Shown: in pieces, positions 1 through 64,000 of the stretch | Layout of the letters: every line of letters starts with the position of its first letter | How positions within the stretch are numbered: position 1 is the stretch's first letter | Origin: Candidatus Aminicenantes bacterium UBA1061 | GTDB taxonomy: Bacteria; Acidobacteriota; Aminicenantia; Aminicenantales; Saccharicenantaceae | NCBI GenBank assembly: GCA_002316315.1 | Contig: DCDG01000022.1 | Coordinates: 51 to 64,050, forward strand | Reading direction: 5' to 3' | DNA: 64,000 bases | Notes under the pieces: model-generated | The model's database searches: none | The model's input: the letters and a program-made list of their open reading frames with translations, nothing else | Told to the model about the DNA's origin: nothing | Position numbers and translations under genes: made by a program

Positions 1-1036
1 TAAAACCATCAGTTTCATCACCTTCGACCGGGATTCCGGCCTCTTTCAGAAAACGGGCCAGGGCTTTGGCATTTTTCCTGACCTGGGTCTGATAGGCTTC
101 CTTGAATTCATTCATTTCATAGGTGGCCAGAAGAAGTCCAAGCAAAGTTCCTAGGTGATGATTCGAGGTTGAGCCGGGGAAAGCTCTGGTTTGAATATCC
201 GTCCAGAGCTGTGGCCAGGGACTGTCCTGAGCGATATTGCCGGCAATAAGTCCCCGCTGGCTGCCAAAAAAGGTTTTATGAGTGCTGCCCGTGACAATAT
301 CGGCACCTTCTTCAAAAGGAGCCTGAAAAGCTCCATAAAGGCCGAGCACATGGGCCATGTCATACATGAGAAGCGGACGATCCGGCCAGTCCTTGACCAG
401 CTCATAAACAAACCTGACCGGCTCGGGATAAATGAACATGCTCTTGCCAAAAACGACCAGTTCGGGCCGGTAGTCCTGAAGAACAGCAGCCAGCCGATCC
501 AGATCAGCCTTATAGGGATTATCCTCCCGGACAGGGATATTGACGACGTTCTCTTTGCCTGTGGCGGGATCTTCTTCTACCAGGTTGAATAAGGCACCCA
601 TCGGTTGAGAACTCAAGTGTCCACCCTTGTTAAGGTCATTGTTCATGACGAGACGAAGCCGCCGGAATGGTTCTCCCTTCTGTCTTTTTCGGTTGACAAA
701 CTTAACCAGTCCCTTAAAAACAACCTCATTGGCCATCTGACCGGAAATCGGACGGGGTTCGACATCACGGCAGCCGAAATAGGCTTTCAGCTCTTTTCTG
801 GCCTCCAGTTCAACCTCACGGATAAAATCAGTTCCCTGATAAAAATAGACTTCCTGACCCTTCATTGTCCGGTGTTCGGCATAGCGTCCGCAGGGATCGG
901 CAATCTCAGCCAGTTTGACCAGAAGAGAAGGCGTGTTTTCGGAAGGGATCAGGTTAAAGCATTCCTGCTGGCGCCAGCGATTGTTCTTTTCAATTTGCTC
1001 TGACCAGAAAGTCAATTTTTCCTTAAGTAGGGTCAT
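1..1036 (-). CDS. glyA: Serine hydroxymethyltransferase-family PLP enzyme, N-terminal ~345 codons (3' end lies beyond the left window edge)
   Basis: Absent from the ORF track because it is edge-truncated. The reverse complement is open from ATG (complement of 1034-1036) down to position 2: MTLLKEKLTFWSEQIEKNNRWRQQECFNLIPSENTPS...GADIVTGSTHKTFFGSQRGLIAG. It has the SENxxS and THKT (PLP-lysine) motifs of SHMT. GSTHKTFFGSQRG departs from the canonical TTTHKTLRGPRGG. Confidence 0.75.
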   Translation of the reverse strand, partial: MTLLKEKLTFWSEQIEKNNRWRQQECFNLIPSENTPSLLVKLAEIADPCGRYAEHRTMKGQEVYFYQGTDFIREVELEARKELKAYFGCRDVEPRPISGQMANEVVFKGLVKFVNRKRQKGEPFRRLRLVMNNDLNKGGHLSSQPMGALFNLVEEDPATGKENVVNIPVREDNPYKADLDRLAAVLQDYRPELVVFGKSMFIYPEPVRFVYELVKDWPDRPLLMYDMAHVLGLYGAFQAPFEEGADIVTGSTHKTFFGSQRGLIAGNIAQDSPWPQLWTDIQTRAFPGSTSNHHLGTLLGLLLATYEMNEFKEAYQTQVRKNAKALARFLKEAGIPVEGDETDGF

Positions 1037-1115
1037 CAAGCTTCTCCTTGTTTGATTTTATTTGGGCCGGCTTCAGGCCGTTAACCAGCCAGCTCGACTT
1101 CTTCTCACAGCTCAG

Positions 1116-1577
1116 CTAAGTCTTCTTGAAGTTTTCTTTTTCCAGCTCTTTTATTTTATTAATCCGGCGCTCATGCCGGCCGCTTTCAAATTCATTTTCC
1201 AGCCAGATTTTGACTATGGCCAGAGCCAGCTCCTCACTCAACACCCGGCCGCCAAGGCAAAGGCAGTTGGAATTATTGTGGGTGCGGCTGGCCTTAGCCG
1301 TAAATTCATTCCAGCAAGGAGTGGCAATTATGCCGGGAAATTTATTGGCGGCAATGGCCATGCCCAGCCCTGTTCCACAAAAAAGTATAGCCCGATCAAA
1401 TTCACCGCTGACCACTTGCCTGATAGCCTTCGCCCCGTAATCAACATAGTCAACGCTTTCTCCCGCCCCGCAGCCAAAATCAAAGAAATCAATTCCTTCC
1501 TGACTGAGATAACGGGCAATAACCATTTTTAAATCATAACCGGCGTGGTCAGAAGCCAGGGCTATTTTCATTGCCAT
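1116..1577 (-). CDS. rpiB: Ribose-5-phosphate isomerase B (RpiB/LacAB family)
   Basis: 153 aa. MKIALASDHAGYDLK...FCGTGLGMAIAANK...NNSNCLCLGGR is typical of RpiB. Confidence 0.9.
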   Translation of the reverse strand: MAMKIALASDHAGYDLKMVIARYLSQEGIDFFDFGCGAGESVDYVDYGAKAIRQVVSGEFDRAILFCGTGLGMAIAANKFPGIIATPCWNEFTAKASRTHNNSNCLCLGGRVLSEELALAIVKIWLENEFESGRHERRINKIKELEKENFKKT

Positions 1578-1622
1578 CTCCTCTCCGTCTGCCAGATAAT
1601 CAGGTCAAACGGTCCGGTTCCC

Positions 1623-3227
1623 TCACTTTAAAAAGGCGGCCGCTTCCGGCATAACCTCAATGGCTTTAAGCACCACCGGGTCAACCTGGCGTGAAACTTT
1701 CACACCTTCTTCCGGGCTAACCACCGACGAAAAGATTTCCCGTTTGATTTCACCCTTGATTTCATCCAGGGCATCGTTAAATTTATCGGGATCATAAGTA
1801 ATTTTAGCCTGGTCAAGATAAGCTTTGAAGTCTTCAATAACTTCTGGAGTCACTTCAAATCCGGCCTCAAAGACCTTCATCCCGGCAGGCGGTGCATCAC
1901 CAGCTTTTAGCTCCTGCGGGAAAACATATTTTTTAGACAGCGGCGTCTGATGCTGGCCGAAGCGGCGGCCATAGCCAAAGTAGGCGCCTTTAAACATAAG
2001 TTCAACGGTGAATATCTTATAGGTGGACTTGACCTCATAATCAGGACTGATGCCGCCTTCACCCAGAACCTTGCGACCTTTTTTCAGAGTGTATTTTACA
2101 TCCCGCTGGCTGTCCGGAGCTTTTTTGGCCAGATAATAATCTTCCAGATGAGAAAAATCACGCTGAATCAAACGGCCGCTCGGCGTGAGATAGCGGGCAG
2201 TGGTCAGGGCTAAAGCCATGTCGGCCGAGAGCGGAAAAACGGTCTGAACCAGGCCCTTCCCCCAGGAATCTTCACCGACAACGAGCCCGCGGTCATGGTC
2301 CATGATCGCTCCGGCTACGATTTCCGAGGCGCTGGCTGTGCCCTGATTGATCAGGATAACCAGCGGCAAATTTTCATACTGGCCGTTGCGGCTGGCATAA
2401 AAATCGCGATTATAAGCCGGGTTGCGACCTCGCATCGAAACAATTAAAGCCCCTTTGGGCAGAAATTCATCGGCCATATCAACCGCCTGAAAAACAGGTC
2501 CGCCGGTGTTACCTCTGAGATCTAGAATGAGGCTGGCCATTTTGGCCTGCGAGAGCGATTTAAGCTTGGCTTCCAGCTCATCCACCGTATTGCGCCCGAA
2601 CGACCGAACAAAAATATAGCCGATCTTTTTTGACTCATCAATCATAAAAGAATAAGGAACGCTGGCCAGAGGAATCTCTTCCCTGGTAATGGTCAGATCA
2701 AAAGGCTTATCAAGACCTTCCCGCTGAATTGTAATGGTTACCTTAGTGTCTTTTTCCCCGCGCAGTTTTTGCATGGCTTCAACGCTGCTCATCGGTTTGG
2801 TGCTTTCGCCATCAATGTGGGTGATGACATCTCCAGGCTGAATGCCCAGCCGCCAGGCGGGTGTACCTTCAATCGGAGCAATAACCACCAGCCTGTCTTC
2901 CTGTTTTTGAATCTGAATACCAAGACCGTAGTATTTACCGGTATAATCTTCGGCAAAACGCAAAGAAGACTCCGGATCTAAAAAATAAGAATGAGGGTCG
3001 AGGGTGTCCAGCATCCCCCGAATAGCAGCGAAGGCCAGTTTCTGTGAATCTTTATCTTCGTAATAATTTTGTTTGACCAGAGAGCTGATCAAAACAACCT
3101 TATTTAAGCCCTGTTCCCAGGGGTCGATAGCAATCGAAGCCTGGCCAACTAGAAAAAAACCCAGAAAAAACAGCACTAAAGAGGCCGTAATTTTCGATCT
3201 AGCTGTCATTTGTTTCTCTAAGGTCAA
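1623..3227 (-). CDS. C-terminal processing (tail-specific) peptidase, family S41, with PDZ domain
   Basis: 534 aa. Hydrophobic N-terminal signal/anchor (ASLVLFFLGFFLVGQASIA), a PDZ-like segment (GIQPGDVITHIDGES) and the S41 catalytic segment ILINQGTASASEIVAGA. Confidence 0.88.
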   Translation of the reverse strand: MTLEKQMTARSKITASLVLFFLGFFLVGQASIAIDPWEQGLNKVVLISSLVKQNYYEDKDSQKLAFAAIRGMLDTLDPHSYFLDPESSLRFAEDYTGKYYGLGIQIQKQEDRLVVIAPIEGTPAWRLGIQPGDVITHIDGESTKPMSSVEAMQKLRGEKDTKVTITIQREGLDKPFDLTITREEIPLASVPYSFMIDESKKIGYIFVRSFGRNTVDELEAKLKSLSQAKMASLILDLRGNTGGPVFQAVDMADEFLPKGALIVSMRGRNPAYNRDFYASRNGQYENLPLVILINQGTASASEIVAGAIMDHDRGLVVGEDSWGKGLVQTVFPLSADMALALTTARYLTPSGRLIQRDFSHLEDYYLAKKAPDSQRDVKYTLKKGRKVLGEGGISPDYEVKSTYKIFTVELMFKGAYFGYGRRFGQHQTPLSKKYVFPQELKAGDAPPAGMKVFEAGFEVTPEVIEDFKAYLDQAKITYDPDKFNDALDEIKGEIKREIFSSVVSPEEGVKVSRQVDPVVLKAIEVMPEAAAFLK

Positions 3228-3284
3228 GCTATAATCAGGTTAAATCTTACCAGAGGGGTTGGCCAAAGTAAAGTCGAATCTAAC

Positions 3285-3313
3285 TTGACTCATTCTGTCC
3301 TTAAGATTATACT
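3285..3313 (+). promoter_or_regulatory. Sigma70-like promoter upstream of tatA
   Basis: TTGACT (3285-3290), a 17-nt spacer, then TATACT (3308-3313), about 25 nt upstream of the tatA ATG. Confidence 0.5.
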
Positions 3314-3337
3314 TTAGGGGAGATAAGTAAAGAAAGC

Positions 3338-3643
3338 ATGTTTGGCAGTATCGGCTTACCTGAACTAATAGTCATCTTTATCATAGCCCTGCTCATTTTT
3401 GGGCCTAAAAAGCTGCCTGAAGTAGGGAAATCAGTAGGAAAAGCCATCAGGGAATTCAAAAAAGCTTCTGATGAGCTTCGAACCAAAGTTGAAGACGAAA
3501 TCAACGCCACCGAAATCAAGACTGAAATCAAGGAAGTCCAGAAAGATTTAAACAGCGTGACCTCCGACCTCAATGAACTTCAAAACTCGATAAAAAAGGA
3601 TATAAAAGGCGATGAGCCGCGGGAAGGCCAGAAAGTCTCCTGA
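3338..3643 (+). CDS. tatA: Twin-arginine translocase subunit TatA/E
   Basis: MFGSIGLPELIVIFIIALLIFGPKKLPEVGKSVGKAIREFKKA is a canonical TatA N-terminus (TM helix plus amphipathic helix). Confidence 0.92.
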   Translation: MFGSIGLPELIVIFIIALLIFGPKKLPEVGKSVGKAIREFKKASDELRTKVEDEINATEIKTEIKEVQKDLNSVTSDLNELQNSIKKDIKGDEPREGQKVS

Positions 3644-4418
3644 TGAAATGACCTTCCTGGAGCATCTCGAAGACCTGAGGAAAAGGCTTCTGTATTCGGC
3701 CATCGCTATTCTACTGGCAGTCATTCCGGGCTGGATGTTAAGCCGGCAGCTCTATGAAATTCTGGCCAGGCCACTTACTCAATATTTACCTGAAGGAACC
3801 AAGCTGGCCTATACCACCCTGACCGCCCCCTTTATGCTCTATATGAAAATTGCCTTTCTGGGTGCTTTCTTTTTCACTTCGCCTTTTGTCTTTTACCAGC
3901 TCTGGATGTTTGTCGCTCCCGGTCTGTATCAAAAGGAAAAGAAATATGTTATTCCCTTTGTCTTTTTCACCACTTTTTTCTTTATTGTGGGAGCACTCTT
4001 TGGTTATTTCGTTGTCTTCCCCTGGGCCTGCCGCTTCTTTGTCAATCTCGCCACGGACTTTCAGCCGGTTATAACCGTTGACCAGTATTTCAGCTTTTCC
4101 ATCAAAGTCCTGCTGGGCATTGCTTTAATTTTCGAACTGCCGACCCTGATTTATTTTCTGGCCAAGATGGGCATAATTACCGCCAGATGGATGATCAAAA
4201 GCTTCCCCTATGCCATTTTGGCTGCTTTTATTATTTCAGCTATCATTACTCCAACTCCGGATGTCATCACCCAGAGTGTGGTGGCTGTCCCGATGATTAT
4301 TCTTTATAGCTTGAGCATTCTCATTGCTCTGGTCGTCGGGCGAAACAGGGAAAAACGGAAGCAGGAAACAGCCTTAGAGACAGCCGCTGACGGGGGAGAT
4401 GACGATCTGGCTGGCTGA
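3612..4418 (+). CDS. tatC: Twin-arginine translocase subunit TatC
   Basis: TFLEHLEDLRKRLL start motif and six predicted TM segments. An alternative start ATG at 3648 lies just after the tatA stop (3641-3643) and is equally plausible. Confidence 0.9.
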   Translation: MSRGKARKSPDEMTFLEHLEDLRKRLLYSAIAILLAVIPGWMLSRQLYEILARPLTQYLPEGTKLAYTTLTAPFMLYMKIAFLGAFFFTSPFVFYQLWMFVAPGLYQKEKKYVIPFVFFTTFFFIVGALFGYFVVFPWACRFFVNLATDFQPVITVDQYFSFSIKVLLGIALIFELPTLIYFLAKMGIITARWMIKSFPYAILAAFIISAIITPTPDVITQSVVAVPMIILYSLSILIALVVGRNREKRKQETALETAADGGDDDLAG

Positions 4419-4546
4419 GGGACTCTCAGCTATTGTTTTGTTTTTGCTTCGAGTTGGGATATATTTTATGGTAGTTAATTTTCTGGCGGCAGCCTTATTA
4501 AGTTTAATAGCCAGAGAGGGCTAAGCTGATTATTCCTTAGTGGCGG

Positions 4547-5107
4547 TTGACCATGACCGGAAATATTAAAATTACTGATTTTCGCCTGATTGGACTGACC
4601 GGCACCAATGCTGCTGGCAAGGGAGAAGTGGCCTCATTCTACCGGAAAAAGGGTTACGACTATATCTCACTTTCCGATATCATTCGAGAAGAACTCAGGA
4701 ACCGTTCTCTTCCCGCCTCAAGAGAAAATCTTATTGCAGTTGGTAATGAACTCCGGGAAAAATCTGGCCCTGACATCCTGGCCCGGCGAGCGGCGGCCAG
4801 AATTTCAGGTAAGACAATTATTGACAGTATCCGCCATCCGGTCGAAATAGAGTATTTGCGGAGCCTGGGCAGTTTTATTTTGCTGGCAGTAGATGCTCCG
4901 GTCGAAATAAGGTTTGAGCGAGCTAAAAAGCGGGGCCGGGATGAATCGGCTTCAACTCTTGAGGAATTCATCGAGCAGGAAAACAGGGAAAAAGGAAGCG
5001 GCGGAAATAATCAACAGCTTGACCGCTGTTTGGCTCTGGCTGACCTCATGATCATCAATGACGGCAGCCTGGAGGAACTGCATCAAAAACTGGAGAAACT
5101 GGGATGA
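4547..5107 (+). CDS. P-loop nucleotide kinase-like protein (dephospho-CoA kinase / dNMP kinase-like)
   Basis: Walker A GLTGTNAAGKG. About 185 aa. The stop overlaps the start of the downstream deaminase (ATGA). TTG at 4547 or ATG at 4553 could be the start. Confidence 0.6.
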   Translation: MTMTGNIKITDFRLIGLTGTNAAGKGEVASFYRKKGYDYISLSDIIREELRNRSLPASRENLIAVGNELREKSGPDILARRAAARISGKTIIDSIRHPVEIEYLRSLGSFILLAVDAPVEIRFERAKKRGRDESASTLEEFIEQENREKGSGGNNQQLDRCLALADLMIINDGSLEELHQKLEKLG

Positions 5108-5664
5108 GTGAAATTCAAAATCAGTCTAACCGACAGGACAAAAGGATTTCAAAAGATGAATATTATCTGGGCATAGCCCGCGAGGTATCGAGGCGAAGCA
5201 CCTGTTTCCGCCGGACAATTGGAGCTATTATTGTCCGCGATGATCAGATCATTTCGACCGGCTATGTCGGGGCACCGCGGAAAACCAAAGATAGCCTTCA
5301 GCACGGTTTTTGCCTGCGCGACCGCCTGCATATCCCCCATGGCCAGAGATACGAGCTCTGCCGCTCGGTTCATGCTGAGCAGAATACCATTATCAATGCA
5401 GCCAGAGCCGGGGTCAGCCTGCTGGGCGGCGATATGTTCATTTTCGGCAGCGACTCAAAAACCGGCCAGCCGATTGATGCTTTCCCCTGCTTTGTCTGTA
5501 AAAAAATGATCATCAATGCCGGGCTCAACCGGGTGGTGTGCTCAACAGCTGATGGTAAGTGGACAGTATTTTCTGTTGATGACTGGGCCCGCGACTGGCG
5601 GGAAAATGATATTCTCGATGATACACACCAATATGGAAAAACCAACGAGGGACAGCATGAGTAA
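5104..5664 (+). CDS. Deoxycytidylate (dCMP) deaminase, cytidine/deoxycytidylate deaminase family
   Basis: Zinc-binding motifs HAEQNTIINAA and PCFVCKKMIINAG. Confidence 0.85.
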   Translation: MSEIQNQSNRQDKRISKDEYYLGIAREVSRRSTCFRRTIGAIIVRDDQIISTGYVGAPRKTKDSLQHGFCLRDRLHIPHGQRYELCRSVHAEQNTIINAARAGVSLLGGDMFIFGSDSKTGQPIDAFPCFVCKKMIINAGLNRVVCSTADGKWTVFSVDDWARDWRENDILDDTHQYGKTNEGQHE

Positions 5665-7852
5665 AAAATCTCCTGGCCGGAAAATGTCAGAAAAGGTAGC
5701 CTGGGTGACTTTAATCACTATTATTTTACTAGGAGTTACGGCGGCTGCCGGGAGCCGACAGCAGGAAACAACGAGCAACCAGACTGGCAGCCTGCTGGAG
5801 CTACTGGGAATTGAAGTCTCACCTGAATCCCTCGATTACCTTCAGAATAAAACCCAGTTTCAGCTTCATACCCTTCTAACCGAGCAGCGTCATCCGAAGA
5901 CCTGGAACCTGAGCGAAAAAATAAAGACAGACACAGCCGCCGGCCTGCACCTGCTTTTCTCGGTGGATGAAGACATCGTGGCAAAACTCGACCAGCTGGC
6001 AGCTTCGCCCACCCTTATTGAGCAATTAGCCACAGAAATTAAAAAGACCATTCTCAGCGGGCACAAAATATATGTTTATGGCTGCGGGGCAACCGGGCGC
6101 CTGGCCAAGCAAATGGAAAGCACTTTCTGGCGGCCCTTCTGGTCTTCATTAAAGACGGATAAAGATCTCTGGCCAAAAATAGAAAAGAACCTCGGCCCGG
6201 GAATAAGCGACAAGCTCATCGGGGAAATGACCGGCGGTGACCGGGCCCTGATTTCTTCTCTCGAAGGGTTCGAAGATCTTCAGCTTATCGGCCGGCTGCA
6301 GTTAAAAGACCGGGGGATTGAAAAAGGAGACCTGGTCATAGCCGTCACCGAAGGCGGCGAGACCTCCTCGGTTATCGGCACCATCCTGGCTGCGCTGGAT
6401 GATTGGCGCCAGACTCCATCTTATTCCCCCACTGAGAGCCGGAAAAAACTCTACTTTGTCTATAACAACCCGGATGATAAACTCCGTCCTTTTGAACGCA
6501 GTCGGGCCGTCATTGATGAGCCAGGAATTACCAAAATCAATCTAACTACCGGACCTATGGCTATCACCGGCTCGACCAGAATGCAGGCTACGACGATTGA
6601 AACCTACGCGCTGGGTGTCGCCCTGCAGGCTGCCGCCTATGATTTGCTCAGGGATTTTCTAAGTCCGAAAGAACTGCAGAGAGCTGGCTTCGGGCAGCCT
6701 TACCTTATTGCTGATAACCTCAAGGCTTTTGCCCCTATCCTGAACCGAATAAAACGGGCTGTTCCAGCCATCGCCCCCTGGACTGAACTCGAAGCCAGGA
6801 CTTACGCCGGAGGGCATTTTTCTACCTATTTCGCTCAAAAAGCTTTGATTACTGTCTTTATTGACAGCACGGAGAGGAGTCCAACTTTCAGGCTCTACCC
6901 GCTTGATACGGTTGATTTACCTGAGCGACGCTGCTGGATTCAGGTCTGGACGCCGGCCGGGAGCGGCAGGGAAGCCTGGCTGTCTTTTCTGGGCCGACCC
7001 TTCCGCGGTCTTAATGAGGAGTTCTATCGCCCGGCCTTTGAAAAAGAGATAGACGATCCCTATTTAAAAAAGGCTGCTCTTGACAGCCTCAAAAAGGCCG
7101 GTCAGGCGCAGCAGGATTTGTATGATTTTTCTTTCTCGGAATTTAACATTAAAAAAAGAGGTCCGAAGTCAGGCGATTTAGGGGTCACAGTCGGACTGAC
7201 ACCGGAAGAAAATTATCTTCTTGATAGCAATTCACCCTTCAGCCGTTTCGGGCGTTTGTTTCTCGAAAATAAAGCCTCGCTGGTGATGGTCAATGTCACC
7301 GATCTCGAAGAGAAGAAGATAGCCCGGGCACAGAAAAACATCGAGAATTTTTATAACCTAAAGGCTTTACCGCCGGAGCAGAAACTCCATCAGGTCTGGC
7401 TATCGGTGGATATGGCCAATGATCCTTTCGAGCTGCGGCAGAATATGGCTTTAAAAATGGTACTTAATGCCCACTCGACGGCGGTCATGGCCAAACTTGG
7501 TCGGGTCATTGGCAATACCATGACCAATGTCAGTCCGAGCAATTTAAAATTAATCGGGCGGGCCACCTATTTAATTCAGTCCCATGTCAACGATTGTCTG
7601 AAAAGGCCAGGCTGGATCAAAAAGTATGGACGCCGCGAGCCAATAAGTTATGGCGAAGCTAATGCAGTTCTGTTCGATTCAATTGCCTATCTTAAGGACA
7701 AAGAAGATGTTGCCGGTCAGACAGCAGAAGTGGCTCTGTCAATTATTAGAATCCTCGAATCGCTGCGCCAGAAAAGAGGGATAACTAACGATGAAGCTCT
7801 GGCTATCGTTCAGCAGCAGGGTCTGGCTAACTACCTGGCCGGGATAAATTGA
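5657..7852 (+). CDS. Membrane-anchored/secreted double-SIS protein, MurQ etherase / glucokinase-regulator (GCKR)-like
   Basis: The track ORF starts at 5516 inside the deaminase gene. I place the start at ATG 5657 (MSKKSPGRKMSEKVAWVTLITIILLGVTAAAG, an 8-nt ATGAGTAA overlap with the upstream stop). SIS motifs are KIYVYGCGATGRLA, VTEGGETSSVIG and TGSTRMQATTIE. A second MurQ-like C-terminal segment is LKMVLNAHSTAVMAKLGRVIGNTMTNV. Confidence 0.65.
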   Translation: MSKKSPGRKMSEKVAWVTLITIILLGVTAAAGSRQQETTSNQTGSLLELLGIEVSPESLDYLQNKTQFQLHTLLTEQRHPKTWNLSEKIKTDTAAGLHLLFSVDEDIVAKLDQLAASPTLIEQLATEIKKTILSGHKIYVYGCGATGRLAKQMESTFWRPFWSSLKTDKDLWPKIEKNLGPGISDKLIGEMTGGDRALISSLEGFEDLQLIGRLQLKDRGIEKGDLVIAVTEGGETSSVIGTILAALDDWRQTPSYSPTESRKKLYFVYNNPDDKLRPFERSRAVIDEPGITKINLTTGPMAITGSTRMQATTIETYALGVALQAAAYDLLRDFLSPKELQRAGFGQPYLIADNLKAFAPILNRIKRAVPAIAPWTELEARTYAGGHFSTYFAQKALITVFIDSTERSPTFRLYPLDTVDLPERRCWIQVWTPAGSGREAWLSFLGRPFRGLNEEFYRPAFEKEIDDPYLKKAALDSLKKAGQAQQDLYDFSFSEFNIKKRGPKSGDLGVTVGLTPEENYLLDSNSPFSRFGRLFLENKASLVMVNVTDLEEKKIARAQKNIENFYNLKALPPEQKLHQVWLSVDMANDPFELRQNMALKMVLNAHSTAVMAKLGRVIGNTMTNVSPSNLKLIGRATYLIQSHVNDCLKRPGWIKKYGRREPISYGEANAVLFDSIAYLKDKEDVAGQTAEVALSIIRILESLRQKRGITNDEALAIVQQQGLANYLAGIN

Positions 7853-7860
7853 GGCAGGTT

Positions 7861-8964
7861 TTAAATCCGCTGGCTGTTAGATACAAAACAGGGTGGTTGC
7901 GGACGGCTTCTTCTCCGTTTTGGTGTCTTCACCTGCGGATAGACAAAAAGTTCACCGGCATAGTTTCTGAGCACAACTTTCTCCTCAGAAATTGACTGAA
8001 CATATTCAGGAATAAGCGGAATCTTACCACCGCCGCCAGGGGCATCAATTACATACTGCGGCACAGCCAGCCCGGATGTCCAGCCTCTCAGACCCTGATA
8101 AATTTCCAGCCCTTTCTCCACCGTGGTTCGAAAATGTTCGGTGCCCCGAACATAATCTGCCTGATAGATGTAGTAAGGCCTGACCCTGACCGTCAGGAGC
8201 TTCTGCATGAGCTTCCTCATCGTCTCGACGTCATCATTGACACCCTTAAGCAGAACAGTCTGGTTGCCGAGAGGAAGACCGGCGTCAGCCAGCAGGTTGA
8301 GGGCTCTGGCTGCCTCGGCTGTAATTTCGTCCGGGTGATTGAAATGAACATTCATATAGAGCGGGTGATATTTTTTGAGCATTGATACCAGTTCTTCGGT
8401 TATTCTCTGTGGAAGATAACAGGGCATTCTGGTCCCGATTCTGATAATTTCAACCTGGGGGATCGAGCGCAGCTGGCTCAGGATACTTTCCAGCCAGTCA
8501 TCGCTCAGAATGAGCGGATCGCCGCCCGAAACGATGACATCACGGATCTCCGGGTGTTCTTTTATGTAATTTATTCCGTCTTCAATGTAACGCGGGTTAA
8601 TTTTCGAAATATCGCCTACTTTCCTTTTTCTGGTGCAGAAACGGCAGTAAGAAGCACAGCTGTGAGCTACCAGAAAAAGAACCCGATCAGGATAGCGATG
8701 CACAATACTCGGCACCGGAGAATCAAGATCTTCTTCTAAGGGATCATCTTCGCCCGAGTTTTCAGCCAGCTCAGCCAGGTCAGGCACCACCTGTCGATAA
8801 ATTGGATCGCCTTTCCTTTTGATCAGGCTGGCGTAATAAGGAGTAATCTGAATCTTAAAGGCCCGGGCTATTTTCCTGACCGCTTCCACCTCCAGGCCAA
8901 AACACTCAGCTATTTCTTCTGGAGTTCTCAAACTGTGCTGCAGAATTTGTTGCCAGTCGTCCAT
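7861..8964 (-). CDS. kamA: KamA-family radical SAM aminomutase (lysine 2,3-aminomutase-like)
   Basis: 367 aa. Radical SAM cluster motif CASYCRFCTRKRK, then VIVSGGDPL, and a KamA-type N-terminus (ITPYYASLI). Substrate (Lys vs Glu/Arg) cannot be assigned by eye. Confidence 0.85.
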   Translation of the reverse strand: MDDWQQILQHSLRTPEEIAECFGLEVEAVRKIARAFKIQITPYYASLIKRKGDPIYRQVVPDLAELAENSGEDDPLEEDLDSPVPSIVHRYPDRVLFLVAHSCASYCRFCTRKRKVGDISKINPRYIEDGINYIKEHPEIRDVIVSGGDPLILSDDWLESILSQLRSIPQVEIIRIGTRMPCYLPQRITEELVSMLKKYHPLYMNVHFNHPDEITAEAARALNLLADAGLPLGNQTVLLKGVNDDVETMRKLMQKLLTVRVRPYYIYQADYVRGTEHFRTTVEKGLEIYQGLRGWTSGLAVPQYVIDAPGGGGKIPLIPEYVQSISEEKVVLRNYAGELFVYPQVKTPKRRRSRPQPPCFVSNSQRI

Positions 8965-8976
8965 TTTCTCCTTTTT

Positions 8977-9459
8977 TCACTCCTTTTCCCTGAGATATTT
9001 CCCGAAAATGACCCGGTCATCTCCTGACCGGTAAAAGTCAGGAATGCGAGCCATTTCCCGGTAGCCTAATTTCTCATAAAATTTTCTGGTTGGTAGATAT
9101 TTGGGTTGAGAAGAAGTTTCAATAATGACCAGCCTCCCACCGTTTTCCTTAACCTCGTCTTCGAGATGACGCACCAGAAGCCGACCGTAGCCCTGGCTCT
9201 GGACTTCAGGCGAAACAGCTATCCAGTAAAGATCCCAGGTGCCTTCAGTCAGCGGGGTCGGACCATAAGTTATATAGCCTGCAACTTTTCCAGTCTGGTC
9301 TTCCACCACCTCGATCTTATAATCCTGCTGCTCCGGCTGGTTGAGATAAATATCAATCAGCTCTTCGGCCACTTTTATCTCGTCGGGAAGAAAAAAGCGG
9401 GTGGCTTTAATCAGTCCGATGACCTGTTCGCGATCACCGCCGGTCATTGGTCGTAACAT
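8977..9459 (-). CDS. GNAT family N-acetyltransferase
   Basis: 160 aa. Acetyl-CoA binding segment VSPEVQSQGYGRLLVRHLE. It lies 12 nt upstream of kamA and overlaps the upstream ATP-grasp gene by 26 nt. Confidence 0.8.
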   Translation of the reverse strand: MLRPMTGGDREQVIGLIKATRFFLPDEIKVAEELIDIYLNQPEQQDYKIEVVEDQTGKVAGYITYGPTPLTEGTWDLYWIAVSPEVQSQGYGRLLVRHLEDEVKENGGRLVIIETSSQPKYLPTRKFYEKLGYREMARIPDFYRSGDDRVIFGKYLREKE

Positions 9460-10465
9460 CGCCTTCCTTCCTTTTCAAAGCGTTGCCGATCATCAGCTTC
9501 CAGAAATCAGCATAATCTATCCCTGCCGCTCTGAGGGCTCGGGCATAACCAGCATCAAGGCTGGTATCCGGGTTAGGATTCACTTCGAGAATAAATAATT
9601 CACCGCTGTCATTCATCCTTATATCTATGCGGGCATAGTCACGGCAGCCCATGACCTTGAAAGCATTGACAGCTATGGTCTGTAACCTGGCTTCAAGCTC
9701 CGAGTCGATCTTCGCCGGGCAAATCGGACAGGTCGTCTGGTACAATAAGTGATCTGGATACCATTTGGCTTCATAACTGCAGATATGGGGATAACCTTTA
9801 GGCATAGTGGAAAAATCTATCTCGGAAACAGGCAGGGCTTTGGGCTCGCCATCATCAAGAATAGCCACATTAAACTCCCGCCCATCAATAAATTCCTCAA
9901 CGATGGCCGGCTGCTCATAAGTTGCAATAACTCTTTTGATTTGCTCGGCCAGAGACCACCGGTCATAAACGACAGATTCCGGGTGAACCCCCAGGCTGGC
10001 ATCCTCGGAGTTGGGTTTAATAATCATCGGGAAACGCAGCTCGACAATTTCATCGGCAGAAGTAATCAGCTGACTGGGAGCAACCGGCAGGTTAAAAGAA
10101 CTCAGAATGGCCTTGGCCTGATGCTTATCCTGACAGAGGGCCAGGGTTCTGGCTCCATTACCGGTAAAGGCAATATGAAGAACTTCCATGACCGCCGCCA
10201 CATTTGATTCCCAGTGGGGATTCCCGAAAAAGCCTTCGCATAGATTAACAATGACCTGAACATTGAGTTCCTTAATCCGCCGCAGAAAATTAAACATACT
10301 GCGTTGAAGCGGGATCAGAATGGCTTCAATCCCGGACTGATTAAGGATCTGGCAGACGATCTCGGCTACCTTGGCCACAGAGTCCTCAGAAACTTTTTCG
10401 CGCCGGTAAATAAATGGCTCGTGGGTGTTAAAAGCCACGCCGACTTTCAGGCTATCCGCGGCCAT
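9434..10465 (-). CDS. D-alanine--D-alanine ligase-family ATP-grasp enzyme (paralog 2)
   Basis: Start moved to ATG 10465 (MAADSLKVGVAFN), a 14-nt overlap with the upstream gene. ATP-grasp core: FPMIIKPNSEDASLGV, EEFIDGREFNVAIL, RDYARIDIRMNDSGELFILEVNPNP. Confidence 0.8.
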   Translation of the reverse strand: MAADSLKVGVAFNTHEPFIYRREKVSEDSVAKVAEIVCQILNQSGIEAILIPLQRSMFNFLRRIKELNVQVIVNLCEGFFGNPHWESNVAAVMEVLHIAFTGNGARTLALCQDKHQAKAILSSFNLPVAPSQLITSADEIVELRFPMIIKPNSEDASLGVHPESVVYDRWSLAEQIKRVIATYEQPAIVEEFIDGREFNVAILDDGEPKALPVSEIDFSTMPKGYPHICSYEAKWYPDHLLYQTTCPICPAKIDSELEARLQTIAVNAFKVMGCRDYARIDIRMNDSGELFILEVNPNPDTSLDAGYARALRAAGIDYADFWKLMIGNALKRKEGDVTTNDRR

Positions 10466-11573
10466 GGTCACCCTCGTTGCCCGTTGAGAAGACATTAGCT
10501 TCAGTGGTAGCTGACTTCTGGAGCAGACCATAACGCCTGGCAGCCTCGACCACTACCCGGTTGATAAGCTGTTCATAAGTATAACCGGCTGCCCGGGCCG
10601 CTTTCGGCAAGCAGGAATTATCCTCAGGCCGGGGCAGAACACCGGGCAGAGGATTTATCTCAATGATATTTGGCTCACCCCGGTCATCAAGCCGGACGTC
10701 TATTCTCGCCCAGTCCCTTATCCGGAAGAGCCGACAGGTTTTGACAATAATCTGTTCTATCTTCCGCTGCAGGCTGGAAGTTATTTCTGCCGGACAGCGG
10801 AAAATATCCAGCGGTTTATCAGGTGTATCCCAGAGCCATTTAGCTTCGTAGGAGTAAATTGGCCTGGCACCGGCCGGGAGCTGACTATGGTCAATTTCAA
10901 CGATGGGTAAAACCTCGAGCTCGGGATAATTGCCCAGAACTCCAACCGTGAATTCTCGTCCGTCCAGGAACTTCTCGACAATGGCTGGCTGCTCGTAGAG
11001 GTTTTTTATCTCGCCAACTTTTTTCTTTAACTCTTTGCGGTTAAAAACCACCGAATCATTTTTTATACCCTTGCTCGACCCTTCATACAAAGGCTTAACA
11101 ATGCAGGGATAAGTAATAGCTGCCGGCAGATCATTTTCATCGTCCACAACCCGGAAGGGTGGAGTTGGAATTCGATGATAGGCCAGGATTTCTTTCGCTC
11201 TTGCTTTGTCGAGACACAGACCCAGTGTCAGAGGATCAGAGCCGGTGTAAGGAATATTTAAAATCTCGCAGATAGTTGGAATATGCGATTCGCGATTCGG
11301 GCCGAATAGCCTTTCGGCCATATTAAAAACGAGATCCGGTTTTTCTTTGAGGAGTCTGATATAGGCTAACTCATCAGCTTCAATCGGGATTACCCGGTGA
11401 TATCTTTCGAGCGCTTGCTGAACGGCTTTGATCGTTTCATCGCTGTCACATTCAGCAAGCAAATCAGGTGGAGGCTCTTCGCTCTCATCCATTTTGTCAT
11501 CATAAAGATAGGCCCCTAGTGCTCGGGCCATGCCCTGTTTCGAACTGAAGAGCAATGCAAGTTTCATTTTCAT
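10452..11573 (-). CDS. D-alanine--D-alanine ligase-family ATP-grasp enzyme (paralog 1)
   Basis: Likely start MKMKLALLF (11573) or MKLALLF (11567). ATP-grasp core: YPCIVKPLYEGSSKGI, EKFLDGREFTVGVLG, RDWARIDVRLDDRGEPNIIEINPLPG. Confidence 0.8.
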   Translation of the reverse strand: MKMKLALLFSSKQGMARALGAYLYDDKMDESEEPPPDLLAECDSDETIKAVQQALERYHRVIPIEADELAYIRLLKEKPDLVFNMAERLFGPNRESHIPTICEILNIPYTGSDPLTLGLCLDKARAKEILAYHRIPTPPFRVVDDENDLPAAITYPCIVKPLYEGSSKGIKNDSVVFNRKELKKKVGEIKNLYEQPAIVEKFLDGREFTVGVLGNYPELEVLPIVEIDHSQLPAGARPIYSYEAKWLWDTPDKPLDIFRCPAEITSSLQRKIEQIIVKTCRLFRIRDWARIDVRLDDRGEPNIIEINPLPGVLPRPEDNSCLPKAARAAGYTYEQLINRVVVEAARRYGLLQKSATTEANVFSTGNEGDHGRG

Positions 11574-11686
11574 TTGTATATATACAACAATTTTTAGTGA
11601 TGTCAATAGTTTTTTTCATATTTTTATACTTTTATATACTTTTATTTGTATTTTTTTTATAAAAAGGCACTATAAGTGGTGTCGAA

Positions 11687-12298
11687 TTAGTGCTGTCGAA
11701 CGATTTCCTTAACCCTCATCAGCTGAACCTGATAGGAACGTTCCATTTCTTCCAGCCTGGAAGAAATAGCATGGATCGTCTCTTTAAGATTCGGAATCAA
11801 AATATATTCAAGAGCGTTGACCCTTCTTCTGGTCACTTCTATTTCTGTCGTCAGCAGCTCCAGTTTTTTCCAGAGGCTGGCGTATTCTAAAAGTGTTGGC
11901 CAGAGCTGTTTAAAATGCTTCAGGGCTACTTCCAGCTCAGCTTCTGTCCGGATAAAATCGCAGTCACCCGGCTTAAATTGCCCGGTTTCAAATTCGGGCA
12001 CAGTCAGGTTGAGCAGTCGTCCGGTTTTAACCTCAAGCTGAAGCTCACCGTCTTTGATGAGGGCTGGCAATTCAGATTGAGCCTGCGTTACCCGCACCAT
12101 GGCCATTGACCTGGTGATGATTCTGAATTCCTCATCCACTTCTTCTTTTATCCGGTTAAACTGCCTGGCCGCCTCCAGAAAATTACGCATGAGTTCTTCA
12201 AGTTTATCCTTGAGAAGTTTATGTCCTCTTTCGGCCAGAGTCAGGCGGCGTCTGAGCCTCATGAGCTCCATCCGGTTAGGATTAACTTTAAGCTTCAT
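11687..12298 (-). CDS. atpD: V/A-type ATP synthase subunit D
   Basis: The MKLKVNPNRMELMRLRRRLTLAERGHKLLKDK N-terminus is typical of subunit D. Last gene of the operon. Confidence 0.9.
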   Translation of the reverse strand: MKLKVNPNRMELMRLRRRLTLAERGHKLLKDKLEELMRNFLEAARQFNRIKEEVDEEFRIITRSMAMVRVTQAQSELPALIKDGELQLEVKTGRLLNLTVPEFETGQFKPGDCDFIRTEAELEVALKHFKQLWPTLLEYASLWKKLELLTTEIEVTRRRVNALEYILIPNLKETIHAISSRLEEMERSYQVQLMRVKEIVRQH

Positions 12299-12324
12299 TT
12301 AAAACTCCAGCTTGATGGCTCGTC

Positions 12325-13695
12325 TCATTCACGGTAATATTTCTCAAGATACTCGGTTCTGATTCTCTTCAGCTCTTTTTCCGGCAGGAGGCGAAGCAAC
12401 TTCCAGCCAATATCAATGGTGTCAGTAATTCCTCTGGCTTCCAGTTCCCCCTGGCGGACAAACTCGTTTTCAAAGCGGTCAGCAAATTTTAGGTAGAGCT
12501 GATCAAGATCACTCAGAGCAGCCTCACCCAGAATAAGAGCCAGCTCACGGGCTTCTTTTCCCCGGGCATAGCAGGCAAAGAGCTGGTTCAAAACGTCAGC
12601 ATGATCTTCTCTCGTTTTATCCGGGCCAATGCCTTTATCTTTAAGCCTGGAAAGCGAGGGCAAAACATCAATCGGGGGATAAACACCACTGCGGTGAAGC
12701 TCTCGGCTCAGAATAATCTGACCTTCGGTAATGTAGCCGGTGAGGTCAGGGATCGGGTGAGTTTTGTCATCATCGGGCATGGTCAGGATGGGAATCATGG
12801 TAATTGAGCCTTTTTTCCCTTTGATGCGGCCGGCTCGTTCATACATGGTGGCCAGGTCAGTATAAAGATAACCGGGATAACCACGGCGGCCTGGAATTTC
12901 TTTCCGGGCAGCTGCGATTTCTCGCAGGGCTTCAGCATAAAAGGTCATATCAACCAGAATAACCAGGACGTGCATATCAAGATCAAAGGCCAGGTATTCA
13001 GCGCAGGTCAGAGCCAAACGTGGCGTGGCATTTCTTTCAATGGCCGGTTCGTTAGCCAGATTGAGAAAGAGGACGGCTCTCTCCAGAGCTCCCGTGCGCC
13101 GGAAATCCTCAATAAAGAAATTAGCCTCTTCAAAAGTGATGCCCATGGCGGCAAAGACCACAGCAAATTTTTCTTCCCGGCCAAGAACCTTAGCCTGCCT
13201 GGCAATCTGAGCCGCAATCTGGGAATGAGGCAAGCCGCTACCTGAAAAGATAGGCAGCTTCTGGCCACGAACCAGAGGATTCATGCCATCAATAGCTGAA
13301 ATACCGGTCTGAATAAACTCAGAGGGATAATCGCGGGCTTCGGGATTGATCGGACTGCCATTGATGTCCAGCATCTTATGGGCAATAATCCTCGGACCGC
13401 CATCACGCGGCTCACCGGAACCATCAAAGACCCGACCGATGATTTCTTCCGAAACAGGCAGCTGCTGCGAGCGGCCGAGAAACCTGACCCGCGAGCGGTT
13501 GACATCGAGGCCAACCGTTCCCTCAAAAACCTGAACAACAGCTTGATTGGTCGAAACATCGAGGACTGTCCCCCGCCGGCGGTGGCCAGTGGCATCTTCA
13601 ATCTCGACCAATTCATTGTATTTAACGTCGGAAATTTTTTCGACAATAATCAGCGGGCCAACAATATTGGAAACTGTTAAATATTCTTTCGCCAT
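12325..13695 (-). CDS. atpB: V/A-type ATP synthase subunit B
   Basis: 456 aa. [25 protein letters not shown] and [22 protein letters not shown]. Confidence 0.95.
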
Positions 13696-13700
13696 AATTT

Positions 13701-15458
13701 TTAACCTCGACTGGAAAGTTCCTTAAATGAAACATCTATTTTCTTTTCTACCCCCAGCAGAGCTTGCTCATCGTGAGGGAAATATTTCATTCTGGCCAGC
13801 TGCTCACGGACTTCAAGTGAGATAATCTCCTTGAAGTCGCAGCCTTCCTCCAGGGCCTGATTGGCTTTCTGATGAAAATAAAGAATGTTACGCAGCATCA
13901 GATATTGCTGGCACATGGGGGTGTAAGTGTCCTGGGGATGATAAGCATTCTGGTGGAGGAAATCCTCGCGGATGGAGCGGGCCGTTTCCAGAACCAGCCT
14001 GTCTTTAAAAGACAGTGATTCCACCCCGATTAAGCGGGCTATTTCCTGAAGTTCAGACTCCATTTCGAGGATTTTTAAAGCTTCCTGGCTGAGATCGGTA
14101 AAATCTTCAGCTACCTTTTCAGCCATATATTTTTTGAGCGAATCTCTGTATAGCGAATAACTCTGCAGCCAGTTGATGGCTGGGAAATGACGCATATTCG
14201 CCAGCTGATCATCAAGAGCCCAGAAAACTTTAACCACCTTGAGTGTGGCCTGAACGACAGGGTCAGACAGGTCACCACCAGGCGGGCTAACGGCGCCAAT
14301 AACACTCAGCGCTCCTTCCCGGTGCTCTGAACCGAGGCAAACCACCTTGCCGGCGCGTTCATAGAACTCAGCCAGGCGGCTGGCTAAATAGGCTGGATAG
14401 CCTTCATCACCTGGCATTTCTTCCATTCGACCGCCAATTTCGCGCAGAGCTTCAGCCCAGCGCGAGGAAGAATCAGCCATCAGTGCTACCGAGTAGCCCA
14501 TATCCCGGAAATACTCGGCGATGGTTATGCCGGTATAAATCGAAGCTTCACGGGCAGCCACCGGCATATTGGAAGTATTGGCAATAATGATTGTTCTTTC
14601 CATTAATGGCCGGCCGGTAGATGGATCTTTCAGTTCCGGGAAGCTCAGCAACAGGTCAGCCACTTCATTGCCGCGCTCGCCGCAGGCCACATAGACAATA
14701 ATCTGAGCATCTGACCATTTGGCTAACTGATGCTGTACAACCGTTTTGCCACTGCCAAAAGGACCCGGGACACAGGCCGTGCCGCCCTTGGCCAGGGGGA
14801 AAAGTGTATCGAGAATTCTCTGACCGGTAACCAGCGGTTCATCAGGCATCATTCTTTCTTTAACCCGGCGCTGCCTTCTGACCGGCCAGACCTGAAACAG
14901 CTTGATTCCAACTTCAGAGCCAGCCTGCGTTTTTACCCGGCAGACCGTTTCTTCAACAGTAAATTCCCCGCTCTTAATATCAATAATTTCACCTTCCGCC
15001 CCAGCCGGAACGAGAATGCGGTGCTGGATAAGCGGGGTTTCCTGCACATAGCCAATGATATCACCCGTGACCAGCCTGTCTCCTTTTTTCTTTTCAGGAG
15101 TAAAAGCCCATTTTCTGTCACGTCTTAAAGCCGGCATTTCAATCCCGCGTGAAACAAAGTCACCGTGTTCGCGGCGAATAACATCCAGCGGTCTTTGAAT
15201 ACCATCATAAATAGAGCCGAGCAAGCCTGGCCCAAGCTCAACCGATAATGGCTGTTCGGTTAAAGTTACGGGCTCGCCAGGGCCAACGCCGGTCGTATCC
15301 TCATAAACCTGGATATAGGCGAGGTCATTATTTAACTCAATTATTTCACCGACCAGCCCCAGCTGGCCGACTTTGACCATATCATACATTTTGGCCCCGA
15401 GACAGTCTGAAGCCACCACCAGAGGGCCAGCTACCCTGATTATCTTTCCCTGTTTCAT
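13701..15458 (-). CDS. atpA: V/A-type ATP synthase catalytic subunit A
   Basis: Walker [10 protein letters not shown], and [21 protein letters not shown]. Start set at [15 protein letters not shown] (ATG 15458, 1 nt after the subunit F stop). The track ORF extends to 15485. Confidence 0.95.
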
Positions 15459-15459
15459 G

Positions 15460-15792
15460 TTAAGTCCTTTCTCTGAATAGTGCATCTGAACCGGTCGCCC
15501 GAATCGAAAGTTCTCTCATGGCTCTGGCCACAGATTCGGAAGCTCCCCGATAATCAGAAAAGCCCAGACAAACCGGCAGAAATTTGTGGCTTAGGGCTGA
15601 AATTTCCGCTTTTAATGGTTCCAGCCACTTTTCCTGGATGAGGCAGAGACTGTACTTTTCTTGAACCACCTGCTCAAGCATTGTTCTGGCTTCTTCCAGA
15701 TTGGCCGGTGAATAGACCGCCAGGCCAAAAAGACGGAAGAGCTGACAGAACTCGGCCTCTCCGATAATGGCAATTCTTGCTGGTTCAGACAT
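15460..15792 (-). CDS. atpF: V/A-type ATP synthase subunit F
   Basis: 110 aa. IAIIGEAEFCQLFRLFGL is a typical subunit F start. Position between C and A fits. Confidence 0.85.
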   Translation of the reverse strand: MSEPARIAIIGEAEFCQLFRLFGLAVYSPANLEEARTMLEQVVQEKYSLCLIQEKWLEPLKAEISALSHKFLPVCLGFSDYRGASESVARAMRELSIRATGSDALFRERT

Positions 15793-16573
15793 ATGTCTGG
15801 CTTATCCTTTCTTTTAATAAAAAAGCAGGAATATTCAACATCTGGCCAAGGATGACCAACCGGATAAGTTTAAGTTCTTGCCTCCGGGCTAAGCCATAAG
15901 CAAAAAGTGGCTCGGGTCCGAAAGTGACTTTTTTAGCCGACCGGAGATAATCCATGACGAGATTTTCCATCTCCCGCTCAAAAACGACAAAGCTATCCTG
16001 AGCCTGCAAAAAGTTAAGTCCTTCGCGCCAGAGTTGTTCATAGGAAGTCGTCTTTAAAAACTGGGCAAAATCTTCCAGATTGGAATTGTAATTGTCGATA
16101 AAAGTTTTCTTCTCGAGCCGCCCGCCTGTTACATAACGCTCTTCAAACTGACTGACGGGATGTCCGGCATAGCGGCTGCGCAGAAAACTTTTAAGGTTGG
16201 CCAGGTCAATTTTCAGCCGGAAAAAATCAAGAAAAAACTGCTCGTTAAGAAGATAAAGAGACCCGGCCGCTTTAACTATCTCATCTGCCTCCCGGTAAAA
16301 GCCATAAAGGTTTTTATCCAGGAAAAGCTCCTCCAGAGTGGTATCGAGGGCAGTACGTTCCGTCTCGAGGAAAGCCTCCAACTGGACAGGAGTAGTTACC
16401 TCTCTCAGCCTGTCAGTTGATTTTCCGGCCTCGGAAATTAACTCTACCGCCCGGCTAAAACCAGGAGCTTCGGCCGCTTCTCTAAAGATGCGGGTAGGGA
16501 CGAGGTAGTTTTCGAGGGCCTTAATTCGCCCGACGGCGAAAGCATAATCCAAAGGAGAAAACTTAGCAGTCAT
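15785..16573 (-). CDS. atpC: V/A-type ATP synthase subunit C (V0 d-like), short form
   Basis: 262 aa, helical. YAFAVGRIKALENYL motif. Operon position between E and F. Shorter than the roughly 320-350 aa I expect for this subunit. Confidence 0.75.
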   Translation of the reverse strand: MTAKFSPLDYAFAVGRIKALENYLVPTRIFREAAEAPGFSRAVELISEAGKSTDRLREVTTPVQLEAFLETERTALDTTLEELFLDKNLYGFYREADEIVKAAGSLYLLNEQFFLDFFRLKIDLANLKSFLRSRYAGHPVSQFEERYVTGGRLEKKTFIDNYNSNLEDFAQFLKTTSYEQLWREGLNFLQAQDSFVVFEREMENLVMDYLRSAKKVTFGPEPLFAYGLARRQELKLIRLVILGQMLNIPAFLLKERISQTYV

Positions 16574-16574
16574 G

Positions 16575-16991
16575 TCAGATCTTAAGCCAGGCCAGAATAT
16601 CGTTTTCGACTTCGGGCCCTAATTCGGCTAAAAGCCGGTCGGTCTCGAGTGTTTCCTCCAGTATTCCTTCCCTGGAGACAACCTCTTTTTTAAGCCTCAG
16701 TTTCTTTAACTCTTCATTCTTCAGGGCTTCTTCGATTACCCGGGAAATCAACTCTCTTCTGGTTTTAAGGAGTTCCATTCTTCTCTGCAATTGGGCCTGG
16801 GTTAGAATCCGACTGGCCTCCAGGCTGGCTTCGGTTTCAGCCTGTTTGATGATTGACTCAGCCTGAGCCCGGGCTTTTTCTTCAGCTTCTCTTTTCAGGC
16901 CGTCAGCTTTTTTTCTGGCTTCAGCCAGAATAGCTTCCACTTCCTGCTCAGCTTCCTGCTCAATTTTTTCCAGTATTTTCTCAAGGCTCAT
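16575..16991 (-). CDS. atpE: V/A-type ATP synthase subunit E (short, 138 aa)
   Basis: Charged coiled-coil N-terminus (LEKILEKIEQEAEQEVEAILAEARKKA). Operon position between K and C. Confidence 0.75.
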   Translation of the reverse strand: MSLEKILEKIEQEAEQEVEAILAEARKKADGLKREAEEKARAQAESIIKQAETEASLEASRILTQAQLQRRMELLKTRRELISRVIEEALKNEELKKLRLKKEVVSREGILEETLETDRLLAELGPEVENDILAWLKI

Positions 16992-17007
16992 TTTTCAACC
17001 TGAAAAA

Positions 17008-17499
<492 letters not shown>

Positions 17500-17514
17500 T
17501 CAGCAATTATTTTA

Positions 17515-19434
17515 TCATCTGATAAATTCAATATATTTATTTTCTAATTTAACCGGCTTAAAAGGTTTACCGCCGGATTCATAAAATCTCCCAAAAAATT
17601 CCACAAATTGCAATCTCATCGAATGGACAAACCCGCCCAGGAGACCTATAGCCAGGTTAAAAAGATGGCCCCCGGCAAAAATTAGAATGCCGATGATCCA
17701 ACCAACAAAAGGAAAGCTCCAGGCAATCTGAACCAGAGAATTGACTACCATGGCAATGACACCGGTGGAGAGGCCGAGAGCAAGAATGCGGGAATAAGAC
17801 AGGGTATCAGAAAAGTAGCTGGTTATACCATAGAGAGCATAAAGGCCGTTAAAGAAGCGGGCCAGAATATTTCTCGAAGGCGAGCTGAAAAAGACAATAC
17901 CGGCAGCCCCGATAAGAGCCAGGATACCTAAAACTGGCGGTTGTTTAAGAAGGAAATAGAACAGAAGAGAAGGCAGAAGCAGTAACCAGCCTCCTTTGAC
18001 GGCAATGGCCGTTACTTTATTCCCTTCTCTGAAATCTTTAACCAGGCTGAGAAAAGTCGACAGCATAACCTGAATAAAGCCCAGCGCCAGAGATAGAATC
18101 AAATAAGGAATTGGATTTTCAATGGGATCGATCAAAACCAGAGGCTTAATCGGAAAACCAAACCAGCCGCCAAAAAGTGTACCGAAAATCATATTGGATA
18201 TACCCAAATAGAAAAACAGGGTCATAAAGAGCCTGGTTCCACCCTTTGGTTCAGCCTTTTTTAAATAGAGCAGGCTGAGGAGCGACATAACCAGGCCATA
18301 GCCGGCTTCGCTGATACACATGCCAACAAACACGAAGAAAAATGGCGCCAGGAAAATGGTCGGATCTATACCGCCCGGGAGGGGCAGGCCATATAAGCTG
18401 GTAACAACTTCAAATGGTTTAATCAACTGAGGATTATCAAGAATAACCGGAACTTCATCTCGCTCTTCCGGTTTTGGGTCCCTTAAATTTAAATAAATAG
18501 TTGGTGAAAACTGATTGACTTTTCGAACCAAATAATCTGTCTGAGCAGCCGGTACCCACCCTGCCAGCCAGGCGGTTTTTTCAGTCAGCCCGGCCAGGCT
18601 GGTCCCGACCAGCTTTTGTTTTTCATTTAGAAGCACATCATAAACAGCCATAAGGGAAGGGCGGTGAACAGCAAAACCAGACATGTCTTTTTCGAGCTTG
18701 CCTATCTCCTCTTTGGCTTGAGATTTCTGCTGTTCCAGTTCAGCTATAAGGTCAGAGACTTTTTCATCTCCCTTTAACTTTAATAAGTAATGGTCAAGAG
18801 AAATAAAAGCAAGTTTATATCCGGAAAAAATAGCTTCGACCTCTTCCCTCAGGCTTTGATGATAAATAATCAGAACATAAGCCAGATTCTTTTCAGTCGA
18901 AATAATGGAGATAGAAGCAGGCTGGTCAGCCAGGTTCTCCTTTAAACTTTCAATATCCTCTGTTTTAACTTCAGCTATTTTTACCAGGCAGCGGTTAAGG
19001 CCAGTCAGACTTCTAAGAGGCACATTAAGAGCCGTGAGGGGTATTAAAAATTCTTTTTCTCTTTCCATCTGTTTGATATGCTGTACGAGCTGAGCTCGCC
19101 TGGCTTCCAGTTCCTCATAATCTTCAACCACTTTCTGGTAGCCATAATCCAGAAGAACTTTTCTCAGACTGGCTGAATATTTTGCCTTCGGGGTTAAAAG
19201 CTTTTCCAGGCCTTTTTTGGGCTCCAGTTCAGGCAGGTTTTGAATCACATGATTGATTCTGGTCAGCCAGCGTTCGTAATCTGCCACCTCCGCAGGAGAA
19301 GAAGAAAGCTCCAGTTCCTCATAGGGGAGAGGGTCAAGCTGAGCCACCCCCAGCTCCTGGAGGTAAGAGACGAAGCCCTCCAGTTCATCTTTGGGCAGGA
19401 GGACTTCCATTCGCTTGACCGGGGCAATAGCCAT
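17515..19434 (-). CDS. atpI: V/A-type ATP synthase subunit I (a-subunit)
   Basis: 639 aa. Soluble coiled-coil N-terminal half plus a polytopic C-terminal half containing the conserved Arg region (SYSRILALGLS). Confidence 0.9.
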   Translation of the reverse strand: MAIAPVKRMEVLLPKDELEGFVSYLQELGVAQLDPLPYEELELSSSPAEVADYERWLTRINHVIQNLPELEPKKGLEKLLTPKAKYSASLRKVLLDYGYQKVVEDYEELEARRAQLVQHIKQMEREKEFLIPLTALNVPLRSLTGLNRCLVKIAEVKTEDIESLKENLADQPASISIISTEKNLAYVLIIYHQSLREEVEAIFSGYKLAFISLDHYLLKLKGDEKVSDLIAELEQQKSQAKEEIGKLEKDMSGFAVHRPSLMAVYDVLLNEKQKLVGTSLAGLTEKTAWLAGWVPAAQTDYLVRKVNQFSPTIYLNLRDPKPEERDEVPVILDNPQLIKPFEVVTSLYGLPLPGGIDPTIFLAPFFFVFVGMCISEAGYGLVMSLLSLLYLKKAEPKGGTRLFMTLFFYLGISNMIFGTLFGGWFGFPIKPLVLIDPIENPIPYLILSLALGFIQVMLSTFLSLVKDFREGNKVTAIAVKGGWLLLLPSLLFYFLLKQPPVLGILALIGAAGIVFFSSPSRNILARFFNGLYALYGITSYFSDTLSYSRILALGLSTGVIAMVVNSLVQIAWSFPFVGWIIGILIFAGGHLFNLAIGLLGGFVHSMRLQFVEFFGRFYESGGKPFKPVKLENKYIEFIR

Positions 19435-19436
19435 GT

Positions 19437-19814
19437 TCAGATCTGCCTTTCTCTTATAATCTGGAGGAGGCGCTGAGTGGTTTTCTCTACCGCCTGCTGA
19501 AAATTGGCCGAGGCTGTTTCCATCATCTGTTTTTTCTCTGCCTCTGTTTTTTCTTTTATGGCCCTGGCCTCATTTTCGGCTTGCTGGCTAGCCTCAGCTT
19601 TAATTCTGGTTGCCTGGCTTCTGGCTTCATTCAAGATCTTTTCCGTCAGCTTCTCGGCTTCTTCCGCCGCCTGGCGGATTAACTCAGCAGAAGTCTTGTG
19701 TTTAGCTTCTTCAACTTTTAACCGGGCCGTGGTTTCAGCTTCCTTGACCTTGAGGAGAACCTCAGGTGTCCGGGCTTCCTCTGGAGACATTCCGTTCTGC
19801 TTCTTTTCTTCCAT
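19437..19814 (-). CDS. atpH: V/A-type ATP synthase peripheral-stalk subunit H/G-like
   Basis: 125 aa. Fully charged coiled coil (AEEAEKLTEKILNEARSQATRIKAEA). First gene of the operon, 2 nt upstream of subunit I. Confidence 0.65.
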   Translation of the reverse strand: MEEKKQNGMSPEEARTPEVLLKVKEAETTARLKVEEAKHKTSAELIRQAAEEAEKLTEKILNEARSQATRIKAEASQQAENEARAIKEKTEAEKKQMMETASANFQQAVEKTTQRLLQIIRERQI

Positions 19815-19911
19815 CTTTTATCCTGAATAAATAAATTTTCTTTCTTTTTTCTAAAAATTCCAGAGAAAAAACCATTTTTTTGGCTGGCCGGGGAAGCCGG
19901 CCAAGCCTCTC

Positions 19912-20691
19912 TCAAGCCATAAATTCCTGATAAAGGAAAAAAGCTTGTTCTGGTAACCTTTTTTTACGCCATAAAGACTCAAGCTTCGAGAGCCTTGTCC
20001 TGGTTTCGATCGGACTAAAATTAAAAACCAAATGGGCACCGCCCTCGTTAAGACTATTAATATAATCAAAAGAAGCTGGCATATCAAGATGAAAAATTAA
20101 ATGCCCTTTTCTTTCCCTTATCTTTCCAAGAAGTTCCAGGACGACTGACTGGCTGGTCTCATCAAAAAACCGGTTGGACAAATGCAGCCAGCAGTTTTTT
20201 TTAGGCCACTCAGCCAGGCTGTCCTCAGGCTGCCCGTGGTGATAATAGACCAGAACCGCACCGCCAGCCGAGGTCTCCCCAGCCAGTCTCGACAACTGGT
20301 TTGCTTCCCAGTTTTTATGCCGGGAAGAAACAAAAACCGTTTTGAGACCGGAGGTCAACTTAGAATCAAGAGCTTCAGCCTGAGAGCCGTCTTCAAGGAA
20401 AAAATACACCGGGCAATTTTTTTTCTTCAAGAGTTCAGTCATGGCGGCTAATTGAAGAAAATCCGGCCGGGCCAGATCTCCAGTATAAAGGGCAAAACGA
20501 AACTCGGAGAGAACAGTCAATTCATCCAGGCTAAAGAGGCCAGTATCGAGGATAATTGGTTTTAGCTTTTTTGGAGAAGCAAACTCAAGCAGTCCCTGGA
20601 GTTCGGCAAAATTAAAGATATCATCACGGATGATCAGTCGCTGGCCTTTATTAAGCGGTCGAACCTGCTCTTCAAGTTTAACCCAATCCAT
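19912..20691 (-). CDS. Hypothetical protein built of repeated strand-helix units
   Basis: 259 aa with no motif I recognise. Recurring roughly 25-30-aa units (LIIRDDIFNFAELQGLLEF / PIILDTGLFSLDELTVLSEF / WLHLSNRFFDETSQSVVLELL / LIFHLDMPASFDYINSL). Same strand as the ATPase operon, 97 nt upstream of it. Confidence 0.6.
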   Translation of the reverse strand: MDWVKLEEQVRPLNKGQRLIIRDDIFNFAELQGLLEFASPKKLKPIILDTGLFSLDELTVLSEFRFALYTGDLARPDFLQLAAMTELLKKKNCPVYFFLEDGSQAEALDSKLTSGLKTVFVSSRHKNWEANQLSRLAGETSAGGAVLVYYHHGQPEDSLAEWPKKNCWLHLSNRFFDETSQSVVLELLGKIRERKGHLIFHLDMPASFDYINSLNEGGAHLVFNFSPIETRTRLSKLESLWRKKRLPEQAFFLYQEFMA

Positions 20692-20811
20692 AAGAAGATA
20701 AAGTTATCATCGAAAGCCAAAGGTGTCAACCGGCAAAAAACGGGCAGAAACTAAAAACTTTTGGTCTTGTGGCTGATTTCTACGCGGAAGGATATTTCAG
20801 GCTTTGACCAC

Positions 20812-21486
20812 CTATATTTTGAGTCCGAAGATTAACATAAGCTGTCGGGTTTTAATATCTTCGCTATAGGCCGAGTAATTTTTCAAAAGATTCTTGAGTC
20901 CAAGTTCATATCTGGCCTCAACCGACATTTTGCCTTTTGAATGTGGAATTTCAAATCCGAGCCCGAACACTAATCCCAGATTATTCCTGGCCGTAGAATT
21001 GTGAAAATCTTCAGCAGCGATTTTTTCAAAATTATCACTGGCCGTAGCCCGATAATAGAGGTTAAACTGGTGAGACAAGATAAAGGAAAAATTTCCGCCT
21101 ACCAGAAAATAGGGCCAGGGCGACTTCAAGAAACGTGTCTTAAAAAGAACCGGAATAGAAAGCTCTTTGAGGTTATTATCGTAAAGGTAGGAAGAGGTTG
21201 GCCCGTAATCCAATTGGTAATGGTTACCGTCTTCTTTGTAAAGGCCATCAACTTCTATCAACAGCTTTTTAGAGAGGGGAATTTCTACACCAAAGCCACC
21301 AAAGGCCGCCGTATAATGACTCTGAAAAGGGTTTAAGTTACCTGAACTCGGGGAAAGCAACGGAAGGAATGGCCACGGATCGGAAAAAGTAGAGAAAACA
21401 GGACCACCTATGATTTTAAAATCCTGAGCTGTTGCCGGGACACAAACAATAATGATTAAAATCAATGGCAGAAAAAGTTTTTTCAT
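20812..21486 (-). CDS. Outer-membrane beta-barrel protein (porin-family / OmpW-like fold)
   Basis: Start moved to MKKLFLPLILIIIVCVPATAQ (ATG 21486, GGAGG 8 nt upstream). Alternating hydrophobic beta-strand pattern and a C-terminal aromatic-rich end (LMLIFGLKI). Confidence 0.75.
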   Translation of the reverse strand: MKKLFLPLILIIIVCVPATAQDFKIIGGPVFSTFSDPWPFLPLLSPSSGNLNPFQSHYTAAFGGFGVEIPLSKKLLIEVDGLYKEDGNHYQLDYGPTSSYLYDNNLKELSIPVLFKTRFLKSPWPYFLVGGNFSFILSHQFNLYYRATASDNFEKIAAEDFHNSTARNNLGLVFGLGFEIPHSKGKMSVEARYELGLKNLLKNYSAYSEDIKTRQLMLIFGLKI

Positions 21487-21678
21487 TTTTACACCTCCCC
21501 TTTTATCAGCTGAAAAAAGCCTCCAGCCAATTTCCAAGGAACTTTTCCTCCTCTAAAACCACTGCATATTTTGTGCCAGCCAGGTCATCAGATGATCGGT
21601 TTTATCCCGGGCTAATCTGTCCTTTCCGGAGGACATGATGTCCACAAAAACTGACTGGCAACCGATAGTTTTATCCGG

Positions 21679-21707
21679 TTGAGACTCAGGCCAGCCTGGA
21701 GTATTAT
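21679..21707 (+). promoter_or_regulatory. Sigma70-like promoter upstream of queC
   Basis: TTGAGA (21679-21684), a 17-nt spacer, then TATTAT (21702-21707). This leaves only about 15-20 nt of leader before ATG 21729. Confidence 0.45.
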
Positions 21708-21728
21708 CTAAACTGTCAGGATAAAAAG

Positions 21729-22469
21729 ATGAAACCTGAGATTACCAAGGGCAAACAGGCAAAAAAAATCAGGGCTAAAAAGGCTCTGGTGCTGTTCTCG
21801 GGCGGGATTGACTCGACCACGGCCCTTTACTGGGCCTTAAAACGTTACCAAAAAGTCTACCCGGTCATTTTTGACTATGGCCAGAGACACCGGGTGGAAA
21901 TAAAAATGGCTAAAAGGACCTGCCAGCGGCTCGGGCTCGAGCCCAAAATAATAAGAATAGATCTGAGGCAGATCGGCGGCTCAGCCTTGACGGATGAAAA
22001 AATAAGGGTGCCAGGGTTTAAGAAAATAGAAGAAATAAAAGAAGGCCTGCCTGCTACCTATGTCCCTTTTCGGAACGGTATATTTATAGCACTGGGAGCT
22101 GCGCTGGCTGAAGCCCTTAAGGTTTTGGATCTGGTTAGTGGCTTCAATGTCATTGACTCGCCCACCTATCCTGATACAACCGGAGCATTTGTCCGGGCAA
22201 TGGAAAAAGCTATTAATGAAGGAACAGGGGCTAAATTCAAACACGAAAAGTTCCGGATTGTTGCCCCATTCCTTGGCAAGAAAAAATCAGAAATAATAAG
22301 GCTCGGTCTGAGTCTCGGGGCCAACTATTCTTATTCGGTTAGCTGTTACGCCGGAGGAGAAATTCCCTGCGGGCGGTGTTCGAGCTGTCTGCTCAGAGCC
22401 CGAGCCTGGAAAGAAGCCGGTCAGGAAGACCATCTTCTGCTACGCCTTAAAAAGGAGGGGAAAATATGA
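21729..22469 (+). CDS. queC: 7-cyano-7-deazaguanine synthase
   Basis: PP-loop LVLFSGGIDSTT. C-terminal Zn cysteines CYAGGEIPCGRCSSCLLR. Confidence 0.92.
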   Translation: MKPEITKGKQAKKIRAKKALVLFSGGIDSTTALYWALKRYQKVYPVIFDYGQRHRVEIKMAKRTCQRLGLEPKIIRIDLRQIGGSALTDEKIRVPGFKKIEEIKEGLPATYVPFRNGIFIALGAALAEALKVLDLVSGFNVIDSPTYPDTTGAFVRAMEKAINEGTGAKFKHEKFRIVAPFLGKKKSEIIRLGLSLGANYSYSVSCYAGGEIPCGRCSSCLLRARAWKEAGQEDHLLLRLKKEGKI

Positions 22470-22810
22470 GCTGGAAACTTAAGGTCAGAGATAAATTCTC
22501 CGCTGCCCATTATCTTCGCGAATACCAGGGGAAATGCGAAAAGCTTCATGGTCACACTTTCCAGGTTGAGGTAGAAATAGCAGTTAAGGAACTGGACAAG
22601 ACGGGTCTGGGCATCGATTTCGTTGACATCAAGAAAAAGCTGGCAGAAATTCTGCCAGATCACAAGCTTCTCAATGAAGTCTTCGATTTCAACCCATCGG
22701 CTGAAAATCTGGCCAGAGAGATGTACCGACGGCTCCGGGAATTTTATCCGGTTACAGCCGTTACCGTCTGGGAGTCGGAAGATGCAGGGGCCACCTACAC
22801 TGAAGATTAG
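22466..22810 (+). CDS. queD: 6-carboxy-5,6,7,8-tetrahydropterin synthase
   Basis: 114 aa. KCEKLHGHTFQVEV (CxxxHGH motif of the QueD/PTPS family). ATGA overlap with queC. Confidence 0.9.
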   Translation: MSWKLKVRDKFSAAHYLREYQGKCEKLHGHTFQVEVEIAVKELDKTGLGIDFVDIKKKLAEILPDHKLLNEVFDFNPSAENLAREMYRRLREFYPVTAVTVWESEDAGATYTED

Positions 22811-23411
22811 CGAGATTTTTTTTTCGGCCGAAGGCGAAGGCGGCCGCCAGGGGGAACCAACCATCTTTATACGCCTGACCGGTTGTAATCTGCGCTGTGA
22901 CTTTTGCGATACAAAGTATGCCTGGGACGAAGGAAAGGAAACAAACCAGAAGATAATTTATAGTAAAGTAGTAGTAATTAAAGAAAGGTACAAAACAAAC
23001 TGGGTCTCACTGACCGGTGGCGAGCCTCTGCTTCAGGATATCCGGCCGTTGGTGGACAGGCTTAAGAGAGCTGGTTTTAAGATTCAAATAGAAACCAACG
23101 GGACCAAACCGCTAAATTTCCTGGTTGACTGGCTGACGGTTTCCCCCAAACCGCCTGATTTCTTTTCAACTCAAAGCTGCCGCCGGCAGGCGACTGAAGC
23201 AAAGCTGGTGGTTACAAAAAACTTGAAACTAGCTGAAATCGAAAAAGTGAGGCGTGAGTTTCCAGCCAGAACCGTTATCTGGCTTCAGCCCGAATCAAAT
23301 GAAGACTGGAGTTATCGGCGGGGGTGGCGTCTATTTCAGCTGGCAGCTAAAACTGGTCTTAAAAATGTCAGGCTGGGCTGCCAGCTCCATAAGATTTACA
23401 GCCTGCGGTAG
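22782..23411 (+). CDS. queE: 7-carboxy-7-deazaguanine synthase (radical SAM)
   Basis: Start moved to ATG 22782 (MQGPPTLKISEIFFSAEGEGGRQGEPTIFIRLTGCNLRCDFCDTKYAW). The track ORF begins at 22623 inside queD. Confidence 0.88.
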   Translation: MQGPPTLKISEIFFSAEGEGGRQGEPTIFIRLTGCNLRCDFCDTKYAWDEGKETNQKIIYSKVVVIKERYKTNWVSLTGGEPLLQDIRPLVDRLKRAGFKIQIETNGTKPLNFLVDWLTVSPKPPDFFSTQSCRRQATEAKLVVTKNLKLAEIEKVRREFPARTVIWLQPESNEDWSYRRGWRLFQLAAKTGLKNVRLGCQLHKIYSLR

Positions 23412-23434
23412 GTTTTTATTTCAGACGGGCTTAC

Positions 23435-24766
23435 TTATATTCTGGTTTTTTGATTCATTTTATTAAAAAATTTGTGACCGTTCCTGGCCAGGTAAACCCC
23501 AAAGAAAATAACCGGCATTCCCATCACCTGAATCCAGGTAATTCTGTCATGAAGAAAAATACAGGCCGTCAGAATCCCAAAGACAGGTGTCAGGTTGCTG
23601 AAGACACCGGTTCTGGCTCCGCCTATTCTCTCAATTGACTTATACCAGATAACAGAAGCCAGAACGAGGGCCAGCAGAGCCGAGTAAAGAACTCCGAGCC
23701 ATCCGCCTAAGGAAACGCGGCTAAAATCTGTCCGGGCAAAATCCTTCCAGGCAAAAGGCAGGTAGAAAACTGTCCCCAGAATGTTGGTCAGAGCAGCCAT
23801 CTTAAGCGGCGACATATTTTTAAGCGCCGGTCGGGCATAAATCGTATATAAAGCCCACATCAAGCATGATAAAAGAATAAAAAAGATGCCCGAAGCTTCT
23901 GATCCTTTAAAGTCAAAACCGCCGGGGCGCCCCAGAACGACTGCATAGAGGCCAGCCACTGACAGCAAGATGCCCAGCCAGCCGCCTGGCCGCAGGCGCT
24001 CAAAACCGAGCACAGCACTCAACAGGGCGATTAAAACCGGCGTTATGGCATTGCTCATGGAAACCAGAGAAGCTGCTGTGCGGCTCAAGCCGGTTATGAA
24101 AAAAACCTGATAAAAAGTAATCCCGGTCAGAGACAAAAATATAACCCGCGGAAGATCCTGCCGCTTTATAGTAAAGCCTTCACCGCTCCTCCAAAGAATA
24201 AGCGCATAGAGGGCAGAGGAGATAAGAAACCTGGTCAGATTAAAGGCCTGAGGAGATAGCTGAGAAAATGAGACCTTGATGACTGGCACATTGGCCCCCC
24301 AGATGATGGTGGTCAGAATCATCAGCAGATCAGTCAGACCAAAGGCCGCCGGCCGGTCAATAGACTCGAGCTTTCTGCTGGCCTTATCTTCAGTGGAGAG
24401 AGCAAAATCCCCCTCTGTCTGGCTGGAGACATGTATCGCCGGCTCTGCAGCAACCAGGGCCGCGCTCGAGGAGTAAGCGTCGCATCCTTCGGCCGGCGAG
24501 TCGCTCCCTGTCCCGAGCCCGCCGACGGCAGCTGCATTAGTTTTTATGCTGAGATCAAGTCCGGATGCCGAGCCAGCAGCTGTCAGATCAGCCGGCTTAC
24601 CAGGGCTGGATAAATCTGAACTGGCGCACCTCGTTGACATTGCTTCTCCCCGGCCAGCAAAATCTGAACTGCCTGCGCTGCCTGCTTCTGCTTCTGTCTC
24701 GATATAGTCCGGTCCACCCTTGATTTCAGTTTTGTGGTTGTATTTATAAGATTCCTTATTTCCCAT
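23435..24766 (-). CDS. DMT-superfamily (EamA-type) transporter with ~140-aa low-complexity N-terminal extension
   Basis: Ten-TM EamA-like body starting around LMILTTIIWGANVPVIK. It is preceded by a Ser/Ala/Gly/Asp-rich segment. The only ATG codons upstream of TM1 are M1 and M44, because the next one falls inside TM1. At least part of the extension therefore appears to be translated, unless a GTG/TTG start is used. Confidence 0.7.
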   Translation of the reverse strand: MGNKESYKYNHKTEIKGGPDYIETEAEAGSAGSSDFAGRGEAMSTRCASSDLSSPGKPADLTAAGSASGLDLSIKTNAAAVGGLGTGSDSPAEGCDAYSSSAALVAAEPAIHVSSQTEGDFALSTEDKASRKLESIDRPAAFGLTDLLMILTTIIWGANVPVIKVSFSQLSPQAFNLTRFLISSALYALILWRSGEGFTIKRQDLPRVIFLSLTGITFYQVFFITGLSRTAASLVSMSNAITPVLIALLSAVLGFERLRPGGWLGILLSVAGLYAVVLGRPGGFDFKGSEASGIFFILLSCLMWALYTIYARPALKNMSPLKMAALTNILGTVFYLPFAWKDFARTDFSRVSLGGWLGVLYSALLALVLASVIWYKSIERIGGARTGVFSNLTPVFGILTACIFLHDRITWIQVMGMPVIFFGVYLARNGHKFFNKMNQKTRI

Positions 24767-24804
24767 TTTTCTTCTTTTTATTTTTGCTGACAGACTGAAA
24801 TCTT

Positions 24805-25215
24805 TTATTCGCCACGCGGATAGCGGGCTTCAACGGTTGAGCTCAACCCACCCCGCGGCGTAAATTCTCCTCTGACCAGAGCCTTTTTCGGCTGGCAGGC
24901 CTTAACCACATCTTCCAGAATGCGGTTGACGGCATTCTCATAAAATATCCCAAGATTCCGGTAAGCCAGGATATACACTTTAAGCGATTTAAGCTCCATG
25001 ACTTTTTTGTCTGGAATGTACCAGATCGTAATAATACCAAAATCAGGCAGGCCGGTTTTCGGACAGACAGAAGTGTATTCTGGAATTTCAATGGTTATCT
25101 CATAATCAGGAAACTGATTGGGAAAAGTCTCAATTTCAGGCAACCTGGTCTTAAGACCGGCCCTGGCTTCCTTTTCGCCATATTCGGCAGTTGTTACCTT
25201 GTTTTTTTGAGCCAT
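24805..25215 (-). CDS. queF: NADPH-dependent 7-cyano-7-deazaguanine reductase (type I QueF)
   Basis: YTSVCPKTGLPDFGIITIWYIP (catalytic Cys) and the QueF motif MELKSLKVYILAYR. Start placed at MAQKNKV (25215). The track start at 25293 would run into a dispersed repeat. Confidence 0.85.
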   Translation of the reverse strand: MAQKNKVTTAEYGEKEARAGLKTRLPEIETFPNQFPDYEITIEIPEYTSVCPKTGLPDFGIITIWYIPDKKVMELKSLKVYILAYRNLGIFYENAVNRILEDVVKACQPKKALVRGEFTPRGGLSSTVEARYPRGE

Positions 25216-25279
25216 TTTTTTCTCGCTTAAAGTTTTATTATTATCAATCATAGCCCAAAAACAAACCTCCAGCAAGAAA

Positions 25280-25395
25280 GCGAATTGCCTCATCTAAAAT
25301 CTGATTGAAAATGGTACGTTGCTTCACAAGAAAATCTAGATAAAATCTTTTGCCTCCTGGTTTGGACTCAAGCTAAATTCGGGGCCAAATCAGCC
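25280..25395. repeat. Dispersed ~116-nt repeat, copy 1 (pairs with 29849-29966)
   Basis: By-eye alignment: gcgaattgcctcatctaaaatct...aaaatctagataaaatcttttgcctcctggtttggactcaagctaaattcggggccaaatcagcc versus gcgaattaccttacctaaaatct...gaatctacaaaaaactgttttgccttctggtagaaatcaaatctaaagtcaggtatcaaattagcc. Same orientation, roughly two-thirds to three-quarters identical. Confidence 0.7.
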
Positions 25396-25485
25396 CGGAG
25401 ATAAAAAGTTAAAACCAGGATTAAAGGCCTATCAAGTCAATTGATTCTTGTCAAAAAAGAGACAACAGGAAAGAAGGTTTTTATC

Positions 25486-25911
25486 TTACTGGCTTCGTGA
25501 AACAAACCACAGGCATTCTTCCTTCCAGTCACAATCTCCACATATATCTTTAATATCAGATATGCTCCTGAGCCTAGCCTTGGCCAGAGAAATAAAATCG
25601 CGGGCCCTGCCTTTTATCCCTTCCTTCAAATCCAAGTGCTGCAAAACTCGCCGGTCGACATCCTTAATTCCAGAGACAGAGCCTGCATCTTTCTGGCAAA
25701 CTCCTTCCAGCTGGTGAGGACAATAAGAACAGATATCATCGCACCCGGTAATTATCTGCAATTCAGGATTTGACTCTATCTTCTTGATAATTTCGGCCAT
25801 GTTCCTGACAAAATCTTGACTGTAACCATATCCCTGGAAACCCTGCAGGCACAAAAGATGGTGAGCCCTGATATTTATAATACTATCATTCATCTGCCCT
25901 CTTTGCATCAA
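25486..25911 (-). CDS. DUF1284-like Cys-rich protein (putative Fe-S binding)
   Basis: IRAHHLLCLQGFQGYGYS start motif remembered from DUF1284. Further Cys pairs are CDDICSYCPH and CGDCDWKEEC. The start could be MNDSII (25893). Confidence 0.55.
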   Translation of the reverse strand: MMQRGQMNDSIINIRAHHLLCLQGFQGYGYSQDFVRNMAEIIKKIESNPELQIITGCDDICSYCPHQLEGVCQKDAGSVSGIKDVDRRVLQHLDLKEGIKGRARDFISLAKARLRSISDIKDICGDCDWKEECLWFVSRSQ

Positions 25912-26542
25912 CTTCTCCGTTGTAAGCCTCCCTGGGTGTAACAGCTCTGGCCAGACCGGCAGCAGTTATGATCTTAAAAAGATCCCCAATAATAAATGGG
26001 ACAGTTCCCATCCAGAGCAGATTCCTGAGAGTCAATCCTGTGCCTTTCACTAAGTAAGACCATAGCCCGAGTTGTAATAATCCCGGTATATGTATCAGGA
26101 TAAAATCAGCAAATAACATTAAACCAAGCATGGGCAGAAAATTCCTGGCTTTAATATATCTGTCAGTAAAATAGCCAAGGAATAGAGCCGCCAGAATGAA
26201 GCCCAGAAGATATCCTCCAGTCGGTCCAAGAAAAGCACCAACACCTCCGCTAAAACCAGCTAACCAGGGAAGACCAGCCACACCCAATATTACGTAGATG
26301 GCCTGGCTTATACCTCCCCACCATCTCCCTAAAAGAACCCCGGCCAATAACACCGCCAGGGTCTGACCTGAAATTGGAACCGGAGTCCAGGGAAGAGAGA
26401 TTTTTACCTGTGCAGCCAGTCCGGTTAGACAGGCCATGCCCAGGGCCAACGCTATCTTATTTACCAGAGCCAGGCTATGCCGCCATTTGAAAAATAAATA
26501 TCTCGCTTTATGAAACTTATCAATCGCAATTATTTCTTGCAT
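25886..26542 (-). CDS. bioY: Biotin transporter S-component BioY
   Basis: Start moved to MQEIIAID (ATG 26542, AGGAGG upstream). LPWTPVPISGQTLAVLLAGVLLG and VPFIIGDLFKI are BioY signatures. Confidence 0.85.
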   Translation of the reverse strand: MQEIIAIDKFHKARYLFFKWRHSLALVNKIALALGMACLTGLAAQVKISLPWTPVPISGQTLAVLLAGVLLGRWWGGISQAIYVILGVAGLPWLAGFSGGVGAFLGPTGGYLLGFILAALFLGYFTDRYIKARNFLPMLGLMLFADFILIHIPGLLQLGLWSYLVKGTGLTLRNLLWMGTVPFIIGDLFKIITAAGLARAVTPREAYNGEVDAKRADE

Positions 26543-26778
26543 CCTTTCCTCCTGCCAATAATTGGTGTTAAAGGACAGGGTAAGAGTAACGAAGCGAAAC
26601 GGCTCCACTTCTCCTGAGCCTTAGAGCCAGCCAAACAATCTGCTCTCTGCCACCCGCTATTGCCTGTCAAATTTCCATCCTATCTTAAGTCCTGCCTGCC
26701 AGGACTAAAAAATTAATGGCCTTATTATACCTTAATTTTCCTTGATTTAAAGGCAGCCGGCAGATCAAAAGGAACTTT

Positions 26779-27558
26779 TTAGAGCTGCTCCAGATTTTTT
26801 CTTAACCTGGCAAAAAATTTTTCTGCTTCTTCATAATCCCTGGCCTTAATGATATGTTTAAGAAACTCGAGCCGCGAGCAGATCTTTTCCAATTGCGGGA
26901 TTGAGTGAGGATTAAACAGCACTTCTGCCAGCAGAAAATCATCTTCTTGCAGGACTTTCCTGGCAATTTCTTTATGACGCTCGAAAGTTGTTCCTGGGAC
27001 GATCTTTGAAGTCAGACAGGCAGCAAAGGTTATAGATGAAGCAAAGGGAAGAGTCAGAGAATAAGACATCAGCTCATCATGTTCACTAAAGGAATATTCA
27101 AAAACATTCAGGCGGCATTTTTCAAAGAAATTTAACAGATGCTTTTTGGCTTCTTCATCCGATTCAGAAATGACGATGAGATTTTCATCTTCTATTTGAT
27201 TCAGGACAGCAAATCTGGGACCAAACATCGGATGGCAGGAGGCAAAGCGGAAAGGACATTGCCGATAATATTCAGGCAGCTCACCCTTAATCGAGGTGAT
27301 ATCAGCAATAAAACAATCTCTGTCGAGAAAAGGTGCGGCTGCTTCAAAAGCTTCAATGGTATTTCGGAGGCTTACAGCATTGAATAGAAACTCCGGGCGG
27401 AAATGAGCAAGTTCCTGAAAACTGGCCAGAGCCAGGGCATTTTTTATGTTCTTCAGCTTGCTACTATCGCGGTCATAAACAGCCACCTGATGAAAGCCAG
27501 CCAGCTCATGCACCAGCCAGCAACCCATATTACCTGCACCGATAACTGCTATTCTCAT
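26779..27558 (-). CDS. tyrA: Prephenate dehydrogenase
   Basis: MRIAVIGAGNMG Rossmann start. 259 aa. ATGA overlap with the upstream pheA. Confidence 0.7.
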   Translation of the reverse strand: MRIAVIGAGNMGCWLVHELAGFHQVAVYDRDSSKLKNIKNALALASFQELAHFRPEFLFNAVSLRNTIEAFEAAAPFLDRDCFIADITSIKGELPEYYRQCPFRFASCHPMFGPRFAVLNQIEDENLIVISESDEEAKKHLLNFFEKCRLNVFEYSFSEHDELMSYSLTLPFASSITFAACLTSKIVPGTTFERHKEIARKVLQEDDFLLAEVLFNPHSIPQLEKICSRLEFLKHIIKARDYEEAEKFFARLRKNLEQL

Positions 27559-28616
27559 CTTTTCTCCTCCTGATAACAGCCGAGAAACTTATAGAAAGTT
27601 GCTTTCTGCTCAACCTCATACAGAGCTTCTTTGACCCTGTCTTCGGAATCTGAGCCCTGAAAATCAGCCAGAAAAAGGTAATGGCCCGGATGGAATTTCT
27701 GTGGTCTTGATTCTATTCTGGTTAGATTAATCCCGCGGTCTGAAAAGACTTTCAGCATCTCACACAAAGCGCCTGCCTCATCTTTCAAAGCAAAAATAAT
27801 GGTGCATTTATTTCCACCTTTGACCTTTTTTTCAAGGGCGAGAACAATAAATCTCGTCCGGTTTGTTCTTTCATCCTGAATATTTTCCTTTAAAACCTTA
27901 AGGCCATAAAATTTTTCGCAATCAGCAGAGGCAATAGCAGCAGCCGCACCAGGTCTCAAAGAGGATAGCATTTTAGCTGCTCCAGCTGTGTCATAGAAAC
28001 TCCTTGGTTCAAATTTGTGACGGCGCAAGAACTCACGGCACTGGGCCAGTGCTTGAGGATGGGAATAGACAATTCTAATTTCCCTGTAGTCTGTTTCCGG
28101 CAGGGTTAATAAACAGTGATTGACAGGAAGGCTGGCCTCACCCACAATCATTAGATCATTGGCAGCTAACAGGCCATTGACTTCGCTGACCGAGCCTTCA
28201 ATAGAATTTTCCACAGGAACAATACCGAAATCGAAGTTTTTATTCTTTATCCCCTCAAAGACCTCCTTAAACTCCTGGCAGGGAATGGGGACGAGATCCG
28301 CCTCGTATTTCCTGGCCGCCAGTTCACTATAAGCTCCATGTTCCCCCTGGAAGCCAACTAACAGGCGACCACTGGCTTGAAGCTGCTTACTTTCTTCAAT
28401 AATGATTTTATACAGGTTTTGAATAAACTCAGCCGAAAGAAGCCTGCCCGAAAACCTCATAATATTATCTAAAACCTGCTCTTCCCTTTCTTTATCAGTA
28501 ACTGTTAATTTTTGCCTTCTGGTTCTCAGGCCAAGTTCCATTCTTTCATAGACCAGCTTCAAAATCTCGCCATCAAGATGGTCAATTTTATTCCGAATTT
28601 CGTTCAGATTCATCAT
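27555..28616 (-). CDS. pheA: Bifunctional chorismate mutase / prephenate dehydratase (P-protein)
   Basis: CM helix LNEIRNKIDHLDGEILKLVYERMEL, PDT domain VGFQGEHGAYSELAA, and ACT domain with TRIESRPQK. Start taken as MMNLNE, preceded by GGAGG. The track uses an upstream TTG (28637). Confidence 0.9.
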   Translation of the reverse strand: MMNLNEIRNKIDHLDGEILKLVYERMELGLRTRRQKLTVTDKEREEQVLDNIMRFSGRLLSAEFIQNLYKIIIEESKQLQASGRLLVGFQGEHGAYSELAARKYEADLVPIPCQEFKEVFEGIKNKNFDFGIVPVENSIEGSVSEVNGLLAANDLMIVGEASLPVNHCLLTLPETDYREIRIVYSHPQALAQCREFLRRHKFEPRSFYDTAGAAKMLSSLRPGAAAAIASADCEKFYGLKVLKENIQDERTNRTRFIVLALEKKVKGGNKCTIIFALKDEAGALCEMLKVFSDRGINLTRIESRPQKFHPGHYLFLADFQGSDSEDRVKEALYEVEQKATFYKFLGCYQEEKR

Positions 28617-29004
28617 TCCTCCTTTAAAAACAGACAAAGGTTTCAGAAAAAGTTAAAAATTGGATAAAAGGGTAAGGTATTATTCTTCAGGCGGTTGGCG
28701 CCTGAAAGTAATAGGAGGAAAAGCAGAATACGAGGCGATTAAGACAATTGACATTAATCAGGTTAACTAATTTCATTGGGCCAATTATATTTATTTTTAC
28801 CTTCCTGTCAATATATCTTGTAATTCAAATGAATTAACTAAAAAATTCTGTGGCGTTATTGTGATAGGTCAACTCCTTTGTTAACTCATTGTCTTTTAAG
28901 GTGTTCTTGCTATGTTTGCTCTTCTTTTCCACCCTCTCTGACTTGAAAAGCCTTTTTCTCTGGCCTTTGTTATTGTAGTCAAAAACATCTGGCAGGATAA
29001 CATT

Positions 29005-29655
29005 TTAATAATTGAATAAATAGTTATAGATAACGCTGCCCTGATACATAAGAAAAAACAAAGCTACAATTATCGCCTCCACCAGCTGAGCCTTTTTGCT
29101 TATCAGGTTAAAGGCCTGGCAAAACTTCACCCTGGCCGGTCCAAAGAAAAGCCATAGAAATATTATGGAGGTAATAATTCCAGGTAGCCAGATTGCCCAG
29201 GAAGGTATGGAGCCAAAACGAATGATATTGGCAATGTCACCTCTGGGCACAATTCCCCGAATAATCGTGTAATTAAACCAGCCGCCAATTCCAAAAAAGG
29301 CCAGGCTGTAAAAGAAAAACAATAAGGTTCTGTGTCCAGCCGTGCTATGCCAGCGGAACTTTAATAGAAAAACAAGAGATAAACAGGCAAAAATAAAGTT
29401 AACCAAAGGCCCGGCCGCAGCAATGGCTATCCCCTGCCAGGCCGGAAGTTCTGCTACCTGGTCGTAATTAACCTTTTCATCTATACCAAACAGAAACGGT
29501 GTATAGTGTATATTAAAAGGGTGGGATTTAACTCCGAAAACAGTAGCAGTTAAACTGTGTCCCCACTCATGGCCTAAGGTATTAGTGTACATAGCAATAG
29601 TGGCAATGATAAAAAAGTCAAATAGCAACTCGCCCCAGAAAATTTTCCTGCTCAC
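29005..29655 (-). CDS. Polytopic membrane protein with HExxH motif (M50/site-2-protease-like metalloprotease)
   Basis: 216 aa, about 6 TM segments. HEWGHSL sits in TM2, as in M50-type intramembrane proteases. Confidence 0.5.
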   Translation of the reverse strand: MSRKIFWGELLFDFFIIATIAMYTNTLGHEWGHSLTATVFGVKSHPFNIHYTPFLFGIDEKVNYDQVAELPAWQGIAIAAAGPLVNFIFACLSLVFLLKFRWHSTAGHRTLLFFFYSLAFFGIGGWFNYTIIRGIVPRGDIANIIRFGSIPSWAIWLPGIITSIIFLWLFFGPARVKFCQAFNLISKKAQLVEAIIVALFFLMYQGSVIYNYLFNY

Positions 29656-29848
29656 TTAAGATTACCCCCCCCCTTTCTCGTTATATCGTTTTTTTATTAA
29701 AAAGCCATTTTAGATAGTCCTCTTACTGCTTTTCACTGGTGAAGCCTTTCATTCTTTGCGGTGGTGAAAAAGGAGCAATTTATTCGCCAACCTTATTTTC
29801 ATCGTTTTTGGGCAATCATAATTCAAGACAAGTTCGGATGTCAAATTG

Positions 29849-29966
29849 GCGAATTACCTTACCTAAAATCTAGATGAGAATGATTCATTGCCTAACGATA
29901 GAATCTACAAAAAACTGTTTTGCCTTCTGGTAGAAATCAAATCTAAAGTCAGGTATCAAATTAGCC
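29849..29966. repeat. Dispersed ~116-nt repeat, copy 2 (pairs with 25280-25395)
   Basis: See copy 1. It also carries the ttgccttctgg core, which recurs in degenerate form as aaaccttctggcag at about 57580. Confidence 0.7.
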
Positions 29967-30060
29967 AACAGGTGGAGCAATAAGTTATTAGACCAGGCTC
30001 TATTCTATACAACTTATTATCTAAATTCTTGCCCGAGCTAATATGCATCTTCCTGCTTTT

Positions 30061-30292
30061 TGTTATTTAAACCTGAAAAGTGAACCACTAATGAGGCATC
30101 TTCTTTATATAGAAGAATGCCTGGAACAGATAGACAAGCGTTTCTGTATTTAGCCAATCAAACAGCTGCTTGAGGATTGGATGGAAAAGTCGGTCTCGGA
30201 TCAACTATTTTATCTGTCTTCTTACAAGAGTCGTTTTTTTCTTTCTAGTCTGCTTTAAAAAGCGATCCACTTAGGTTAAAATCACTTTTCGG
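30061..30292 (+). mobile_element. MITE-like, internally deleted copy of the IS whose remnant is at 57616-57954
   Basis: The left end tgttatttaaacctgaaaagtgaaccactaatgaggcat...ctggaacagatagacaagcgt matches tgttatttacgcttgaaaagtgaactgttgatgaggcat...atggaacagatacacaagcgt at 57616-57717. The right end tcacttttcgg (30282-30292) is the inverted complement of ctgaaaagtga. No intact ORF. Confidence 0.6.
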
Positions 30293-30317
30293 TTCAGAAG
30301 TAGAGGAGCAAAAGAAG

Positions 30318-31298
30318 ATGAATATAAATAAATCATATCAGAGTCCAGTTGAAGCCATAGGTTCAACCCCGCTCGTCAAGCTGAATAAAATTACTGCCGG
30401 GCTAAGCAGCCAGATCTTTGCCAAACTTGAATTCCTGAATCCCATGGGGAGTGTCAAGGACAGGATTGCTAAATACATGATCGAAAAGGCGGAGAGGGAT
30501 GGGCGGCTAAAATCCGGCGATTTAATCATTGAAAACTCCTCCGGCAATACCGCCCTGGGCCTGGCTTTGATGGCCATCCAGAAAGGCTACCGCCTGAAAG
30601 TCATTGTCCGGGATAGCATCAGCAAAGAAAAACTTGACCAGTTAAAAGCTTTAGGAATTGAAATCCAGATGGTGGATCATACTCTTCCGCCAGAATCACC
30701 GCAGAGCTACAATAAAATTACTCCGACTCTGGCCAGCCAGACTCCCAACTGCTTCTTTCCTGATCAACATAATAACCGGGAAAATAATGAGGCTCATTAC
30801 TACACGACTGGACCTGAAATCTGGGAGCAGATGGAAGGGAAAATTGATTATTTTGTCGCCGGCATCGGAACAGGTGGAACCATCTGTGGGGCGGGTAAAT
30901 ATCTCAAAGAAAAAGACCCAGGCATAAAAATAATAGGTATTGATCCAGTCGGCTCTGTTTTTTATGATTACTTTCATTCCAGAAAAAAGACAAAGCCTGC
31001 CCCCTACCTCATAGAAGGACTCGGCGATGAATTTCTGATTAATTGCGTCGATTTCGATCTTCTGGATGATATCTATCAGATTACCGATAAAGAAGCCTTT
31101 CTTATGACGAGGGAAATTGCCCGCCGGGAGGGACTTCTGGTCGGTGGGTCGAGCGGGGCAGCTCTCTGGGGAGTAATGAAACTGGCCAGAAGTTTAGAAA
31201 AACCAGCCAGAATAGTCACTGTCTTTCCTGATGGTGCTTCTCGTTATTTGAGTACCATTTTTAATGAGGCCTGGCTAAAAGAAAAAGGCTTCGTTTAG
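30318..31298 (+). CDS. PLP-dependent cysteine synthase / cystathionine beta-synthase family enzyme
   Basis: GSTPLVKLNKI, NPMGSVKDRIA (PLP lysine), SSGNTALGLA, GIGTGGTICG and GGSSGAA motifs of fold-type II PLP enzymes. Confidence 0.8.
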   Translation: MNINKSYQSPVEAIGSTPLVKLNKITAGLSSQIFAKLEFLNPMGSVKDRIAKYMIEKAERDGRLKSGDLIIENSSGNTALGLALMAIQKGYRLKVIVRDSISKEKLDQLKALGIEIQMVDHTLPPESPQSYNKITPTLASQTPNCFFPDQHNNRENNEAHYYTTGPEIWEQMEGKIDYFVAGIGTGGTICGAGKYLKEKDPGIKIIGIDPVGSVFYDYFHSRKKTKPAPYLIEGLGDEFLINCVDFDLLDDIYQITDKEAFLMTREIARREGLLVGGSSGAALWGVMKLARSLEKPARIVTVFPDGASRYLSTIFNEAWLKEKGFV

Positions 31299-31620
31299 AT
31301 GATAAACACCATCCGCCTGATGATGAAGTAAAACTAAAGGGAAATAGCGGGCAGGCATTAAAAGCGCCTGGCTGTAAAAGAAAGATAATTCACAGGAGTT
31401 CTGTCCATAGCAAACCTGTATAATTCACAATAATTCGCCAACAACTCAGGCCAGCCTACTTTATTGTCAGCCTCATAGATTATTCCCAGGAAAAATGAGG
31501 GATAAGAACAGATTTAATAAAATCGTCTCATATCCTGATTTTTTATCAACGTTAATTAAAAATCGCGAAACATTTTCAGTTTTATGAACAAAGCAGGCTA
31601 AATATTTCTTAAGTTTCTAT

Positions 31621-32643
31621 TTATCCCACTAATAAATCATAAGATTCAGCGTTCAACAGGGCACAGCCTGCAGCGCCTCTGATGGTATTATGCACCAGGG
31701 CAACAAAACGTATTTGCTTTTCTGAAATCTGAGTCAATCTGCCGATGCTCACACTCATACCACCACCTGAATTCCGATGTAACCTCGGCTGTGGAGCTTC
31801 CAGATCAGGCCAGTGGATTACCGGCCTGTCCGGGGCAGTCGGGAGCTTATGGCTTTTAAGTGGAGCAAAATCTTCAAAGGCTTTAATCACTTCTTTGACA
31901 GTGACTTTTTCCTCTGTCCTCACGAAAACCGAGAGCAGGTGTCCGTCCACCACCGGCACCCGATTACACTGGGCTTCAAGGCTGAAGCTGGCCGGTTCAA
32001 TTCTGTCCGGCTTTCGCTCGCCAAGAATTTTTTTTGCTTCGCGCTGAATTTTTTCCTCTTCGTTTTTTATGTATGGAATAATATTGTCCAAAATATCGAG
32101 CGAACTAACGCCGGGGTAGCCTGCACCGGAGATAGCCTGCATCGTCACCACCTCGATCGCCTCCAGACCGAATTTATCCATAATTGGCTTAAGCGCCATG
32201 ACCAGCCCGGTGGTTGAGCAATTCGGATTGGTTACAATTTTCCCCGGGGTTTTTTGACTGTGGATAAGATTCAGATGATCCAGATTCACCTCGGGCACAA
32301 CTGCTGGCACGTCCTGATCCAGACGATGGCTGGAAGCATTGGAAAAGACGACATAACCGGCCGCGGCCAGTTCTGCCTCGATTGGCCCAGCCACGTCTGA
32401 GGGCAGAGCCGAAAGCACATAGTCTGCTTCAAAATCCGGACGGCAATCTCTGACCACCATCTCGCTTATTTTATCGGGTGGCGGTGTCTCGAGATGCCAC
32501 TGGACAGCTTCTCCATATTTTTTCCCGGAAGAATTATCGGAAGCAGCCAGGGCCGAAATTTCAAAAAACGGATGGCCGGAGAGAAGTTGAATGAACCTCT
32601 GCCCGACCAGTCCGGTTGCTCCCAGAATGGCTAGCTTTTTCAC
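31621..32643 (-). CDS. asd: Aspartate-semialdehyde dehydrogenase
   Basis: MKKLAILGATGLVGQRF, and the active-site region NPNCSTTGLVMALKP. Confidence 0.9.
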   Translation of the reverse strand: MKKLAILGATGLVGQRFIQLLSGHPFFEISALAASDNSSGKKYGEAVQWHLETPPPDKISEMVVRDCRPDFEADYVLSALPSDVAGPIEAELAAAGYVVFSNASSHRLDQDVPAVVPEVNLDHLNLIHSQKTPGKIVTNPNCSTTGLVMALKPIMDKFGLEAIEVVTMQAISGAGYPGVSSLDILDNIIPYIKNEEEKIQREAKKILGERKPDRIEPASFSLEAQCNRVPVVDGHLLSVFVRTEEKVTVKEVIKAFEDFAPLKSHKLPTAPDRPVIHWPDLEAPQPRLHRNSGGGMSVSIGRLTQISEKQIRFVALVHNTIRGAAGCALLNAESYDLLVG

Positions 32644-32801
32644 TTCAGGTCTCCTTTCTCAACTGATTCGCCAGCGGAAACGGACGATGCTCTGCCGTCT
32701 TCCACTGCTTCGAATTTCGTCCTTTCAATTCGCATTTAGAATTTTTAAGTCAATTGAAATTCAAATCATTTAAAAATTTATTCCCGCCTGTCTCAGTTTC
32801 A

Positions 32802-33560
32802 TCAGGTTTTTAAATCTAAAGGCTGACAACCTCTGGCTCGCTCCTGAAACTTCAAGCTGTGCCTGCCGATGATGCCCAGCTGATCACCAACAATAATAAG
32901 AAGTGTTTCCACCTTCTCGTTTAAAGCCAGCGCCAGAACCTTCTCGATGTCTTCTGCCTCTTTCACCAGATTGCCATAGGCCGTGGCCAAAGCATCGGCT
33001 AAGGTGGCATCTGGAGACACTACTGTTACCGCATCGGCCCAGCCAAAACTTAAAGAATTTCCGACCGTCCCCGAAGAGGTGCAAACGCCCCATTCACCCG
33101 GTGGCATTTCCAGGCCCACCCGACCCGACAGTTTCGAAGCTCCAGCATAAACTGAAATGACCAGGGGATCGTCATTTTTCACAAAGATATCCCCGCCATT
33201 TTCCACAGCCACCTCTCGCACATCGTAGGTCTCCATGAGAAAATGGCCAACTCTATCAGCGATAGCCCCAGCCACCGCGGCCATCGGGCCAACCCCCGCC
33301 AGTCTGGTTGCTTCCATCATTCGCTTAACAATCTCTGACTGCCAGTGAAACGCAAGCGGCTCCAGAGAAGTCAGAAAAGCAGGATATTTCGTGATACATC
33401 TATTGAGCTCCGTGTGGCACGAGACCACTTCTTTATAAACTGCTTCTTTCATCTCCGACCTGTAGCCATCAACGCCAATCCAGAGATCCGTTTCTCTAAA
33501 ACGGACTGTAAAACTCTGGAGCCGGCCTGAAGACCAGTCCCGGTAAAACCTGTTACTCAT
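32802..33560 (-). CDS. UPF0280 / COG2122 (ApbE-like) protein
   Basis: Start moved to MSNRFYRDW (ATG 33560, an 8-nt ATGAGTAA overlap with the upstream stop). The track ORF extends to 33704 inside the upstream gene. RFRETDLWIGVD and TSSGTVGNSLSFGWADAVTVV resemble the UPF0280 family as I remember it. Confidence 0.6.
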   Translation of the reverse strand: MSNRFYRDWSSGRLQSFTVRFRETDLWIGVDGYRSEMKEAVYKEVVSCHTELNRCITKYPAFLTSLEPLAFHWQSEIVKRMMEATRLAGVGPMAAVAGAIADRVGHFLMETYDVREVAVENGGDIFVKNDDPLVISVYAGASKLSGRVGLEMPPGEWGVCTSSGTVGNSLSFGWADAVTVVSPDATLADALATAYGNLVKEAEDIEKVLALALNEKVETLLIIVGDQLGIIGRHSLKFQERARGCQPLDLKT

Positions 33561-34893
33561 TGGGGGGAAGCTCCACGCCCAGCGGGCAAACATCAGAGCA
33601 TTCGCCGCAGTCAGTGCATTTTTCCGCCGTATAAGTGAATTTCCCGTCAACCAGGCTAAGAGCATCGAAGGCACAGACACTGACACAGGCCCCGCAATCA
33701 ACACAGGTTGGCTTCTCCAGTTTCAACTCTTTGCCGCTTGTTCTTTTTTTGAGCTGTTTTAATGCCCGCTCTTCCTGGAAGAGCTCAACCGGCGAGGTCA
33801 GAATAAAGCTGCCCGCCATTATTCTTTCCTTCAGTAGCTGGCTTATTTCCCGCGCCATGGGCAGACTGGAAAGAGGCGAGGTTTTAACTTTTTTCCCGTT
33901 GAGTTCCAGCCAGCCCTCCCTCAGCCAGGCATAATTTGTGGCAGCAATTATCGGTCTTTCCGGCTGGCCGTAATCTTCAATAATCGTCTCGATTTCTTCA
34001 TTACTTCTGGAAACAAAATAAGCCACTTCCTCATTTAAAACAGGAATGGGAACGCCGATGCCAACAAAAAGAGTAACCCCGTAGTTTTTAAAGTAGGCTG
34101 CGCGCAAATAGCGGGAGTTCATGCGGCGAGCATCACCGATAACAGCCAGCGTTCTGGCCGGACCAACTGGCAAACCGTATTGATTGACCCTGACGTCGTT
34201 TCGAAACTGGGTGCCGGGCCAGACGACATAGCCGGTTCCACCGCCCAGAAAAATTCTGGTACCCAGTCCGATGGTCATCATCTGCGGATCTTTGAGCAAA
34301 GGGCTAAGTTCGCCCGAAGTGGAGTAAGTCACGTTGCCAAAATGAGGTAGCAGCTTCCCCATATAGGTGTATTTAGTCCGGTCAGAGCTGTTAGTAGCGG
34401 CCGCATAATTCTGGTAGGCATTTCTTGGATTAAAAAGGAAAAAATCATTGATCATATCCTTATTTATATAGCCCTCAAATTCTTTCCGGGGATAACAGTC
34501 TGTGCCTTTGGCGCTGGCTTTAAGATATAAATCCTGGCCTTCGATCAAAGCCTCGATAATATGTGCCCCACCAAAACTTTTATCAGCTCTGGACTCTTCC
34601 GTCGCACCGAGAAAGCCATCAACCGCGGCCAGCCCGCCATAGACTTCGACACCGGCGAGCTCAATTTTTTCCATCCTCATGGGAGGGGTGGTGTGCCCGA
34701 AGTTAATCACTGCTCCGCTCGAACACATGGGAGCAAAGGTGCCAGTCGTGACGACATCAACCTGCTCGGCAATCTTTTCGGGGCTCGCCTCTCTGGCCAG
34801 CTTCACCACTTCCTCCGCCGTGAGCACCACCGCTTCGCCCCGCTTGATTTTCTCATTGATTTCATCCACCGTTTTCATGTTTTTCTCCTTCAA
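33553..34893 (-). CDS. COG1900 (DUF39) homocysteine-biosynthesis protein fused to a 2x[4Fe-4S] ferredoxin domain
   Basis: KTVDEINEKIKRGEAVVLTAEEV and VDVVTTGTFAPMCSSGAVINFGH are typical of the MA1821/MJ0100-type family. C-terminus: CVDCGACVSVCAFDAL...CTDCGECSDVCPLGV. Confidence 0.75.
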   Translation of the reverse strand: MKEKNMKTVDEINEKIKRGEAVVLTAEEVVKLAREASPEKIAEQVDVVTTGTFAPMCSSGAVINFGHTTPPMRMEKIELAGVEVYGGLAAVDGFLGATEESRADKSFGGAHIIEALIEGQDLYLKASAKGTDCYPRKEFEGYINKDMINDFFLFNPRNAYQNYAAATNSSDRTKYTYMGKLLPHFGNVTYSTSGELSPLLKDPQMMTIGLGTRIFLGGGTGYVVWPGTQFRNDVRVNQYGLPVGPARTLAVIGDARRMNSRYLRAAYFKNYGVTLFVGIGVPIPVLNEEVAYFVSRSNEEIETIIEDYGQPERPIIAATNYAWLREGWLELNGKKVKTSPLSSLPMAREISQLLKERIMAGSFILTSPVELFQEERALKQLKKRTSGKELKLEKPTCVDCGACVSVCAFDALSLVDGKFTYTAEKCTDCGECSDVCPLGVELPPNE

Positions 34894-36220
34894 AAAATTC
34901 TCGATGAATGGCCTGTAAGGCCCGGTTTCTGTCTTTTAAACTTACCAGGAAATAAATCGTCACCTGAGATGCGCCGGCCGAGATCATTTCCACATTGATA
35001 CCATGCCTGGAAACAGCAGAAAAGATCCGGGCGGCCACCCCTGGTTTCTGAAGAACTCCCTCCCCGACCGCCGCTATGAGCGAGATATCGGTGCGGTAAA
35101 AAACATTTTCCACTTCGGCAATTTTCATTTTCGGCGTAATTTCCTGACAGCGTCTGACATCCTGGCTCGAGATCAGAATATTGATGCTTGTCTGTGAGGT
35201 CACCACGGATTTAATATTAATACCCTCGCGGCCGTAGGTCGAGGCAATCTGTCCGAGGAGTCCCGGCACCCGGCCGACATTTGACCCCTTAAAGCGGATA
35301 ACAGCCAGATCATCAGTAAATGACAGGCTCTTCACCACCGTCTCCGCTACCGCCCCGTTAGAGGAGATAATCGTATCGGGCCGGTCAATAGCGGTAAAGG
35401 AACCCAGGTTGAAGATATAAAGGGGAATATCTTTCTGGCGCACCGGATCGACAGCTGTTGGATGGAGGATTCTGGCGCCAAAGTAAGATAACTCAGCCGC
35501 CTCATCGTAGTTGAGCTTTTTAACGGGCTTAACAGTTCTGACCCGCTTCGGATCACAGGTCATAAAACCGGAAACATCCTTGTAAAGATCAACTCTTTCG
35601 GCCTCCAGGCAGTAGCCGATGGAAGTGGCTGAATAGTCGCTTCCGCCGCGGCCCAGAAGGTTCATCTGGCCGCCAGAAAGGCCATAAAACCCTGGCACCA
35701 CATAATTTTTATCGGCTTTAAAAAATTTTTTTAGATTCCCTGCCGACACTTCCAGTTCAACCGTCGCCTCTTTAAATCGCCCATCAGTGGTCAAACCAAA
35801 CTGCTCGGGTAGAGCTTCCTCACAGTCAAAGCCATGCTGGTTAAAATACTGGGTTAAAAGCAAAGAGGAACATCTTTCCCCGTGGCTTAGCACCCGATCA
35901 TAGACAAAATCCGGGACCTGACCGATGAGTCTGACCCCCTGCAATAAATCTTTTATCTCGTAGACGCGGGCCTTTAGCTCTGGATTTCTGGCCTCCAGAA
36001 AGCCCTGGTAAATGGAGTTAAGGCTCACCAGAAAGCCATTAACATCGAGATTTCTGATATTATCCAGAGCCACCATCAATCTATCGGTCACGCCCGAAAC
36101 AGCCGAGACGACGACGACCAGAGGCTGTTCGTACATTTTGACCACACTCAAAATTTTCGACAGATCATCCTTATTCTTGAGGCTCGAGCCGCCAAATTTA
36201 ACAACGATTATTTTTTTCAT
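34862..36220 (-). CDS. lysC: Aspartate kinase (monofunctional, with C-terminal ACT domains)
   Basis: MKKIIVVKFGGSSLKN, GRGGSDYSAT, and C-terminal ACT-like repeats. Confidence 0.9.
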   Translation of the reverse strand: MKKIIVVKFGGSSLKNKDDLSKILSVVKMYEQPLVVVVSAVSGVTDRLMVALDNIRNLDVNGFLVSLNSIYQGFLEARNPELKARVYEIKDLLQGVRLIGQVPDFVYDRVLSHGERCSSLLLTQYFNQHGFDCEEALPEQFGLTTDGRFKEATVELEVSAGNLKKFFKADKNYVVPGFYGLSGGQMNLLGRGGSDYSATSIGYCLEAERVDLYKDVSGFMTCDPKRVRTVKPVKKLNYDEAAELSYFGARILHPTAVDPVRQKDIPLYIFNLGSFTAIDRPDTIISSNGAVAETVVKSLSFTDDLAVIRFKGSNVGRVPGLLGQIASTYGREGINIKSVVTSQTSINILISSQDVRRCQEITPKMKIAEVENVFYRTDISLIAAVGEGVLQKPGVAARIFSAVSRHGINVEMISAGASQVTIYFLVSLKDRNRALQAIHREFFEGEKHENGG

Positions 36221-36390
36221 TTTGTTTTAATTGTCCTTTAGCCTAATTAATCTGATCTCCACTTAGCCCTGGAGCCGTCCGACCGGAAATGGTCATGGCC
36301 AGCTCCTGGCGAATCTTTAGATCATAATTTTTGCCCCGAACTTCAGACCTTGATTGGCTGGCGGGTCTTGCTCTGGATTTTTTCCCTATA

Positions 36391-36422
36391 TAAAAAAAGG
36401 GCGTTCTCAACTGAGAACGCCC
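36391..36422 (-). terminator. Rho-independent terminator (minus strand)
   Basis: The minus strand reads GGGCGTTCTC-AGTT-GAGAACGCCC followed by TTTTTTT. The stem is 36399-36422 and the U-tract corresponds to 36392-36398. 10-bp GC-rich perfect stem. Confidence 0.75.
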
Positions 36423-36770
36423 TTCGCTGTTTCCAGGGTAGACTTCACACCGCTGGCCAACCTCTCGGGGCGTAAGGACACATTATCATCACGTTTCTCC
36501 ACATGTCGAAGGCCAATGAAGCCAAGACGATCTCAATTTCTATTCCTCTGTTCATCACTCTTTTATCTTCCATCATTTTTGCTTTCTTATGCTAACAAAG
36601 TCAACAAAACTTTTCAAGACAGCCAGGTCAAGTTTTATTCGAGATCAGTCAGGACAAACATGTCCATTCGCTTTTTGGTCTTTCTGTCTTTCATATGTTT
36701 TTATCTTTTACGCCAGCAGTAAGCAGCCCGGCACGATAAATAAATCATAAATTTCTTTCTCCGCCGGTCA

Positions 36771-37436
36771 TCAGAGATTCAGGATAGCCCCAGAAGGCAG
36801 GGGCTTGAAATCATAAATGGGAAGCGGTTCAGAAGAAATTAACTTCAAAGAGGGCGACTCAAAAGACCACAAAGCATAATACTCAGGATGAGAAAAGTAA
36901 TGACAAAGTGCATATATATTTTGTTTATCAGCCAGGCCGATATTCATGGCTTGCACTCCTCTGGAATGTTTAATTATCGTTTCTTTCAACCGGCCAAGTG
37001 CTTCCTCCGGCGGCTCACTTTTCAAATAACTTTGCAGCATATTCCAGATTTTCTGGGAACCAATCTCTCCTCTTACATGAAAAGGAAGACAAATGCCCTT
37101 AATAAACCCGTTAAAGACAAAAGAGTAAGACTCTGAACAAAAAGGCTGATTGTAGTCAAGGCAGTTTCTTTGTTCAGGAAAAGATGAACTTCGAGCATGA
37201 AAAAGAAAAAATCTGCCGGCGGGAAGAGATTTAAACGTAGCTTTCTCCTCCCACACAGGTTTTGTTGATTTTTTAACTATCCAGTTACCATCATCAGCAA
37301 GATAGGCTAAGCCCCAGCCATCACCCTGCCAGTCACCTTCGAGACTCCTGCTTTCCCTGCACATTTCGGAAAAGGTGAGAGCCAGCTCTACTGGCTGGAA
37401 ATCAAAGTTTGATTTTACCATTAAGAATCTGCACAT
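36771..37436 (-). CDS. Stand-alone class II glutamine amidotransferase-fold (Ntn) amidohydrolase, YafJ/EgtC-like
   Basis: N-terminal MCR (nucleophile Cys2), QGDGWGLAY, LFHARSSS and FVFNGFI motifs of the GATase-2 fold. No synthase domain. The start overlaps the lysJ stop by 1 nt (TAATG). Confidence 0.7.
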   Translation of the reverse strand: MCRFLMVKSNFDFQPVELALTFSEMCRESRSLEGDWQGDGWGLAYLADDGNWIVKKSTKPVWEEKATFKSLPAGRFFLFHARSSSFPEQRNCLDYNQPFCSESYSFVFNGFIKGICLPFHVRGEIGSQKIWNMLQSYLKSEPPEEALGRLKETIIKHSRGVQAMNIGLADKQNIYALCHYFSHPEYYALWSFESPSLKLISSEPLPIYDFKPLPSGAILNL

Positions 37437-38617
37437 TATTTCAGGCTCTTAATAACCTCTTCCAGCTTTTCGACACATTCATCTATCTGAGTTTTCTCTA
37501 CAATATAAGGGGGTAAAAAGCGGACAACACTGCTCCCTGCAGGCACAGCCAGTATTTTTCTCTTTTGAAGATCTTTAATAATAGAATCCCTTCTCTCCTT
37601 GAATTCCATACCGATCATCAAACCTTTGCCCCTGACTTCAACTATCAAGTTTGATTTAATTTTCCTTAATCTGCCTGAAAAATAATCTCCGATTTCTTTT
37701 ACATGCAGGAAAAGAGCATCATTTAGTAATTCCAGCGTGGCCAGCAGGCCAGCACAGGCCAGAGGATTACCACCGAAAGTAGAAGTGTGGATTGATCTTG
37801 GTATTTTCTCTGCAATTTCTCTTGAAACCAGTGTTGCTCCGAAAGGCAGCCCACCGGCCAGGCCCTTTCCCAGGCAGAGAATATCCATCTCCTCTATCTC
37901 TTCATCCGAAGCCAAAAATGAACCTGTCCGACCAGCTCCAGCCTGAATCTCATCCAGGATGAGCAACACCCCCCTTTGCTGACAAATTCTTCTGACTTCT
38001 CTCAGGTAACCTTCAGCTGGAACGTTAATCCCACCTTCACCCTGTATCGGTTCAAGGAGAAAAGCAGCTACATTATTATCGGCTGCTTCTTCCAGAGAAT
38101 CGAGGTCGTTATAGGGTATAAATTTAAAATCCCATAATAATGGCTCAAAAGGCATCCGGTATTTTGGCTGGTAAGTAGCGGACAAAGCCCCCAGGGTCTT
38201 ACCATGAAATCCCCCACCGCAAGAAAGGAATTTCTTACGGCCGGTGGCTAAAACAGCAAACTTAAGAGCAGCTTCAATCGCCTCCGCCCCTGAACTGGAA
38301 AATTGAACTCTACTTAATCCATGACCACATCTTGAAACCAGCTCTTGAGCAGCCAGAGCCCTGAGATCATTATTAAAACTGCCATGTAGAGTCATCAACT
38401 CAGGCAATTCAGCCGCTATTTTCTGAGTTAGATAAAGATGGTTATAGCCGAAGATGTTAACACCATAATTACTCATTAGATCAAGATACTTTTCTCCGGA
38501 TTCATCAATCAAATAGCAGCCTTCACCCCGGACAAAAGTAAGGCCTCGGTTGATATATGAATCTACCAGATATCTTCTTTGCAATATTTCAAATTTTCTT
38601 CCCTGTTCAATCAGCAT
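37436..38617 (-). CDS. lysJ: Class III aminotransferase, LysJ/ArgD type ([LysW]-aminoadipate semialdehyde / acetylornithine aminotransferase)
   Basis: GGGFHGKTLGALS and LILDEIQAGAGRTG. 393 aa. LysW-operon context. Confidence 0.8.
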   Translation of the reverse strand: MLIEQGRKFEILQRRYLVDSYINRGLTFVRGEGCYLIDESGEKYLDLMSNYGVNIFGYNHLYLTQKIAAELPELMTLHGSFNNDLRALAAQELVSRCGHGLSRVQFSSSGAEAIEAALKFAVLATGRKKFLSCGGGFHGKTLGALSATYQPKYRMPFEPLLWDFKFIPYNDLDSLEEAADNNVAAFLLEPIQGEGGINVPAEGYLREVRRICQQRGVLLILDEIQAGAGRTGSFLASDEEIEEMDILCLGKGLAGGLPFGATLVSREIAEKIPRSIHTSTFGGNPLACAGLLATLELLNDALFLHVKEIGDYFSGRLRKIKSNLIVEVRGKGLMIGMEFKERRDSIIKDLQKRKILAVPAGSSVVRFLPPYIVEKTQIDECVEKLEEVIKSLK

Positions 38618-38648
38618 AGCTTTTTTCCTTTAACGCTATTTATTTCCC

Positions 38649-39449
38649 TTAGCTTATTACTGTCCCTTTTCCTTCCAGAGCATTTAAGATGGGATTTTCT
38701 ATTCGGCCATCCGCCCAGTAAATAACATCCACCCCACCCTCCATAGCTCTTTTGGCCCCAAGTATTTTCTTTTTCATCCTGCCTCTGGCAAAAGCTAAAT
38801 AGTCTTCAATTTTTTCCTTCTCCACTCTGGGAACAAGTGTACTTTCATCATCTGGATTCTCCAGCAGCCCTGGATTTTCAAACAGGACAACCAGCTTTCT
38901 AATTTTTAGCTTCTCGGCCATAATCGCTATAGCCCAGTCATTATCAGTATTAACAATTTCCTTTTCAAAACTTATAGCCGGCGAACAGATGACCGGAAGA
39001 TAATTGTTTTCTACGAGAAGATTGATTAATTCTGTATTAATTTCTTCTACCCTGCCAGTTAGATTATCTTTAAGGAGGATCACTCTGTCACCTTCCCTGG
39101 CCATTATTTCTTTTTTAGCTTTAGCCTGCCAGAGCCCGCCATCTACTCCTGACAGGCCAACTGCCCTGACACCTTCCTTCTGGAGTCTGGCCACAACCTT
39201 TTTGTTGACCAGACCGGCATAAGCCATTAAAAAGACCTCAAGCAGTTGCTGGTCAGTATAGACGCTGGTTATGCCTGAGGGAGAGACAACAGTTTTAATC
39301 GGAATAGACAGCCTGCTGGCCAGGTTATCTCGATAATAGCTGGCTCCGTGAACCAGAACCACTTTTTCCCTGGAAATTAAATAAGAAATGTCCCGGGCAA
39401 TTCCATCCCAGTTAATGTCTCTCCCGCCGCCGGCTTTAATTAAAAGCAT
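38649..39449 (-). CDS. lysZ: Amino-acid kinase family, LysZ/ArgB type ([LysW]-aminoadipate kinase)
   Basis: MLLIKAGGG...VVLVHGAS. 266 aa, AAK fold. Context. Confidence 0.8.
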   Translation of the reverse strand: MLLIKAGGGRDINWDGIARDISYLISREKVVLVHGASYYRDNLASRLSIPIKTVVSPSGITSVYTDQQLLEVFLMAYAGLVNKKVVARLQKEGVRAVGLSGVDGGLWQAKAKKEIMAREGDRVILLKDNLTGRVEEINTELINLLVENNYLPVICSPAISFEKEIVNTDNDWAIAIMAEKLKIRKLVVLFENPGLLENPDDESTLVPRVEKEKIEDYLAFARGRMKKKILGAKRAMEGGVDVIYWADGRIENPILNALEGKGTVIS

Positions 39450-39451
39450 TT

Positions 39452-40474
39452 TTAATCCTGTCCATATTTTTCCATGAAAGTCATAACGTCTTCCTCGGTC
39501 GTTTTCCCGGAGACCAGACTCTTAATGATTAAATTGCGCCTGGCACCAATGACCGCAGGTGGAATCGGCTCATATTTTTGTGGACCAAAGTTTATCAGGG
39601 CATTGAGGTGTATCCCGGCTTTATGGGCAAAACCGTTGTCAAGATTAGTCATCAGGTTCATCGGTACTTCCATCTGGCAAATTCTGGCTACATAATTTTC
39701 AGCTGCGGTCAGAACTTTTAAATTGTATCTGGAAGTCAAGGCCGGATTGATCTTATAAAGATTGACCAGAAGACTGCTCAAAGGAGTTATACCGGTTCTC
39801 TCCCCAATACCGAGCAAAGAAGTATCAACCCAGTTAGCCCCGGCCCTTAAAGCTGAAATAGCATTGCTGATGGAATGTCCGAGGTCATTGTGAAAGTGGA
39901 CTTCGAGATCAGTCTTAAATCGGGAGCGGATTTCACTTATTTTTTCATAGACTTCCCAGGGCAAGGCCGTGCCCAGCGTGTCAGGCAGGCCGATTCTCTC
40001 TACATTTAAAGAGCCAGCCAGCTCATAAATCTCAAGGATTAGCTCAAACGGCTGATGGAATAAATCCTCAGCACTTACCCTCGTTTCAACTTTATGTTTC
40101 TTGGCCAGAAGAATATTATTTTCAAGATTCTTCAGGTAGTCTTGAGGTGTCAAATTAAGGGCAGCAATTCTTTCCGGATCAGCCGTGCAAAGGATATTCA
40201 ATCCATCAACCTGGCATTCTAAGGATTTTTCTATATCCTTCCGATTATTTCTAATATGAGACAGAATCTTCGTCTGGGAATTCCCCTTGAGGTTGACCAG
40301 CTTTCTCACCATTTCAGCCACCTCTTCTTTTACCGGATTACTGACTTCAATGTAATCAACTCCGATGGCCATTAAATAACTGAAGATCTCGAGATGTTCC
40401 TCCAGGCGAAAACTGGCTCTGGAAAATTGGAGACCTTCCCTTAGGGTGGAATCAATTATTCCTTTGAAATTCAT
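39452..40474 (-). CDS. Homocitrate synthase / 2-isopropylmalate synthase-family (HMGL-like) enzyme, catalytic domain only
   Basis: IIDSTLREGLQ and the metal ligands HFHNDLGHSISN. 340 aa, with no LeuA-type regulatory domain. Confidence 0.75.
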   Translation of the reverse strand: MNFKGIIDSTLREGLQFSRASFRLEEHLEIFSYLMAIGVDYIEVSNPVKEEVAEMVRKLVNLKGNSQTKILSHIRNNRKDIEKSLECQVDGLNILCTADPERIAALNLTPQDYLKNLENNILLAKKHKVETRVSAEDLFHQPFELILEIYELAGSLNVERIGLPDTLGTALPWEVYEKISEIRSRFKTDLEVHFHNDLGHSISNAISALRAGANWVDTSLLGIGERTGITPLSSLLVNLYKINPALTSRYNLKVLTAAENYVARICQMEVPMNLMTNLDNGFAHKAGIHLNALINFGPQKYEPIPPAVIGARRNLIIKSLVSGKTTEEDVMTFMEKYGQD

Positions 40475-40496
40475 TTCAATCTCCCTGTCATTATTT

Positions 40497-41552
40497 TTAG
40501 ACCGGATGAAGTCCGGTAAATTCCAGGCTGGTTTCCTCTGGAAAGCCAGACATCAGATTAAGGCACTGGACAGCATTGCCGGCCGCGCCCTTGACTAAAT
40601 TATCAATTGCTCCGATGATGACCAGCCTGGAAGTCCTGCTTTCGAGTTCAAAACCCAGATCACAAAAATTTGTCCCCTGTAAGATTTTAGGTTCAGGATA
40701 ACGATATAATCCCCGGTTCATTTTAATTATCCGGACAAAAGGTTCATTTCCGTATTCTTTCTTTAGAATCCCTCGGATTTCTTTTTCACTAATTTCCTTA
40801 TCAAGAAAGGTGTGAATGGTGACCAGAATTCCTCTGACCATTTCCACCGCCGTAGCTGAAATACCAACGGCTATATCACCTGAAAAAGGTCTGAGCGCCT
40901 GCTCGATCTCAGCCTGGTGGCGGTGATTGGTTGGTTTATAAGAACGGATGGCCCCTGCTCTTTCCGGATGATGGCTGGCCCAGGAAGCCTTACTCCCGGC
41001 CTGAGAACTGCTCATTTTAGCATCAATAATGATGGGATGGTTTTTAATGATGTTGTTTTTTATAAAAGGATAGAGACAGAGAATGGAAACTGCCGCTTCA
41101 CAGCCTGGTCCGGCTACATAACGCGCAGATTTTATTTCCTGGCGGTAAATCTCTGGCAGGCCATAAACGAAAGTGGGAAGTAAATCCGGCCTCGTATGTT
41201 CTGTACCATACCAGAGCTGCCACTCAGCTGCGTCCTTGAGCCTGAAGTCAGCCCCGAGATCAATAATTTTTTCCGACAGGCCGAGCCATTTTTCCATGCC
41301 AGGCATTGATTCACCATTAGGCAGGGCTAAGAAAATTAAATCGCAAGGTTTAACTTCATCCGGACTCAAAAATTTTAAATCTGTTATTCCCCTCAAGTTA
41401 GGGTGGAGAAGAGAAACCTCAAGATGGGCAAATTTCCGGCTGGTAACCTGGTTGATTCTTACTTGAGGATGTCTGAGGAGAAGACGCAGCAACTCACCTC
41501 CGACATATCCAGAGCCGCCGACAATCGTTACTTCCAACAGATCCTTTTTCAT
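40497..41552 (-). CDS. lysY: LysY/ArgC-type semialdehyde-forming reductase ([LysW]-aminoadipyl-phosphate reductase)
   Basis: VTIVGGSGYVGGELLRLL and the active-site region VAGPGCEAAVSIL. Confidence 0.85.
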   Translation of the reverse strand: MKKDLLEVTIVGGSGYVGGELLRLLLRHPQVRINQVTSRKFAHLEVSLLHPNLRGITDLKFLSPDEVKPCDLIFLALPNGESMPGMEKWLGLSEKIIDLGADFRLKDAAEWQLWYGTEHTRPDLLPTFVYGLPEIYRQEIKSARYVAGPGCEAAVSILCLYPFIKNNIIKNHPIIIDAKMSSSQAGSKASWASHHPERAGAIRSYKPTNHRHQAEIEQALRPFSGDIAVGISATAVEMVRGILVTIHTFLDKEISEKEIRGILKKEYGNEPFVRIIKMNRGLYRYPEPKILQGTNFCDLGFELESRTSRLVIIGAIDNLVKGAAGNAVQCLNLMSGFPEETSLEFTGLHPV

Positions 41553-41561
41553 GTTCCTGCC

Positions 41562-42416
41562 TCAGAAACGATTCTCCTTTAAATATCTCAAGCAATAATC
41601 AACAATCGCTGAGGAAATGCTGACTCCAGTTGGCTCTTCAGAATTTCTGAATTCCATGGTGTGATTGACTTCATTTACTTTGAATCCATCTTTAGTTTCA
41701 AATATATCGAGAGCCAATAATCCTTCGCCGACTGCCCGGGCGGCCAGCCTTGATACTTCTACCAGTTCATCGCTCAGCGGACAGTTCTCAGTCTTTGCTC
41801 CTCTGGCTGTATTGGTTATCCAGTGCTCCGATGTCCGGTAAACAGCACAAATAACTTCCTGACCGATGACAAAGGCTCTTATATCACGCCCATTTTTTTC
41901 TACATATTCCTGTAGATAAAGGGCTTTTTGCTGCGGGCTTCCCAGGACATCCTTATGCTCAAAAACCGCTTCCAGTGCATCCATGTCATTTACCTTGGCC
42001 AGCAGCCGGCCCCAGGACCCAAGAGGTGGTTTGATTACTACCGGAAAGCCGCCCAGATGATCAACCGCTTCGATAGCTTTCTCCAGATTAAAGGCCAGAG
42101 CAAATTTCGGAGTGGGAACACCTGCTTTTAATAGACACATAGAAGTTAAAAACTTGTCCTGACAGATAGTCGCCAACTTTAAACTGTTCAAGACAGGAAC
42201 TCCAAGTGATTCGAAAAATGAAATGGCATAATTGCCTTTAACCGTAGAAACCGACCTTCCCAGAGCCAGGTCAAAATCAACTTCAAAACGATCAGGATCT
42301 AATATTGTCTCCCTTAAATCGATAGGCTTGACCTCTATCCCTTTTCTCATTGCAGATTCGATAATAAGCTTTTCTTCTTTTCTGATGGTCGAATGCAACA
42401 GAGCCAGTCTCGTCAT
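41562..42416 (-). CDS. lysX: RimK-type ATP-grasp ligase LysX ([LysW]--2-aminoadipate/glutamate ligase)
   Basis: Collinear by eye with Thermus LysX as I remember it: GFPVVIKPPLGSWGRLLAKV, YLQEYVEKNGRDIRAFV, HWITNTARGAKTENCPL, NEVNHTMEFRNS. Confidence 0.88.
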   Translation of the reverse strand: MTRLALLHSTIRKEEKLIIESAMRKGIEVKPIDLRETILDPDRFEVDFDLALGRSVSTVKGNYAISFFESLGVPVLNSLKLATICQDKFLTSMCLLKAGVPTPKFALAFNLEKAIEAVDHLGGFPVVIKPPLGSWGRLLAKVNDMDALEAVFEHKDVLGSPQQKALYLQEYVEKNGRDIRAFVIGQEVICAVYRTSEHWITNTARGAKTENCPLSDELVEVSRLAARAVGEGLLALDIFETKDGFKVNEVNHTMEFRNSEEPTGVSISSAIVDYCLRYLKENRF

Positions 42417-42461
42417 CTTGTTAAATCCTTATTGTTTATCCTTTTATCCTTTGATTCCAGC

Positions 42462-42641
42462 TTACTGTCCCCAGTCCTCTTCAATGGCTGGAGCCTCCCT
42501 CAAAGAAGCCCGATGGTCATCAATGGCCTCAACCACCAAGACAGAATGACAATCAGGACAGCTAAGAATTTCTGAGACCAAAATGTCCTCTTTAAGACTG
42601 ACCTCGGCCTCACATATCGGGCAAGTTCCTTCCATGCTCAT
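42462..42641 (-). CDS. lysW: Amino-group carrier protein LysW (59 aa; below the ORF-track length cut-off)
   Basis: The minus strand reads ATGAGCATGGAAGGAACTTGCCCG...GAAGAGGACTGGGGACAGTAA, giving MSMEGTCPICEAEVSLKEDILVSEILSCPDCHSVLVVEAIDDHRASLREAPAIEEDWGQ*. It has a CPxC...CPDC zinc ribbon and an acidic EDWG tail. GGAGG lies 8 nt upstream, and the gene is 45 nt upstream of lysX. Confidence 0.85.
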   Translation of the reverse strand: MSMEGTCPICEAEVSLKEDILVSEILSCPDCHSVLVVEAIDDHRASLREAPAIEEDWGQ

Positions 42642-42677
42642 TGGCAGTTCCTCCTTAAGATCAATTTTTCGAAGGGC

Positions 42678-42706
42678 ATTATGAAGAGACGTCAGCAGTA
42701 AGTCAA
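42678..42706 (-). promoter_or_regulatory. Sigma70-like promoter of the lysW operon
   Basis: The minus strand reads TTGACT, a 17-nt spacer (tactgctgacgtctctt), then CATAAT, about 35 nt upstream of the lysW ATG. Confidence 0.5.
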
Positions 42707-42755
42707 ATATTTAAATAATTTTTACTTTTTTCTTATTTTATGTTAAATATTTAAC

Positions 42756-43424
42756 ATGATTACGATCTCAGAGGTCACTGAAAGTATCATCAAGAAATCC
42801 CCTTATTTAGAAGAGGCTCTTGCTCTTGGTATCATCAATCTGTCCGGTCTGGCCAGGGTGATCAAACCGGAAATAGAAAAGCAGTTGATGAAGACAGTTC
42901 AGGATGGGGCCATAATAATGGGACTAAAGCGTTTATCACAGAAAATCAAAGTGGCTAAAAAAGGGCAGAAAAGGCTTTTCCCCGAACCACCAGATCTGAT
43001 GGTCAGATCAAACCTTCTGGAAATAACCATTCCTAATTCAGACACCTTGTTGCTCAAGCAGAAAAGGCTACTCGACAAAATCAAGTCCATGAAGAATTAT
43101 TTTCTTACTTTTACGCAGGGGATTTACGAAACAACCATCATCGTCAGCAAGAATCTGGAAGATAGCCTGAACGAGATATTCAAGGATGAGAAGATAATTT
43201 CCAGGTTTGATAATCTGTCGTCAATTACGATCCAGTTGCCGCCAGGCTCCACCTCCATCCCCGGTATCTATAATTATATTTTGAGACCTCTTGCCTGGGA
43301 GGGCATCAACCTCATTGAAGTCGTTTCCACCTTCAATGAATTCACCATCATCCTGCAGGATAAAAACATCCATCAGGCTTTTTCTATTTTAAAGCGGCTA
43401 TTTGAGCCGGCTAAAAGAGGATGA
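42756..43424 (+). CDS. ACT-domain-containing protein (aspartokinase-regulatory-domain-like)
   Basis: 222 aa. The C-terminal GIYNYILRPLAWEGINLIEVVSTFNEFTIILQDKNIHQAFSILKRLF resembles the ACT fold of aspartokinases. Divergent from lysW. Confidence 0.55.
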   Translation: MITISEVTESIIKKSPYLEEALALGIINLSGLARVIKPEIEKQLMKTVQDGAIIMGLKRLSQKIKVAKKGQKRLFPEPPDLMVRSNLLEITIPNSDTLLLKQKRLLDKIKSMKNYFLTFTQGIYETTIIVSKNLEDSLNEIFKDEKIISRFDNLSSITIQLPPGSTSIPGIYNYILRPLAWEGINLIEVVSTFNEFTIILQDKNIHQAFSILKRLFEPAKRG

Positions 43425-43495
43425 GCCAGGGCCAGGAGCAGCCTCATACACTGCCCACAAGGAAATAACTATTGATCTTATTGAACCTTATTAAA

Positions 43496-44413
43496 TCACG
43501 GGGGGCACTTGGCACATAAAGACCTGAAGAGCCTGGCGCTTAAATAGCGCTCTCCTCTATCGGGCAATAAAGTTACAATCGTTCCGCTCTCCATATCTCT
43601 CGCCAGCCGCAATGCTCCGGCCACAGCTGCACCGCTGGACATGCCAACCAGCAATCCTTCTCTGGTTGCCAGCAGCCTGGTTATTTTAATAGCCTCATCA
43701 TCTTCAACAGTAATTTTTCTATCTAAGATTCCAGGATTATATATCTTGGGCACCATGGATTCTTCCAGATTTTTCAGTCCCTGAATAGCATGTCGCTTTC
43801 CGGGCTCAACACCAACTATTTTTACCCCCGGCTTTTTCTCCTTTAGATACTGGCCGACACCCATCAAAGTTCCTGTGCTCCCAATGCCAGCCACAAAAGC
43901 GTCAATTTCACCCCCGGTTTGTGAAAAAATTTCCGGTCCTGTAGTTTTGTAATGAGAAATGACATTATTTTCATTTTCAAATTGATTTGGCAGGTAATAT
44001 TTATCCGGTTCTTTCTCCAGAATCTCATAGGCTCTTTTTATGGCTCCATCTGTGCCTTCTTCACCTGGTGTCAGCAGCACCTCCGCTCCAAAAGCTTCCA
44101 GTATTTGCCGCCTCTCGGGTGTGACACAAGCTGGTATAACCAGCTTAACTTTGTATCCTTTTACCGCCCCGATCATGGCCAGGGCAATACCCATATTACC
44201 TGAGGTTGGCTCAAGAATAATTTTATCTCTGGTCAACTCCCCTGAAGCCTCGGCCTTCTTTATCATGTAATAAGCGGGCCTATCTTTGACTGAGCCACCT
44301 GGATTAAGCCCCTCCAGCTTGCCATAAATCTTTACTTTGGGGTTCTGATTTAAATGGGTTAATTCTACCAACGGTGTGTGGCCGATGGCAGCAAGCAAGT
44401 TATGATTATTCAT
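43496..44413 (-). CDS. cysM: Cysteine synthase (O-acetylserine/O-phosphoserine sulfhydrylase), CysM-like
   Basis: Start moved to MNNHNLLAAIGHTPLV (ATG 44413). LEGLNPGGSVKDR, TSGNMGIALA, GIGSTGTLMG, MSSGAAVAGAL. Closer by eye to E. coli CysM than to CysK. Confidence 0.8.
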   Translation of the reverse strand: MNNHNLLAAIGHTPLVELTHLNQNPKVKIYGKLEGLNPGGSVKDRPAYYMIKKAEASGELTRDKIILEPTSGNMGIALAMIGAVKGYKVKLVIPACVTPERRQILEAFGAEVLLTPGEEGTDGAIKRAYEILEKEPDKYYLPNQFENENNVISHYKTTGPEIFSQTGGEIDAFVAGIGSTGTLMGVGQYLKEKKPGVKIVGVEPGKRHAIQGLKNLEESMVPKIYNPGILDRKITVEDDEAIKITRLLATREGLLVGMSSGAAVAGALRLARDMESGTIVTLLPDRGERYLSARLFRSLCAKCPP

Positions 44414-44494
44414 TTTTATCCCTCTTTTATTCCTCTCTGTTTGCTGATAAAAATTCAAAAAACTAAGCTTTTAGCTCATATTATAGCTGCCGTG

Positions 44495-45283
44495 TCAACT
44501 CACCTGCTCGATGGCCTGGTTGGTTTCCTTAATAAAGTTTTGAACATTTTCCTTCCCACCTGAATTAAACAAATTAATCAAATGGCTGCCGACAACAGCC
44601 ATGTCTACTTTGCCAATCAGATTTGTTATCTGTTCAACCGAGGATATTCCAAAGCCCGCCGCCAGAGGGAGGTCGGTATAAGCTTTTACCCGGTCAATAA
44701 AATCGACACTTTTTATCTCCATTCCATTCCTGGCCCCGGTAACACCAACCCTGAGCGTAATATAAATAAAGCCTTCAGCTCTCTTTAGTATTTTCTTCAA
44801 CCTTGAAAGAGACAAACCTGCTGACAGGACCTGAATTCCGACAAGGTTACACTCTTTAAGCCAAAAATAATAATCATCATAACCTCTCTCATCAAAAGGC
44901 AGGTCAGGAATGATTAACCCGCTGACCCCGCAAGCAGCGCTTTCGGAAACAAATCGCTCCAAACCCAGGGTGTAAGCCAGATTGGCATAGGTCATAAAAA
45001 GAAGTGGAAGTTTAACCTCGTCTCTTATTTCCTCTATCATTTTGAGACAGAGCTTCGGCGTCAGGCCATTTTGAAGAGCTTTATGATTAGCTGCCATGAT
45101 AGTTGGTCCGTCAGCCAATGGATCCGTGAAAGGAATCTGCACCTCGATCATATCAGCCCCGGCTTCAGCCATGGCTAGTATCAAATTCTGGCTGGTTTCA
45201 AGATCTGGATAGCCAGCTACTACATGAGTCATAATCTTCAGCCTTTTTTTCTTGGCAAAAACTTCTTCAATTGATCCGTTCAC
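44495..45283 (-). CDS. trpA: Tryptophan synthase alpha chain
   Basis: MTHVVAGYPDLETS...ADMIEVQIPFTDPLADGPTI. Confidence 0.92.
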   Translation of the reverse strand: MNGSIEEVFAKKKRLKIMTHVVAGYPDLETSQNLILAMAEAGADMIEVQIPFTDPLADGPTIMAANHKALQNGLTPKLCLKMIEEIRDEVKLPLLFMTYANLAYTLGLERFVSESAACGVSGLIIPDLPFDERGYDDYYFWLKECNLVGIQVLSAGLSLSRLKKILKRAEGFIYITLRVGVTGARNGMEIKSVDFIDRVKAYTDLPLAAGFGISSVEQITNLIGKVDMAVVGSHLINLFNSGGKENVQNFIKETNQAIEQVS

Positions 45284-46529
45284 CGTTGGCCTCCTCTTTC
45301 AAAAATCTCAACCAGCCTTCACCATCAAGTTCCTTAGCTGCAACAAATAAATCCTTATCACCTCGGCCGGAGATATTAACCACCATTATTTGCCGCCCGG
45401 AAAATTCCACGGCGATTTTAAGGGCGTAAGCGACAGCATGAGCCGACTCAAGGGCTGGTATAATACCTTCGGTCTGGCAAAGCGTCTTAAAAGCGGTCAG
45501 GGCTTCCACATCTGTCACCTGGTCAAAGCAGATTCTCCCGGCATCATGAAGGTAAGCCAGCTCCGGTCCAAGACCGGCATAATCAAGGCCAGCACTGATT
45601 GAATGGGTCGGCTGCACCTGCCCCTCATCATCCAGGATAAAATAGGATTTGTAGCCCTGGACAATACCTTTTCTGGGATTTTCCCCCAGCCTTCGGGCAT
45701 TTTCTCCCTGGCCTGGGCCCAGGCCTCCAGCTTCAACCCCATAAAGTTTCACATTTTTATCTTCCAAAAAAGGATAGAAAAGCCCGATGGAGTTAGAACC
45801 ACCGCCAACGCAGGCCACCAGGACATCAGGCAGCCTGTTCTCATAAGCTCGCAGCTGGGCTTTAACTTCCCGGCCAATGACCGACTGAAAATCCCTAACC
45901 ATCAGTGGATAAGGAAAAGGTCCAACGGCTGAACCAAGCAAATAATGCGTATCCTCCAGATGTTCAATCCAGTATTTTAAGGCCGCATTGACCGCATCCT
46001 TAAGAGTTTTTGTGCCGTCTCTCACCGGAACTATCTCTGCTCCCATGGTTTTCATAAAAAAGACGTTGGGATACTGCCTTTTGATATCAACCTCGCCCAT
46101 GAATATCCGGCTCTTCAAGCCAAACCTCGCCGCCACCGCCGCCGTAGCCAGACCATGCTGTCCGGCTCCTGTCTCCGCTACCAGACAGGTCTTGCCCATT
46201 TTTCTGGCCAGCAAGGCCTGCCCGAGAGCATTATTTATTTTATGGGCACCCGTCTGACAGAGCGACTCAAGTTTTAGATAAATCTTACATCCTCTACCGA
46301 GCCTGGTGAGATTCTCAGCGAAATAGAGCGGCGTCGGACGGCCGGCATAGTTTTTTCTTAAATGTTCCAGCTCGTTTTGGAATTCCTGGCTTTCCCGGTA
46401 GTGAAAATAAGCCCCGGACAATTCTTCCAGAGCCGGGACGAGCATTTCAGGCACATATCTTCCGCCATAATCACCAAAATAGCGGTTTTCCCCTGCCGTC
46501 TTTGACCTCTTCTTTCTCTTTTGTTCCAT
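45267..46529 (-). CDS. trpB: Tryptophan synthase beta chain
   Basis: YFGDYGGRYVPE, QTGAHKINNALGQ (PLP lysine), GGGSNSIG. Confidence 0.95.
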   Translation of the reverse strand: MEQKRKKRSKTAGENRYFGDYGGRYVPEMLVPALEELSGAYFHYRESQEFQNELEHLRKNYAGRPTPLYFAENLTRLGRGCKIYLKLESLCQTGAHKINNALGQALLARKMGKTCLVAETGAGQHGLATAAVAARFGLKSRIFMGEVDIKRQYPNVFFMKTMGAEIVPVRDGTKTLKDAVNAALKYWIEHLEDTHYLLGSAVGPFPYPLMVRDFQSVIGREVKAQLRAYENRLPDVLVACVGGGSNSIGLFYPFLEDKNVKLYGVEAGGLGPGQGENARRLGENPRKGIVQGYKSYFILDDEGQVQPTHSISAGLDYAGLGPELAYLHDAGRICFDQVTDVEALTAFKTLCQTEGIIPALESAHAVAYALKIAVEFSGRQIMVVNISGRGDKDLFVAAKELDGEGWLRFLKEEANGERIN

Positions 46530-46708
46530 TTTTGACCTCGCTATTTTCTTTATTCCTGATTCGAAAGATGAGACCTGGCGAAAATTAGAGAGACTAGAGT
46601 GAAAATCAGGACATGATACGATTTTCTAAAATTGGTTCTTGTCCCCTGATTTTCCTTTGTTCCAATTTCCTTATAAATCATCATTTAAATCTCAAGACAT
46701 GTTTATTG

Positions 46709-47326
46709 TTATGAATAATGCAGGTTAATTTCTCTAAAAAAGTTTATCATTTTAGTAGGATTTTTCTTACCAGGAGATTCTTCCAGAGAGCTACAAACAT
46801 CAACACCAAAAGGCTTCATCTCTATAATTTTTCCAATATTCAAGGCTGAAAGACCACCTGCCACCACAATTTTCTTCCCGGTTTTTAAAGCTTCTCTTAA
46901 AAGCGACCTGGCGAGCTGCTTTCCTGTTCCGCCGTAGGCCACTCCGGAAAATGAATCAAGGAGAAAGATGTCACCCGGGAATTTTTTTAGCTTCTCCACA
47001 TCCGAGGTATCCTTAGCCCTGATGGCCTTCCAGTAAGGAAGGCCTAACTGGCGGCAGAAATCAGGCTCCTCATCTCCCTGCAGTTGAACAATATCCAGCC
47101 CCACATAATCATAAATTTCGCGGATTATGGATGCTTGCTCATTGACAAAGACACCAACCTTAATAGCTTGATATTTAGCCTGCCTGACCAGTTTCCGGGC
47201 CAGTTCTGGTTCTATAAAACGCAGTGATTTCCGATAAAATACAAATCCAGCATAATCAGCTCCCAGCTGACAGGCCAGGTTATAGTCAGCCTGGTTAGTT
47301 AAGCCGCAGATTTTAACTTTAACCAT
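46709..47326 (-). CDS. trpF: Phosphoribosylanthranilate isomerase
   Basis: MVKVKICGLTN...GADYAGFVF...LQGDE. Confidence 0.9.
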   Translation of the reverse strand: MVKVKICGLTNQADYNLACQLGADYAGFVFYRKSLRFIEPELARKLVRQAKYQAIKVGVFVNEQASIIREIYDYVGLDIVQLQGDEEPDFCRQLGLPYWKAIRAKDTSDVEKLKKFPGDIFLLDSFSGVAYGGTGKQLARSLLREALKTGKKIVVAGGLSALNIGKIIEMKPFGVDVCSSLEESPGKKNPTKMINFFREINLHYS

Positions 47327-48086
47327 TCATCAGCTCCCTGATCGCTTCAGCTACATCTTTTTGCCTTAAAAGATACTCACCGATTAAAACCCCTGAAAAA
47401 CCTTCTTTCCTTAATATAGCGATTTGCTCCGGGGAACTTATTCCAGACTCACTGATGAGATTGACGTCGGGCGGAATATATTTTCTCAGGCGCAAAGATG
47501 TTCTGAAGTCCACCTTAAATGTTTGAAGATTACGGTTATTAATGCCTATAATTGACGGCTTCAAGGGGAGGGTTTTTTCTATATCCTCTTCGTTATGAAC
47601 TTCCACCAGAACCTCCATCCCCAGGGCTGAGGAAGTCTCATACATCATTTTCAAGTTCTCTTTTGACAGGCTGGCAGCTATTAATAGAATAAAATCAGCT
47701 CCCAGATTATATGACTCATAGATCTGATAAGGATGAACCAGAAAGTCCTTGCGCAGGACAGGAATCTGCACCTTGTCCTTGACCACGCTCAGGTATTCTT
47801 TCTGCCCGGCGAAAAAGTTTTTCTCAGTAACAACCGAAATAGCTGCAGCTCCGGCCTGCTGATAACTCAGGGCCAGTTCTACCGGGTCTAAATCTTCTTT
47901 AATCAGTCCTCTGGAAGGCGAACTTTTTTTGACTTCGGCTATCAGGCAAAACTCCTGCTTAAGCCTTCTTAAGATATCACGAGGTTTTTCTCTCTTTTTT
48001 AAAGAAAAGCTGCCGGGAGAAAAAGCATGGAAATTAGCCTCCTCGTCTTTATTTATACCAGCAATTATTTTATTCAGAATGTTCAT
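47319..48086 (-). CDS. trpC: Indole-3-glycerol-phosphate synthase
   Basis: LIAEVKKSSPSRGLI, VLRKDFL, GINNRNL. Confidence 0.92.
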   Translation of the reverse strand: MNILNKIIAGINKDEEANFHAFSPGSFSLKKREKPRDILRRLKQEFCLIAEVKKSSPSRGLIKEDLDPVELALSYQQAGAAAISVVTEKNFFAGQKEYLSVVKDKVQIPVLRKDFLVHPYQIYESYNLGADFILLIAASLSKENLKMMYETSSALGMEVLVEVHNEEDIEKTLPLKPSIIGINNRNLQTFKVDFRTSLRLRKYIPPDVNLISESGISSPEQIAILRKEGFSGVLIGEYLLRQKDVAEAIRELMNG

Positions 48087-49681
48087 AGACTCTCCTGGTT
48101 GGAAAACATGATCAGTTCATCCAGTTTTTGCCTGGCTTTCCCGAAATCAATCGCTTCGGCGGCCAGATCAAGTGCTTCTTTAAAATCAGAGGCAACTTCT
48201 GAAAGGTAGATAGCAGCTGCCGCATTAAGCAACACCGCATCTCTCTGAGGACCCTTCTGGCCCTCCAGAATGGACAATACAATTTCACAATTGGTTTTTA
48301 AGTCCCCACCTTTGAGGCTTTCTGACTGGCAGCAGGAAAATCCAAAATCCTGAGGGTCAAAGACAAAGCTTCTCATCCAGTCATTATTTATCTCTATAAT
48401 TTCAGTCTGGCCGGCCAGGGTTATTTCGTCCAGGCCATCCTGGCCATGAACGACCATGGCCCTTCTCGCTCCAAGAGAAATGAGCGACCTGGCCATTTTC
48501 TCCATTATATCTTCACTGAAGACGCCTATGATCTGACAGTCTGCCCCGGCCGGATTAGCCAATGGTCCCAGAATGTTAAAAACTGTCCTGATACCTATTT
48601 CGACCCTGACAGGTAGCGCGTGCTTCATTGACTGATTGAGCTTCGGAGCAAAAAGAAAAGCGATACCAATTTCACTTAGAGCCCTTTCCATAACTTCTTG
48701 AGGAGCAGCAATATTTACTCCCAGGGCTTCCAACAGGTCAGCACTACCGCAGCGGGAAGTTACTGAACGATTGCCATGCTTGGCCACCGTCACCCCAGCC
48801 CCGGCAGCAACGAGAGCAGCTGCCGTTGAGATATTAAAAGTGCCTTTAGCATCGCCCCCCGTTCCACAGGTATCAACCACCAGTTTTCCCTCTGGTCTTG
48901 AAATCCTGGTAGCTTTTCTTCTCATCACCCGGGCCAGTCCGGTAAGCTCAGACACTGCTTCTCCCTTGGTCCCCAAAGCTGTCAGGAAAGAAGCTATTTG
49001 CGAAGGTGTAGCTTGTCCCGAGGTTATTTCAGTCATAACCTTTTCTGCTTCAGCCTCATCCAGATCAACACCCCGGTAGACTTTGCTAATAGCTGTCTGG
49101 ATAATTGATGGATTTGGTCTGGGGCTTAAAAAATTAGCCAGGAGCTCCAGGCCGGATTCCGTCCCAACTGACTCGGGATGAAATTGCACTCCCTCCAGAC
49201 TGTAGAGCTTGTGCCTGACCCCCATGATATCTCCTTCTTCTGTCCAGGCAGAAATTTCCAGTTCCTCTGGCAACGAGGTCTTTTTGATGACCAAGGAATG
49301 ATATCTAATCGCCCGAAAAGGATTTTTTATCCCGCTGAATATCCCATTTCCGTCATGATAGATGTCCGATGATTTGCCATGATAAAGGGCTGGTGCCCCG
49401 ACTATTTCTCCACCCAATGCCTGGCCAATACACTGATGGCCAAGGCAGATGCCGAGAATGGGAATTTTTCCTTTTAATTGCCGGATAATTTCCAGACTTA
49501 TTCCAGCTCCCTCCGGCCTGCCTGGCCCGGGTGAGATAATAATATGCGAAGGTTGGAGCTGGTTAATGTCTTCAATGGTCAGTGCATTATTTCTTTGGAC
49601 GGTGACCTCATAGCCCAATTTCCTTATATACTGATAAATATTGTAGGTAAAGGAATCAAAATTATCGATTAAAAGGATCAT
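48083..49681 (-). CDS. trpD: Fused anthranilate synthase component II (TrpG, class I GATase) / anthranilate phosphoribosyltransferase (TrpD)
   Basis: N-terminal ILLIDNFDSFTYN...ILGICLGHQCI...FHPES. C-terminal DTCGTGGDAKGTFNISTAAA...VAKHGNRS. Confidence 0.92.
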   Translation of the reverse strand: MILLIDNFDSFTYNIYQYIRKLGYEVTVQRNNALTIEDINQLQPSHIIISPGPGRPEGAGISLEIIRQLKGKIPILGICLGHQCIGQALGGEIVGAPALYHGKSSDIYHDGNGIFSGIKNPFRAIRYHSLVIKKTSLPEELEISAWTEEGDIMGVRHKLYSLEGVQFHPESVGTESGLELLANFLSPRPNPSIIQTAISKVYRGVDLDEAEAEKVMTEITSGQATPSQIASFLTALGTKGEAVSELTGLARVMRRKATRISRPEGKLVVDTCGTGGDAKGTFNISTAAALVAAGAGVTVAKHGNRSVTSRCGSADLLEALGVNIAAPQEVMERALSEIGIAFLFAPKLNQSMKHALPVRVEIGIRTVFNILGPLANPAGADCQIIGVFSEDIMEKMARSLISLGARRAMVVHGQDGLDEITLAGQTEIIEINNDWMRSFVFDPQDFGFSCCQSESLKGGDLKTNCEIVLSILEGQKGPQRDAVLLNAAAAIYLSEVASDFKEALDLAAEAIDFGKARQKLDELIMFSNQESL

Positions 49682-49698
49682 GTCATCCCCCTTTATTT

Positions 49699-51159
49699 TC
49701 AGTTTGTATCTTCCAGCGTTTTAACAAGAGCAGCAGCTTTATTTATGGTCTCTTCATATTCTTTTTCAGCCACCGAACCAGCGACAATACCGGCACCAGC
49801 CTGAATAGTAGCCTGACCATCCTTAAGCAGAATTGTCCTGATGGTAATACAGGAGTCAAAATTGCCGTTAAATCCAAGATAAAAAACCATCCCCCCATAG
49901 GGTCCCCTCTTCGACTTTTCCATTTCGCTGATAATTTCCATCGCTCTTATTTTAGGGGCACCGGTCAAAGTGCCGGCTGGAAAAGCAGCCTGAATGACAT
50001 CAAAGACATCGTATTTCTCATCCAGCTCGGCTTTGACGGTCGAAACAAGATGCATCACATGGGAATATTTCTCAACACTCATAAAATCATTAACCTCAAC
50101 GCTTCCTGGCCTGGCCACCCGGCCCAGGTCATTTCGGGCCAGATCAACCAGCATGATATGCTCGGCTCTTTCTTTAGGATCGGCCAGAAGGCTACTCGCC
50201 AGTTGATGGTCTTCCGTGAGAGAAGCCCCTCTTTTTCTGGTGCCGGCGATAGGTCTGGTTAGAAGTTCTCTGTTCTGAACTCTAACCATCACTTCCGGTG
50301 ATGAACCAATAAGTGAAAAATTATCAAAGTCCAGGAAGAAAAGATAAGGAGAAGGGTTGATGATTCTTAACTTTTGATAGATTTCAAAAGGAGAAGCCTC
50401 TGTCCTGGCGGTAAACTTCTGAGAAACGACCACCTGAATAATTTCACCCTGACTGATATATTCCTGACAGCGGTTGACACGCTTTAAAAATTCCTCCTTC
50501 TCCAGGTCAGGCTTGATAAGAATTTTTGTTTGACTTTTTCTTTTTTCTCTCAAGTTCAGCGGGCGAGAGAGAAGAGTCAGAATGTCTTCAATCCTGGCCA
50601 GTGCCCTTTCATATTCTTTGAGGGCTGTCTCCCCGGGCGAAGTACTAACGATGACAAAAAGAGACCTCTTAACAGAATCGTAGATTAGAAGCACCTCAGG
50701 AATAACCAGGAGTCCATCAGGAATTCCTGTTCCATCATTTAGAACAGGAATATCCTCAAAATAGCTGGTCGTCTCATAGCCTAAATAGCCAATTGCTCCA
50801 CCGTAAAAAGGAGGCAGATTTTCATAGACAGGTGCCTTGCAGCCTGAAAAGTATTGGCGAACAGCTTCCAGTGGATTTTTGAGTCTTTCCTTCAAAACAA
50901 CGACAGGCCGGCCAGCTCTATTTTCAGTAATTTCAACCGATTGACCATTTAAAGCGATGGTGCATTTTCTGCCCAGCCCGACCATGGAAAAACGGCCGAC
51001 ATTTTCCCCCCGCTCAATAGATTCGAGAAGAAATTTTGCCCCGGTCTTATGAAAAATAGACAGCGGAGTTTCAAAATCAGCCATGACCTCCTTAAAGACA
51101 GGAATGATGGTGAAAGATTTAGCTTCAGCTAAATATTGTTCCTTAGATGGAAAAACCAT
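49699..51159 (-). CDS. trpE: Anthranilate synthase component I
   Basis: LLESIERGENVGRFS and GTLTGAPKIRAMEII...GPYGG. Confidence 0.93.
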   Translation of the reverse strand: MVFPSKEQYLAEAKSFTIIPVFKEVMADFETPLSIFHKTGAKFLLESIERGENVGRFSMVGLGRKCTIALNGQSVEITENRAGRPVVVLKERLKNPLEAVRQYFSGCKAPVYENLPPFYGGAIGYLGYETTSYFEDIPVLNDGTGIPDGLLVIPEVLLIYDSVKRSLFVIVSTSPGETALKEYERALARIEDILTLLSRPLNLREKRKSQTKILIKPDLEKEEFLKRVNRCQEYISQGEIIQVVVSQKFTARTEASPFEIYQKLRIINPSPYLFFLDFDNFSLIGSSPEVMVRVQNRELLTRPIAGTRKRGASLTEDHQLASSLLADPKERAEHIMLVDLARNDLGRVARPGSVEVNDFMSVEKYSHVMHLVSTVKAELDEKYDVFDVIQAAFPAGTLTGAPKIRAMEIISEMEKSKRGPYGGMVFYLGFNGNFDSCITIRTILLKDGQATIQAGAGIVAGSVAEKEYEETINKAAALVKTLEDTN

Positions 51160-51170
51160 TTTTATCCCCC

Positions 51171-52154
51171 TTAAACTAATTGACTCTTTCTAAGAAGCAG
51201 CAAATCAGCCAGAACAATGGCCACGGCTGCTTCGACGATGACTGGAATTCTAAGGGCAATACAGGTATCATGTCTGCCTTCGATTTCCAGATATTCCCGG
51301 CGGCCTGTTTTCAGATTAAAAGTCAACTGTGGTCGGGGAATGCTGGCCGTAGGTTTAACTGCCAGACGGAAGACAAGCGGATTGCCATTAGTGAGGCCTC
51401 CATTGATGCCTCCAGCGTGGTTAGTCGCGGTCTTCCCTTCCCGGCTGATAATCAAATCATTATGCTCGCTTCCCTTCATACCGGCTGAAGCAACGCCAGC
51501 CCCGAATTCAATGGCCTTAACACCGGGAATTGAAAAAATCAGATGAGAAATAAGCGACTCGACGGAATCAAAAAAAGGCTCGCCCAGGCCGGGCGGGACT
51601 CTGTTGGCCCGGCATTCAATTATTCCGCCGATTGAGTCCCTCTCTTTGACTGCTTGCTCAACAGCTTTTTGAATGTTTTTCTCTCCGCCAGCTTCAATAA
51701 GTCTGGCTCTGATAGAAACAGGTCTGATGATTTTTCTGGCCACGACTCCAGCCGCTACCAGCCCGACGGTCAGTCTCCCGGAAAAATGGCCACCACCGTG
51801 GAAGTCATTAAAGCCATAAAATTTCTGGCTGGCGGTCAGATCAGCCTGACCCGGTCTGGGTATATCTTTAAAAATTTCATAATCCTTACTTCTCATTTCC
51901 TGATTGCTAAATTCCAAACAGAGTGGTGCACCAGTTGTTTTCCCGTTAAAATGCCCACTTTTAATCACAACGGTATCAGCTTCGACCCGACTGGTGGTGC
52001 CAGCCTTACCACCTTTCCGCCTGGCCAGGTCTTTCTGAAAATCAGCTGTCTTTAGAGGTAAGCCAGGAGGACAGCCATCAATCAGTATGCCAGCAATCTT
52101 CCCATGAGATTCTCCATAAATATGAACCCGGAACAAGCGGCCAAAACTATTCAT
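51171..52154 (-). CDS. aroC: Chorismate synthase
   Basis: Start moved to MNSFGRLFRVHIYGESHG (ATG 52154, an ATGAATAG overlap with the aroA stop). Confidence 0.92.
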   Translation of the reverse strand: MNSFGRLFRVHIYGESHGKIAGILIDGCPPGLPLKTADFQKDLARRKGGKAGTTSRVEADTVVIKSGHFNGKTTGAPLCLEFSNQEMRSKDYEIFKDIPRPGQADLTASQKFYGFNDFHGGGHFSGRLTVGLVAAGVVARKIIRPVSIRARLIEAGGEKNIQKAVEQAVKERDSIGGIIECRANRVPPGLGEPFFDSVESLISHLIFSIPGVKAIEFGAGVASAGMKGSEHNDLIISREGKTATNHAGGINGGLTNGNPLVFRLAVKPTASIPRPQLTFNLKTGRREYLEIEGRHDTCIALRIPVIVEAAVAIVLADLLLLRKSQLV

Positions 52155-53418
52155 CGACTTTACCTCCAATTTTCCTGAAATCATCGAAAAAGTTTGGATA
52201 GGATTTAGAGACACAGGCCGGATCTTTTATCAAAATCTTTCCATCAGCTATGATGCCCGCTACAGCTGCGGCTATGGCCATTCGGTGATCATGATGAGGA
52301 TCGACAATTCCAGAAGATAAATGACTCCGGCGAATTTCCATCCAGTCGCCATTAATAGAAATATCTGCCCCAAGTTTGGAGAATTCTTCAGACAGGACTT
52401 TAGCTCGGTGGCTTTCTTTATGGGACAGCCGATTGACACCTTTAATTCTGGTCAGCCCCTCGCAGGCACAGGCCAGGACGGCCAGCGGTGGAAAAAGATC
52501 CGGGCAGTCAGTAGCGTCAAAGATAAAAGCCTTTAGGGTAGATTTTTCAACTTTTATTATGGCTGAATTGCGTTTGCCTGTTTTACTGCTTGTCTTATCA
52601 GAAGGAAAGCTGTCAATACTCAGTTGAGCTCCACAAGCCTCCAGAGCCTCGAGAATTTTTCTGTCACCCTGGCAGGAATCAAGTTCCAGGCCGCCTACAG
52701 TCACGTTGCCTCCAACTGCACCGGCTACCAGTAAAAAAGCGGCCGCACTCCAGTCGCCCTCGATTCTGTATTCCCTGGCCTGAAATTTTTGCCGGCCTTT
52801 GATGTAAAACTTCCGGTAATCTTCATTAAAGATGGAAATCCCAAAATCACCGGCCACTTTCAAGGTGATATCTATGTAGGCTTTGCTTTTTAAGTTCTCG
52901 ACTTCAAGGACAGAATCTTCTTCGGCGCAAGGCAAGGCCAGCAGCAAACCGGTTAGAAACTGAGAAGTGGTGGAGCCATCAACCGTCGCTCTTCCTCCCC
53001 GAAGTGGACCTTTAAGCCTCAAAGGAGGATAGCCAGCCTGGCTCTCACATTGAACACCAAGTGCCTGAAGTGGTTTTTCTATCATCCCGACTGGACGTCT
53101 GAACAAGGTGCCGCGGCCGGTAAGAATGATTTCTTCAGAGATGAGGGAAGCTAAGGCCGGAAACATCCGCAGGCAAAGTCCCGATTCTCCACAGTTCAAT
53201 TCCCTTTTTACAAGCTTTATTCCTCCTTTTATTTTTAGACGGTCACCCTCCTTCCAGATTTTTGCTCCGAGGTCTTGAGCTATTCCCAGAGCAGCTAAGG
53301 AGTCATCACAGAAAGAAGGATTGGCAATTTCAGTCATGCCATCTGAAAGAAGAGCCGCTGCGACAACTCTTTGCATAAAACTTTTGGAAGGAGGAGCTGC
53401 CACCGTTCCGCTAATCAT
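52147..53418 (-). CDS. aroA: 3-phosphoshikimate 1-carboxyvinyltransferase (EPSP synthase)
   Basis: Start moved to MISGTVAAPPSKSFMQR (ATG 53418, an 8-nt overlap with the upstream stop). Two-domain EPSPS pattern, with DHRMAIAAAVAG near the C-terminus. Confidence 0.9.
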   Translation of the reverse strand: MISGTVAAPPSKSFMQRVVAAALLSDGMTEIANPSFCDDSLAALGIAQDLGAKIWKEGDRLKIKGGIKLVKRELNCGESGLCLRMFPALASLISEEIILTGRGTLFRRPVGMIEKPLQALGVQCESQAGYPPLRLKGPLRGGRATVDGSTTSQFLTGLLLALPCAEEDSVLEVENLKSKAYIDITLKVAGDFGISIFNEDYRKFYIKGRQKFQAREYRIEGDWSAAAFLLVAGAVGGNVTVGGLELDSCQGDRKILEALEACGAQLSIDSFPSDKTSSKTGKRNSAIIKVEKSTLKAFIFDATDCPDLFPPLAVLACACEGLTRIKGVNRLSHKESHRAKVLSEEFSKLGADISINGDWMEIRRSHLSSGIVDPHHDHRMAIAAAVAGIIADGKILIKDPACVSKSYPNFFDDFRKIGGKVDE

Positions 53419-54790
53419 TGAACACCTCCCCAACTTCGCTCTCTATTTTGTCTGTCACTTCTTCCAGGCTCTTTTCGCTATTAACCATCAGATCAGCTGT
53501 AGTAAAATAGAGGCCTTTTCTTGTTTCATAGAGATTTTCAATTTCCTGCTGATTGCCTTTATCCAATAAAGGTCTTTTTGTTCCGCTGGCTCTTTTAAGA
53601 CATGTTTTGAGAGTCGAATACAAAAAAATGACAGTCGAATTTTCCTTAAGAACCTGACGGCTCTCTTCATCCATAATGGCCCCGGCTCCAGGTGAGAAAA
53701 CAGCTCCTCTCTCAGCAGCCAATTTTCTAATGGTCACCTTTTCCTGAGCTCTGAAATAAGCTTCACCTTTTTTATTAAATATCTCCTCTATGCTCATTTT
53801 TTCCCTGCTCTCAATCAGTCTGTCGGTATCAATGAATTTCAAACCCATTTTTGAAGCCAGTCTTTCTCCAATAGAAGTTTTGCCACTACCCATAAACCCG
53901 ACGAGTGTAATATTTCTCCTTTTCCTTGTGGTATCATCCTGATCAAAAAAAGAAGAAAAATTAGAAAGGACTTGTACCGCTGACGTCTGGCCGATAGGAG
54001 CTGGCTGCCTGCCTGAATCATGTGATCTAAAAGTTCCCGGCCCCACCTTTCCCCCCTTTTGCTGACTGAAAAAAATCTCCCGGGCCTCTACCGCCTGATG
54101 GAAGAGCCACTCTTCCCCACTAATGGCCTGACAACCAGCAGATGCGGCCAGCGGTAAGATGACAGGTTGCTTATAATTAGCTTCAAGGACAACCTGGTCC
54201 CTTTTCAGCCAGTTCTTGTTTATAAATCCTTCCCCGGAAGTTATAGCTGAAATGACAATCTGAGCTCCTTTTATAATATTGGCTAAAAACTCAGGTTCAG
54301 CCGCCTGGCAGCCCAGAGAGGCAGCTAATTTTCTGGCCTTTTCTGCAGTCCTGTTAACAATCGTTACTTCCGCCCCTCGTTGGATTAGACTAAAAGCCGC
54401 CGAGGCCCCGGCCCCACCCGCCCCGATGACCACACACTTTTTCCCGGCCAGTTGAATATTCCTTCTCTCCAGAGCCATAACGACTCCGGCTGGATCAGTG
54501 TTAAAGCCTTTAACCCCATCTCTCCACCTGGTAATGGTATTCACGCTGCCCGTGGCTGAAGCCACCTCATCAAGCTCTGAAAGATAGGGAATAATCTCAG
54601 TTTTAAAAGGAGAAGTAATGTTCATGCCATCAAAGCTAAAAGAATTAAAAATAAAAATTATTTCACCGGCTGAATCGGCCGCTATCCGTCCATAGACAGC
54701 TTCTCCTGGTAAATCTTTAAAAAAATGCTCAAAAATAAGGGGACTTTTACTGTGGAAAACAGGCGAGCCGGCGACCCCGAAAAACTTCAT
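53411..54790 (-). CDS. aroE: Fused shikimate dehydrogenase (AroE) / shikimate kinase (AroK)
   Basis: N-terminal HSKSPLIFEHFF plus the Rossmann motif VIGAGGAGASAA. After a roughly 50-aa linker comes the Walker A motif LVGFMGSGKTSIG...IDTD. Confidence 0.88.
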   Translation of the reverse strand: MKFFGVAGSPVFHSKSPLIFEHFFKDLPGEAVYGRIAADSAGEIIFIFNSFSFDGMNITSPFKTEIIPYLSELDEVASATGSVNTITRWRDGVKGFNTDPAGVVMALERRNIQLAGKKCVVIGAGGAGASAAFSLIQRGAEVTIVNRTAEKARKLAASLGCQAAEPEFLANIIKGAQIVISAITSGEGFINKNWLKRDQVVLEANYKQPVILPLAASAGCQAISGEEWLFHQAVEAREIFFSQQKGGKVGPGTFRSHDSGRQPAPIGQTSAVQVLSNFSSFFDQDDTTRKRRNITLVGFMGSGKTSIGERLASKMGLKFIDTDRLIESREKMSIEEIFNKKGEAYFRAQEKVTIRKLAAERGAVFSPGAGAIMDEESRQVLKENSTVIFLYSTLKTCLKRASGTKRPLLDKGNQQEIENLYETRKGLYFTTADLMVNSEKSLEEVTDKIESEVGEVFND

Positions 54791-54808
54791 TTCTTATTTC
54801 TCCTTCAT

Positions 54809-55459
54809 TTATCCCTCAAAATATTTCAGGATTGTTTTGAGGCTTTTTCGATCAAGTTGACCTTCAGCCGTTTCACTTCCAGGTTTAAAGGAAGCATAGG
54901 CAAAGGGTGCCCCGAGCAAAGGAGCAGCTACTCTGGTAATCTTTCCTTTCTGCCCCATTCCTAAAGAAATAATTTTTCCGGCCGCCGCTTCCTCAAGGCC
55001 ATAAAGAGAAAAAAGAGAAATGATGTCCTGACCGGAATTAACCTGGCAGGCTATCTTGGCAATATCCGCACCTTCCTGGAAGCATTTCCTGACCGTTCTA
55101 TTGAGTTCTATGGCTGGCGGAGTTTCCTGATAGTTATGGTAAGAGAGAATAACCAGACACCCTTTGTTGCGGGCCAGGCTGATGATGTCCTGTTTAAAAG
55201 CTACCGGTGATTCGATTTCTAAATCAACATATTTTGCCCCGTAACAGATAGCTTCGAGCAAATACTGCTTTCTGTCTTCCTCTGAGAGAAAGCCAGGACG
55301 ACAGGTAACAATTAAGTCCAGAGGCAAGGAAAAAAGCTGTTTAATTTCGGCCCCAGTCAGGCTGGCTTTGTCCAGTCTGAGTTCCGCCAGATCAAGACCT
55401 TTTAATTTTTTTAGACTGTCTGAAACATTTGAAACTTCAAGACTCACACAGATCATCAA
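54809..55459 (-). CDS. aroD: 3-dehydroquinate dehydratase, type I
   Basis: 216 aa. MICVSL...AELRLD...ILSYHNY...IAKIA pattern of type I DHQase. Confidence 0.8.
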   Translation of the reverse strand: MMICVSLEVSNVSDSLKKLKGLDLAELRLDKASLTGAEIKQLFSLPLDLIVTCRPGFLSEEDRKQYLLEAICYGAKYVDLEIESPVAFKQDIISLARNKGCLVILSYHNYQETPPAIELNRTVRKCFQEGADIAKIACQVNSGQDIISLFSLYGLEEAAAGKIISLGMGQKGKITRVAAPLLGAPFAYASFKPGSETAEGQLDRKSLKTILKYFEG

Positions 55460-56477
55460 TAGCTTCCCCCACTTCTGAAAATCGCAGTCTCTCTACCGAG
55501 GCTTCGCCTATAGACCTTAAAAGGACAAAATCAATCATCTGACCGGACTTCTTTTTGTCCTGATGTATCGGCTCAACAATTTTATCGCGGTCAAATTTCA
55601 TCGAGACCGGGAGCCCAAACATTTGAAGAAGTTTCCTGATTCTTGATGCTTCGGCCGCTTCTAACATATTTTTTTTAACCGAGAGATTAGCAGCCAGGAT
55701 CATTCCCAGACTCACCGCCTCTCCATGAGTAATCCGATAGGCCTTTTCCAGAGCATGGGCAAAAGTATGGCCAAAATTAAGCTTTTTCCTCTGCCCTCTG
55801 TCCTTTTCATCCAGAGAGACAATAGCCGTTTTTATTCTGACGGTCTCGCCAACTATTCTTCTCAATAGATCGTTATCGAGCCTGAGAGCCTGCTCTGATT
55901 CTTCTTCCAGCAATTCGAAAAGGTCACGACTGGCGATCGCCGCACATTTAATGATTTCTGAAAAGCCATTGGCCAGCTCTTTCGCCGGTAGAGTTTTCAG
56001 GAATGAAAAATCAATCAGGACAAAATCTGGTTGATTGACCACCCCGATCATATTTTTAAATCCATTCAGATTGACGCCGTTTTTCCCACCAATGGCCGCA
56101 TCAACCTGGGCCAGGAGGGTGGTGGGGACAAAACCAAACCTGAGCCCCCTCATAAAGGTTGAAGCAACAAAGCCGGTAATATCGCTAACCACACCGCCGC
56201 CAATTCCCAGAATGAAGGTAGATCTGTCGGCAGAGACACACAGCAGTTGTCTATAGATTGATTCAACGGTAAGCAGAGTTTTTGTGCCCTCGCCAGATTG
56301 GAGAATGATAATATCTCTGGCCGGCGGGAAAAGCTGGTTGTAGAGACGATTGACATTATCGTCAGTAATGATGATTATCTCCTGGCCTGCAAGACAAGCT
56401 GAAAGTTGACTCATAGAATCATCAATAAGGATCTGGCATCTTCCAGTTTCACCATGAAAATAAATTCTTTGACTCAT
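55437..56477 (-). CDS. aroB: 3-dehydroquinate synthase
   Basis: LGIGGGVVSDITGF, AAIGGKNGVN, NFGHTFAHALE. Confidence 0.92.
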   Translation of the reverse strand: MSQRIYFHGETGRCQILIDDSMSQLSACLAGQEIIIITDDNVNRLYNQLFPPARDIIILQSGEGTKTLLTVESIYRQLLCVSADRSTFILGIGGGVVSDITGFVASTFMRGLRFGFVPTTLLAQVDAAIGGKNGVNLNGFKNMIGVVNQPDFVLIDFSFLKTLPAKELANGFSEIIKCAAIASRDLFELLEEESEQALRLDNDLLRRIVGETVRIKTAIVSLDEKDRGQRKKLNFGHTFAHALEKAYRITHGEAVSLGMILAANLSVKKNMLEAAEASRIRKLLQMFGLPVSMKFDRDKIVEPIHQDKKKSGQMIDFVLLRSIGEASVERLRFSEVGEAIDDLCES

Positions 56478-56480
56478 GGC

Positions 56481-57311
56481 TCAGCTCAGCAAATTCAAAG
56501 ACTCAGTGATATAGGTTCTCAGAGCCAGGATCTTTTTAGCTGCTCTCGAAAACATCTCGGGCGTCAGGGTCTGCTCCTTGTCGCTTAAAGCCTCAGCCGG
56601 GTTATAATGAACTTCAATCATCAGCCCATCAGCGCCGGCGGCCACGGCCGCTAAACTCATCGGTTCGACCAGGCTTTGTCTCCCTGTGGCGTGCGAAGGG
56701 TCAACAATCACGGGCAGGTGACTTACCTCTTTAACCGACGGCACAATGCTCAGGTCAAGGGTGTTTCGAGTATAAGTCTCAAAAGTTCTTATTCCCCGCT
56801 CGCAAAGAATGACATTAGGATTGCCTTCAGCCAGAATATATTCAGCACAATCCAGCCATTCTGCCATGGTCGAGTTCATTCCTCTCTTGAGCAGGACAGG
56901 TTTTCCTATTTTCCCCACTTCTTTAAGCAGAGAAAAATTCTGCATGTTTCGCGCTCCAATCTGAAGGACATCAGCAAATTCACTGACCCAGCCGGCATCG
57001 CGTGTATCAATAACTTCTGTCACTACTGGTAGGCCTGTTTCTTCTCTAGCTTTAGCCAGAATCTTAAGTCCCTTAATTCCCAGCCCCTGGAAAGAGTAAG
57101 GAGAAGATCGAGGCTTGAAAGCGCCACCTCTTAACATATTGGCTCCGGCTTCTTTGACCGCCATGGCGGTTAGAATGGTCTGTTTCTCACTCTCGACACT
57201 GCAGGGACCGGCGATCAGGGCAAAATCCTTTCCGACCTCAATGCCGGAAACATTAACCGTTGTTCGTTTCTGGCCGCTGCTTTCCAGTGAATATAATTTA
57301 GCTCTGGTCAT
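56481..57311 (-). CDS. aroF: 3-deoxy-7-phosphoheptulonate (DAHP) synthase, type I-beta (KDO8PS-like), no regulatory extension
   Basis: [42 protein letters not shown]. Confidence 0.9.
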
Positions 57312-57615
57312 TTTTTCTCTCCCTGATACAAGCTAATTTAAGAACACCAGGTGGTTATAAACGAGTTTGATGATAATTTGCATGACATACTCCCTCCCTT
57401 GGCAGCCTGACTAAAAAAGCCGACAAAACATAGACCTTTACTGGGAAATAGAGAAAAATGGGGAGATTATAGACTTATAGGGCGGCTGGGACCGCCCAGA
57501 AATAAAAACAGAAAGAAGACAGAGCTACAGGTCGAAAACTGAGCTGTCTTTTTTCCTGGTTCATGCTGGACTTTATAGCAAACCTTCTGGCAGTTGTCAA
57601 GAATATTTTTTAAAA

Positions 57616-57954
57616 TGTTATTTACGCTTGAAAAGTGAACTCTTTACGCTTGAAAAGTGAACTGTTGATGAGGCATTCCATGTATAGGGGGAATACATGG
57701 AACAGATACACAAGCGTCCTCGTTCTATGAGGTCTGCCACCTAAGAGAAAAAAGAACTGTCAATGCTTACCGGCGCATCGAGTTCTATAACCATCAAATC
57801 CATCTCTCCAAAGTCCCCGTCGGCCAGGAAGTAGATATCCATTTAGTCCCTGACCTCAAACTCGGTTCACTCGAACTTCGCCTCTGGTCTAATAACCAGT
57901 TCATTAACTCCATTACCTTCCTTCTATCAGACTTCCCACGAGTTCACTTTTGAA
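57616..57954 (+). mobile_element. Internally deleted IS remnant with terminal inverted repeats and transposase N- and C-terminal fragments
   Basis: The left end tgttatttacgcttgaaaagtgaact carries a 22-bp tandem duplication (57621-57642 and 57643-57664). The right end agttcacttttgaa (57941-57954) is its inverted complement. A 15-codon start fragment (ATG 57697, MEQIHKRPRSMRSAT*) and, in another frame, a 69-codon tail (57744-57953, REKRTVNAYRRIEFYNHQIHLSKVPVGQEVDIHLVPDLKLGSLELRLWSNNQF...RVHF*) resemble the C-terminal beta-barrel of integrase-core (rve-type) transposases. The stop codon lies inside the right IR. Confidence 0.65.
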
Positions 57955-58069
57955 CTTTTGCTAACAGACCCTTCAAAAAAATTAATCCTCTATAATCGCG
58001 TTTCTTATTTTGAATTGATTCTCATATAATAACCGTAACCATAAAAAATAGCAGAGGCCTTAACTTCAG

Positions 58070-59878
58070 ATGAGCTTCATAACTCTCTTTCCGGAAGAAG
58101 AGCCGGAGAAGAAGAAATCATTTAACCTCAAGCCAGAAATGATGAAGGTCTGGCTGGCTGTGAAACAGGCCAGCGGTGGTTTTAGCGGCGCACTTTTTCT
58201 CTCTGGCCTTATACACCTGATTATAGGTGTTGTTCTGTCGGTCACCGCGGTTTCTTATTATTCATACCCGGGGTCTTCAGGCAGCCAGCCTGCAGTCGAC
58301 AGCGATTTTAAACTCTTGGCCCGCGCCGTTGAGGAGCTCAACAAAGAAATAGGACTCGACGAGCAGCTGGCCAGATTGATGGAAGAGCTTGAAGAAAAGA
58401 AACTGCCGGCAGTGGCTCAAAACATTCTGATTATGGATGACCGGATGACGGAGAAGGAAAAAGTTGAAGTCTATAAGAACCTTCTCGAAAACTTTTTCAA
58501 GCAGGGCGGAGGAGTTTCAGTCGCAGAAAAAGCCGGGCAAAAAGAAAGGCAGCCAGGAAGCAAAGAAGAAAGCTTCAAAATCCACTCGGGCGAGAGAGTT
58601 TTCTTAAGTCCTTCAGCTTCAGGCGGCGGAAAATCTGAACTCTATATACTTGGCCAGGAAGAGGCAAGAGAACTGGAGAGGCTGGAAAAGGCCGGAGCGT
58701 TAAAAAATCCGCCCGGTTATGGAGTCGGACACATCATTGATCTCAAGGTTGGAGATCGAATGATGGAGGTGCCAGCCCAGTATTATTTTCGCTCCTGTCC
58801 TTATGAGCAGATTCTGGCTAAAGGGGCCTTGAACTTTTCTATTATTAAGGGCTTCCCGACCTTTATCTTCTCACCGGCTGAAGATGAACAGGCTAAGAGA
58901 GCACGAGAACAAGCTACCACCCAGACCGAGCAATTATTTCCGCAGGGAACCTTCCGCGTCTTCTATTACGGAGAAGCAGAATTTCAGGAGCAAAAAGGAG
59001 AGGAAACGGCTCAGAAGAAAAGGGAGCCGGTCCATTTTGATCTGGCGGCACATAAGTGGTCTGAAATTCTGGATGGCCTGATGGCATATCCGGAAGAAGT
59101 CCAGTTTTCTACTTTTGAAAAAGATTATCTTAACAAATACGATTGGGACAATCCCGACCTGACCGCTTTTACCAGAAATTTTATTAATTCTAACCTGAAT
59201 GGCGTCATCTTTATTGAAGATGAATTTACAGCCGCCTTCGACGCGCTGGAAGAACTTTTTTATAAGAAACCAATTTTCGAAAGAATAGCCGTTCTGATTG
59301 AGACTCACCCGACCTCGCCAGTTAGAGATGAGCTCCTCTTCTGCCTGGCCTCTTCCTTAGATATGGAAAGAAGGATCATCAAAAACCTGGCCCGAGCCTA
59401 TCCTCAAGCAAGAAATATTTATCTTAAAAAGGCTTCGCTTGATTATGTTTTCAACTCGCTGCCCAAAGCTTTTGTTTTAAAGCAGGTTTACGAGGAACTT
59501 AAGGAAAGCCTCAGCCGGAAAGGTTTTTCCTCACTGGATGAAGCACTGGAGAAATACGAGCAGGCTGAGCTCAAAATATATGAGGATTTAGCCGGCCGGG
59601 GCAGGCAGACGAGGGCCAGAGCTTTATACGCCATTGGGCTTGCCCTCTGGGAAAAAGGAGATAAGGACACAGCCCTTGAGACCTGGAAAAAAATAGAACG
59701 GCCCTACGCCAGCCTTTCTATCAAAAACCTGCTCGACGTCATCAACCAGACTCCGCCGGCCAAGCTCGACGAGGAAATTGAGATGGAGATTAATTACCGG
59801 TCTAACAAGAACAGTAAGTATCTCTATCGGCGCCAAGTTCAATTCGATAAGTGGTCCCGCCGGCAGCAGGTCGATTAA
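58070..59878 (+). CDS. Orphan 602-aa membrane-anchored protein (one N-terminal TM, coiled-coil region, TPR-like C-terminus)
   Basis: TM helix GALFLSGLIHLIIGVVLSVTAV. Charged helical stretches. RARALYAIGLALWEKGDKDTALETWKKI looks like a TPR unit. I recognise no catalytic motif. Confidence 0.65.
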   Translation: MSFITLFPEEEPEKKKSFNLKPEMMKVWLAVKQASGGFSGALFLSGLIHLIIGVVLSVTAVSYYSYPGSSGSQPAVDSDFKLLARAVEELNKEIGLDEQLARLMEELEEKKLPAVAQNILIMDDRMTEKEKVEVYKNLLENFFKQGGGVSVAEKAGQKERQPGSKEESFKIHSGERVFLSPSASGGGKSELYILGQEEARELERLEKAGALKNPPGYGVGHIIDLKVGDRMMEVPAQYYFRSCPYEQILAKGALNFSIIKGFPTFIFSPAEDEQAKRAREQATTQTEQLFPQGTFRVFYYGEAEFQEQKGEETAQKKREPVHFDLAAHKWSEILDGLMAYPEEVQFSTFEKDYLNKYDWDNPDLTAFTRNFINSNLNGVIFIEDEFTAAFDALEELFYKKPIFERIAVLIETHPTSPVRDELLFCLASSLDMERRIIKNLARAYPQARNIYLKKASLDYVFNSLPKAFVLKQVYEELKESLSRKGFSSLDEALEKYEQAELKIYEDLAGRGRQTRARALYAIGLALWEKGDKDTALETWKKIERPYASLSIKNLLDVINQTPPAKLDEEIEMEINYRSNKNSKYLYRRQVQFDKWSRRQQVD

Positions 59879-60020
59879 ATAATCATTTGGTTTTTTATCA
59901 AAACAAATCAATTAAATCTGCTGGATGAAAATTTTACCCTTTAAAATATATTCAATCATAGATATGATAATAAGGAAACCCCGTGAGATTAACGGTGGGA
60001 TTTAAACGTTATTATAATTA

Positions 60021-60665
60021 TTGGAGTCTCAGTTGAATAACCACTTAGACGAATTATTTAACGATCTTAATCTGGTAGAAAAAATTAAACGGCGTCTTCC
60101 TTATCTTTTCCAGCTAGCCGATATGGAAAGTTCACGAGCCGGGAAGATCGGCATGGAAGCAGGCTCGGTCCGTGAAAAGGTCATTATAGCACTCCTTATC
60201 TATAAGTTCGGCGAGGAAAACATAGACACCAATCTACCGATAACCAATCCGGAAGCCGATGTGAAACTTTTCAACCAGCCAATTTCCATTAAGACAGTAA
60301 CGGGTAATAGCTTCTCAGGAATAAAATTAATCTGGACAGTTGATCCACAAAAAGCGGCCGAATTTCAGGTTAATTATAAGCCCAGCTGCGATCTGCTGTT
60401 AGTTCAGATTAACTGGGGCAAGGAGGGCGGCTTTTTTTATATTCCATTAAGGAATCAAGAGCTTGTATTTAATCAACTTGGGAAAGAGCGGTATATAAAA
60501 CTACCCAAACCCGGGACAAATCCAAGAGGAGTTGAAATAACAAAAGAGGCTTTGATAACTCTCATAAATTGTGAGCACTCATGTGCTATTCCTATAAAAT
60601 GGGAAAAAACACAGATAGATATAAGTCCATATAAAAGGTGGGTTGACTTATGGAAAGAAGATTGA
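60021..60665 (+). CDS. Putative Type II restriction endonuclease
   Basis: 214 aa, TTG start in the track. Overlaps the downstream methyltransferase by 16 nt. Possible PD-(D/E)xK-like core PEADVKLFNQPISIKT. Assignment rests mainly on context. Confidence 0.5.
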   Translation: MESQLNNHLDELFNDLNLVEKIKRRLPYLFQLADMESSRAGKIGMEAGSVREKVIIALLIYKFGEENIDTNLPITNPEADVKLFNQPISIKTVTGNSFSGIKLIWTVDPQKAAEFQVNYKPSCDLLLVQINWGKEGGFFYIPLRNQELVFNQLGKERYIKLPKPGTNPRGVEITKEALITLINCEHSCAIPIKWEKTQIDISPYKRWVDLWKED

Positions 60666-61594
60666 AATTCTCAATGAGCAAACGGAAATCCGCGGGGACC
60701 ACTACCAGTGCTTTTGGTTCTCCAGGGCGGATTAATCACGACTCAAGCAAATTCTACGGGAGCCGCTTATATGAAGATATGCCCAGGGAAGAGCAGGTGG
60801 AATATATAGAAAACCCTGTCAGCAATGATCGTCTCGACAGAGTCTTTTGCCGCTCAAGCGAAAACATGGAAGAGCTGCCTGAAAACAGCATCCACTTGAT
60901 GGTTACTTCCCCTCCTTATAATGTAGGAAAAGAATATGATCAGGATCTAACGCTTACCGAATACCGGGAATTCTTGAAGCGAGTCTGGCAAGAGGTCTAT
61001 AGAGTCCTGGTTCCTGGAGGCAGAGCCTGTATAAATATTGCTAACCTCGGCCGGAAACCTTATCTGCCGCTGCATATTTTCCTGATAAAGGACATGATAG
61101 ACCTTGGTTTTCTGATGAGAGGCGAAATCATCTGGAATAAGGGTTCAAGCGTCAGTCCCTCGACAGCCTGGGGAACATGGCAGTCGGCTAAAAACCCCAT
61201 TCTGAGAGACATTCATGAGTATATTCTGGTCTTTTCAAAAAAAACTTTTACCAGAAAAGCCCCGAAGAACCGAGAAAACACCATCTCTAAAGAGGAGTTT
61301 TTAGAATTTACCAAAAGTATCTGGACGTTTCCAGCTGAATCGGCTACCAAAGTTGGCCATCCAGCACCTTTTCCGGTCGAGTTGCCATACAGGTTAATCC
61401 AGTTATATACCTTTGAAGACGAAATAGTTCTGGACCCATTCATAGGGAGTGGGCAGACGGCCATTGCCGCTCTGAAATCAGATCGCCATTTTGTGGGTTA
61501 TGACATCAACAAAGATTATGTTCGCTTAGCCGAAAGACGAATAAAAGAATATATGGATGATAAGGCGACACCCAAACTTCTTGATCTGAGCTAA
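60650..61594 (+). CDS. Beta-class amino DNA methyltransferase (N4-cytosine or N6-adenine)
   Basis: Motif IV MVTSPPYNVGKEY precedes motif I LDPFIGSGQTAIAA, a circular permutation typical of beta-class MTases. SPPY is more frequent in N4mC enzymes. An alternative start is MSKRKS (60674). Confidence 0.85.
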   Translation: MERRLKFSMSKRKSAGTTTSAFGSPGRINHDSSKFYGSRLYEDMPREEQVEYIENPVSNDRLDRVFCRSSENMEELPENSIHLMVTSPPYNVGKEYDQDLTLTEYREFLKRVWQEVYRVLVPGGRACINIANLGRKPYLPLHIFLIKDMIDLGFLMRGEIIWNKGSSVSPSTAWGTWQSAKNPILRDIHEYILVFSKKTFTRKAPKNRENTISKEEFLEFTKSIWTFPAESATKVGHPAPFPVELPYRLIQLYTFEDEIVLDPFIGSGQTAIAALKSDRHFVGYDINKDYVRLAERRIKEYMDDKATPKLLDLS

Positions 61595-61851
61595 GAAAAT
61601 TACGCAGAAGGCGCTGCCTTATCACTCTGATTTATAACCTCCCATGCTAAAAATAAGCACTTTCTCTTAGGGGCGGGCCCTTAAAAGAGCCACCAGATAT
61701 TTTGTCTGGCTGAAAATCAAGTCAGCATAAGCATTATCAGTATCTTCAATCCTCCTATCAAAAGATCGCCTAATTATTAAGTCTCCCGCGTCTCAAAATC
61801 GGCCTAACACTAAAGATTGCAAGCCTCAGTGTATATTACGTTATGTTATTT

Positions 61852-62190
61852 TCAACGCAGCCTGTATTTGTAGAGCGTATAAAAACCCTCAGCTCCGATA
61901 GAACTTTCAGACAGACAGTAGAGGATTCTGTTCGCTTGGTCATAATAATAATCTGGCCATTCATAAGGAGATCGGAAATTTTTTTCAAAGACCTTCTTAA
62001 AGGAAATTTCCCCGGTGGTCATACCTGAGGCGAAGAGCGGAGCACATTGATGTATCTTAGACTTAGACAAGTTTGCCCGGAGACGTTGGTTTCCCCTGTT
62101 GTTAAGATTTTTATGTGGACAATCGAATTCGGACAGAAGCCGGAACATAAAATGTTTTCGTCTGGATTTTCTCAGGAGCAAATGAATCAA
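61852..62190 (-). pseudogene. Possible decayed IS200/RAYT-like (Y1, HUH) transposase fragment
   Basis: TTG-initiated 112-codon ORF. LIHLLL, ANLSKSK and SPYEWPDYYY faintly resemble the HxHLL...NLSK...Y.WSSY layout of COG1943 proteins, but spacing is wrong and the N-terminal part is missing. Weak call. Confidence 0.25.
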
Positions 62191-62319
62191 CTGAGCCTGG
62201 ACTTCAGGCTGAACTTCATGTCTATTGCCGATGAGGTAACTGGCGGGCTTGATTTTTCAGGCGGTTAAACGGTAAGGTAAAAGACGGTAATGGCAATATA
62301 AAATAAAAAAGGAATTCAT

Positions 62320-63258
62320 ATGAGGAAAGAAAAAAAATTTCCGCATCTCTACGGCCCGGTGCCTTCCAGACGTCTTGGTTATTCTCTTGGTGTTGACCTC
62401 CTGTCTTTTAAGACCTGCAGCCTGAGCTGTATTTACTGCCAGCTGGGCAACAGCCCTAAGAAGACCATCAGAAGGATAAATCCTTATTCTGAAAAAAAGA
62501 TACTGGAAGAGATAAAGGAATTCCTTAAAACCGGAGCAAGGGTGGACTTCATCACCTTCTCCGGCTCGGGAGAGCCAACCCTTAACAAATCCATCGGCTG
62601 GCTGATAAGAGAAATTAAAAAGCTCACTAATATTCCGGTGGCCGTTCTGACCAACAGCACCCTGCTGTCTCGAGCCAAGGTGAGAAAAGAGCTACTGCCG
62701 GCCGATGTGGTTGTTCCTTCCCTTGATGCCGCGACGCAACGGCTTCTCGAAAAGATTAACCGCCCGTACCCTTCACTCAGGATTGAAAAGATAATAGAAG
62801 GACTGGTCAAATTCAGAAAAGAATTCAAGGGCCAGATCTGGCTGGAGATTATGCTGGTCGAAGGAGTAAACGACTCGCCAGCTGAGATTAAAAAATTAAA
62901 GGAAGCAGCCGACAGAATCAATCCGGATAAAATCCAGCTCAATACAGTGGTGAGGCCTCCCGCCGAAAAGACTGCTAAGCCACTGACACTTGAAGAAATG
63001 AATAAAATCAAAGAATTTTTTGGAAAGAAAGCCGAGGTCGTAGCCAGCTTCAGAAAAAAAGAGCAGGAAAAAGCCCCGCCAGATATTGCCGAAGCCATTC
63101 TGGCCATAGTTCGCCGGCGGCCGGTCAGCCTGGAAGATCTGGAAAACTCCCTCGGCCAGACCAGAGAAGAATTAAGCCTGGAAATTCAAAAACTGCTGCA
63201 GCAGAAAAAAATCAAGCAGGTCAGCCATCTTGATTGCGATTATTTTGAGCCCGTCTGA
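62320..63258 (+). CDS. Radical SAM protein (NifB/MoaA-related, COG0731-like) with C-terminal winged-helix-like tail
   Basis: YGPVPSRRLGYSLGVDLLSFKTCSLSCIYCQLG (CxxxCxxC), then FSGSGEPTL. C-terminal ILAIVRRRPVSLEDLENSLGQTREELSLEIQKL. Confidence 0.75.
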   Translation: MRKEKKFPHLYGPVPSRRLGYSLGVDLLSFKTCSLSCIYCQLGNSPKKTIRRINPYSEKKILEEIKEFLKTGARVDFITFSGSGEPTLNKSIGWLIREIKKLTNIPVAVLTNSTLLSRAKVRKELLPADVVVPSLDAATQRLLEKINRPYPSLRIEKIIEGLVKFRKEFKGQIWLEIMLVEGVNDSPAEIKKLKEAADRINPDKIQLNTVVRPPAEKTAKPLTLEEMNKIKEFFGKKAEVVASFRKKEQEKAPPDIAEAILAIVRRRPVSLEDLENSLGQTREELSLEIQKLLQQKKIKQVSHLDCDYFEPV

Positions 63259-63469
63259 AGCAGTGGCAGACCATATCACCGCTGCTGAGGCTCGGTTGCC
63301 CCTGTCTTTTATTTATAGCCTTAGTGATTACTCTAAAGGCTGCCGCCACAAATCATAGCGAGTAACATGAATAAAGAGCTGTTTTCTCCTTCGATTGATT
63401 TTAAGGAAATTGTTTTTCTTCTTACAGTTTTTCAAGAGCGACAAAAATAAACCGTATTGGTTACCTGAG

Positions 63470-64000
63470 CTAATCGAGGTTCAGTCTGAACTTTTCCAGC
63501 CGGGGGTAATCTTCCTCTGACCGCACCCGAGCATAAAGGTTGTTGAGATCATCGATGTAAATCTGAGCAATTGACTCGCCTTTTTTGACATCAAAAATTT
63601 CATTGGGCATCTTAAACCTGTCAACCAGATTTAAATCAGAGTCATAAACATCAATCAAGAAGATATCTCTTTTAGGATTAACGAAGGGAACCAGAAGGGA
63701 GCCGTCGCTTTTAACACTCAAATCAAAAACACTGGCCTGGTCAGAGGCTTGAATTGAAATTCCCTTCTCATCTACCGAGAAGCTGATCCTGGCAGAGGTG
63801 TCGAAATCAGTCTGGCCAGAAACATCTTTGATTATTTCCCCTTTCGAATTGCACTTTACCGGGTAATAAGGAAACAGTTGAGAAAATGTCGGTTCTTTTT
63901 TGGGAGTTGAAACCAGTCTGGTAAAATTACAATTTCTGGAGATCTGGCGGAAAGGCTCAGGCATGGAAAGGTTGGAGATGTCTCTAACCAGACCAGGCCT
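63470..64000 (-). CDS. Hypothetical protein, C-terminal part (5' end beyond the right window edge); possibly a beta-propeller repeat protein
   Basis: The frame stays open upstream of the track's first Met (63964) to the window edge (RPGLVRDISNLSMPEPF...). Beta-rich repeats (IFLIDVYDSDLNLVDRF) are reminiscent of 6-bladed propeller proteins. Function not supported further. Confidence 0.5.
   Translation of the reverse strand, partial: RPGLVRDISNLSMPEPFRQISRNCNFTRLVSTPKKEPTFSQLFPYYPVKCNSKGEIIKDVSGQTDFDTSARISFSVDEKGISIQASDQASVFDLSVKSDGSLLVPFVNPKRDIFLIDVYDSDLNLVDRFKMPNEIFDVKKGESIAQIYIDDLNNLYARVRSEEDYPRLEKFRLNLD

Follow-up and report, generated by a model that had tools for sequence, protein, structure and literature searches.

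We found that four minus-strand genes at positions 7861 to 11573 of the window (the whole 64,000-nucleotide stretch of DNA that we analyzed) form what, from sequence comparisons, is a self-contained module. We consider it somewhat more probable than the alternatives combined (roughly 55%) that this module builds a small β-lysine-containing amide or peptide independently of ribosomes and NRPS. We found no published description of the four-gene module, and it is so far uncharacterized.

The first-pass annotation had described four minus-strand genes with two overlaps and one gap, and this layout was reproduced by an ORF listing. A Pfam search also recovered each of the domains it had named (two Ddl-like ATP-grasps, a GNAT, and a KamA-family protein). 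The features are as follows.

10452 to 11573, minus strand: AG1, a Ddl-like ATP-grasp ligase and the operon's first gene (Pfam Dala_Dala_lig_C, E = 2e-33)
9434 to 10465, minus strand: AG2, a second Ddl-like ATP-grasp ligase (Pfam Dala_Dala_lig_C, E = 3e-31)
8977 to 9459, minus strand: a small GNAT N-acetyltransferase of 160 amino acids, 2R7H subfamily (Acetyltransf_1, E = 8e-15)
7861 to 8964, minus strand: a predicted KamA-family lysine 2,3-aminomutase, short form, 367 amino acids (Pfam Radical_SAM and LAM_C)
11574 to 11686, minus strand: the AT-rich control region of the operon (19.5% GC)

AG2 and AG1 overlap by 14 nt (10452 to 10465), the GNAT gene and AG2 overlap by 26 nt (9434 to 9459), and KamA and the GNAT gene are separated by a 12-nt gap (8965 to 8976). 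The ORF of AG2 extends from 9434 to 10531 on the minus strand, but its likely start is the internal ATG at 10465 (MAADSLKVGV...), which agrees with the N termini of its orthologs. The ORF of AG1 (10452 to 11606, minus strand) begins with TTG at 11606; the ATG at 11573 (MKMKLALLF) matches most homologs and gives a protein of ~372 amino acids. The source of the window is a Candidatus Saccharicenans (Aminicenantes) genome.

Of 240 related loci, 180 carry all four genes side by side on the same strand, which is far above chance. The order AG1-AG2-GNAT-KamA occurred 166 times, KamA-AG1-AG2-GNAT 9 times, and GNAT-KamA-AG1-AG2 5 times. The hosts belong to Aminicenantes, KSB1, Ignavibacteriota, Calditrichia, Marinimicrobia, Verrucomicrobiota, Lentisphaerae, Gemmatimonadaceae, Anaerolineae, Desulfovibrionaceae, Nitrospirota, and Omnitrophota, a spread of about ten bacterial phyla or more. 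Synteny of the module is conserved throughout Aminicenantes and Ignavibacteriota. The flanking genes are unrelated and vary from phylum to phylum, and among them we found no transporter for export or uptake, no regulator, and no known stress regulator. The first-pass annotation had treated the four genes as a unit, and their co-conservation in relatives bears this out.

Gene fusions further link the four proteins. KamA is fused to AG1 in P0202, P0257, P0137, and L166 and in the reverse order (AG1-KamA) in P0195 and L168, and AG2 is fused to the GNAT in P0231 and L083. Such fusions of ATP-grasps to KamA and to the GNAT occur in several phyla. AG1 is also fused to AG2, and AG-AG tandem proteins account for 38 of 150 family representatives. 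The pairing is constant: AG1 is the paralog fused to or adjoining KamA in other lineages, AG2 is the paralog fused to the GNAT, and in every case the AG1 type is the partner of KamA and the AG2 type that of the GNAT. Elsewhere, variant modules keep the core of KamA plus the AG1 type and swap the partner. The partner can be an ANL-type adenylating enzyme with an S51 peptidase, an SFGKD(S/C) PP-loop-like motif protein (alone or accompanied by an Orn/DAP decarboxylase), or a third ATP-grasp adjoining the trehalose synthase TreT. This swapping around a constant core is what one would expect if a small-molecule pathway were diversifying. On the other hand, the peptidases that accompany related systems (S51, S58, and M28-like) would suit a turned-over peptide or polymer no less than the product that we propose.

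We compared KamA with curated models and with the lysine 2,3-aminomutase (LAM) of C. subterminale (2A5H). KamA passed the KamA-family model TIGR00238 (315 bits; cutoff, 199). It fell below the cutoffs of the AblA model (483 bits; cutoff, 525), of the glutamate (438 bits; cutoff, 650) and arginine (379 bits; cutoff, 600) aminomutase equivalogs, and of the EpmB model TIGR03821 (244 bits; cutoff, 369). With 406 bits against 2A5H, it scores nearest AblA/LAM, not EpmB, which favors the first-pass annotation, since a grouping with EpmB would have counted against its proposal. In the alignment to 2A5H, the radical-SAM motif CxxxCxxC is present as CASYCRFC (residues 103 to 110, opposite CSMYCRHC), and the PLP lysine (Lys337 of C. 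subterminale LAM) is kept within APGGGGK. Asp293 and Asp330, which we take to bind the ε-ammonium group of lysine and to be replaced in glutamate 2,3-aminomutase, are also both present. The first-pass annotation had singled out the substrate-specificity residues of KamA as informative, and we found that both of these aspartates, along with Lys337 and the three motif cysteines (six residues in all), are kept in 160 of the 160 loci checked. We strongly infer from the sequence that KamA is a lysine 2,3-aminomutase that makes β-lysine. The protein stops ~50 residues early, it matches LAM_C only at positions 3 to 57 of 127, and the equivalent of Cys268 is Asp; in clostridial LAM, Cys268 and a C-terminal Cys cluster belong to the C-terminal tetramerization and zinc domain. 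Together, these features make it a short-form KamA that is missing most of the C-terminal domain.

AG1 and AG2 are 36% identical, so that the description of the ligases as paralogs holds. They share the fold of Ddl/VanA, which are their closest sequence relatives. The best PDB matches of AG1 are Ddl enzymes (E = 4e-28), both ligases match DdlB structures with E values of 1e-24 to 1e-28, and, apart from Ddl enzymes, the only structural relative of AG1, AG2, and the GNAT is a structural-genomics entry that carries no annotation. Nevertheless, against the best NCBIfam Ddl model AG1 scored 175 bits and AG2 scored 156 bits (cutoff for both, 243). Among the best 25 NCBIfam matches listed, the scores for the other Ddl, Van, and Ddl-family models were far below the cutoffs. 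We found that the catalytic residues of Ddl (R255, D257, E270, and N272) are kept in AG1 and AG2 across 19 lineages and that conservation extends to the Glu15 equivalent and to Lys215 of the omega loop. In contrast, the D-Ala subsite is altered relative to an E. coli DdlB reference whose residues 50 to 296 match the PDB alignment. His63 gives way to Ala or Cys with a conserved Glu right after it, both ligases have Trp in place of Tyr216, and in AG2 NPNPD...AG replaces PGMTSHSL, the region of Ser281/Leu282. The operon context is also unrelated to the cell wall.

The two ligases fall into separate orthologous groups in 19 lineages, and by this comparison the groups are ancient. AG1 carries the signatures AExD(S/T)xxT and EGSSKG, extra conserved acidic residues, and, in window-type lineages, an N-domain insertion of 20 to 30 amino acids; the signatures of AG2 are EDAS and NPNPD. 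The distinct groups and the retained catalytic residues indicate that AG1 and AG2 are two different active ligases rather than a redundant pair.

The GNAT is closest to PDB entry 2R7H (127 bits; E = 4.5e-36; residues 13 to 152 against 34 to 172), an uncharacterized Desulfovibrio crystal structure that its depositors named "putative D-alanine N-acetyltransferase." It scored 53 bits against the RimI model (cutoff, 86) and only 22 bits against the AblB model TIGR03827 (cutoff, 205). AblB is a two-domain protein of ~270 amino acids. Given this score and the length of 160 amino acids, we rejected the GNAT as an AblB ortholog. This supports the earlier proposal that the product is something other than plain acetyl-β-lysine. 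Among the 11 NCBIfam families listed, the GNAT matched no Ngg-type or streptothricin acetyltransferase model.

In the pathway that we propose, short-form KamA, with its [4Fe-4S]/SAM and PLP sites, would very probably convert L-lysine to β-lysine (3,6-diaminohexanoate). The fusions suggest that β-lysine is passed straight from KamA to AG1 and that AG1 makes the first ATP-dependent amide bond via an acyl-phosphate in a Ddl-like manner. AG2 and the GNAT may then act as a pair, by analogy with Ngg of the NAGGN pathway, with AG2 forming the second amide bond and acetylation of a free amine falling to the GNAT. The pathway would end in an N-acetylated β-lysyl di- or tripeptide that is retained in the cytoplasm. 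Our leading guess for its role is a compatible or protective solute. However, the module belongs to the core gene set in Aminicenantes of digesters, peat, and freshwater sediment, and these nonsaline habitats weaken the osmolyte reading. The lack of genes for export, uptake, or known stress regulation likewise counts against our proposal.

The NAGGN system offers a parallel: Ngg is a bifunctional GNAT/ATP-grasp enzyme that yields an N-acetylated peptide solute without ribosomes, and AsnO is an amidotransferase. The AG2-GNAT fusions in relatives of the module mirror the architecture of Ngg, and the PP-loop-like motif protein of the archaeal module variant recalls AsnO. In contrast to NAGGN synthesis, the module has two ATP-grasps of the Ddl-like type plus an aminomutase, its substrates would include β-lysine rather than glutamine, and no amidotransferase or AsnO gene was found in the operon by ORF listing and Pfam. 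The resemblance is in mechanism only.

We also considered that the ligase pair polymerizes β-lysine, either by itself or in alternation with an acidic amino acid, into an oligomer or cyanophycin-like storage polymer that the GNAT caps or neutralizes. A branched or alternating chain would need two distinct ligase activities, and cyanophycin synthesis has in common with the proposed pathway an ATP-grasp, a ribosome-independent amide bond, and a basic amino acid. In addition, an S51 peptidase (cyanophycinase/dipeptidase E family) occurs in related KamA plus ATP-grasp modules (fused in L165 and downstream in L168 and L169), a Halobacteriovorax AG-AG tandem protein is followed by an S58 (DmpA/BapA-type) aminopeptidase, and the Orn/DAP-decarboxylase-fold gene of an archaeon-like locus could be a LysA that supplies lysine at high flux. 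However, window-type modules have no peptidase and no CphA-style second domain of the Mur-ligase type, their proteins are separate and small, and cyanophycin-type polymers have no place for the GNAT. To our knowledge, Ddl-clade enzymes make dipeptides, not polymers, and on balance we regard polymerization as unlikely. We think it quite improbable that β-lysine is joined to a macromolecule, whether a protein (EF-P or some other), a carrier protein, or a precursor of peptidoglycan, with the ATP-grasps standing in for EpmA. EpmB is a KamA homolog that provides β-lysine for EF-P, both systems would couple a β-lysine-forming KamA homolog to ATP-dependent ligation, and RimK- and LysX-type ATP-grasps modify proteins. 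One Omnitrophota locus encodes, two genes upstream, a LysW-like zinc-ribbon protein whose tail is acidic, and a MurQ-like gene adjoins the module convergently in Aminicenantes, but each of these neighbors is limited to one lineage. Moreover, KamA lies nearer AblA/LAM than EpmB, and neither efp, for which tblastn with EF-P was used, nor a gene for a LysRS-like EpmA is present in the window or around the module in 250 loci. The ligases of the module are instead ATP-grasps of the Ddl clade, whose known members are small-molecule enzymes, and they come with a GNAT. Metabolite pathways typically show the kind of exchange seen here, in which an ANL-type or PP-loop-type enzyme takes the place of the second ligase.

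A simpler scheme would have KamA and the GNAT make just N-acetyl-β-lysine, with the ATP-grasps being cell wall Ddl paralogs that are neighbors by chance. This would follow AblA/AblB of methanogens and KamA/YodP of Bacillus (including B. subtilis), in which a KamA-family lysine 2,3-aminomutase is likewise encoded beside a GNAT; the product of the AblA/AblB pathway is N-ε-acetyl-β-lysine. AblA is the top model for KamA of the module, in which the lysine, PLP, and SAM residues are all kept, the AG genes are publicly annotated "D-alanine--D-alanine ligase," and the label of 2R7H also refers to D-alanine. We nonetheless find this scheme very hard to credit. KamA is short and below the AblA cutoff, the GNAT belongs to another subfamily and fails the AblB model, and the ligases fail the Ddl models listed and carry the substrate-site changes described above. 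The ligases are dedicated, obligatory partners: they accompany KamA and the GNAT through all three gene orders and are fused to both in several phyla. In Thermoplasmatota, in contrast, the neighborhoods of true AblA genes (one of which, L093, scores 573 bits with the AblA model) hold no AG1, AG2, or 2R7H-type GNAT. An antibiotic-like β-lysine peptide, with the GNAT for self-protection, is another product that we consider highly improbable. β-Lysine does occur in streptothricins, viomycin, and related antibiotics, small GNATs detoxify such compounds (streptothricin acetyltransferases acetylate the β-amino group of β-lysine), and several dipeptide antibiotics are built by ATP-grasp ligases. However, there is no exporter, regulator, or further tailoring gene at the module, the GNAT lacks a streptothricin acetyltransferase match among the families listed, and its synteny in Aminicenantes and Ignavibacteriota marks the module as a core locus conserved by vertical descent, in which it differs from accessory antibiotic clusters.

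The module had been described as having its own AT-rich upstream region and as lying directly downstream of the V-ATPase operon. We confirmed both: the GC content of 11574 to 11686 is 19.5%, versus 46% across the window, and a V/A-type ATPase operon (subunits I-K-E-C-F-A-B-D) maps upstream at 11687 to 19434. The ATPase adjacency is lineage specific and incidental, without functional meaning. Upstream of AG1 we found TTGACA (11606 to 11601), a spacer of 16 nt, TATATA (11584 to 11579), and then the ATG at 11573. This promoter-like motif fell short of the strict rule applied in the consensus scan, but it is conserved and suggests that the module has its own promoter. Since the ATG follows TATATA so closely, the operon transcript is apparently leaderless. 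Immediately past the stop codon of V-ATPase D, at 11678 to 11668, is a palindrome, CACTTATAGTG. Both TATTGACAT...TGTATATATACA and this palindrome are invariant in seven Saccharicenans-like loci, in which the coding DNA has diverged (70 to 88% protein identity).

The first-pass annotation had described two Ddl-like ATP-grasp ligases (here AG1 and AG2), a GNAT-type acetyltransferase (GNAT), and a KamA-family aminomutase (KamA) encoded side by side on the minus strand. Our ORF list confirmed this four-gene arrangement, with the same gap of 12 nt and the same overlaps of 26 and 14 nt.

Genes of the module (window coordinates; Pfam families)
7861-8964, minus: KamA, 367 aa; Radical_SAM and LAM_C
8977-9459, minus: GNAT, 160 aa; Acetyltransf_1
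9434-10531, minus: AG2 ORF, 365 aa; Dala_Dala_lig_C; an internal ATG at 10465 matches the N termini of orthologs
10452-11606, minus: AG1 ORF; Dala_Dala_lig_C; the ATG at 11573 gives MKMKLALLF

AG1 and AG2 are paralogs (36% identical). Because the genes overlap, their translation may be coupled, and AG1 and AG2 might pair as a heterodimer, the counterpart of the Ddl homodimer.

We scanned the KamA protein against species-representative genomes, found 382 relatives, and examined the best 80. Nearly all of these 80 were from Aminicenantes, the closest being Candidatus Saccharicenans MAGs (98% identity). The order AG1-AG2-GNAT-KamA was kept in the 80 loci wherever the contig reached, and the module was complete in 76 of them. 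Two seeds, a natural KamA-ATP-grasp fusion and a PDB relative of GNAT, brought in 160 further loci. We found all four genes on one strand in 180 of the 240 loci, ordered AG-AG-GNAT-KamA (166 loci), KamA-AG-AG-GNAT (9 loci), or GNAT-KamA-AG-AG (5 loci). As labeled in the genome records, the hosts include Ignavibacteriota (Stygiobacter electus, an isolate, plus MAGs classified as Melioribacter roseus and as Ignavibacterium album), a Chlorobiaceae-labeled MAG, KSB1, Calditrichia, Marinimicrobia, Verrucomicrobiota, Lentisphaerae/Victivallales, Gemmatimonadaceae, Anaerolineae, Desulfovibrionaceae (MAGs assigned to Oleidesulfovibrio and Halodesulfovibrio), a Myxococcia MAG, Nitrospirota (Magnetoovum), and Omnitrophota. 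The co-conservation of the four genes, on which the initial proposal of a shared beta-lysine derivative pathway turned, therefore holds in three orders and about ten phyla or more. The flanks were wholly different between phyla (RecG and NAD kinase; a P-type ATPase; IlvD and a subtilase; PilZ and ScpB), which argues that the unit of selection is exactly these four genes. In the window, a complete V/A-type ATPase operon (11687-19434; subunits I-K-E-C-F-A-B-D) lies farther upstream of the module. We rejected a linkage to it, since it neighbors the module in Saccharicenans-like genomes but, beyond them, in just a few Aminicenantes loci.

KamA aligned with the Clostridium subterminale lysine 2,3-aminomutase (PDB 2A5H) over 343 residues at 406 bits. 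In that alignment it retains CxxxCxxC, the PLP lysine (K337), and the aspartates D293 and D330, and all six positions were identical in 160 of 160 fetched loci checked. From the lysine 2,3-aminomutase structure and glutamate 2,3-aminomutase, we take D293 and D330 to hold the epsilon-ammonium group of lysine. Among curated models, KamA scored best with AblA (483 bits), followed by Glu-AM (438), Arg-AM (379), AblA_like_2 (323), and EpmB (244); the sole curated cut-off that it passed was that of the general KamA family. As a short form, it is missing most of the C-terminal domain, and the equivalent of Cys268 is Asp.

The sole structural relatives of AG1 and AG2 were Ddl and VanA enzymes (E 1e-24 to 1e-28), and at 175 and 156 bits, respectively, versus a Ddl cut-off of 243, the two fell well under all Ddl cut-offs. 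An alignment of 19 lineages separated them into two clean orthologous groups. Both retain Arg255, Asp257, Glu270, Asn272, and the omega-loop lysine of Ddl, and in window-type lineages Tyr216 is replaced by Trp in both. AG1 carries the conserved motifs AExD(S/T)xxT and EGSSKG, and AG2 carries EDAS and NPNPD. In Ddl, the Ser281/Leu282 motif holds the carboxylate of the second D-alanine; AG2 does not have this motif. Kept catalytic residues combined with changed Ddl substrate motifs suggest that both AG1 and AG2 are active ligases, each with a substrate of its own that is not a Ddl substrate. GNAT scored under the AblB cut-off (22 versus 205) and the RimI cut-off (53 versus 86). It matched PDB 2R7H at 127 bits, an uncharacterized "putative D-alanine N-acetyltransferase" from Desulfovibrio (presumably strain G20).

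Protein fusions connect these enzymes. We searched AG1 against 1.84 billion cluster representatives, obtained 1227 clusters at E<1e-30, and classified the best 150.

Architectures of the best 150 clusters
Single AG: 107
AG-AG tandem: 36
AG-AG-AG: 2
KamA-AG: 3
AG-KamA: 1
AG-GNAT: 1

More AG-GNAT fusions were found under Pfam, and one is a single ORF in a Victivallales locus. We found that the ligase domain was of the AG1 type in every KamA fusion and of the AG2 type in every fusion to a window-type GNAT. Judged by domain architecture, the fusions bind all four predicted activities into one process and point to two pairings within it, one of KamA and AG1 and the other of AG2 and GNAT. The N-terminal extensions of many apparently single-AG proteins are degenerate ATP-grasp halves, indicating that the tandem arrangement goes back far in this family. 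The tandem AG-AG representative P0124, used as a seed, reached only Bacteriovoracaceae loci, all without KamA and GNAT, which shows that the ATP-grasp family is wider than the beta-lysine module.

We propose that KamA would convert lysine to beta-lysine, a step strongly suggested by its conserved residues. AG1 would then ligate beta-lysine via an acyl-phosphate, as the fusions and Ddl chemistry point to, and AG2 would make a second amide bond. GNAT, in the manner of Ngg in the NAGGN pathway, would acetylate a free amine. The predicted product is an N-acetylated beta-lysyl di- or tripeptide. At a probability of about 0.45, the module would represent a previously unrecognized class of metabolites with a very broad phylogenetic spread: N-acetylated beta-lysyl peptides made independently of ribosomes and NRPS by a dedicated heteromeric pair of Ddl-like ligases that receives beta-lysine straight from the short-form KamA. 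The same estimate covers a function as a main solute of the cytoplasm or a store of nitrogen in many uncultured anaerobic and some cultured phyla and the recombination of a KamA and AG1 core with ANL-type, PP-loop-type, and peptidase partners into a family of beta-lysine amides.

Our leading guess for the role is a cytoplasmic compatible or protective solute, because the four genes form a closed unit as ablAB, ectABC, and ngg-asnO do, because the named Desulfovibrionaceae matches are the marine/halotolerant Halodesulfovibrio and Oleidesulfovibrio, and because one locus (L251, from Omnitrophota) abuts TreT. Against this, many carriers come from non-saline habitats. A beta-lysine oligomer or a cyanophycin-like polymer is a less likely rival product, suggested by the peptidase partners in related loci. 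An antibiotic is an unlikely product; the Pfam-scanned flanks of the module held no transporter or regulator.

Another unlikely explanation is that the genes make plain acetyl-beta-lysine and that the Ddl paralogs are unrelated to it. AblA is the best-scoring model for KamA; the GNAT score is far from that of AblB, and both ligase types occur fused to the other enzymes. Modification of a macromolecule such as EF-P is a further, improbable rival. EpmB ranked last among the KamA models, and tblastn with an approximate EF-P query sequence gave no match in the window or in the 250 loci searched. We rejected lysine fermentation on the available evidence; no lysine-fermentation enzyme was present among the Pfam-scanned flanks.

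Every component of the proposed N-acetylated beta-lysyl peptide pathway belongs to a known family, and the AblAB and NAGGN pathways cover parts of its logic. Our literature search found no paper describing this module or gene combination, and an aminomutase is not mentioned in the genome papers on Melioribacter and Caldithrix. Public records name the ligases "D-alanine--D-alanine ligase," "ATP-grasp domain-containing protein," or "hypothetical protein," and hundreds of genomes label the module genes "D-alanine--D-alanine ligase," "KamA family protein," and "GNAT" with the single pathway unrecognized. If our proposal is true, a new beta-amino-acid peptide would join the primary or stress metabolism of bacteria in some ten or more phyla, with carriers that include dominant uncultured sediment/digester groups (Aminicenantes, Ignavibacteriota, Calditrichia, and Marinimicrobia). 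The ligases would be new ATP-grasp enzymes accepting beta-amino acids, useful for beta-peptide synthesis. Its breadth, its clear fusions, and its testability in cultured carriers make the module interesting.

We also found variants and relatives of the module among the fetched loci.

Variant and related loci (locus coordinates)
L165 6682-10835, L168 1024-5196, and L169: ANL-type enzyme, ATP-grasp-KamA fusion, and Peptidase_S51
L252 4673-8166 and L253 6001-10830: archaeon-like variant; KamA-ATP-grasp fusion and then a ~450-aa protein with an SFGKD(S/C) motif
L251 5287-12883: Omnitrophota; all four module genes and a third ATP-grasp-like gene
L240 6938-9955 (Vitiosangium) and L232, L243, L244, and L250 (Archangium/Hyalangium): Myxococcota; AG2-like and GNAT pairs without KamA or AG1
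L162 7001-10122 and L163: Halobacteriovorax/Bacteriovoracaceae; tandem AG-AG protein (670 aa) and then directly Peptidase_S58 (DmpA/BapA-type aminopeptidase)

In the first variant, the KamA and AG1-type core is joined by an ANL-type adenylating enzyme of ~435 aa (TSGTTG motif) and an S51 peptidase (cyanophycinase/PepE family), which is fused at the N terminus in L165 and otherwise lies downstream. We read the SFGKD(S/C) motif of the ~450-aa protein, which has no Pfam family on record, as that of a putative PP-loop ATPase; L253 additionally has an Orn/DAP/Arg-decarboxylase-fold gene. L251 encodes an ArsR-type regulator, a LysW-like zinc ribbon with an acidic tail (DYFDD), a KamA-AG1 fusion, AG2, GNAT, the third ATP-grasp-like protein (327 aa), and a TreT-type trehalose synthase. 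The Myxococcota pair resembles a minimal Ngg-like dyad, and in L240 a transglutaminase-like protein adjoins it. Near the tandem AG-AG gene of L162 and L163 is another L-amino-acid-ligase-like ATP-grasp gene, and neither KamA nor GNAT is present. Such mixing and matching of two ATP-dependent amide-forming enzymes and a beta-lysine source, with or without a peptidase, is the pattern expected of diversifying small-peptide metabolites.

We rejected GNAT-only loci as part of the module; there, GNAT adjoins a ~1000-aa M28-like protein instead (L176 4798-8450; L191 6673-11402). The M28-like proteins of a Thermoanaerobaculia MAG and a Deltaproteobacteria MAG share 53% identity, and L191 also carries a radical-SAM protein that is not a KamA. 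These loci look like a different, uncharacterized GNAT-centered system.

The module operon has its own control region. The 113 nt upstream (11574-11686) are 19.5% GC, versus 46% for the window. We compared the window with six related loci (L002, L004, L007, L008, L012, and L018) and found that TATTGACAT, a 16-nt spacer, and TGTATATATACA upstream of AG1 were invariant in these seven Saccharicenans-like loci, even though protein identity among them has fallen to 70-88%. In the window, the promoter-like motif before the AG1 ATG consists of TTGACA (11606-11601) and TATATA (11584-11579). Just 5 nt lie between the end of the -10-like element and the ATG, so the module mRNA is apparently leaderless there; a leader of ~95 nt is kept in three relatives (L007, L012, and L018) and is missing in the window. 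Just past the V-ATPase D stop is an invariant palindrome, CACTAATAGTG (window 11678-11668, CACTTATAGTG), which could be a weak terminator or an operator. A scan for consensus promoters and terminators gave counts no higher than those in shuffled sequence and missed the conserved promoter-like motif because of its strict -10 rule. Rfam searches found no RNA element in the whole window at the gathering threshold and none in 7500-12400 at E<=1, including no lysine riboswitch, and a tRNA scan found no tRNA.

The window also contains a LysW-type alpha-aminoadipate lysine biosynthesis cluster (37436-42641, minus).

Genes of the lysine cluster (window coordinates)
37436-38617, minus: LysJ-like transaminase
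38649-39449, minus: [LysW]-aminoadipate kinase, above cut-off
39452-40474, minus: homocitrate-synthase-like gene
40497-41552, minus: LysY/ArgC
41562-42416, minus: LysX, above cut-off
42462-42641, minus: LysW-like zinc ribbon, 59 aa, C-terminal EEDWGQ

It thus appears that the organism synthesizes lysine, on which KamA is predicted to act, through the uncommon Thermus-type route. A LysW-type lysine pathway is also reported in the Caldithrix genome paper, and Calditrichia carry the module as well.

Two other ORFs in the window, of 602 aa (58070-59878, plus) and 259 aa (19912-20691, minus), matched no Pfam family at E<=1e-5. Amino-acid biosynthesis genes are abundant elsewhere in the window (26779-36220 and 43496-52214), among them genes for prephenate dehydrogenase, chorismate mutase/prephenate dehydratase, aspartate-semialdehyde dehydrogenase, aspartate kinase, and cysteine synthase, trpA, anthranilate synthase genes, and a gene (33553-34893) for a homocysteine synthesis protein of the HcyBio type that includes a ferredoxin domain. 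Facing KamA in convergent orientation is the gene for a 778-aa protein (5516-7852, plus), whose synteny with the module extends to most Aminicenantes loci. The protein gave piecemeal, below-cut-off matches to MurNAc-6-phosphate etherase (MurQ) and SIS-domain models and, at >2x the length of MurQ, is an unusual SIS-domain protein.

What the first reader, a model, noticed from the sequence alone, without database searches (positions are those of the whole stretch)
36771..42641. LysW amino-group-carrier operon that lacks LysK and is closed by an EgtC/YafJ-type Ntn amidohydrolase
Seen in sequence: seven tightly packed minus-strand genes in the order lysW, lysX, lysY, HCS-like, lysZ, lysJ, GATase-2-fold gene. 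Gaps are 45, 9, 22, 2 and 31 nt, followed by a 1-nt TAATG stop/start overlap. A good promoter lies upstream (42678-42706). No M20 deacylase (LysK/ArgE type), homoaconitase or homoisocitrate dehydrogenase is in the window. Established knowledge: in the Thermus/Sulfolobus pathway the product is freed from the gamma-carboxyl of the LysW C-terminal Glu by the metallopeptidase LysK. Class II GATase-fold enzymes with an N-terminal Cys hydrolyse glutamine or gamma-glutamyl amides, for example EgtC in ergothioneine synthesis. Streptomyces uses LysW-like carriers to build non-proteinogenic amino acids (DADH / vazabitide). Inference: the translationally coupled MCR... protein could be a non-orthologous replacement of LysK, doing gamma-glutamyl amide hydrolysis to release the product. 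Alternatively, the operon may make something other than lysine or ornithine.
Basis: partly seen in the sequence, partly recalled or inferred. Interest (0 to 1): 0.7.

Follow-up and report, generated by a model that had tools for sequence, protein, structure and literature searches.

The report
New lysine-release enzyme in LysW operons
This operon builds lysine on a small carrier protein but lacks the usual enzyme that frees the finished lysine; it carries instead a conserved cysteine amidohydrolase that, judged from about 360 related loci, replaces that enzyme and also allows the carrier to end in glutamine instead of glutamate.

Summary
Seven packed minus-strand genes (lysW, lysX, lysY, HCS, lysZ, lysJ, gene 7) sit at the stated coordinates with the stated gaps. 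The window holds no LysK, homoaconitase or HICDH.

Gene 7 is a 221-aa Cys2 Ntn hydrolase. Its model has pLDDT 95.5 and its best fold match is EgtC (TM 0.80). It fails the EgtC family model (22 of 218 bits).

- Gene 7 lies directly after lysJ in 74 of 77 evaluable loci.
- A diverged subfamily lies between lysY and lysZ in many other phyla.
- Gene 7 and LysK never co-occur: 107 gene-7 loci have no LysK, and 105 LysK loci have no gene 7.

New finding: the window's LysW ends in Gln (EEDWGQ), not the Glu that LysX needs.
- Gln termini occur in 25 of 87 gene-7-type LysW and 0 of 46 LysK-type LysW.
- Of 119 Gln-ending LysW loci, 68 show gene 7 and none shows LysK.
- The terminus switched between Glu and Gln at least 17 times.

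I conclude that gene 7 hydrolyses gamma-glutamyl amides at the LysW C-terminus. It primes LysW-Gln and releases lysine, the same logic as Pup and Dop. No biochemistry exists, and no publication was found.

The parts
42678..42706 (-). Promoter-like site TTGACT-17-CATAAT upstream of lysW
   Evidence: It matches 10 of 12 consensus positions and lies 37 nt upstream of the lysW ATG, which has an AAGGAGG ribosome-binding site. This is a consensus match only.
42462..42641 (-). lysW: amino-group carrier protein, 59 aa, a zinc ribbon with the C-terminal tail ...APAIEEDWGQ. It ends in Gln, not Glu.
   Evidence: PF21344 3.8e-11 and NF041070 3.7e-15. The DNA reads gag gac tgg gga cag taa.
41562..42416 (-). 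lysX: the ATP-grasp ligase that attaches 2-aminoadipate to the LysW C-terminal Glu gamma-carboxyl
   Evidence: TIGR02144 LysX_arch, 303 bits against a cut-off of 276, plus the RimK and LysX_preATP_grasp domains.
40497..41552 (-). lysY: [LysW]-aminoadipyl-phosphate reductase, a member of the ArgC family
   Evidence: TIGR01850, 380 bits against a cut-off of 234.
39452..40474 (-). Homocitrate-synthase-like gene: HMGL-like plus HCS_D2, 340 aa, short form
   Evidence: PF00682 1.1e-53 and PF22617 1.3e-08. TIGR02146 scores 260 bits, below its cut-off of 414.
38649..39449 (-). lysZ: [LysW]-aminoadipate kinase
   Evidence: NF010659, 284 bits against a cut-off of 223.
37436..38617 (-). lysJ: class III aminotransferase of the ArgD/LysJ family
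   Evidence: PF00202 1.8e-100. NF042418 LysJ scores 341 bits, below its narrow equivalog cut-off.
36771..37436 (-). Gene 7: a 221-aa Cys2 N-terminal-nucleophile amidohydrolase with the class II GATase fold. Proposed function: LysW C-terminal gamma-glutamyl amidohydrolase that releases lysine and deamidates LysW-Gln.
   Evidence: AF2 model pLDDT 95.5. Foldseek top hit is EgtC, E 1e-11, TM 0.80. Synteny. Exclusion with LysK. Residues invariant across the family include C2, R82 and N109-G110.
42756..43424 (+). Divergently transcribed 222-aa protein: an N-terminal helical domain plus tandem ACT domains like the aspartate-kinase regulatory subunit. It is a conserved companion of gene-7-type operons. 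Its role is unknown; it may sense lysine.
   Evidence: It lies beside lysW in 57 of 107 gene-7-type loci, in none of the 54 other loci of the genome scans (25 LysK-type, 29 unresolved) and in none of 80 LysK loci from metagenomes.

Best explanation
This is a LysW (amino-group carrier protein) operon for lysine synthesis from 2-aminoadipate. The last enzyme, the M20 metallohydrolase LysK, has been replaced by an unrelated enzyme, gene 7.

Proposed mechanism (inferred throughout; no activity has been measured):
1. Gene 7 loses its initiator Met, which exposes Cys as the N-terminal nucleophile, as in class II glutamine amidotransferases and EgtC.
2. The Cys attacks the gamma-carbonyl of the C-terminal residue of LysW.
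3. On LysW-gamma-lysine this releases free lysine. It passes through a gamma-glutamyl thioester that water then resolves, and LysW-Glu is regenerated.
4. On newly made LysW that ends in Gln, as in this window, the same reaction releases ammonia. This turns the unligatable carboxamide into the Glu gamma-carboxylate that LysX needs.

One enzyme therefore both primes the carrier and unloads it. Dop does the same for PupQ/PupE in actinobacteria.

Shown here: gene content, fold, conserved catalytic residues, synteny, mutual exclusion with LysK, and the restriction of Gln-ending LysW to gene-7 systems. Inferred: both enzymatic activities and the specificity for the lysine adduct.
For: (1) Fold and catalytic residues.
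- The AF2 model has pLDDT 95.5.
- The best PDB matches are EgtC (E 1e-11, TM 0.80), then the glutaminase domains of GlmS and PurF.
- Profile against PDB sequences: 3MDN 1.4e-6, EgtC 1.6e-5.
- M1-C2-R3, H80-x-R82-S83 and F108-N109-G110 are invariant in 78 sequences of both subfamilies. In the GlmS alignment, R82 lines up with GlmS R73 and N109-G110 with the oxyanion pair N98-G99.

(2) Synteny.
- Of 80 loci seeded on gene 7, 74 of 77 evaluable have gene 7 directly after lysJ on the same strand.
- In a scan seeded on LysW alone, 26 of 80 loci carry a subfamily 27-34% identical to gene 7 between lysY and lysZ.

(3) Mutual exclusion with LysK.
- 25 of those 80 loci carry LysK (NF003367, 389 bits against a cut-off of 363), mostly right after lysJ. 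None of them has gene 7.
- None of the 107 gene-7 loci has LysK.
- 80 LysK loci from metagenomes have no gene 7.

(4) The LysW C-terminus.
- It is Gln in 25 of 87 gene-7-type LysW and 0 of 46 LysK-type LysW. Fisher p = 9e-6.
- Of 119 genome loci with LysW ending EEDWGQ-stop, 68 show gene 7 and 0 show LysK. All 27 loci in which at least 1 kb after lysJ is visible have gene 7.
- At least 17 Glu/Gln switches occur on a LysX+LysY tree. Sixteen are in loci shown to carry gene 7. The seventeenth is L114, a truncated contig that nests among them.

(5) The product is lysine.
- HCS, homoaconitase large and small subunits and HICDH lie inside related operons.
- A class I lysyl-tRNA synthetase gene follows gene 7 in 15 loci.

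(6) Chemical precedent.
- EgtC cleaves a gamma-glutamyl amide formed with an alpha-amino group (PDB titles; established knowledge).
- Dop both deamidates PupQ and removes Pup (PMC8599861).
Against: - No enzyme assay exists.
- I could not scan whole genomes, so an unlinked LysK or ArgE-type deacylase elsewhere in these genomes is not excluded.
- The gene-7 and LysK systems form separate clades on the LysX+LysY tree. The exclusion therefore reflects few independent replacement events, and the Fisher p-values overstate independence.
- Three gene-7 homologues lie outside any lys cluster: L012, L077 and L079. L077 lacks Cys2.
- An enzyme that accepts both NH3 and lysine as leaving groups must still reject LysW-gamma-aminoadipate, or it would undo the LysX reaction. 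Nothing here shows how it does so.
- The three sequence alignments (GlmS, 3MDN, EgtC) disagree on the register around G126. The argument about the lost Asp is therefore only suggestive.
Confidence: 0.75

Rival explanations
1. Gene 7 is only a maturation or repair enzyme for LysW. It deamidates LysW-Gln or removes mis-ligated adducts, while lysine is released by an unlinked M20 deacylase (LysK, ArgE or DapE-like) encoded elsewhere in the genome.
For: Gln-ending LysW is tied to gene 7. Whole genomes could not be searched for M20 enzymes. In Thermus, lysK is not in the main lys cluster (established knowledge).
Against: 62 of 87 gene-7-type LysW already end in Glu and need no priming, yet gene 7 is kept in those operons. 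Where LysK exists it usually lies beside lysJ, and it never occurs with gene 7. No LysK-type gene was detected in any of the 107 gene-7 loci (about 1.7 Mb) by tblastn with 17 LysK sequences, and no M20-like family appeared among the recurrent neighbour clusters I inspected.
Confidence: 0.1
2. The operon does not make lysine, or not only lysine. It makes ornithine or a non-proteinogenic amino acid on LysW, as in the Streptomyces AmCP clusters, and gene 7 is tailored to that product.
For: LysW systems in Sulfolobus and Thermococcus serve both lysine and ornithine, and Thermus LysZ and LysY are promiscuous (PMC12998189). The window itself lacks homoaconitase and HICDH.
Against: LysX and LysZ pass the lysine-pathway equivalog cut-offs. 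An HCS gene lies in the operon. Related operons include homoaconitase and HICDH and are followed by lysS. No secondary-metabolite genes are nearby; the neighbours are aromatic amino-acid, tryptophan, cysteine-synthase-like (PALP family), aspartate-kinase and homocysteine-synthesis genes.
Confidence: 0.08
3. Gene 7 is a generic free-glutamine glutaminase, or a gamma-glutamyl-compound hydrolase, that is co-located for nitrogen or glutamate supply (for example for LysJ) and does not act on LysW.
For: Databases call it 'class II glutamine amidotransferase', and the fold is that of a glutaminase domain.
Against: No synthase partner domain is present. This reading does not explain the exclusion with LysK or the restriction of Gln-ending LysW to gene-7 systems. 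The Asp that binds the free alpha-amino group of glutamine in class II enzymes has no conserved counterpart.
Confidence: 0.04

Closest known systems
LysK, the [LysW]-lysine hydrolase (M20 metallopeptidase, EC 3.5.1.130; NCBIfam NF003367) of Thermus, Sulfolobus and Thermococcus
   Same: The proposed reaction is the same: hydrolysis of the isopeptide between the LysW C-terminal Glu gamma-carboxyl and the alpha-amino group of lysine. The place in the operon is the same in many genomes, directly after lysJ.
   Different: The fold and chemistry are unrelated: a Cys N-terminal nucleophile in an alpha-beta-beta-alpha sandwich, against a di-metal M20 hydrolase. Gene 7 is proposed also to deamidate Gln-ending LysW. 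No LysK-type system shows a Gln terminus (0 of 46).
EgtC, the ergothioneine-pathway Ntn amidohydrolase (PDB 4ZFJ/4ZFK/4ZFL; NCBIfam TIGR03442)
   Same: It is the best structural match (TM 0.80). Both are stand-alone class II GATase-fold enzymes with an N-terminal Cys. EgtC also cleaves a gamma-glutamyl amide made with an alpha-amino group.
   Different: Sequence identity is 16-18%. Gene 7 scores 22 bits against the family cut-off of 219. It has no ergothioneine gene context. Its proposed substrate is the C-terminus of a protein, not a small gamma-glutamyl compound.
Pup and Dop in Actinobacteria
   Same: The logic is the same. The carrier or modifier is encoded with C-terminal Gln in some species and Glu in others. 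One enzyme (Dop) both deamidates the Gln form and cleaves the gamma-glutamyl isopeptide. A separate ATP-dependent ligase (PafA, here LysX) makes the bond (PMC8599861).
   Different: There is no homology. Dop and PafA have a glutamine-synthetase-like fold, whereas gene 7 is an Ntn hydrolase and LysX an ATP-grasp enzyme. Pup tags proteins for degradation; LysW protects a biosynthetic intermediate.
Canonical LysW/AmCP lysine operons (Thermus thermophilus, Sulfolobus, Thermococcus kodakarensis)
   Same: LysW, LysX, LysY, LysZ, LysJ and HCS are all present, in the usual order, with the conserved EDWG tail.
   Different: The release enzyme is replaced. The carrier may end in Gln. A conserved divergent ACT-domain protein accompanies about half of the gene-7-type operons.

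Membership tests
LysW (amino-group carrier protein) lysine pathway | LysW zinc-ribbon carrier with the acidic C-terminal tail ...EDWGE, whose last Glu carries the intermediate | tested here: inconclusive
   The zinc ribbon (PF21344, 3.8e-11) and the tail EEDWG are present, but the last residue is Gln. The narrow NCBIfam LysW models score below their cut-offs (55.7 of 75; 34.8 of 53.2).
LysW (amino-group carrier protein) lysine pathway | LysX ATP-grasp ligase and LysZ kinase that pass the curated equivalog models | tested here: met
   TIGR02144: 303 bits against 276. NF010659: 284 bits against 223.
LysW (amino-group carrier protein) lysine pathway | LysY reductase and LysJ aminotransferase | tested here: met
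   LysY passes the TIGR01850 argC model: 380 bits against 234. LysJ is met at family level only: Aminotran_3 at 1.8e-100, but it scores below every curated cut-off tested, including the argD subfamily model (369 of 410) and the organism-specific LysJ equivalogs.
LysW (amino-group carrier protein) lysine pathway | LysK M20 [LysW]-lysine hydrolase (NF003367) | tested here: not met
   None was found in the window or in any of the 107 gene-7-type loci. The rest of the genome could not be searched.
EgtC family (TIGR03442) | Score at or above the curated cut-off of the EgtC equivalog model | tested here: not met
   22.2 bits against 218.65 for gene 7, and 45.5 bits for the diverged subfamily.
EgtC family (TIGR03442) | Ergothioneine gene context (egtB, egtD) | tested here: not met
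   The neighbours in about 190 loci are lys genes. No recurrent neighbour cluster looks like egtB or egtD.
Class II glutamine amidotransferase / Ntn hydrolase fold | N-terminal Cys directly after the initiator Met | tested here: met
   M1-C2 is present in 78 of 78 full-length sequences of both subfamilies.
Class II glutamine amidotransferase / Ntn hydrolase fold | The fold, with the oxyanion Asn-Gly pair and the carboxylate-binding Arg | tested here: met
   Foldseek matches EgtC, GlmS and PurF with probability 1.00. R82 and N109-G110 are invariant and align to GlmS R73 and N98-G99.
Class II glutamine amidotransferase / Ntn hydrolase fold | A conserved Asp that binds the free alpha-amino group of glutamine (GlmS D123) | tested here: not met
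   No conserved acidic residue occurs at positions 112-127 or 129-132; position 128 is Gln or Glu (Q in 48, E in 30 of 78). The motif is G-x-I-G-[AS]-[QE]-K. The Asp aligns with invariant G126 (3MDN), with variable position 124 (GlmS) or with I130 (EgtC). The register is uncertain without a structural superposition.
Class II glutamine amidotransferase / Ntn hydrolase fold | A fused or partner synthase domain that receives the ammonia (a true amidotransferase) | tested here: not met
   The protein is a 221-aa single domain. No conserved partner other than the lys genes is present.
Pup-Dop type carrier priming and release | The carrier is polymorphic Gln/Glu at its C-terminus, and the Gln form occurs only where the hydrolase is present | tested here: met
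   25 of 87 against 0 of 46. Of 119 Gln loci, 68 have gene 7 and 0 have LysK.
Pup-Dop type carrier priming and release | One enzyme shown to catalyse both the deamidation and the isopeptide cleavage | not testable with these tools
   This needs biochemistry.

The most novel reading that the evidence does not exclude
A previously unrecognised enzyme family, annotated only as 'class II glutamine amidotransferase' or 'hypothetical protein', is the terminal enzyme of carrier-protein lysine biosynthesis in a large share of bacteria: Acidobacteriota/Aminicenantes, Ignavibacteria, Calditrichia, Gemmatimonadota, marine Gammaproteobacteria and CPR Microgenomates. It works as a dual-function LysW C-terminal gamma-glutamyl amidohydrolase. 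It activates Gln-ending pro-LysW and unloads lysine. This is a convergent reinvention, in primary metabolism, of the Pup/Dop prime-and-release logic.
Probability: 0.6. Interest if true: 0.85.

Novelty: new variant of a known kind. Interest (0 to 1): 0.78.

Why it matters
The LysW pathway is a textbook case of carrier-protein amino-acid synthesis, and LysK is taken to be its only release enzyme (for example PMC12998189, 2025).

In my LysW-seeded sample, operons with gene 7 were as frequent as operons with LysK (26 against 25 of 80). Metabolic reconstructions that require LysK will therefore call lysine synthesis incomplete in many phyla. The Caldithrix abyssi genome paper already suspected 'non-orthologous gene displacements' in lysine synthesis (PMC5317091).

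It also bears on CPR bacteria. Microgenomates carry complete aminoadipate-pathway operons of this type, which conflicts with the usual view that they lack amino-acid biosynthesis.

Mechanistically it would add a protein-C-terminus-specific member to the class II GATase fold. It would also give a second, independent example of a carrier that is encoded in an amide-blocked form and activated by its own release enzyme.

The claim is directly testable with two recombinant proteins and a mass spectrometer.

Tried and rejected
- Pfam gave no hit for gene 7, and NCBIfam gave only a sub-threshold EgtC match. I therefore relied on structure prediction.
- A single-protein scan of genome contigs found only one close relative. 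The alignment-based scan was needed.
Together with the 3MDN and EgtC alignments it gives three different registers around G126. I therefore do not claim a specific Asp-to-Gly replacement, only that there is no conserved acidic counterpart.
- I looked for a lysine riboswitch or other RNA in the 345-nt gap after gene 7 and across 33000-46000. Nothing reached an Rfam gathering score, and only chance-level hits appeared at E < 1.
- Literature searches combined LysW, LysK and AmCP with amidotransferase, Ntn, EgtC, deamidase and 'missing'. A check of the GapMind 2026 preprint also found no description of this enzyme. Subscription-only papers are not covered.
- I considered that Gln-ending LysW might be loaded on its alpha-carboxylate, in the manner of RimK. 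I rejected this as less parsimonious, because close relatives switch freely between Glu and Gln while the other enzymes stay the same.
- I considered an AF2 fusion model of gene 7 with LysW. I did not run it because the tool returns no coordinates or interface scores.

Full report
**1. The observation**

The gaps are 45, 9, 22, 2 and 31 nt, then a TAATG stop/start overlap.

Curated models confirm the assignments:
- LysW: zinc ribbon, PF21344.
- LysX: TIGR02144, 303 bits, above cut-off.
- LysY: ArgC family, 380 bits.
- LysZ: NF010659 [LysW]-aminoadipate kinase, 284 bits, above cut-off.
- LysJ: class III aminotransferase.
- HCS-like gene: an HMGL-like/HCS_D2 protein that stays below the strict HCS cut-off.

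The promoter-like site TTGACT-17-CATAAT at 42706-42678 and a strong ribosome-binding site precede lysW. The window holds no LysK-type M20 enzyme, homoaconitase or HICDH. The closest genome hit (88% identity for gene 7) is an Acidobacteriota MAG, JAQURD010000003.1.

**2. What gene 7 is**

Gene 7 has no Pfam hit and only a 22-bit match to the EgtC model, whose cut-off is 219 bits. With an alignment of 27 homologues, AlphaFold2 gives a confident model (pLDDT 95.5, pTM 0.91).

The best PDB matches are the ergothioneine Ntn hydrolase EgtC (E 1e-11, TM 0.80). The glutaminase domains of GlmS and PurF and two structural-genomics 'class II GATase' proteins follow. A sequence profile also reaches 3MDN and EgtC.

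Across 78 sequences of both subfamilies the invariant residues include M1-C2-R3, Q37, G40-W41-G42, H80, R82-S83, F108-N109-G110, G123, G126, K129, N165, Y186 and S202.
- C2 is the N-terminal nucleophile once the initiator Met is removed.
- R82 and N109-G110 align with GlmS R73 (substrate alpha-carboxylate) and N98-G99 (oxyanion hole).
- The Asp that binds the free alpha-amino group of glutamine in class II enzymes has no conserved counterpart. The three alignments place it opposite G126, variable position 124 or I130. This fits a substrate whose alpha-amino group is in a peptide bond, but the register is uncertain.

The family is moderate in size. A profile search of 1.84 billion representative proteins finds 130 at E <= 1e-30 and 1044 at E <= 1e-3. 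Databases call members 'class II glutamine amidotransferase', 'predicted glutamine amidotransferase' or 'hypothetical protein'.

**3. Synteny**

A scan of one genome per species with the gene-7 alignment gave 80 loci. They come from Aminicenantes and other Acidobacteriota, CPR Microgenomates (Roizman-, Gottesman-, Levy-, Davies-, Shapiro- and Pacebacteria), Dojkabacteria, a Woesearchaeote, Dehalococcoidia, Fischerbacteria and Thermoanaerobaculaceae.

Using tblastn with the window's proteins, gene 7 lies directly downstream of lysJ on the same strand in 74 loci. Three further loci start at gene 7 and cannot be judged. Three have no lys genes within 10 kb (L012, L077, L079), and the L077 copy has lost Cys2.

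In many CPR operons a 4-kb insert between lysY and lysZ encodes HCS, homoaconitase large and small subunits and HICDH. In 15 loci a class I lysyl-tRNA synthetase gene follows gene 7. The product of these operons is therefore lysine.

**4. Mutual exclusion with LysK**

To avoid selecting on gene 7, I scanned the same genome collection with a LysW alignment. The pattern was APx[VIE]EEDWG, with the last residue left free. The 80 loci fall into three groups:

| Group | Loci | Detail |
|---|---|---|
| Diverged gene-7 subfamily | 26 | 27-34% identity to gene 7, MCRLL..., same motifs; lies between lysY and lysZ. Found in Ignavibacteria/Melioribacter, Acidobacteria, Gemmatimonadales, Binatia, Calditrichaceae and others. 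|
| LysK | 25 | A bona fide LysK (NF003367, 389 bits against 363), mostly right after lysJ. Found in Anaerolineae and other Chloroflexota, Synergistales, Methylomirabilota and others. |
| Unresolved | 29 | The genes are dispersed or the contig ends. |

No locus has both enzymes. An LysK-seeded scan of metagenome contigs gave 80 more LysK loci, none with gene 7.

On a LysX+LysY tree the two types form separate clades. The replacement is therefore old and happened few times. The exclusion is real, but its statistical weight is less than the raw counts suggest.

**5. The Gln-ending carrier**

The window's LysW ends ...EEDWGQ-stop. In the known pathway the intermediate is attached to the side-chain carboxyl of the C-terminal Glu of LysW. 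That rests on established knowledge (Horie et al. 2009), and PMC12998189 describes aminoadipate attached to the C-terminal E53 of the Thermococcus LysW. A Gln carboxamide cannot be activated by the ATP-grasp ligase LysX.

| Set | LysW ending in Gln | Source |
|---|---|---|
| Gene-7-seeded loci | 15 of 61 | |
| LysW-seeded loci with gene 7 | 9 of 25 | |
| LysW-seeded loci with LysK | 0 of 25 | |
| LysK loci from metagenomes | 0 of 21 | |
| All gene-7-type (including the window) against all LysK-type | 25 of 87 against 0 of 46 (Fisher p = 9e-6) | |

For the sharper converse test I searched the genome collection for AP..EEDWGQ followed by a stop codon. Some of them are the same genomic places as loci in the earlier sets.
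- 68 show gene 7 inside the 8-kb piece returned.
- None shows LysK.
- 51 are cut before the informative position.
- All 27 in which at least 1 kb after lysJ is visible have gene 7.

These loci add real Gammaproteobacteria (Arenicellales and others), KSB1, Vicinamibacteria and more.

Parsimony on the LysX+LysY tree needs at least 17 Glu/Gln changes. Sixteen fall in loci that carry gene 7. The seventeenth is L114, a truncated contig nested among them. A terminal residue that is essential for loading can drift to its amide repeatedly only if a deamidase is always at hand. Glutamine-amide hydrolysis is the defining chemistry of gene 7's fold.

**6. Mechanism**

I therefore propose that gene 7 is a LysW C-terminal gamma-glutamyl amidohydrolase. 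Cys1 attacks the gamma-carbonyl of the last LysW residue. With lysine as the leaving group this is the LysK reaction. With ammonia as the leaving group it converts LysW-Gln to LysW-Glu.

The two roles support each other:
- The Gln data tie gene 7 to the LysW terminus.
- Most gene-7 operons have Glu-ending LysW and no LysK, so gene 7 must have a function beyond priming.

There are two precedents. EgtC cleaves a gamma-glutamyl amide formed with an alpha-amino group. Dop both deamidates PupQ and removes Pup from its targets (PMC8599861).

Open points:
- How the enzyme discriminates against LysW-gamma-aminoadipate.
- Whether an unlinked deacylase exists in these genomes.
- The complete absence of activity data.

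**7. Comparison with what is known, and novelty**

The system is a member of the LysW pathway for five of its six defining enzymes and fails on LysK. Gene 7 belongs to the class II GATase/Ntn fold but not to the EgtC family.

I found no paper that links LysW with such an enzyme. A 2025 study of the pathway still names LysK as the hydrolase. The Caldithrix abyssi genome paper lists a LysWXZYJ+Hcs locus and suspects 'non-orthologous gene displacements' in lysine synthesis.

I rate this as a new variant of a known kind: a non-orthologous displacement of the terminal enzyme, plus an amide-blocked carrier.

**8. A second companion gene**

The divergent gene at 42756-43424 encodes a well-conserved 222-aa protein (50-86% identity among homologues). 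Its model (pLDDT 89) has an N-terminal four-helix domain and tandem ACT domains. These match the regulatory subunit of aspartate kinase (Foldseek E 2e-8, TM 0.7 normalised to the target).

It sits beside lysW in 57 of 107 gene-7-type loci. It is absent from all 54 other loci of the genome scans and from all 80 LysK loci from metagenomes.

It may be a lysine sensor. It could act on LysZ, which belongs to the same kinase family as aspartate kinase, or on transcription. I did not test this.

Noticed in passing
window 42756-43424 (+): A divergent 222-aa protein with an N-terminal helical domain and tandem ACT domains like the aspartate-kinase regulatory subunit. It lies beside lysW in 57 of 107 gene-7-type loci and in no LysK-type locus. 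It may be a lysine-sensing regulator or a regulatory subunit for LysZ.
   Followed up: partly
L013, L018, L025, L027, L036, L042, L066, L074, L076 and six more loci, directly downstream of gene 7: A class I lysyl-tRNA synthetase fused to a C-terminal B3/B4 domain (767 aa) follows the lysine operon in 15 CPR loci.
   Followed up: partly
L014, L017, L024, L027, L041, L057, L061, L070 (about 4000-8000 in each locus): CPR Microgenomates operons contain a full aminoadipate pathway (HCS, homoaconitase large and small subunits, HICDH) inserted between lysY and lysZ. This is unexpected for a group usually described as lacking amino-acid biosynthesis.
   Followed up: partly
L077 9998-10657: A Patescibacteria genome keeps a gene-7 homologue that has lost the N-terminal Cys (MIVILRS...). 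It has no lys genes within 10 kb and sits next to a class II lysS. It is probably a relic of a lost operon.
   Followed up: partly
L106 8417-8812; L116, L120, L125 about 9995-10416: Chloroflexus-type loci carry two tandem lysW genes followed only by lysX and lysY. The remaining pathway genes are elsewhere, so the type of release enzyme is unknown there.
   Followed up: no
L114 (= L177) 2590-3417; L158 923-2597: Two lysX paralogues occur in one operon, possibly a LysX/ArgX pair for lysine and ornithine. L114 has a Gln-ending LysW, but the contig ends before lysJ.
   Followed up: no
L241 and L264: A Gln-ending LysW is followed only by lysX and then by unrelated glycosyltransferase and membrane genes. 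The pathway is either dispersed or a different carrier system. These are the only Gln loci with long downstream sequence in which gene 7 was not seen.
   Followed up: partly
window 36396-36770 (-): A 345-nt non-coding gap separates the gene-7 stop from a strong terminator (13-bp stem, 36425-36396). It contains promoter-like sites and lies ahead of the aspartate kinase gene (34862-36220). No Rfam family matches it, so it may be an uncharacterised leader.
   Followed up: partly
window 31621-36220 (-): Directly downstream lie aspartate kinase, a COG1900-type homocysteine-synthesis enzyme fused to a ferredoxin domain (33553-34893), and aspartate-semialdehyde dehydrogenase. Aspartate kinase here would serve threonine and methionine rather than lysine.
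   Followed up: partly
window 7861-11606 (-): A lysine-2,3-aminomutase-like radical SAM gene lies next to two D-Ala-D-Ala-ligase-like ATP-grasp genes. This could be a beta-lysine-related or EF-P-modification cluster.
   Followed up: no
L086 (Stygiobacter electus 09-Me, NZ_JARGDL010000002.1) 10001-16087: A cultured strain has the diverged gene-7 subfamily (WP_321534818.1, named 'class II glutamine amidotransferase') together with a Gln-ending LysW. It is a convenient organism for experiments.
   Followed up: partly
L004, L006, L013, L014 and other 'binchicken'/TPA MAG records: Several MAGs labelled 'uncultured Gammaproteobacteria' or 'Clostridia' carry operons nearly identical to those of Roizmanbacteria or Aminicenantes. 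Their taxonomic labels look unreliable.
   Followed up: no
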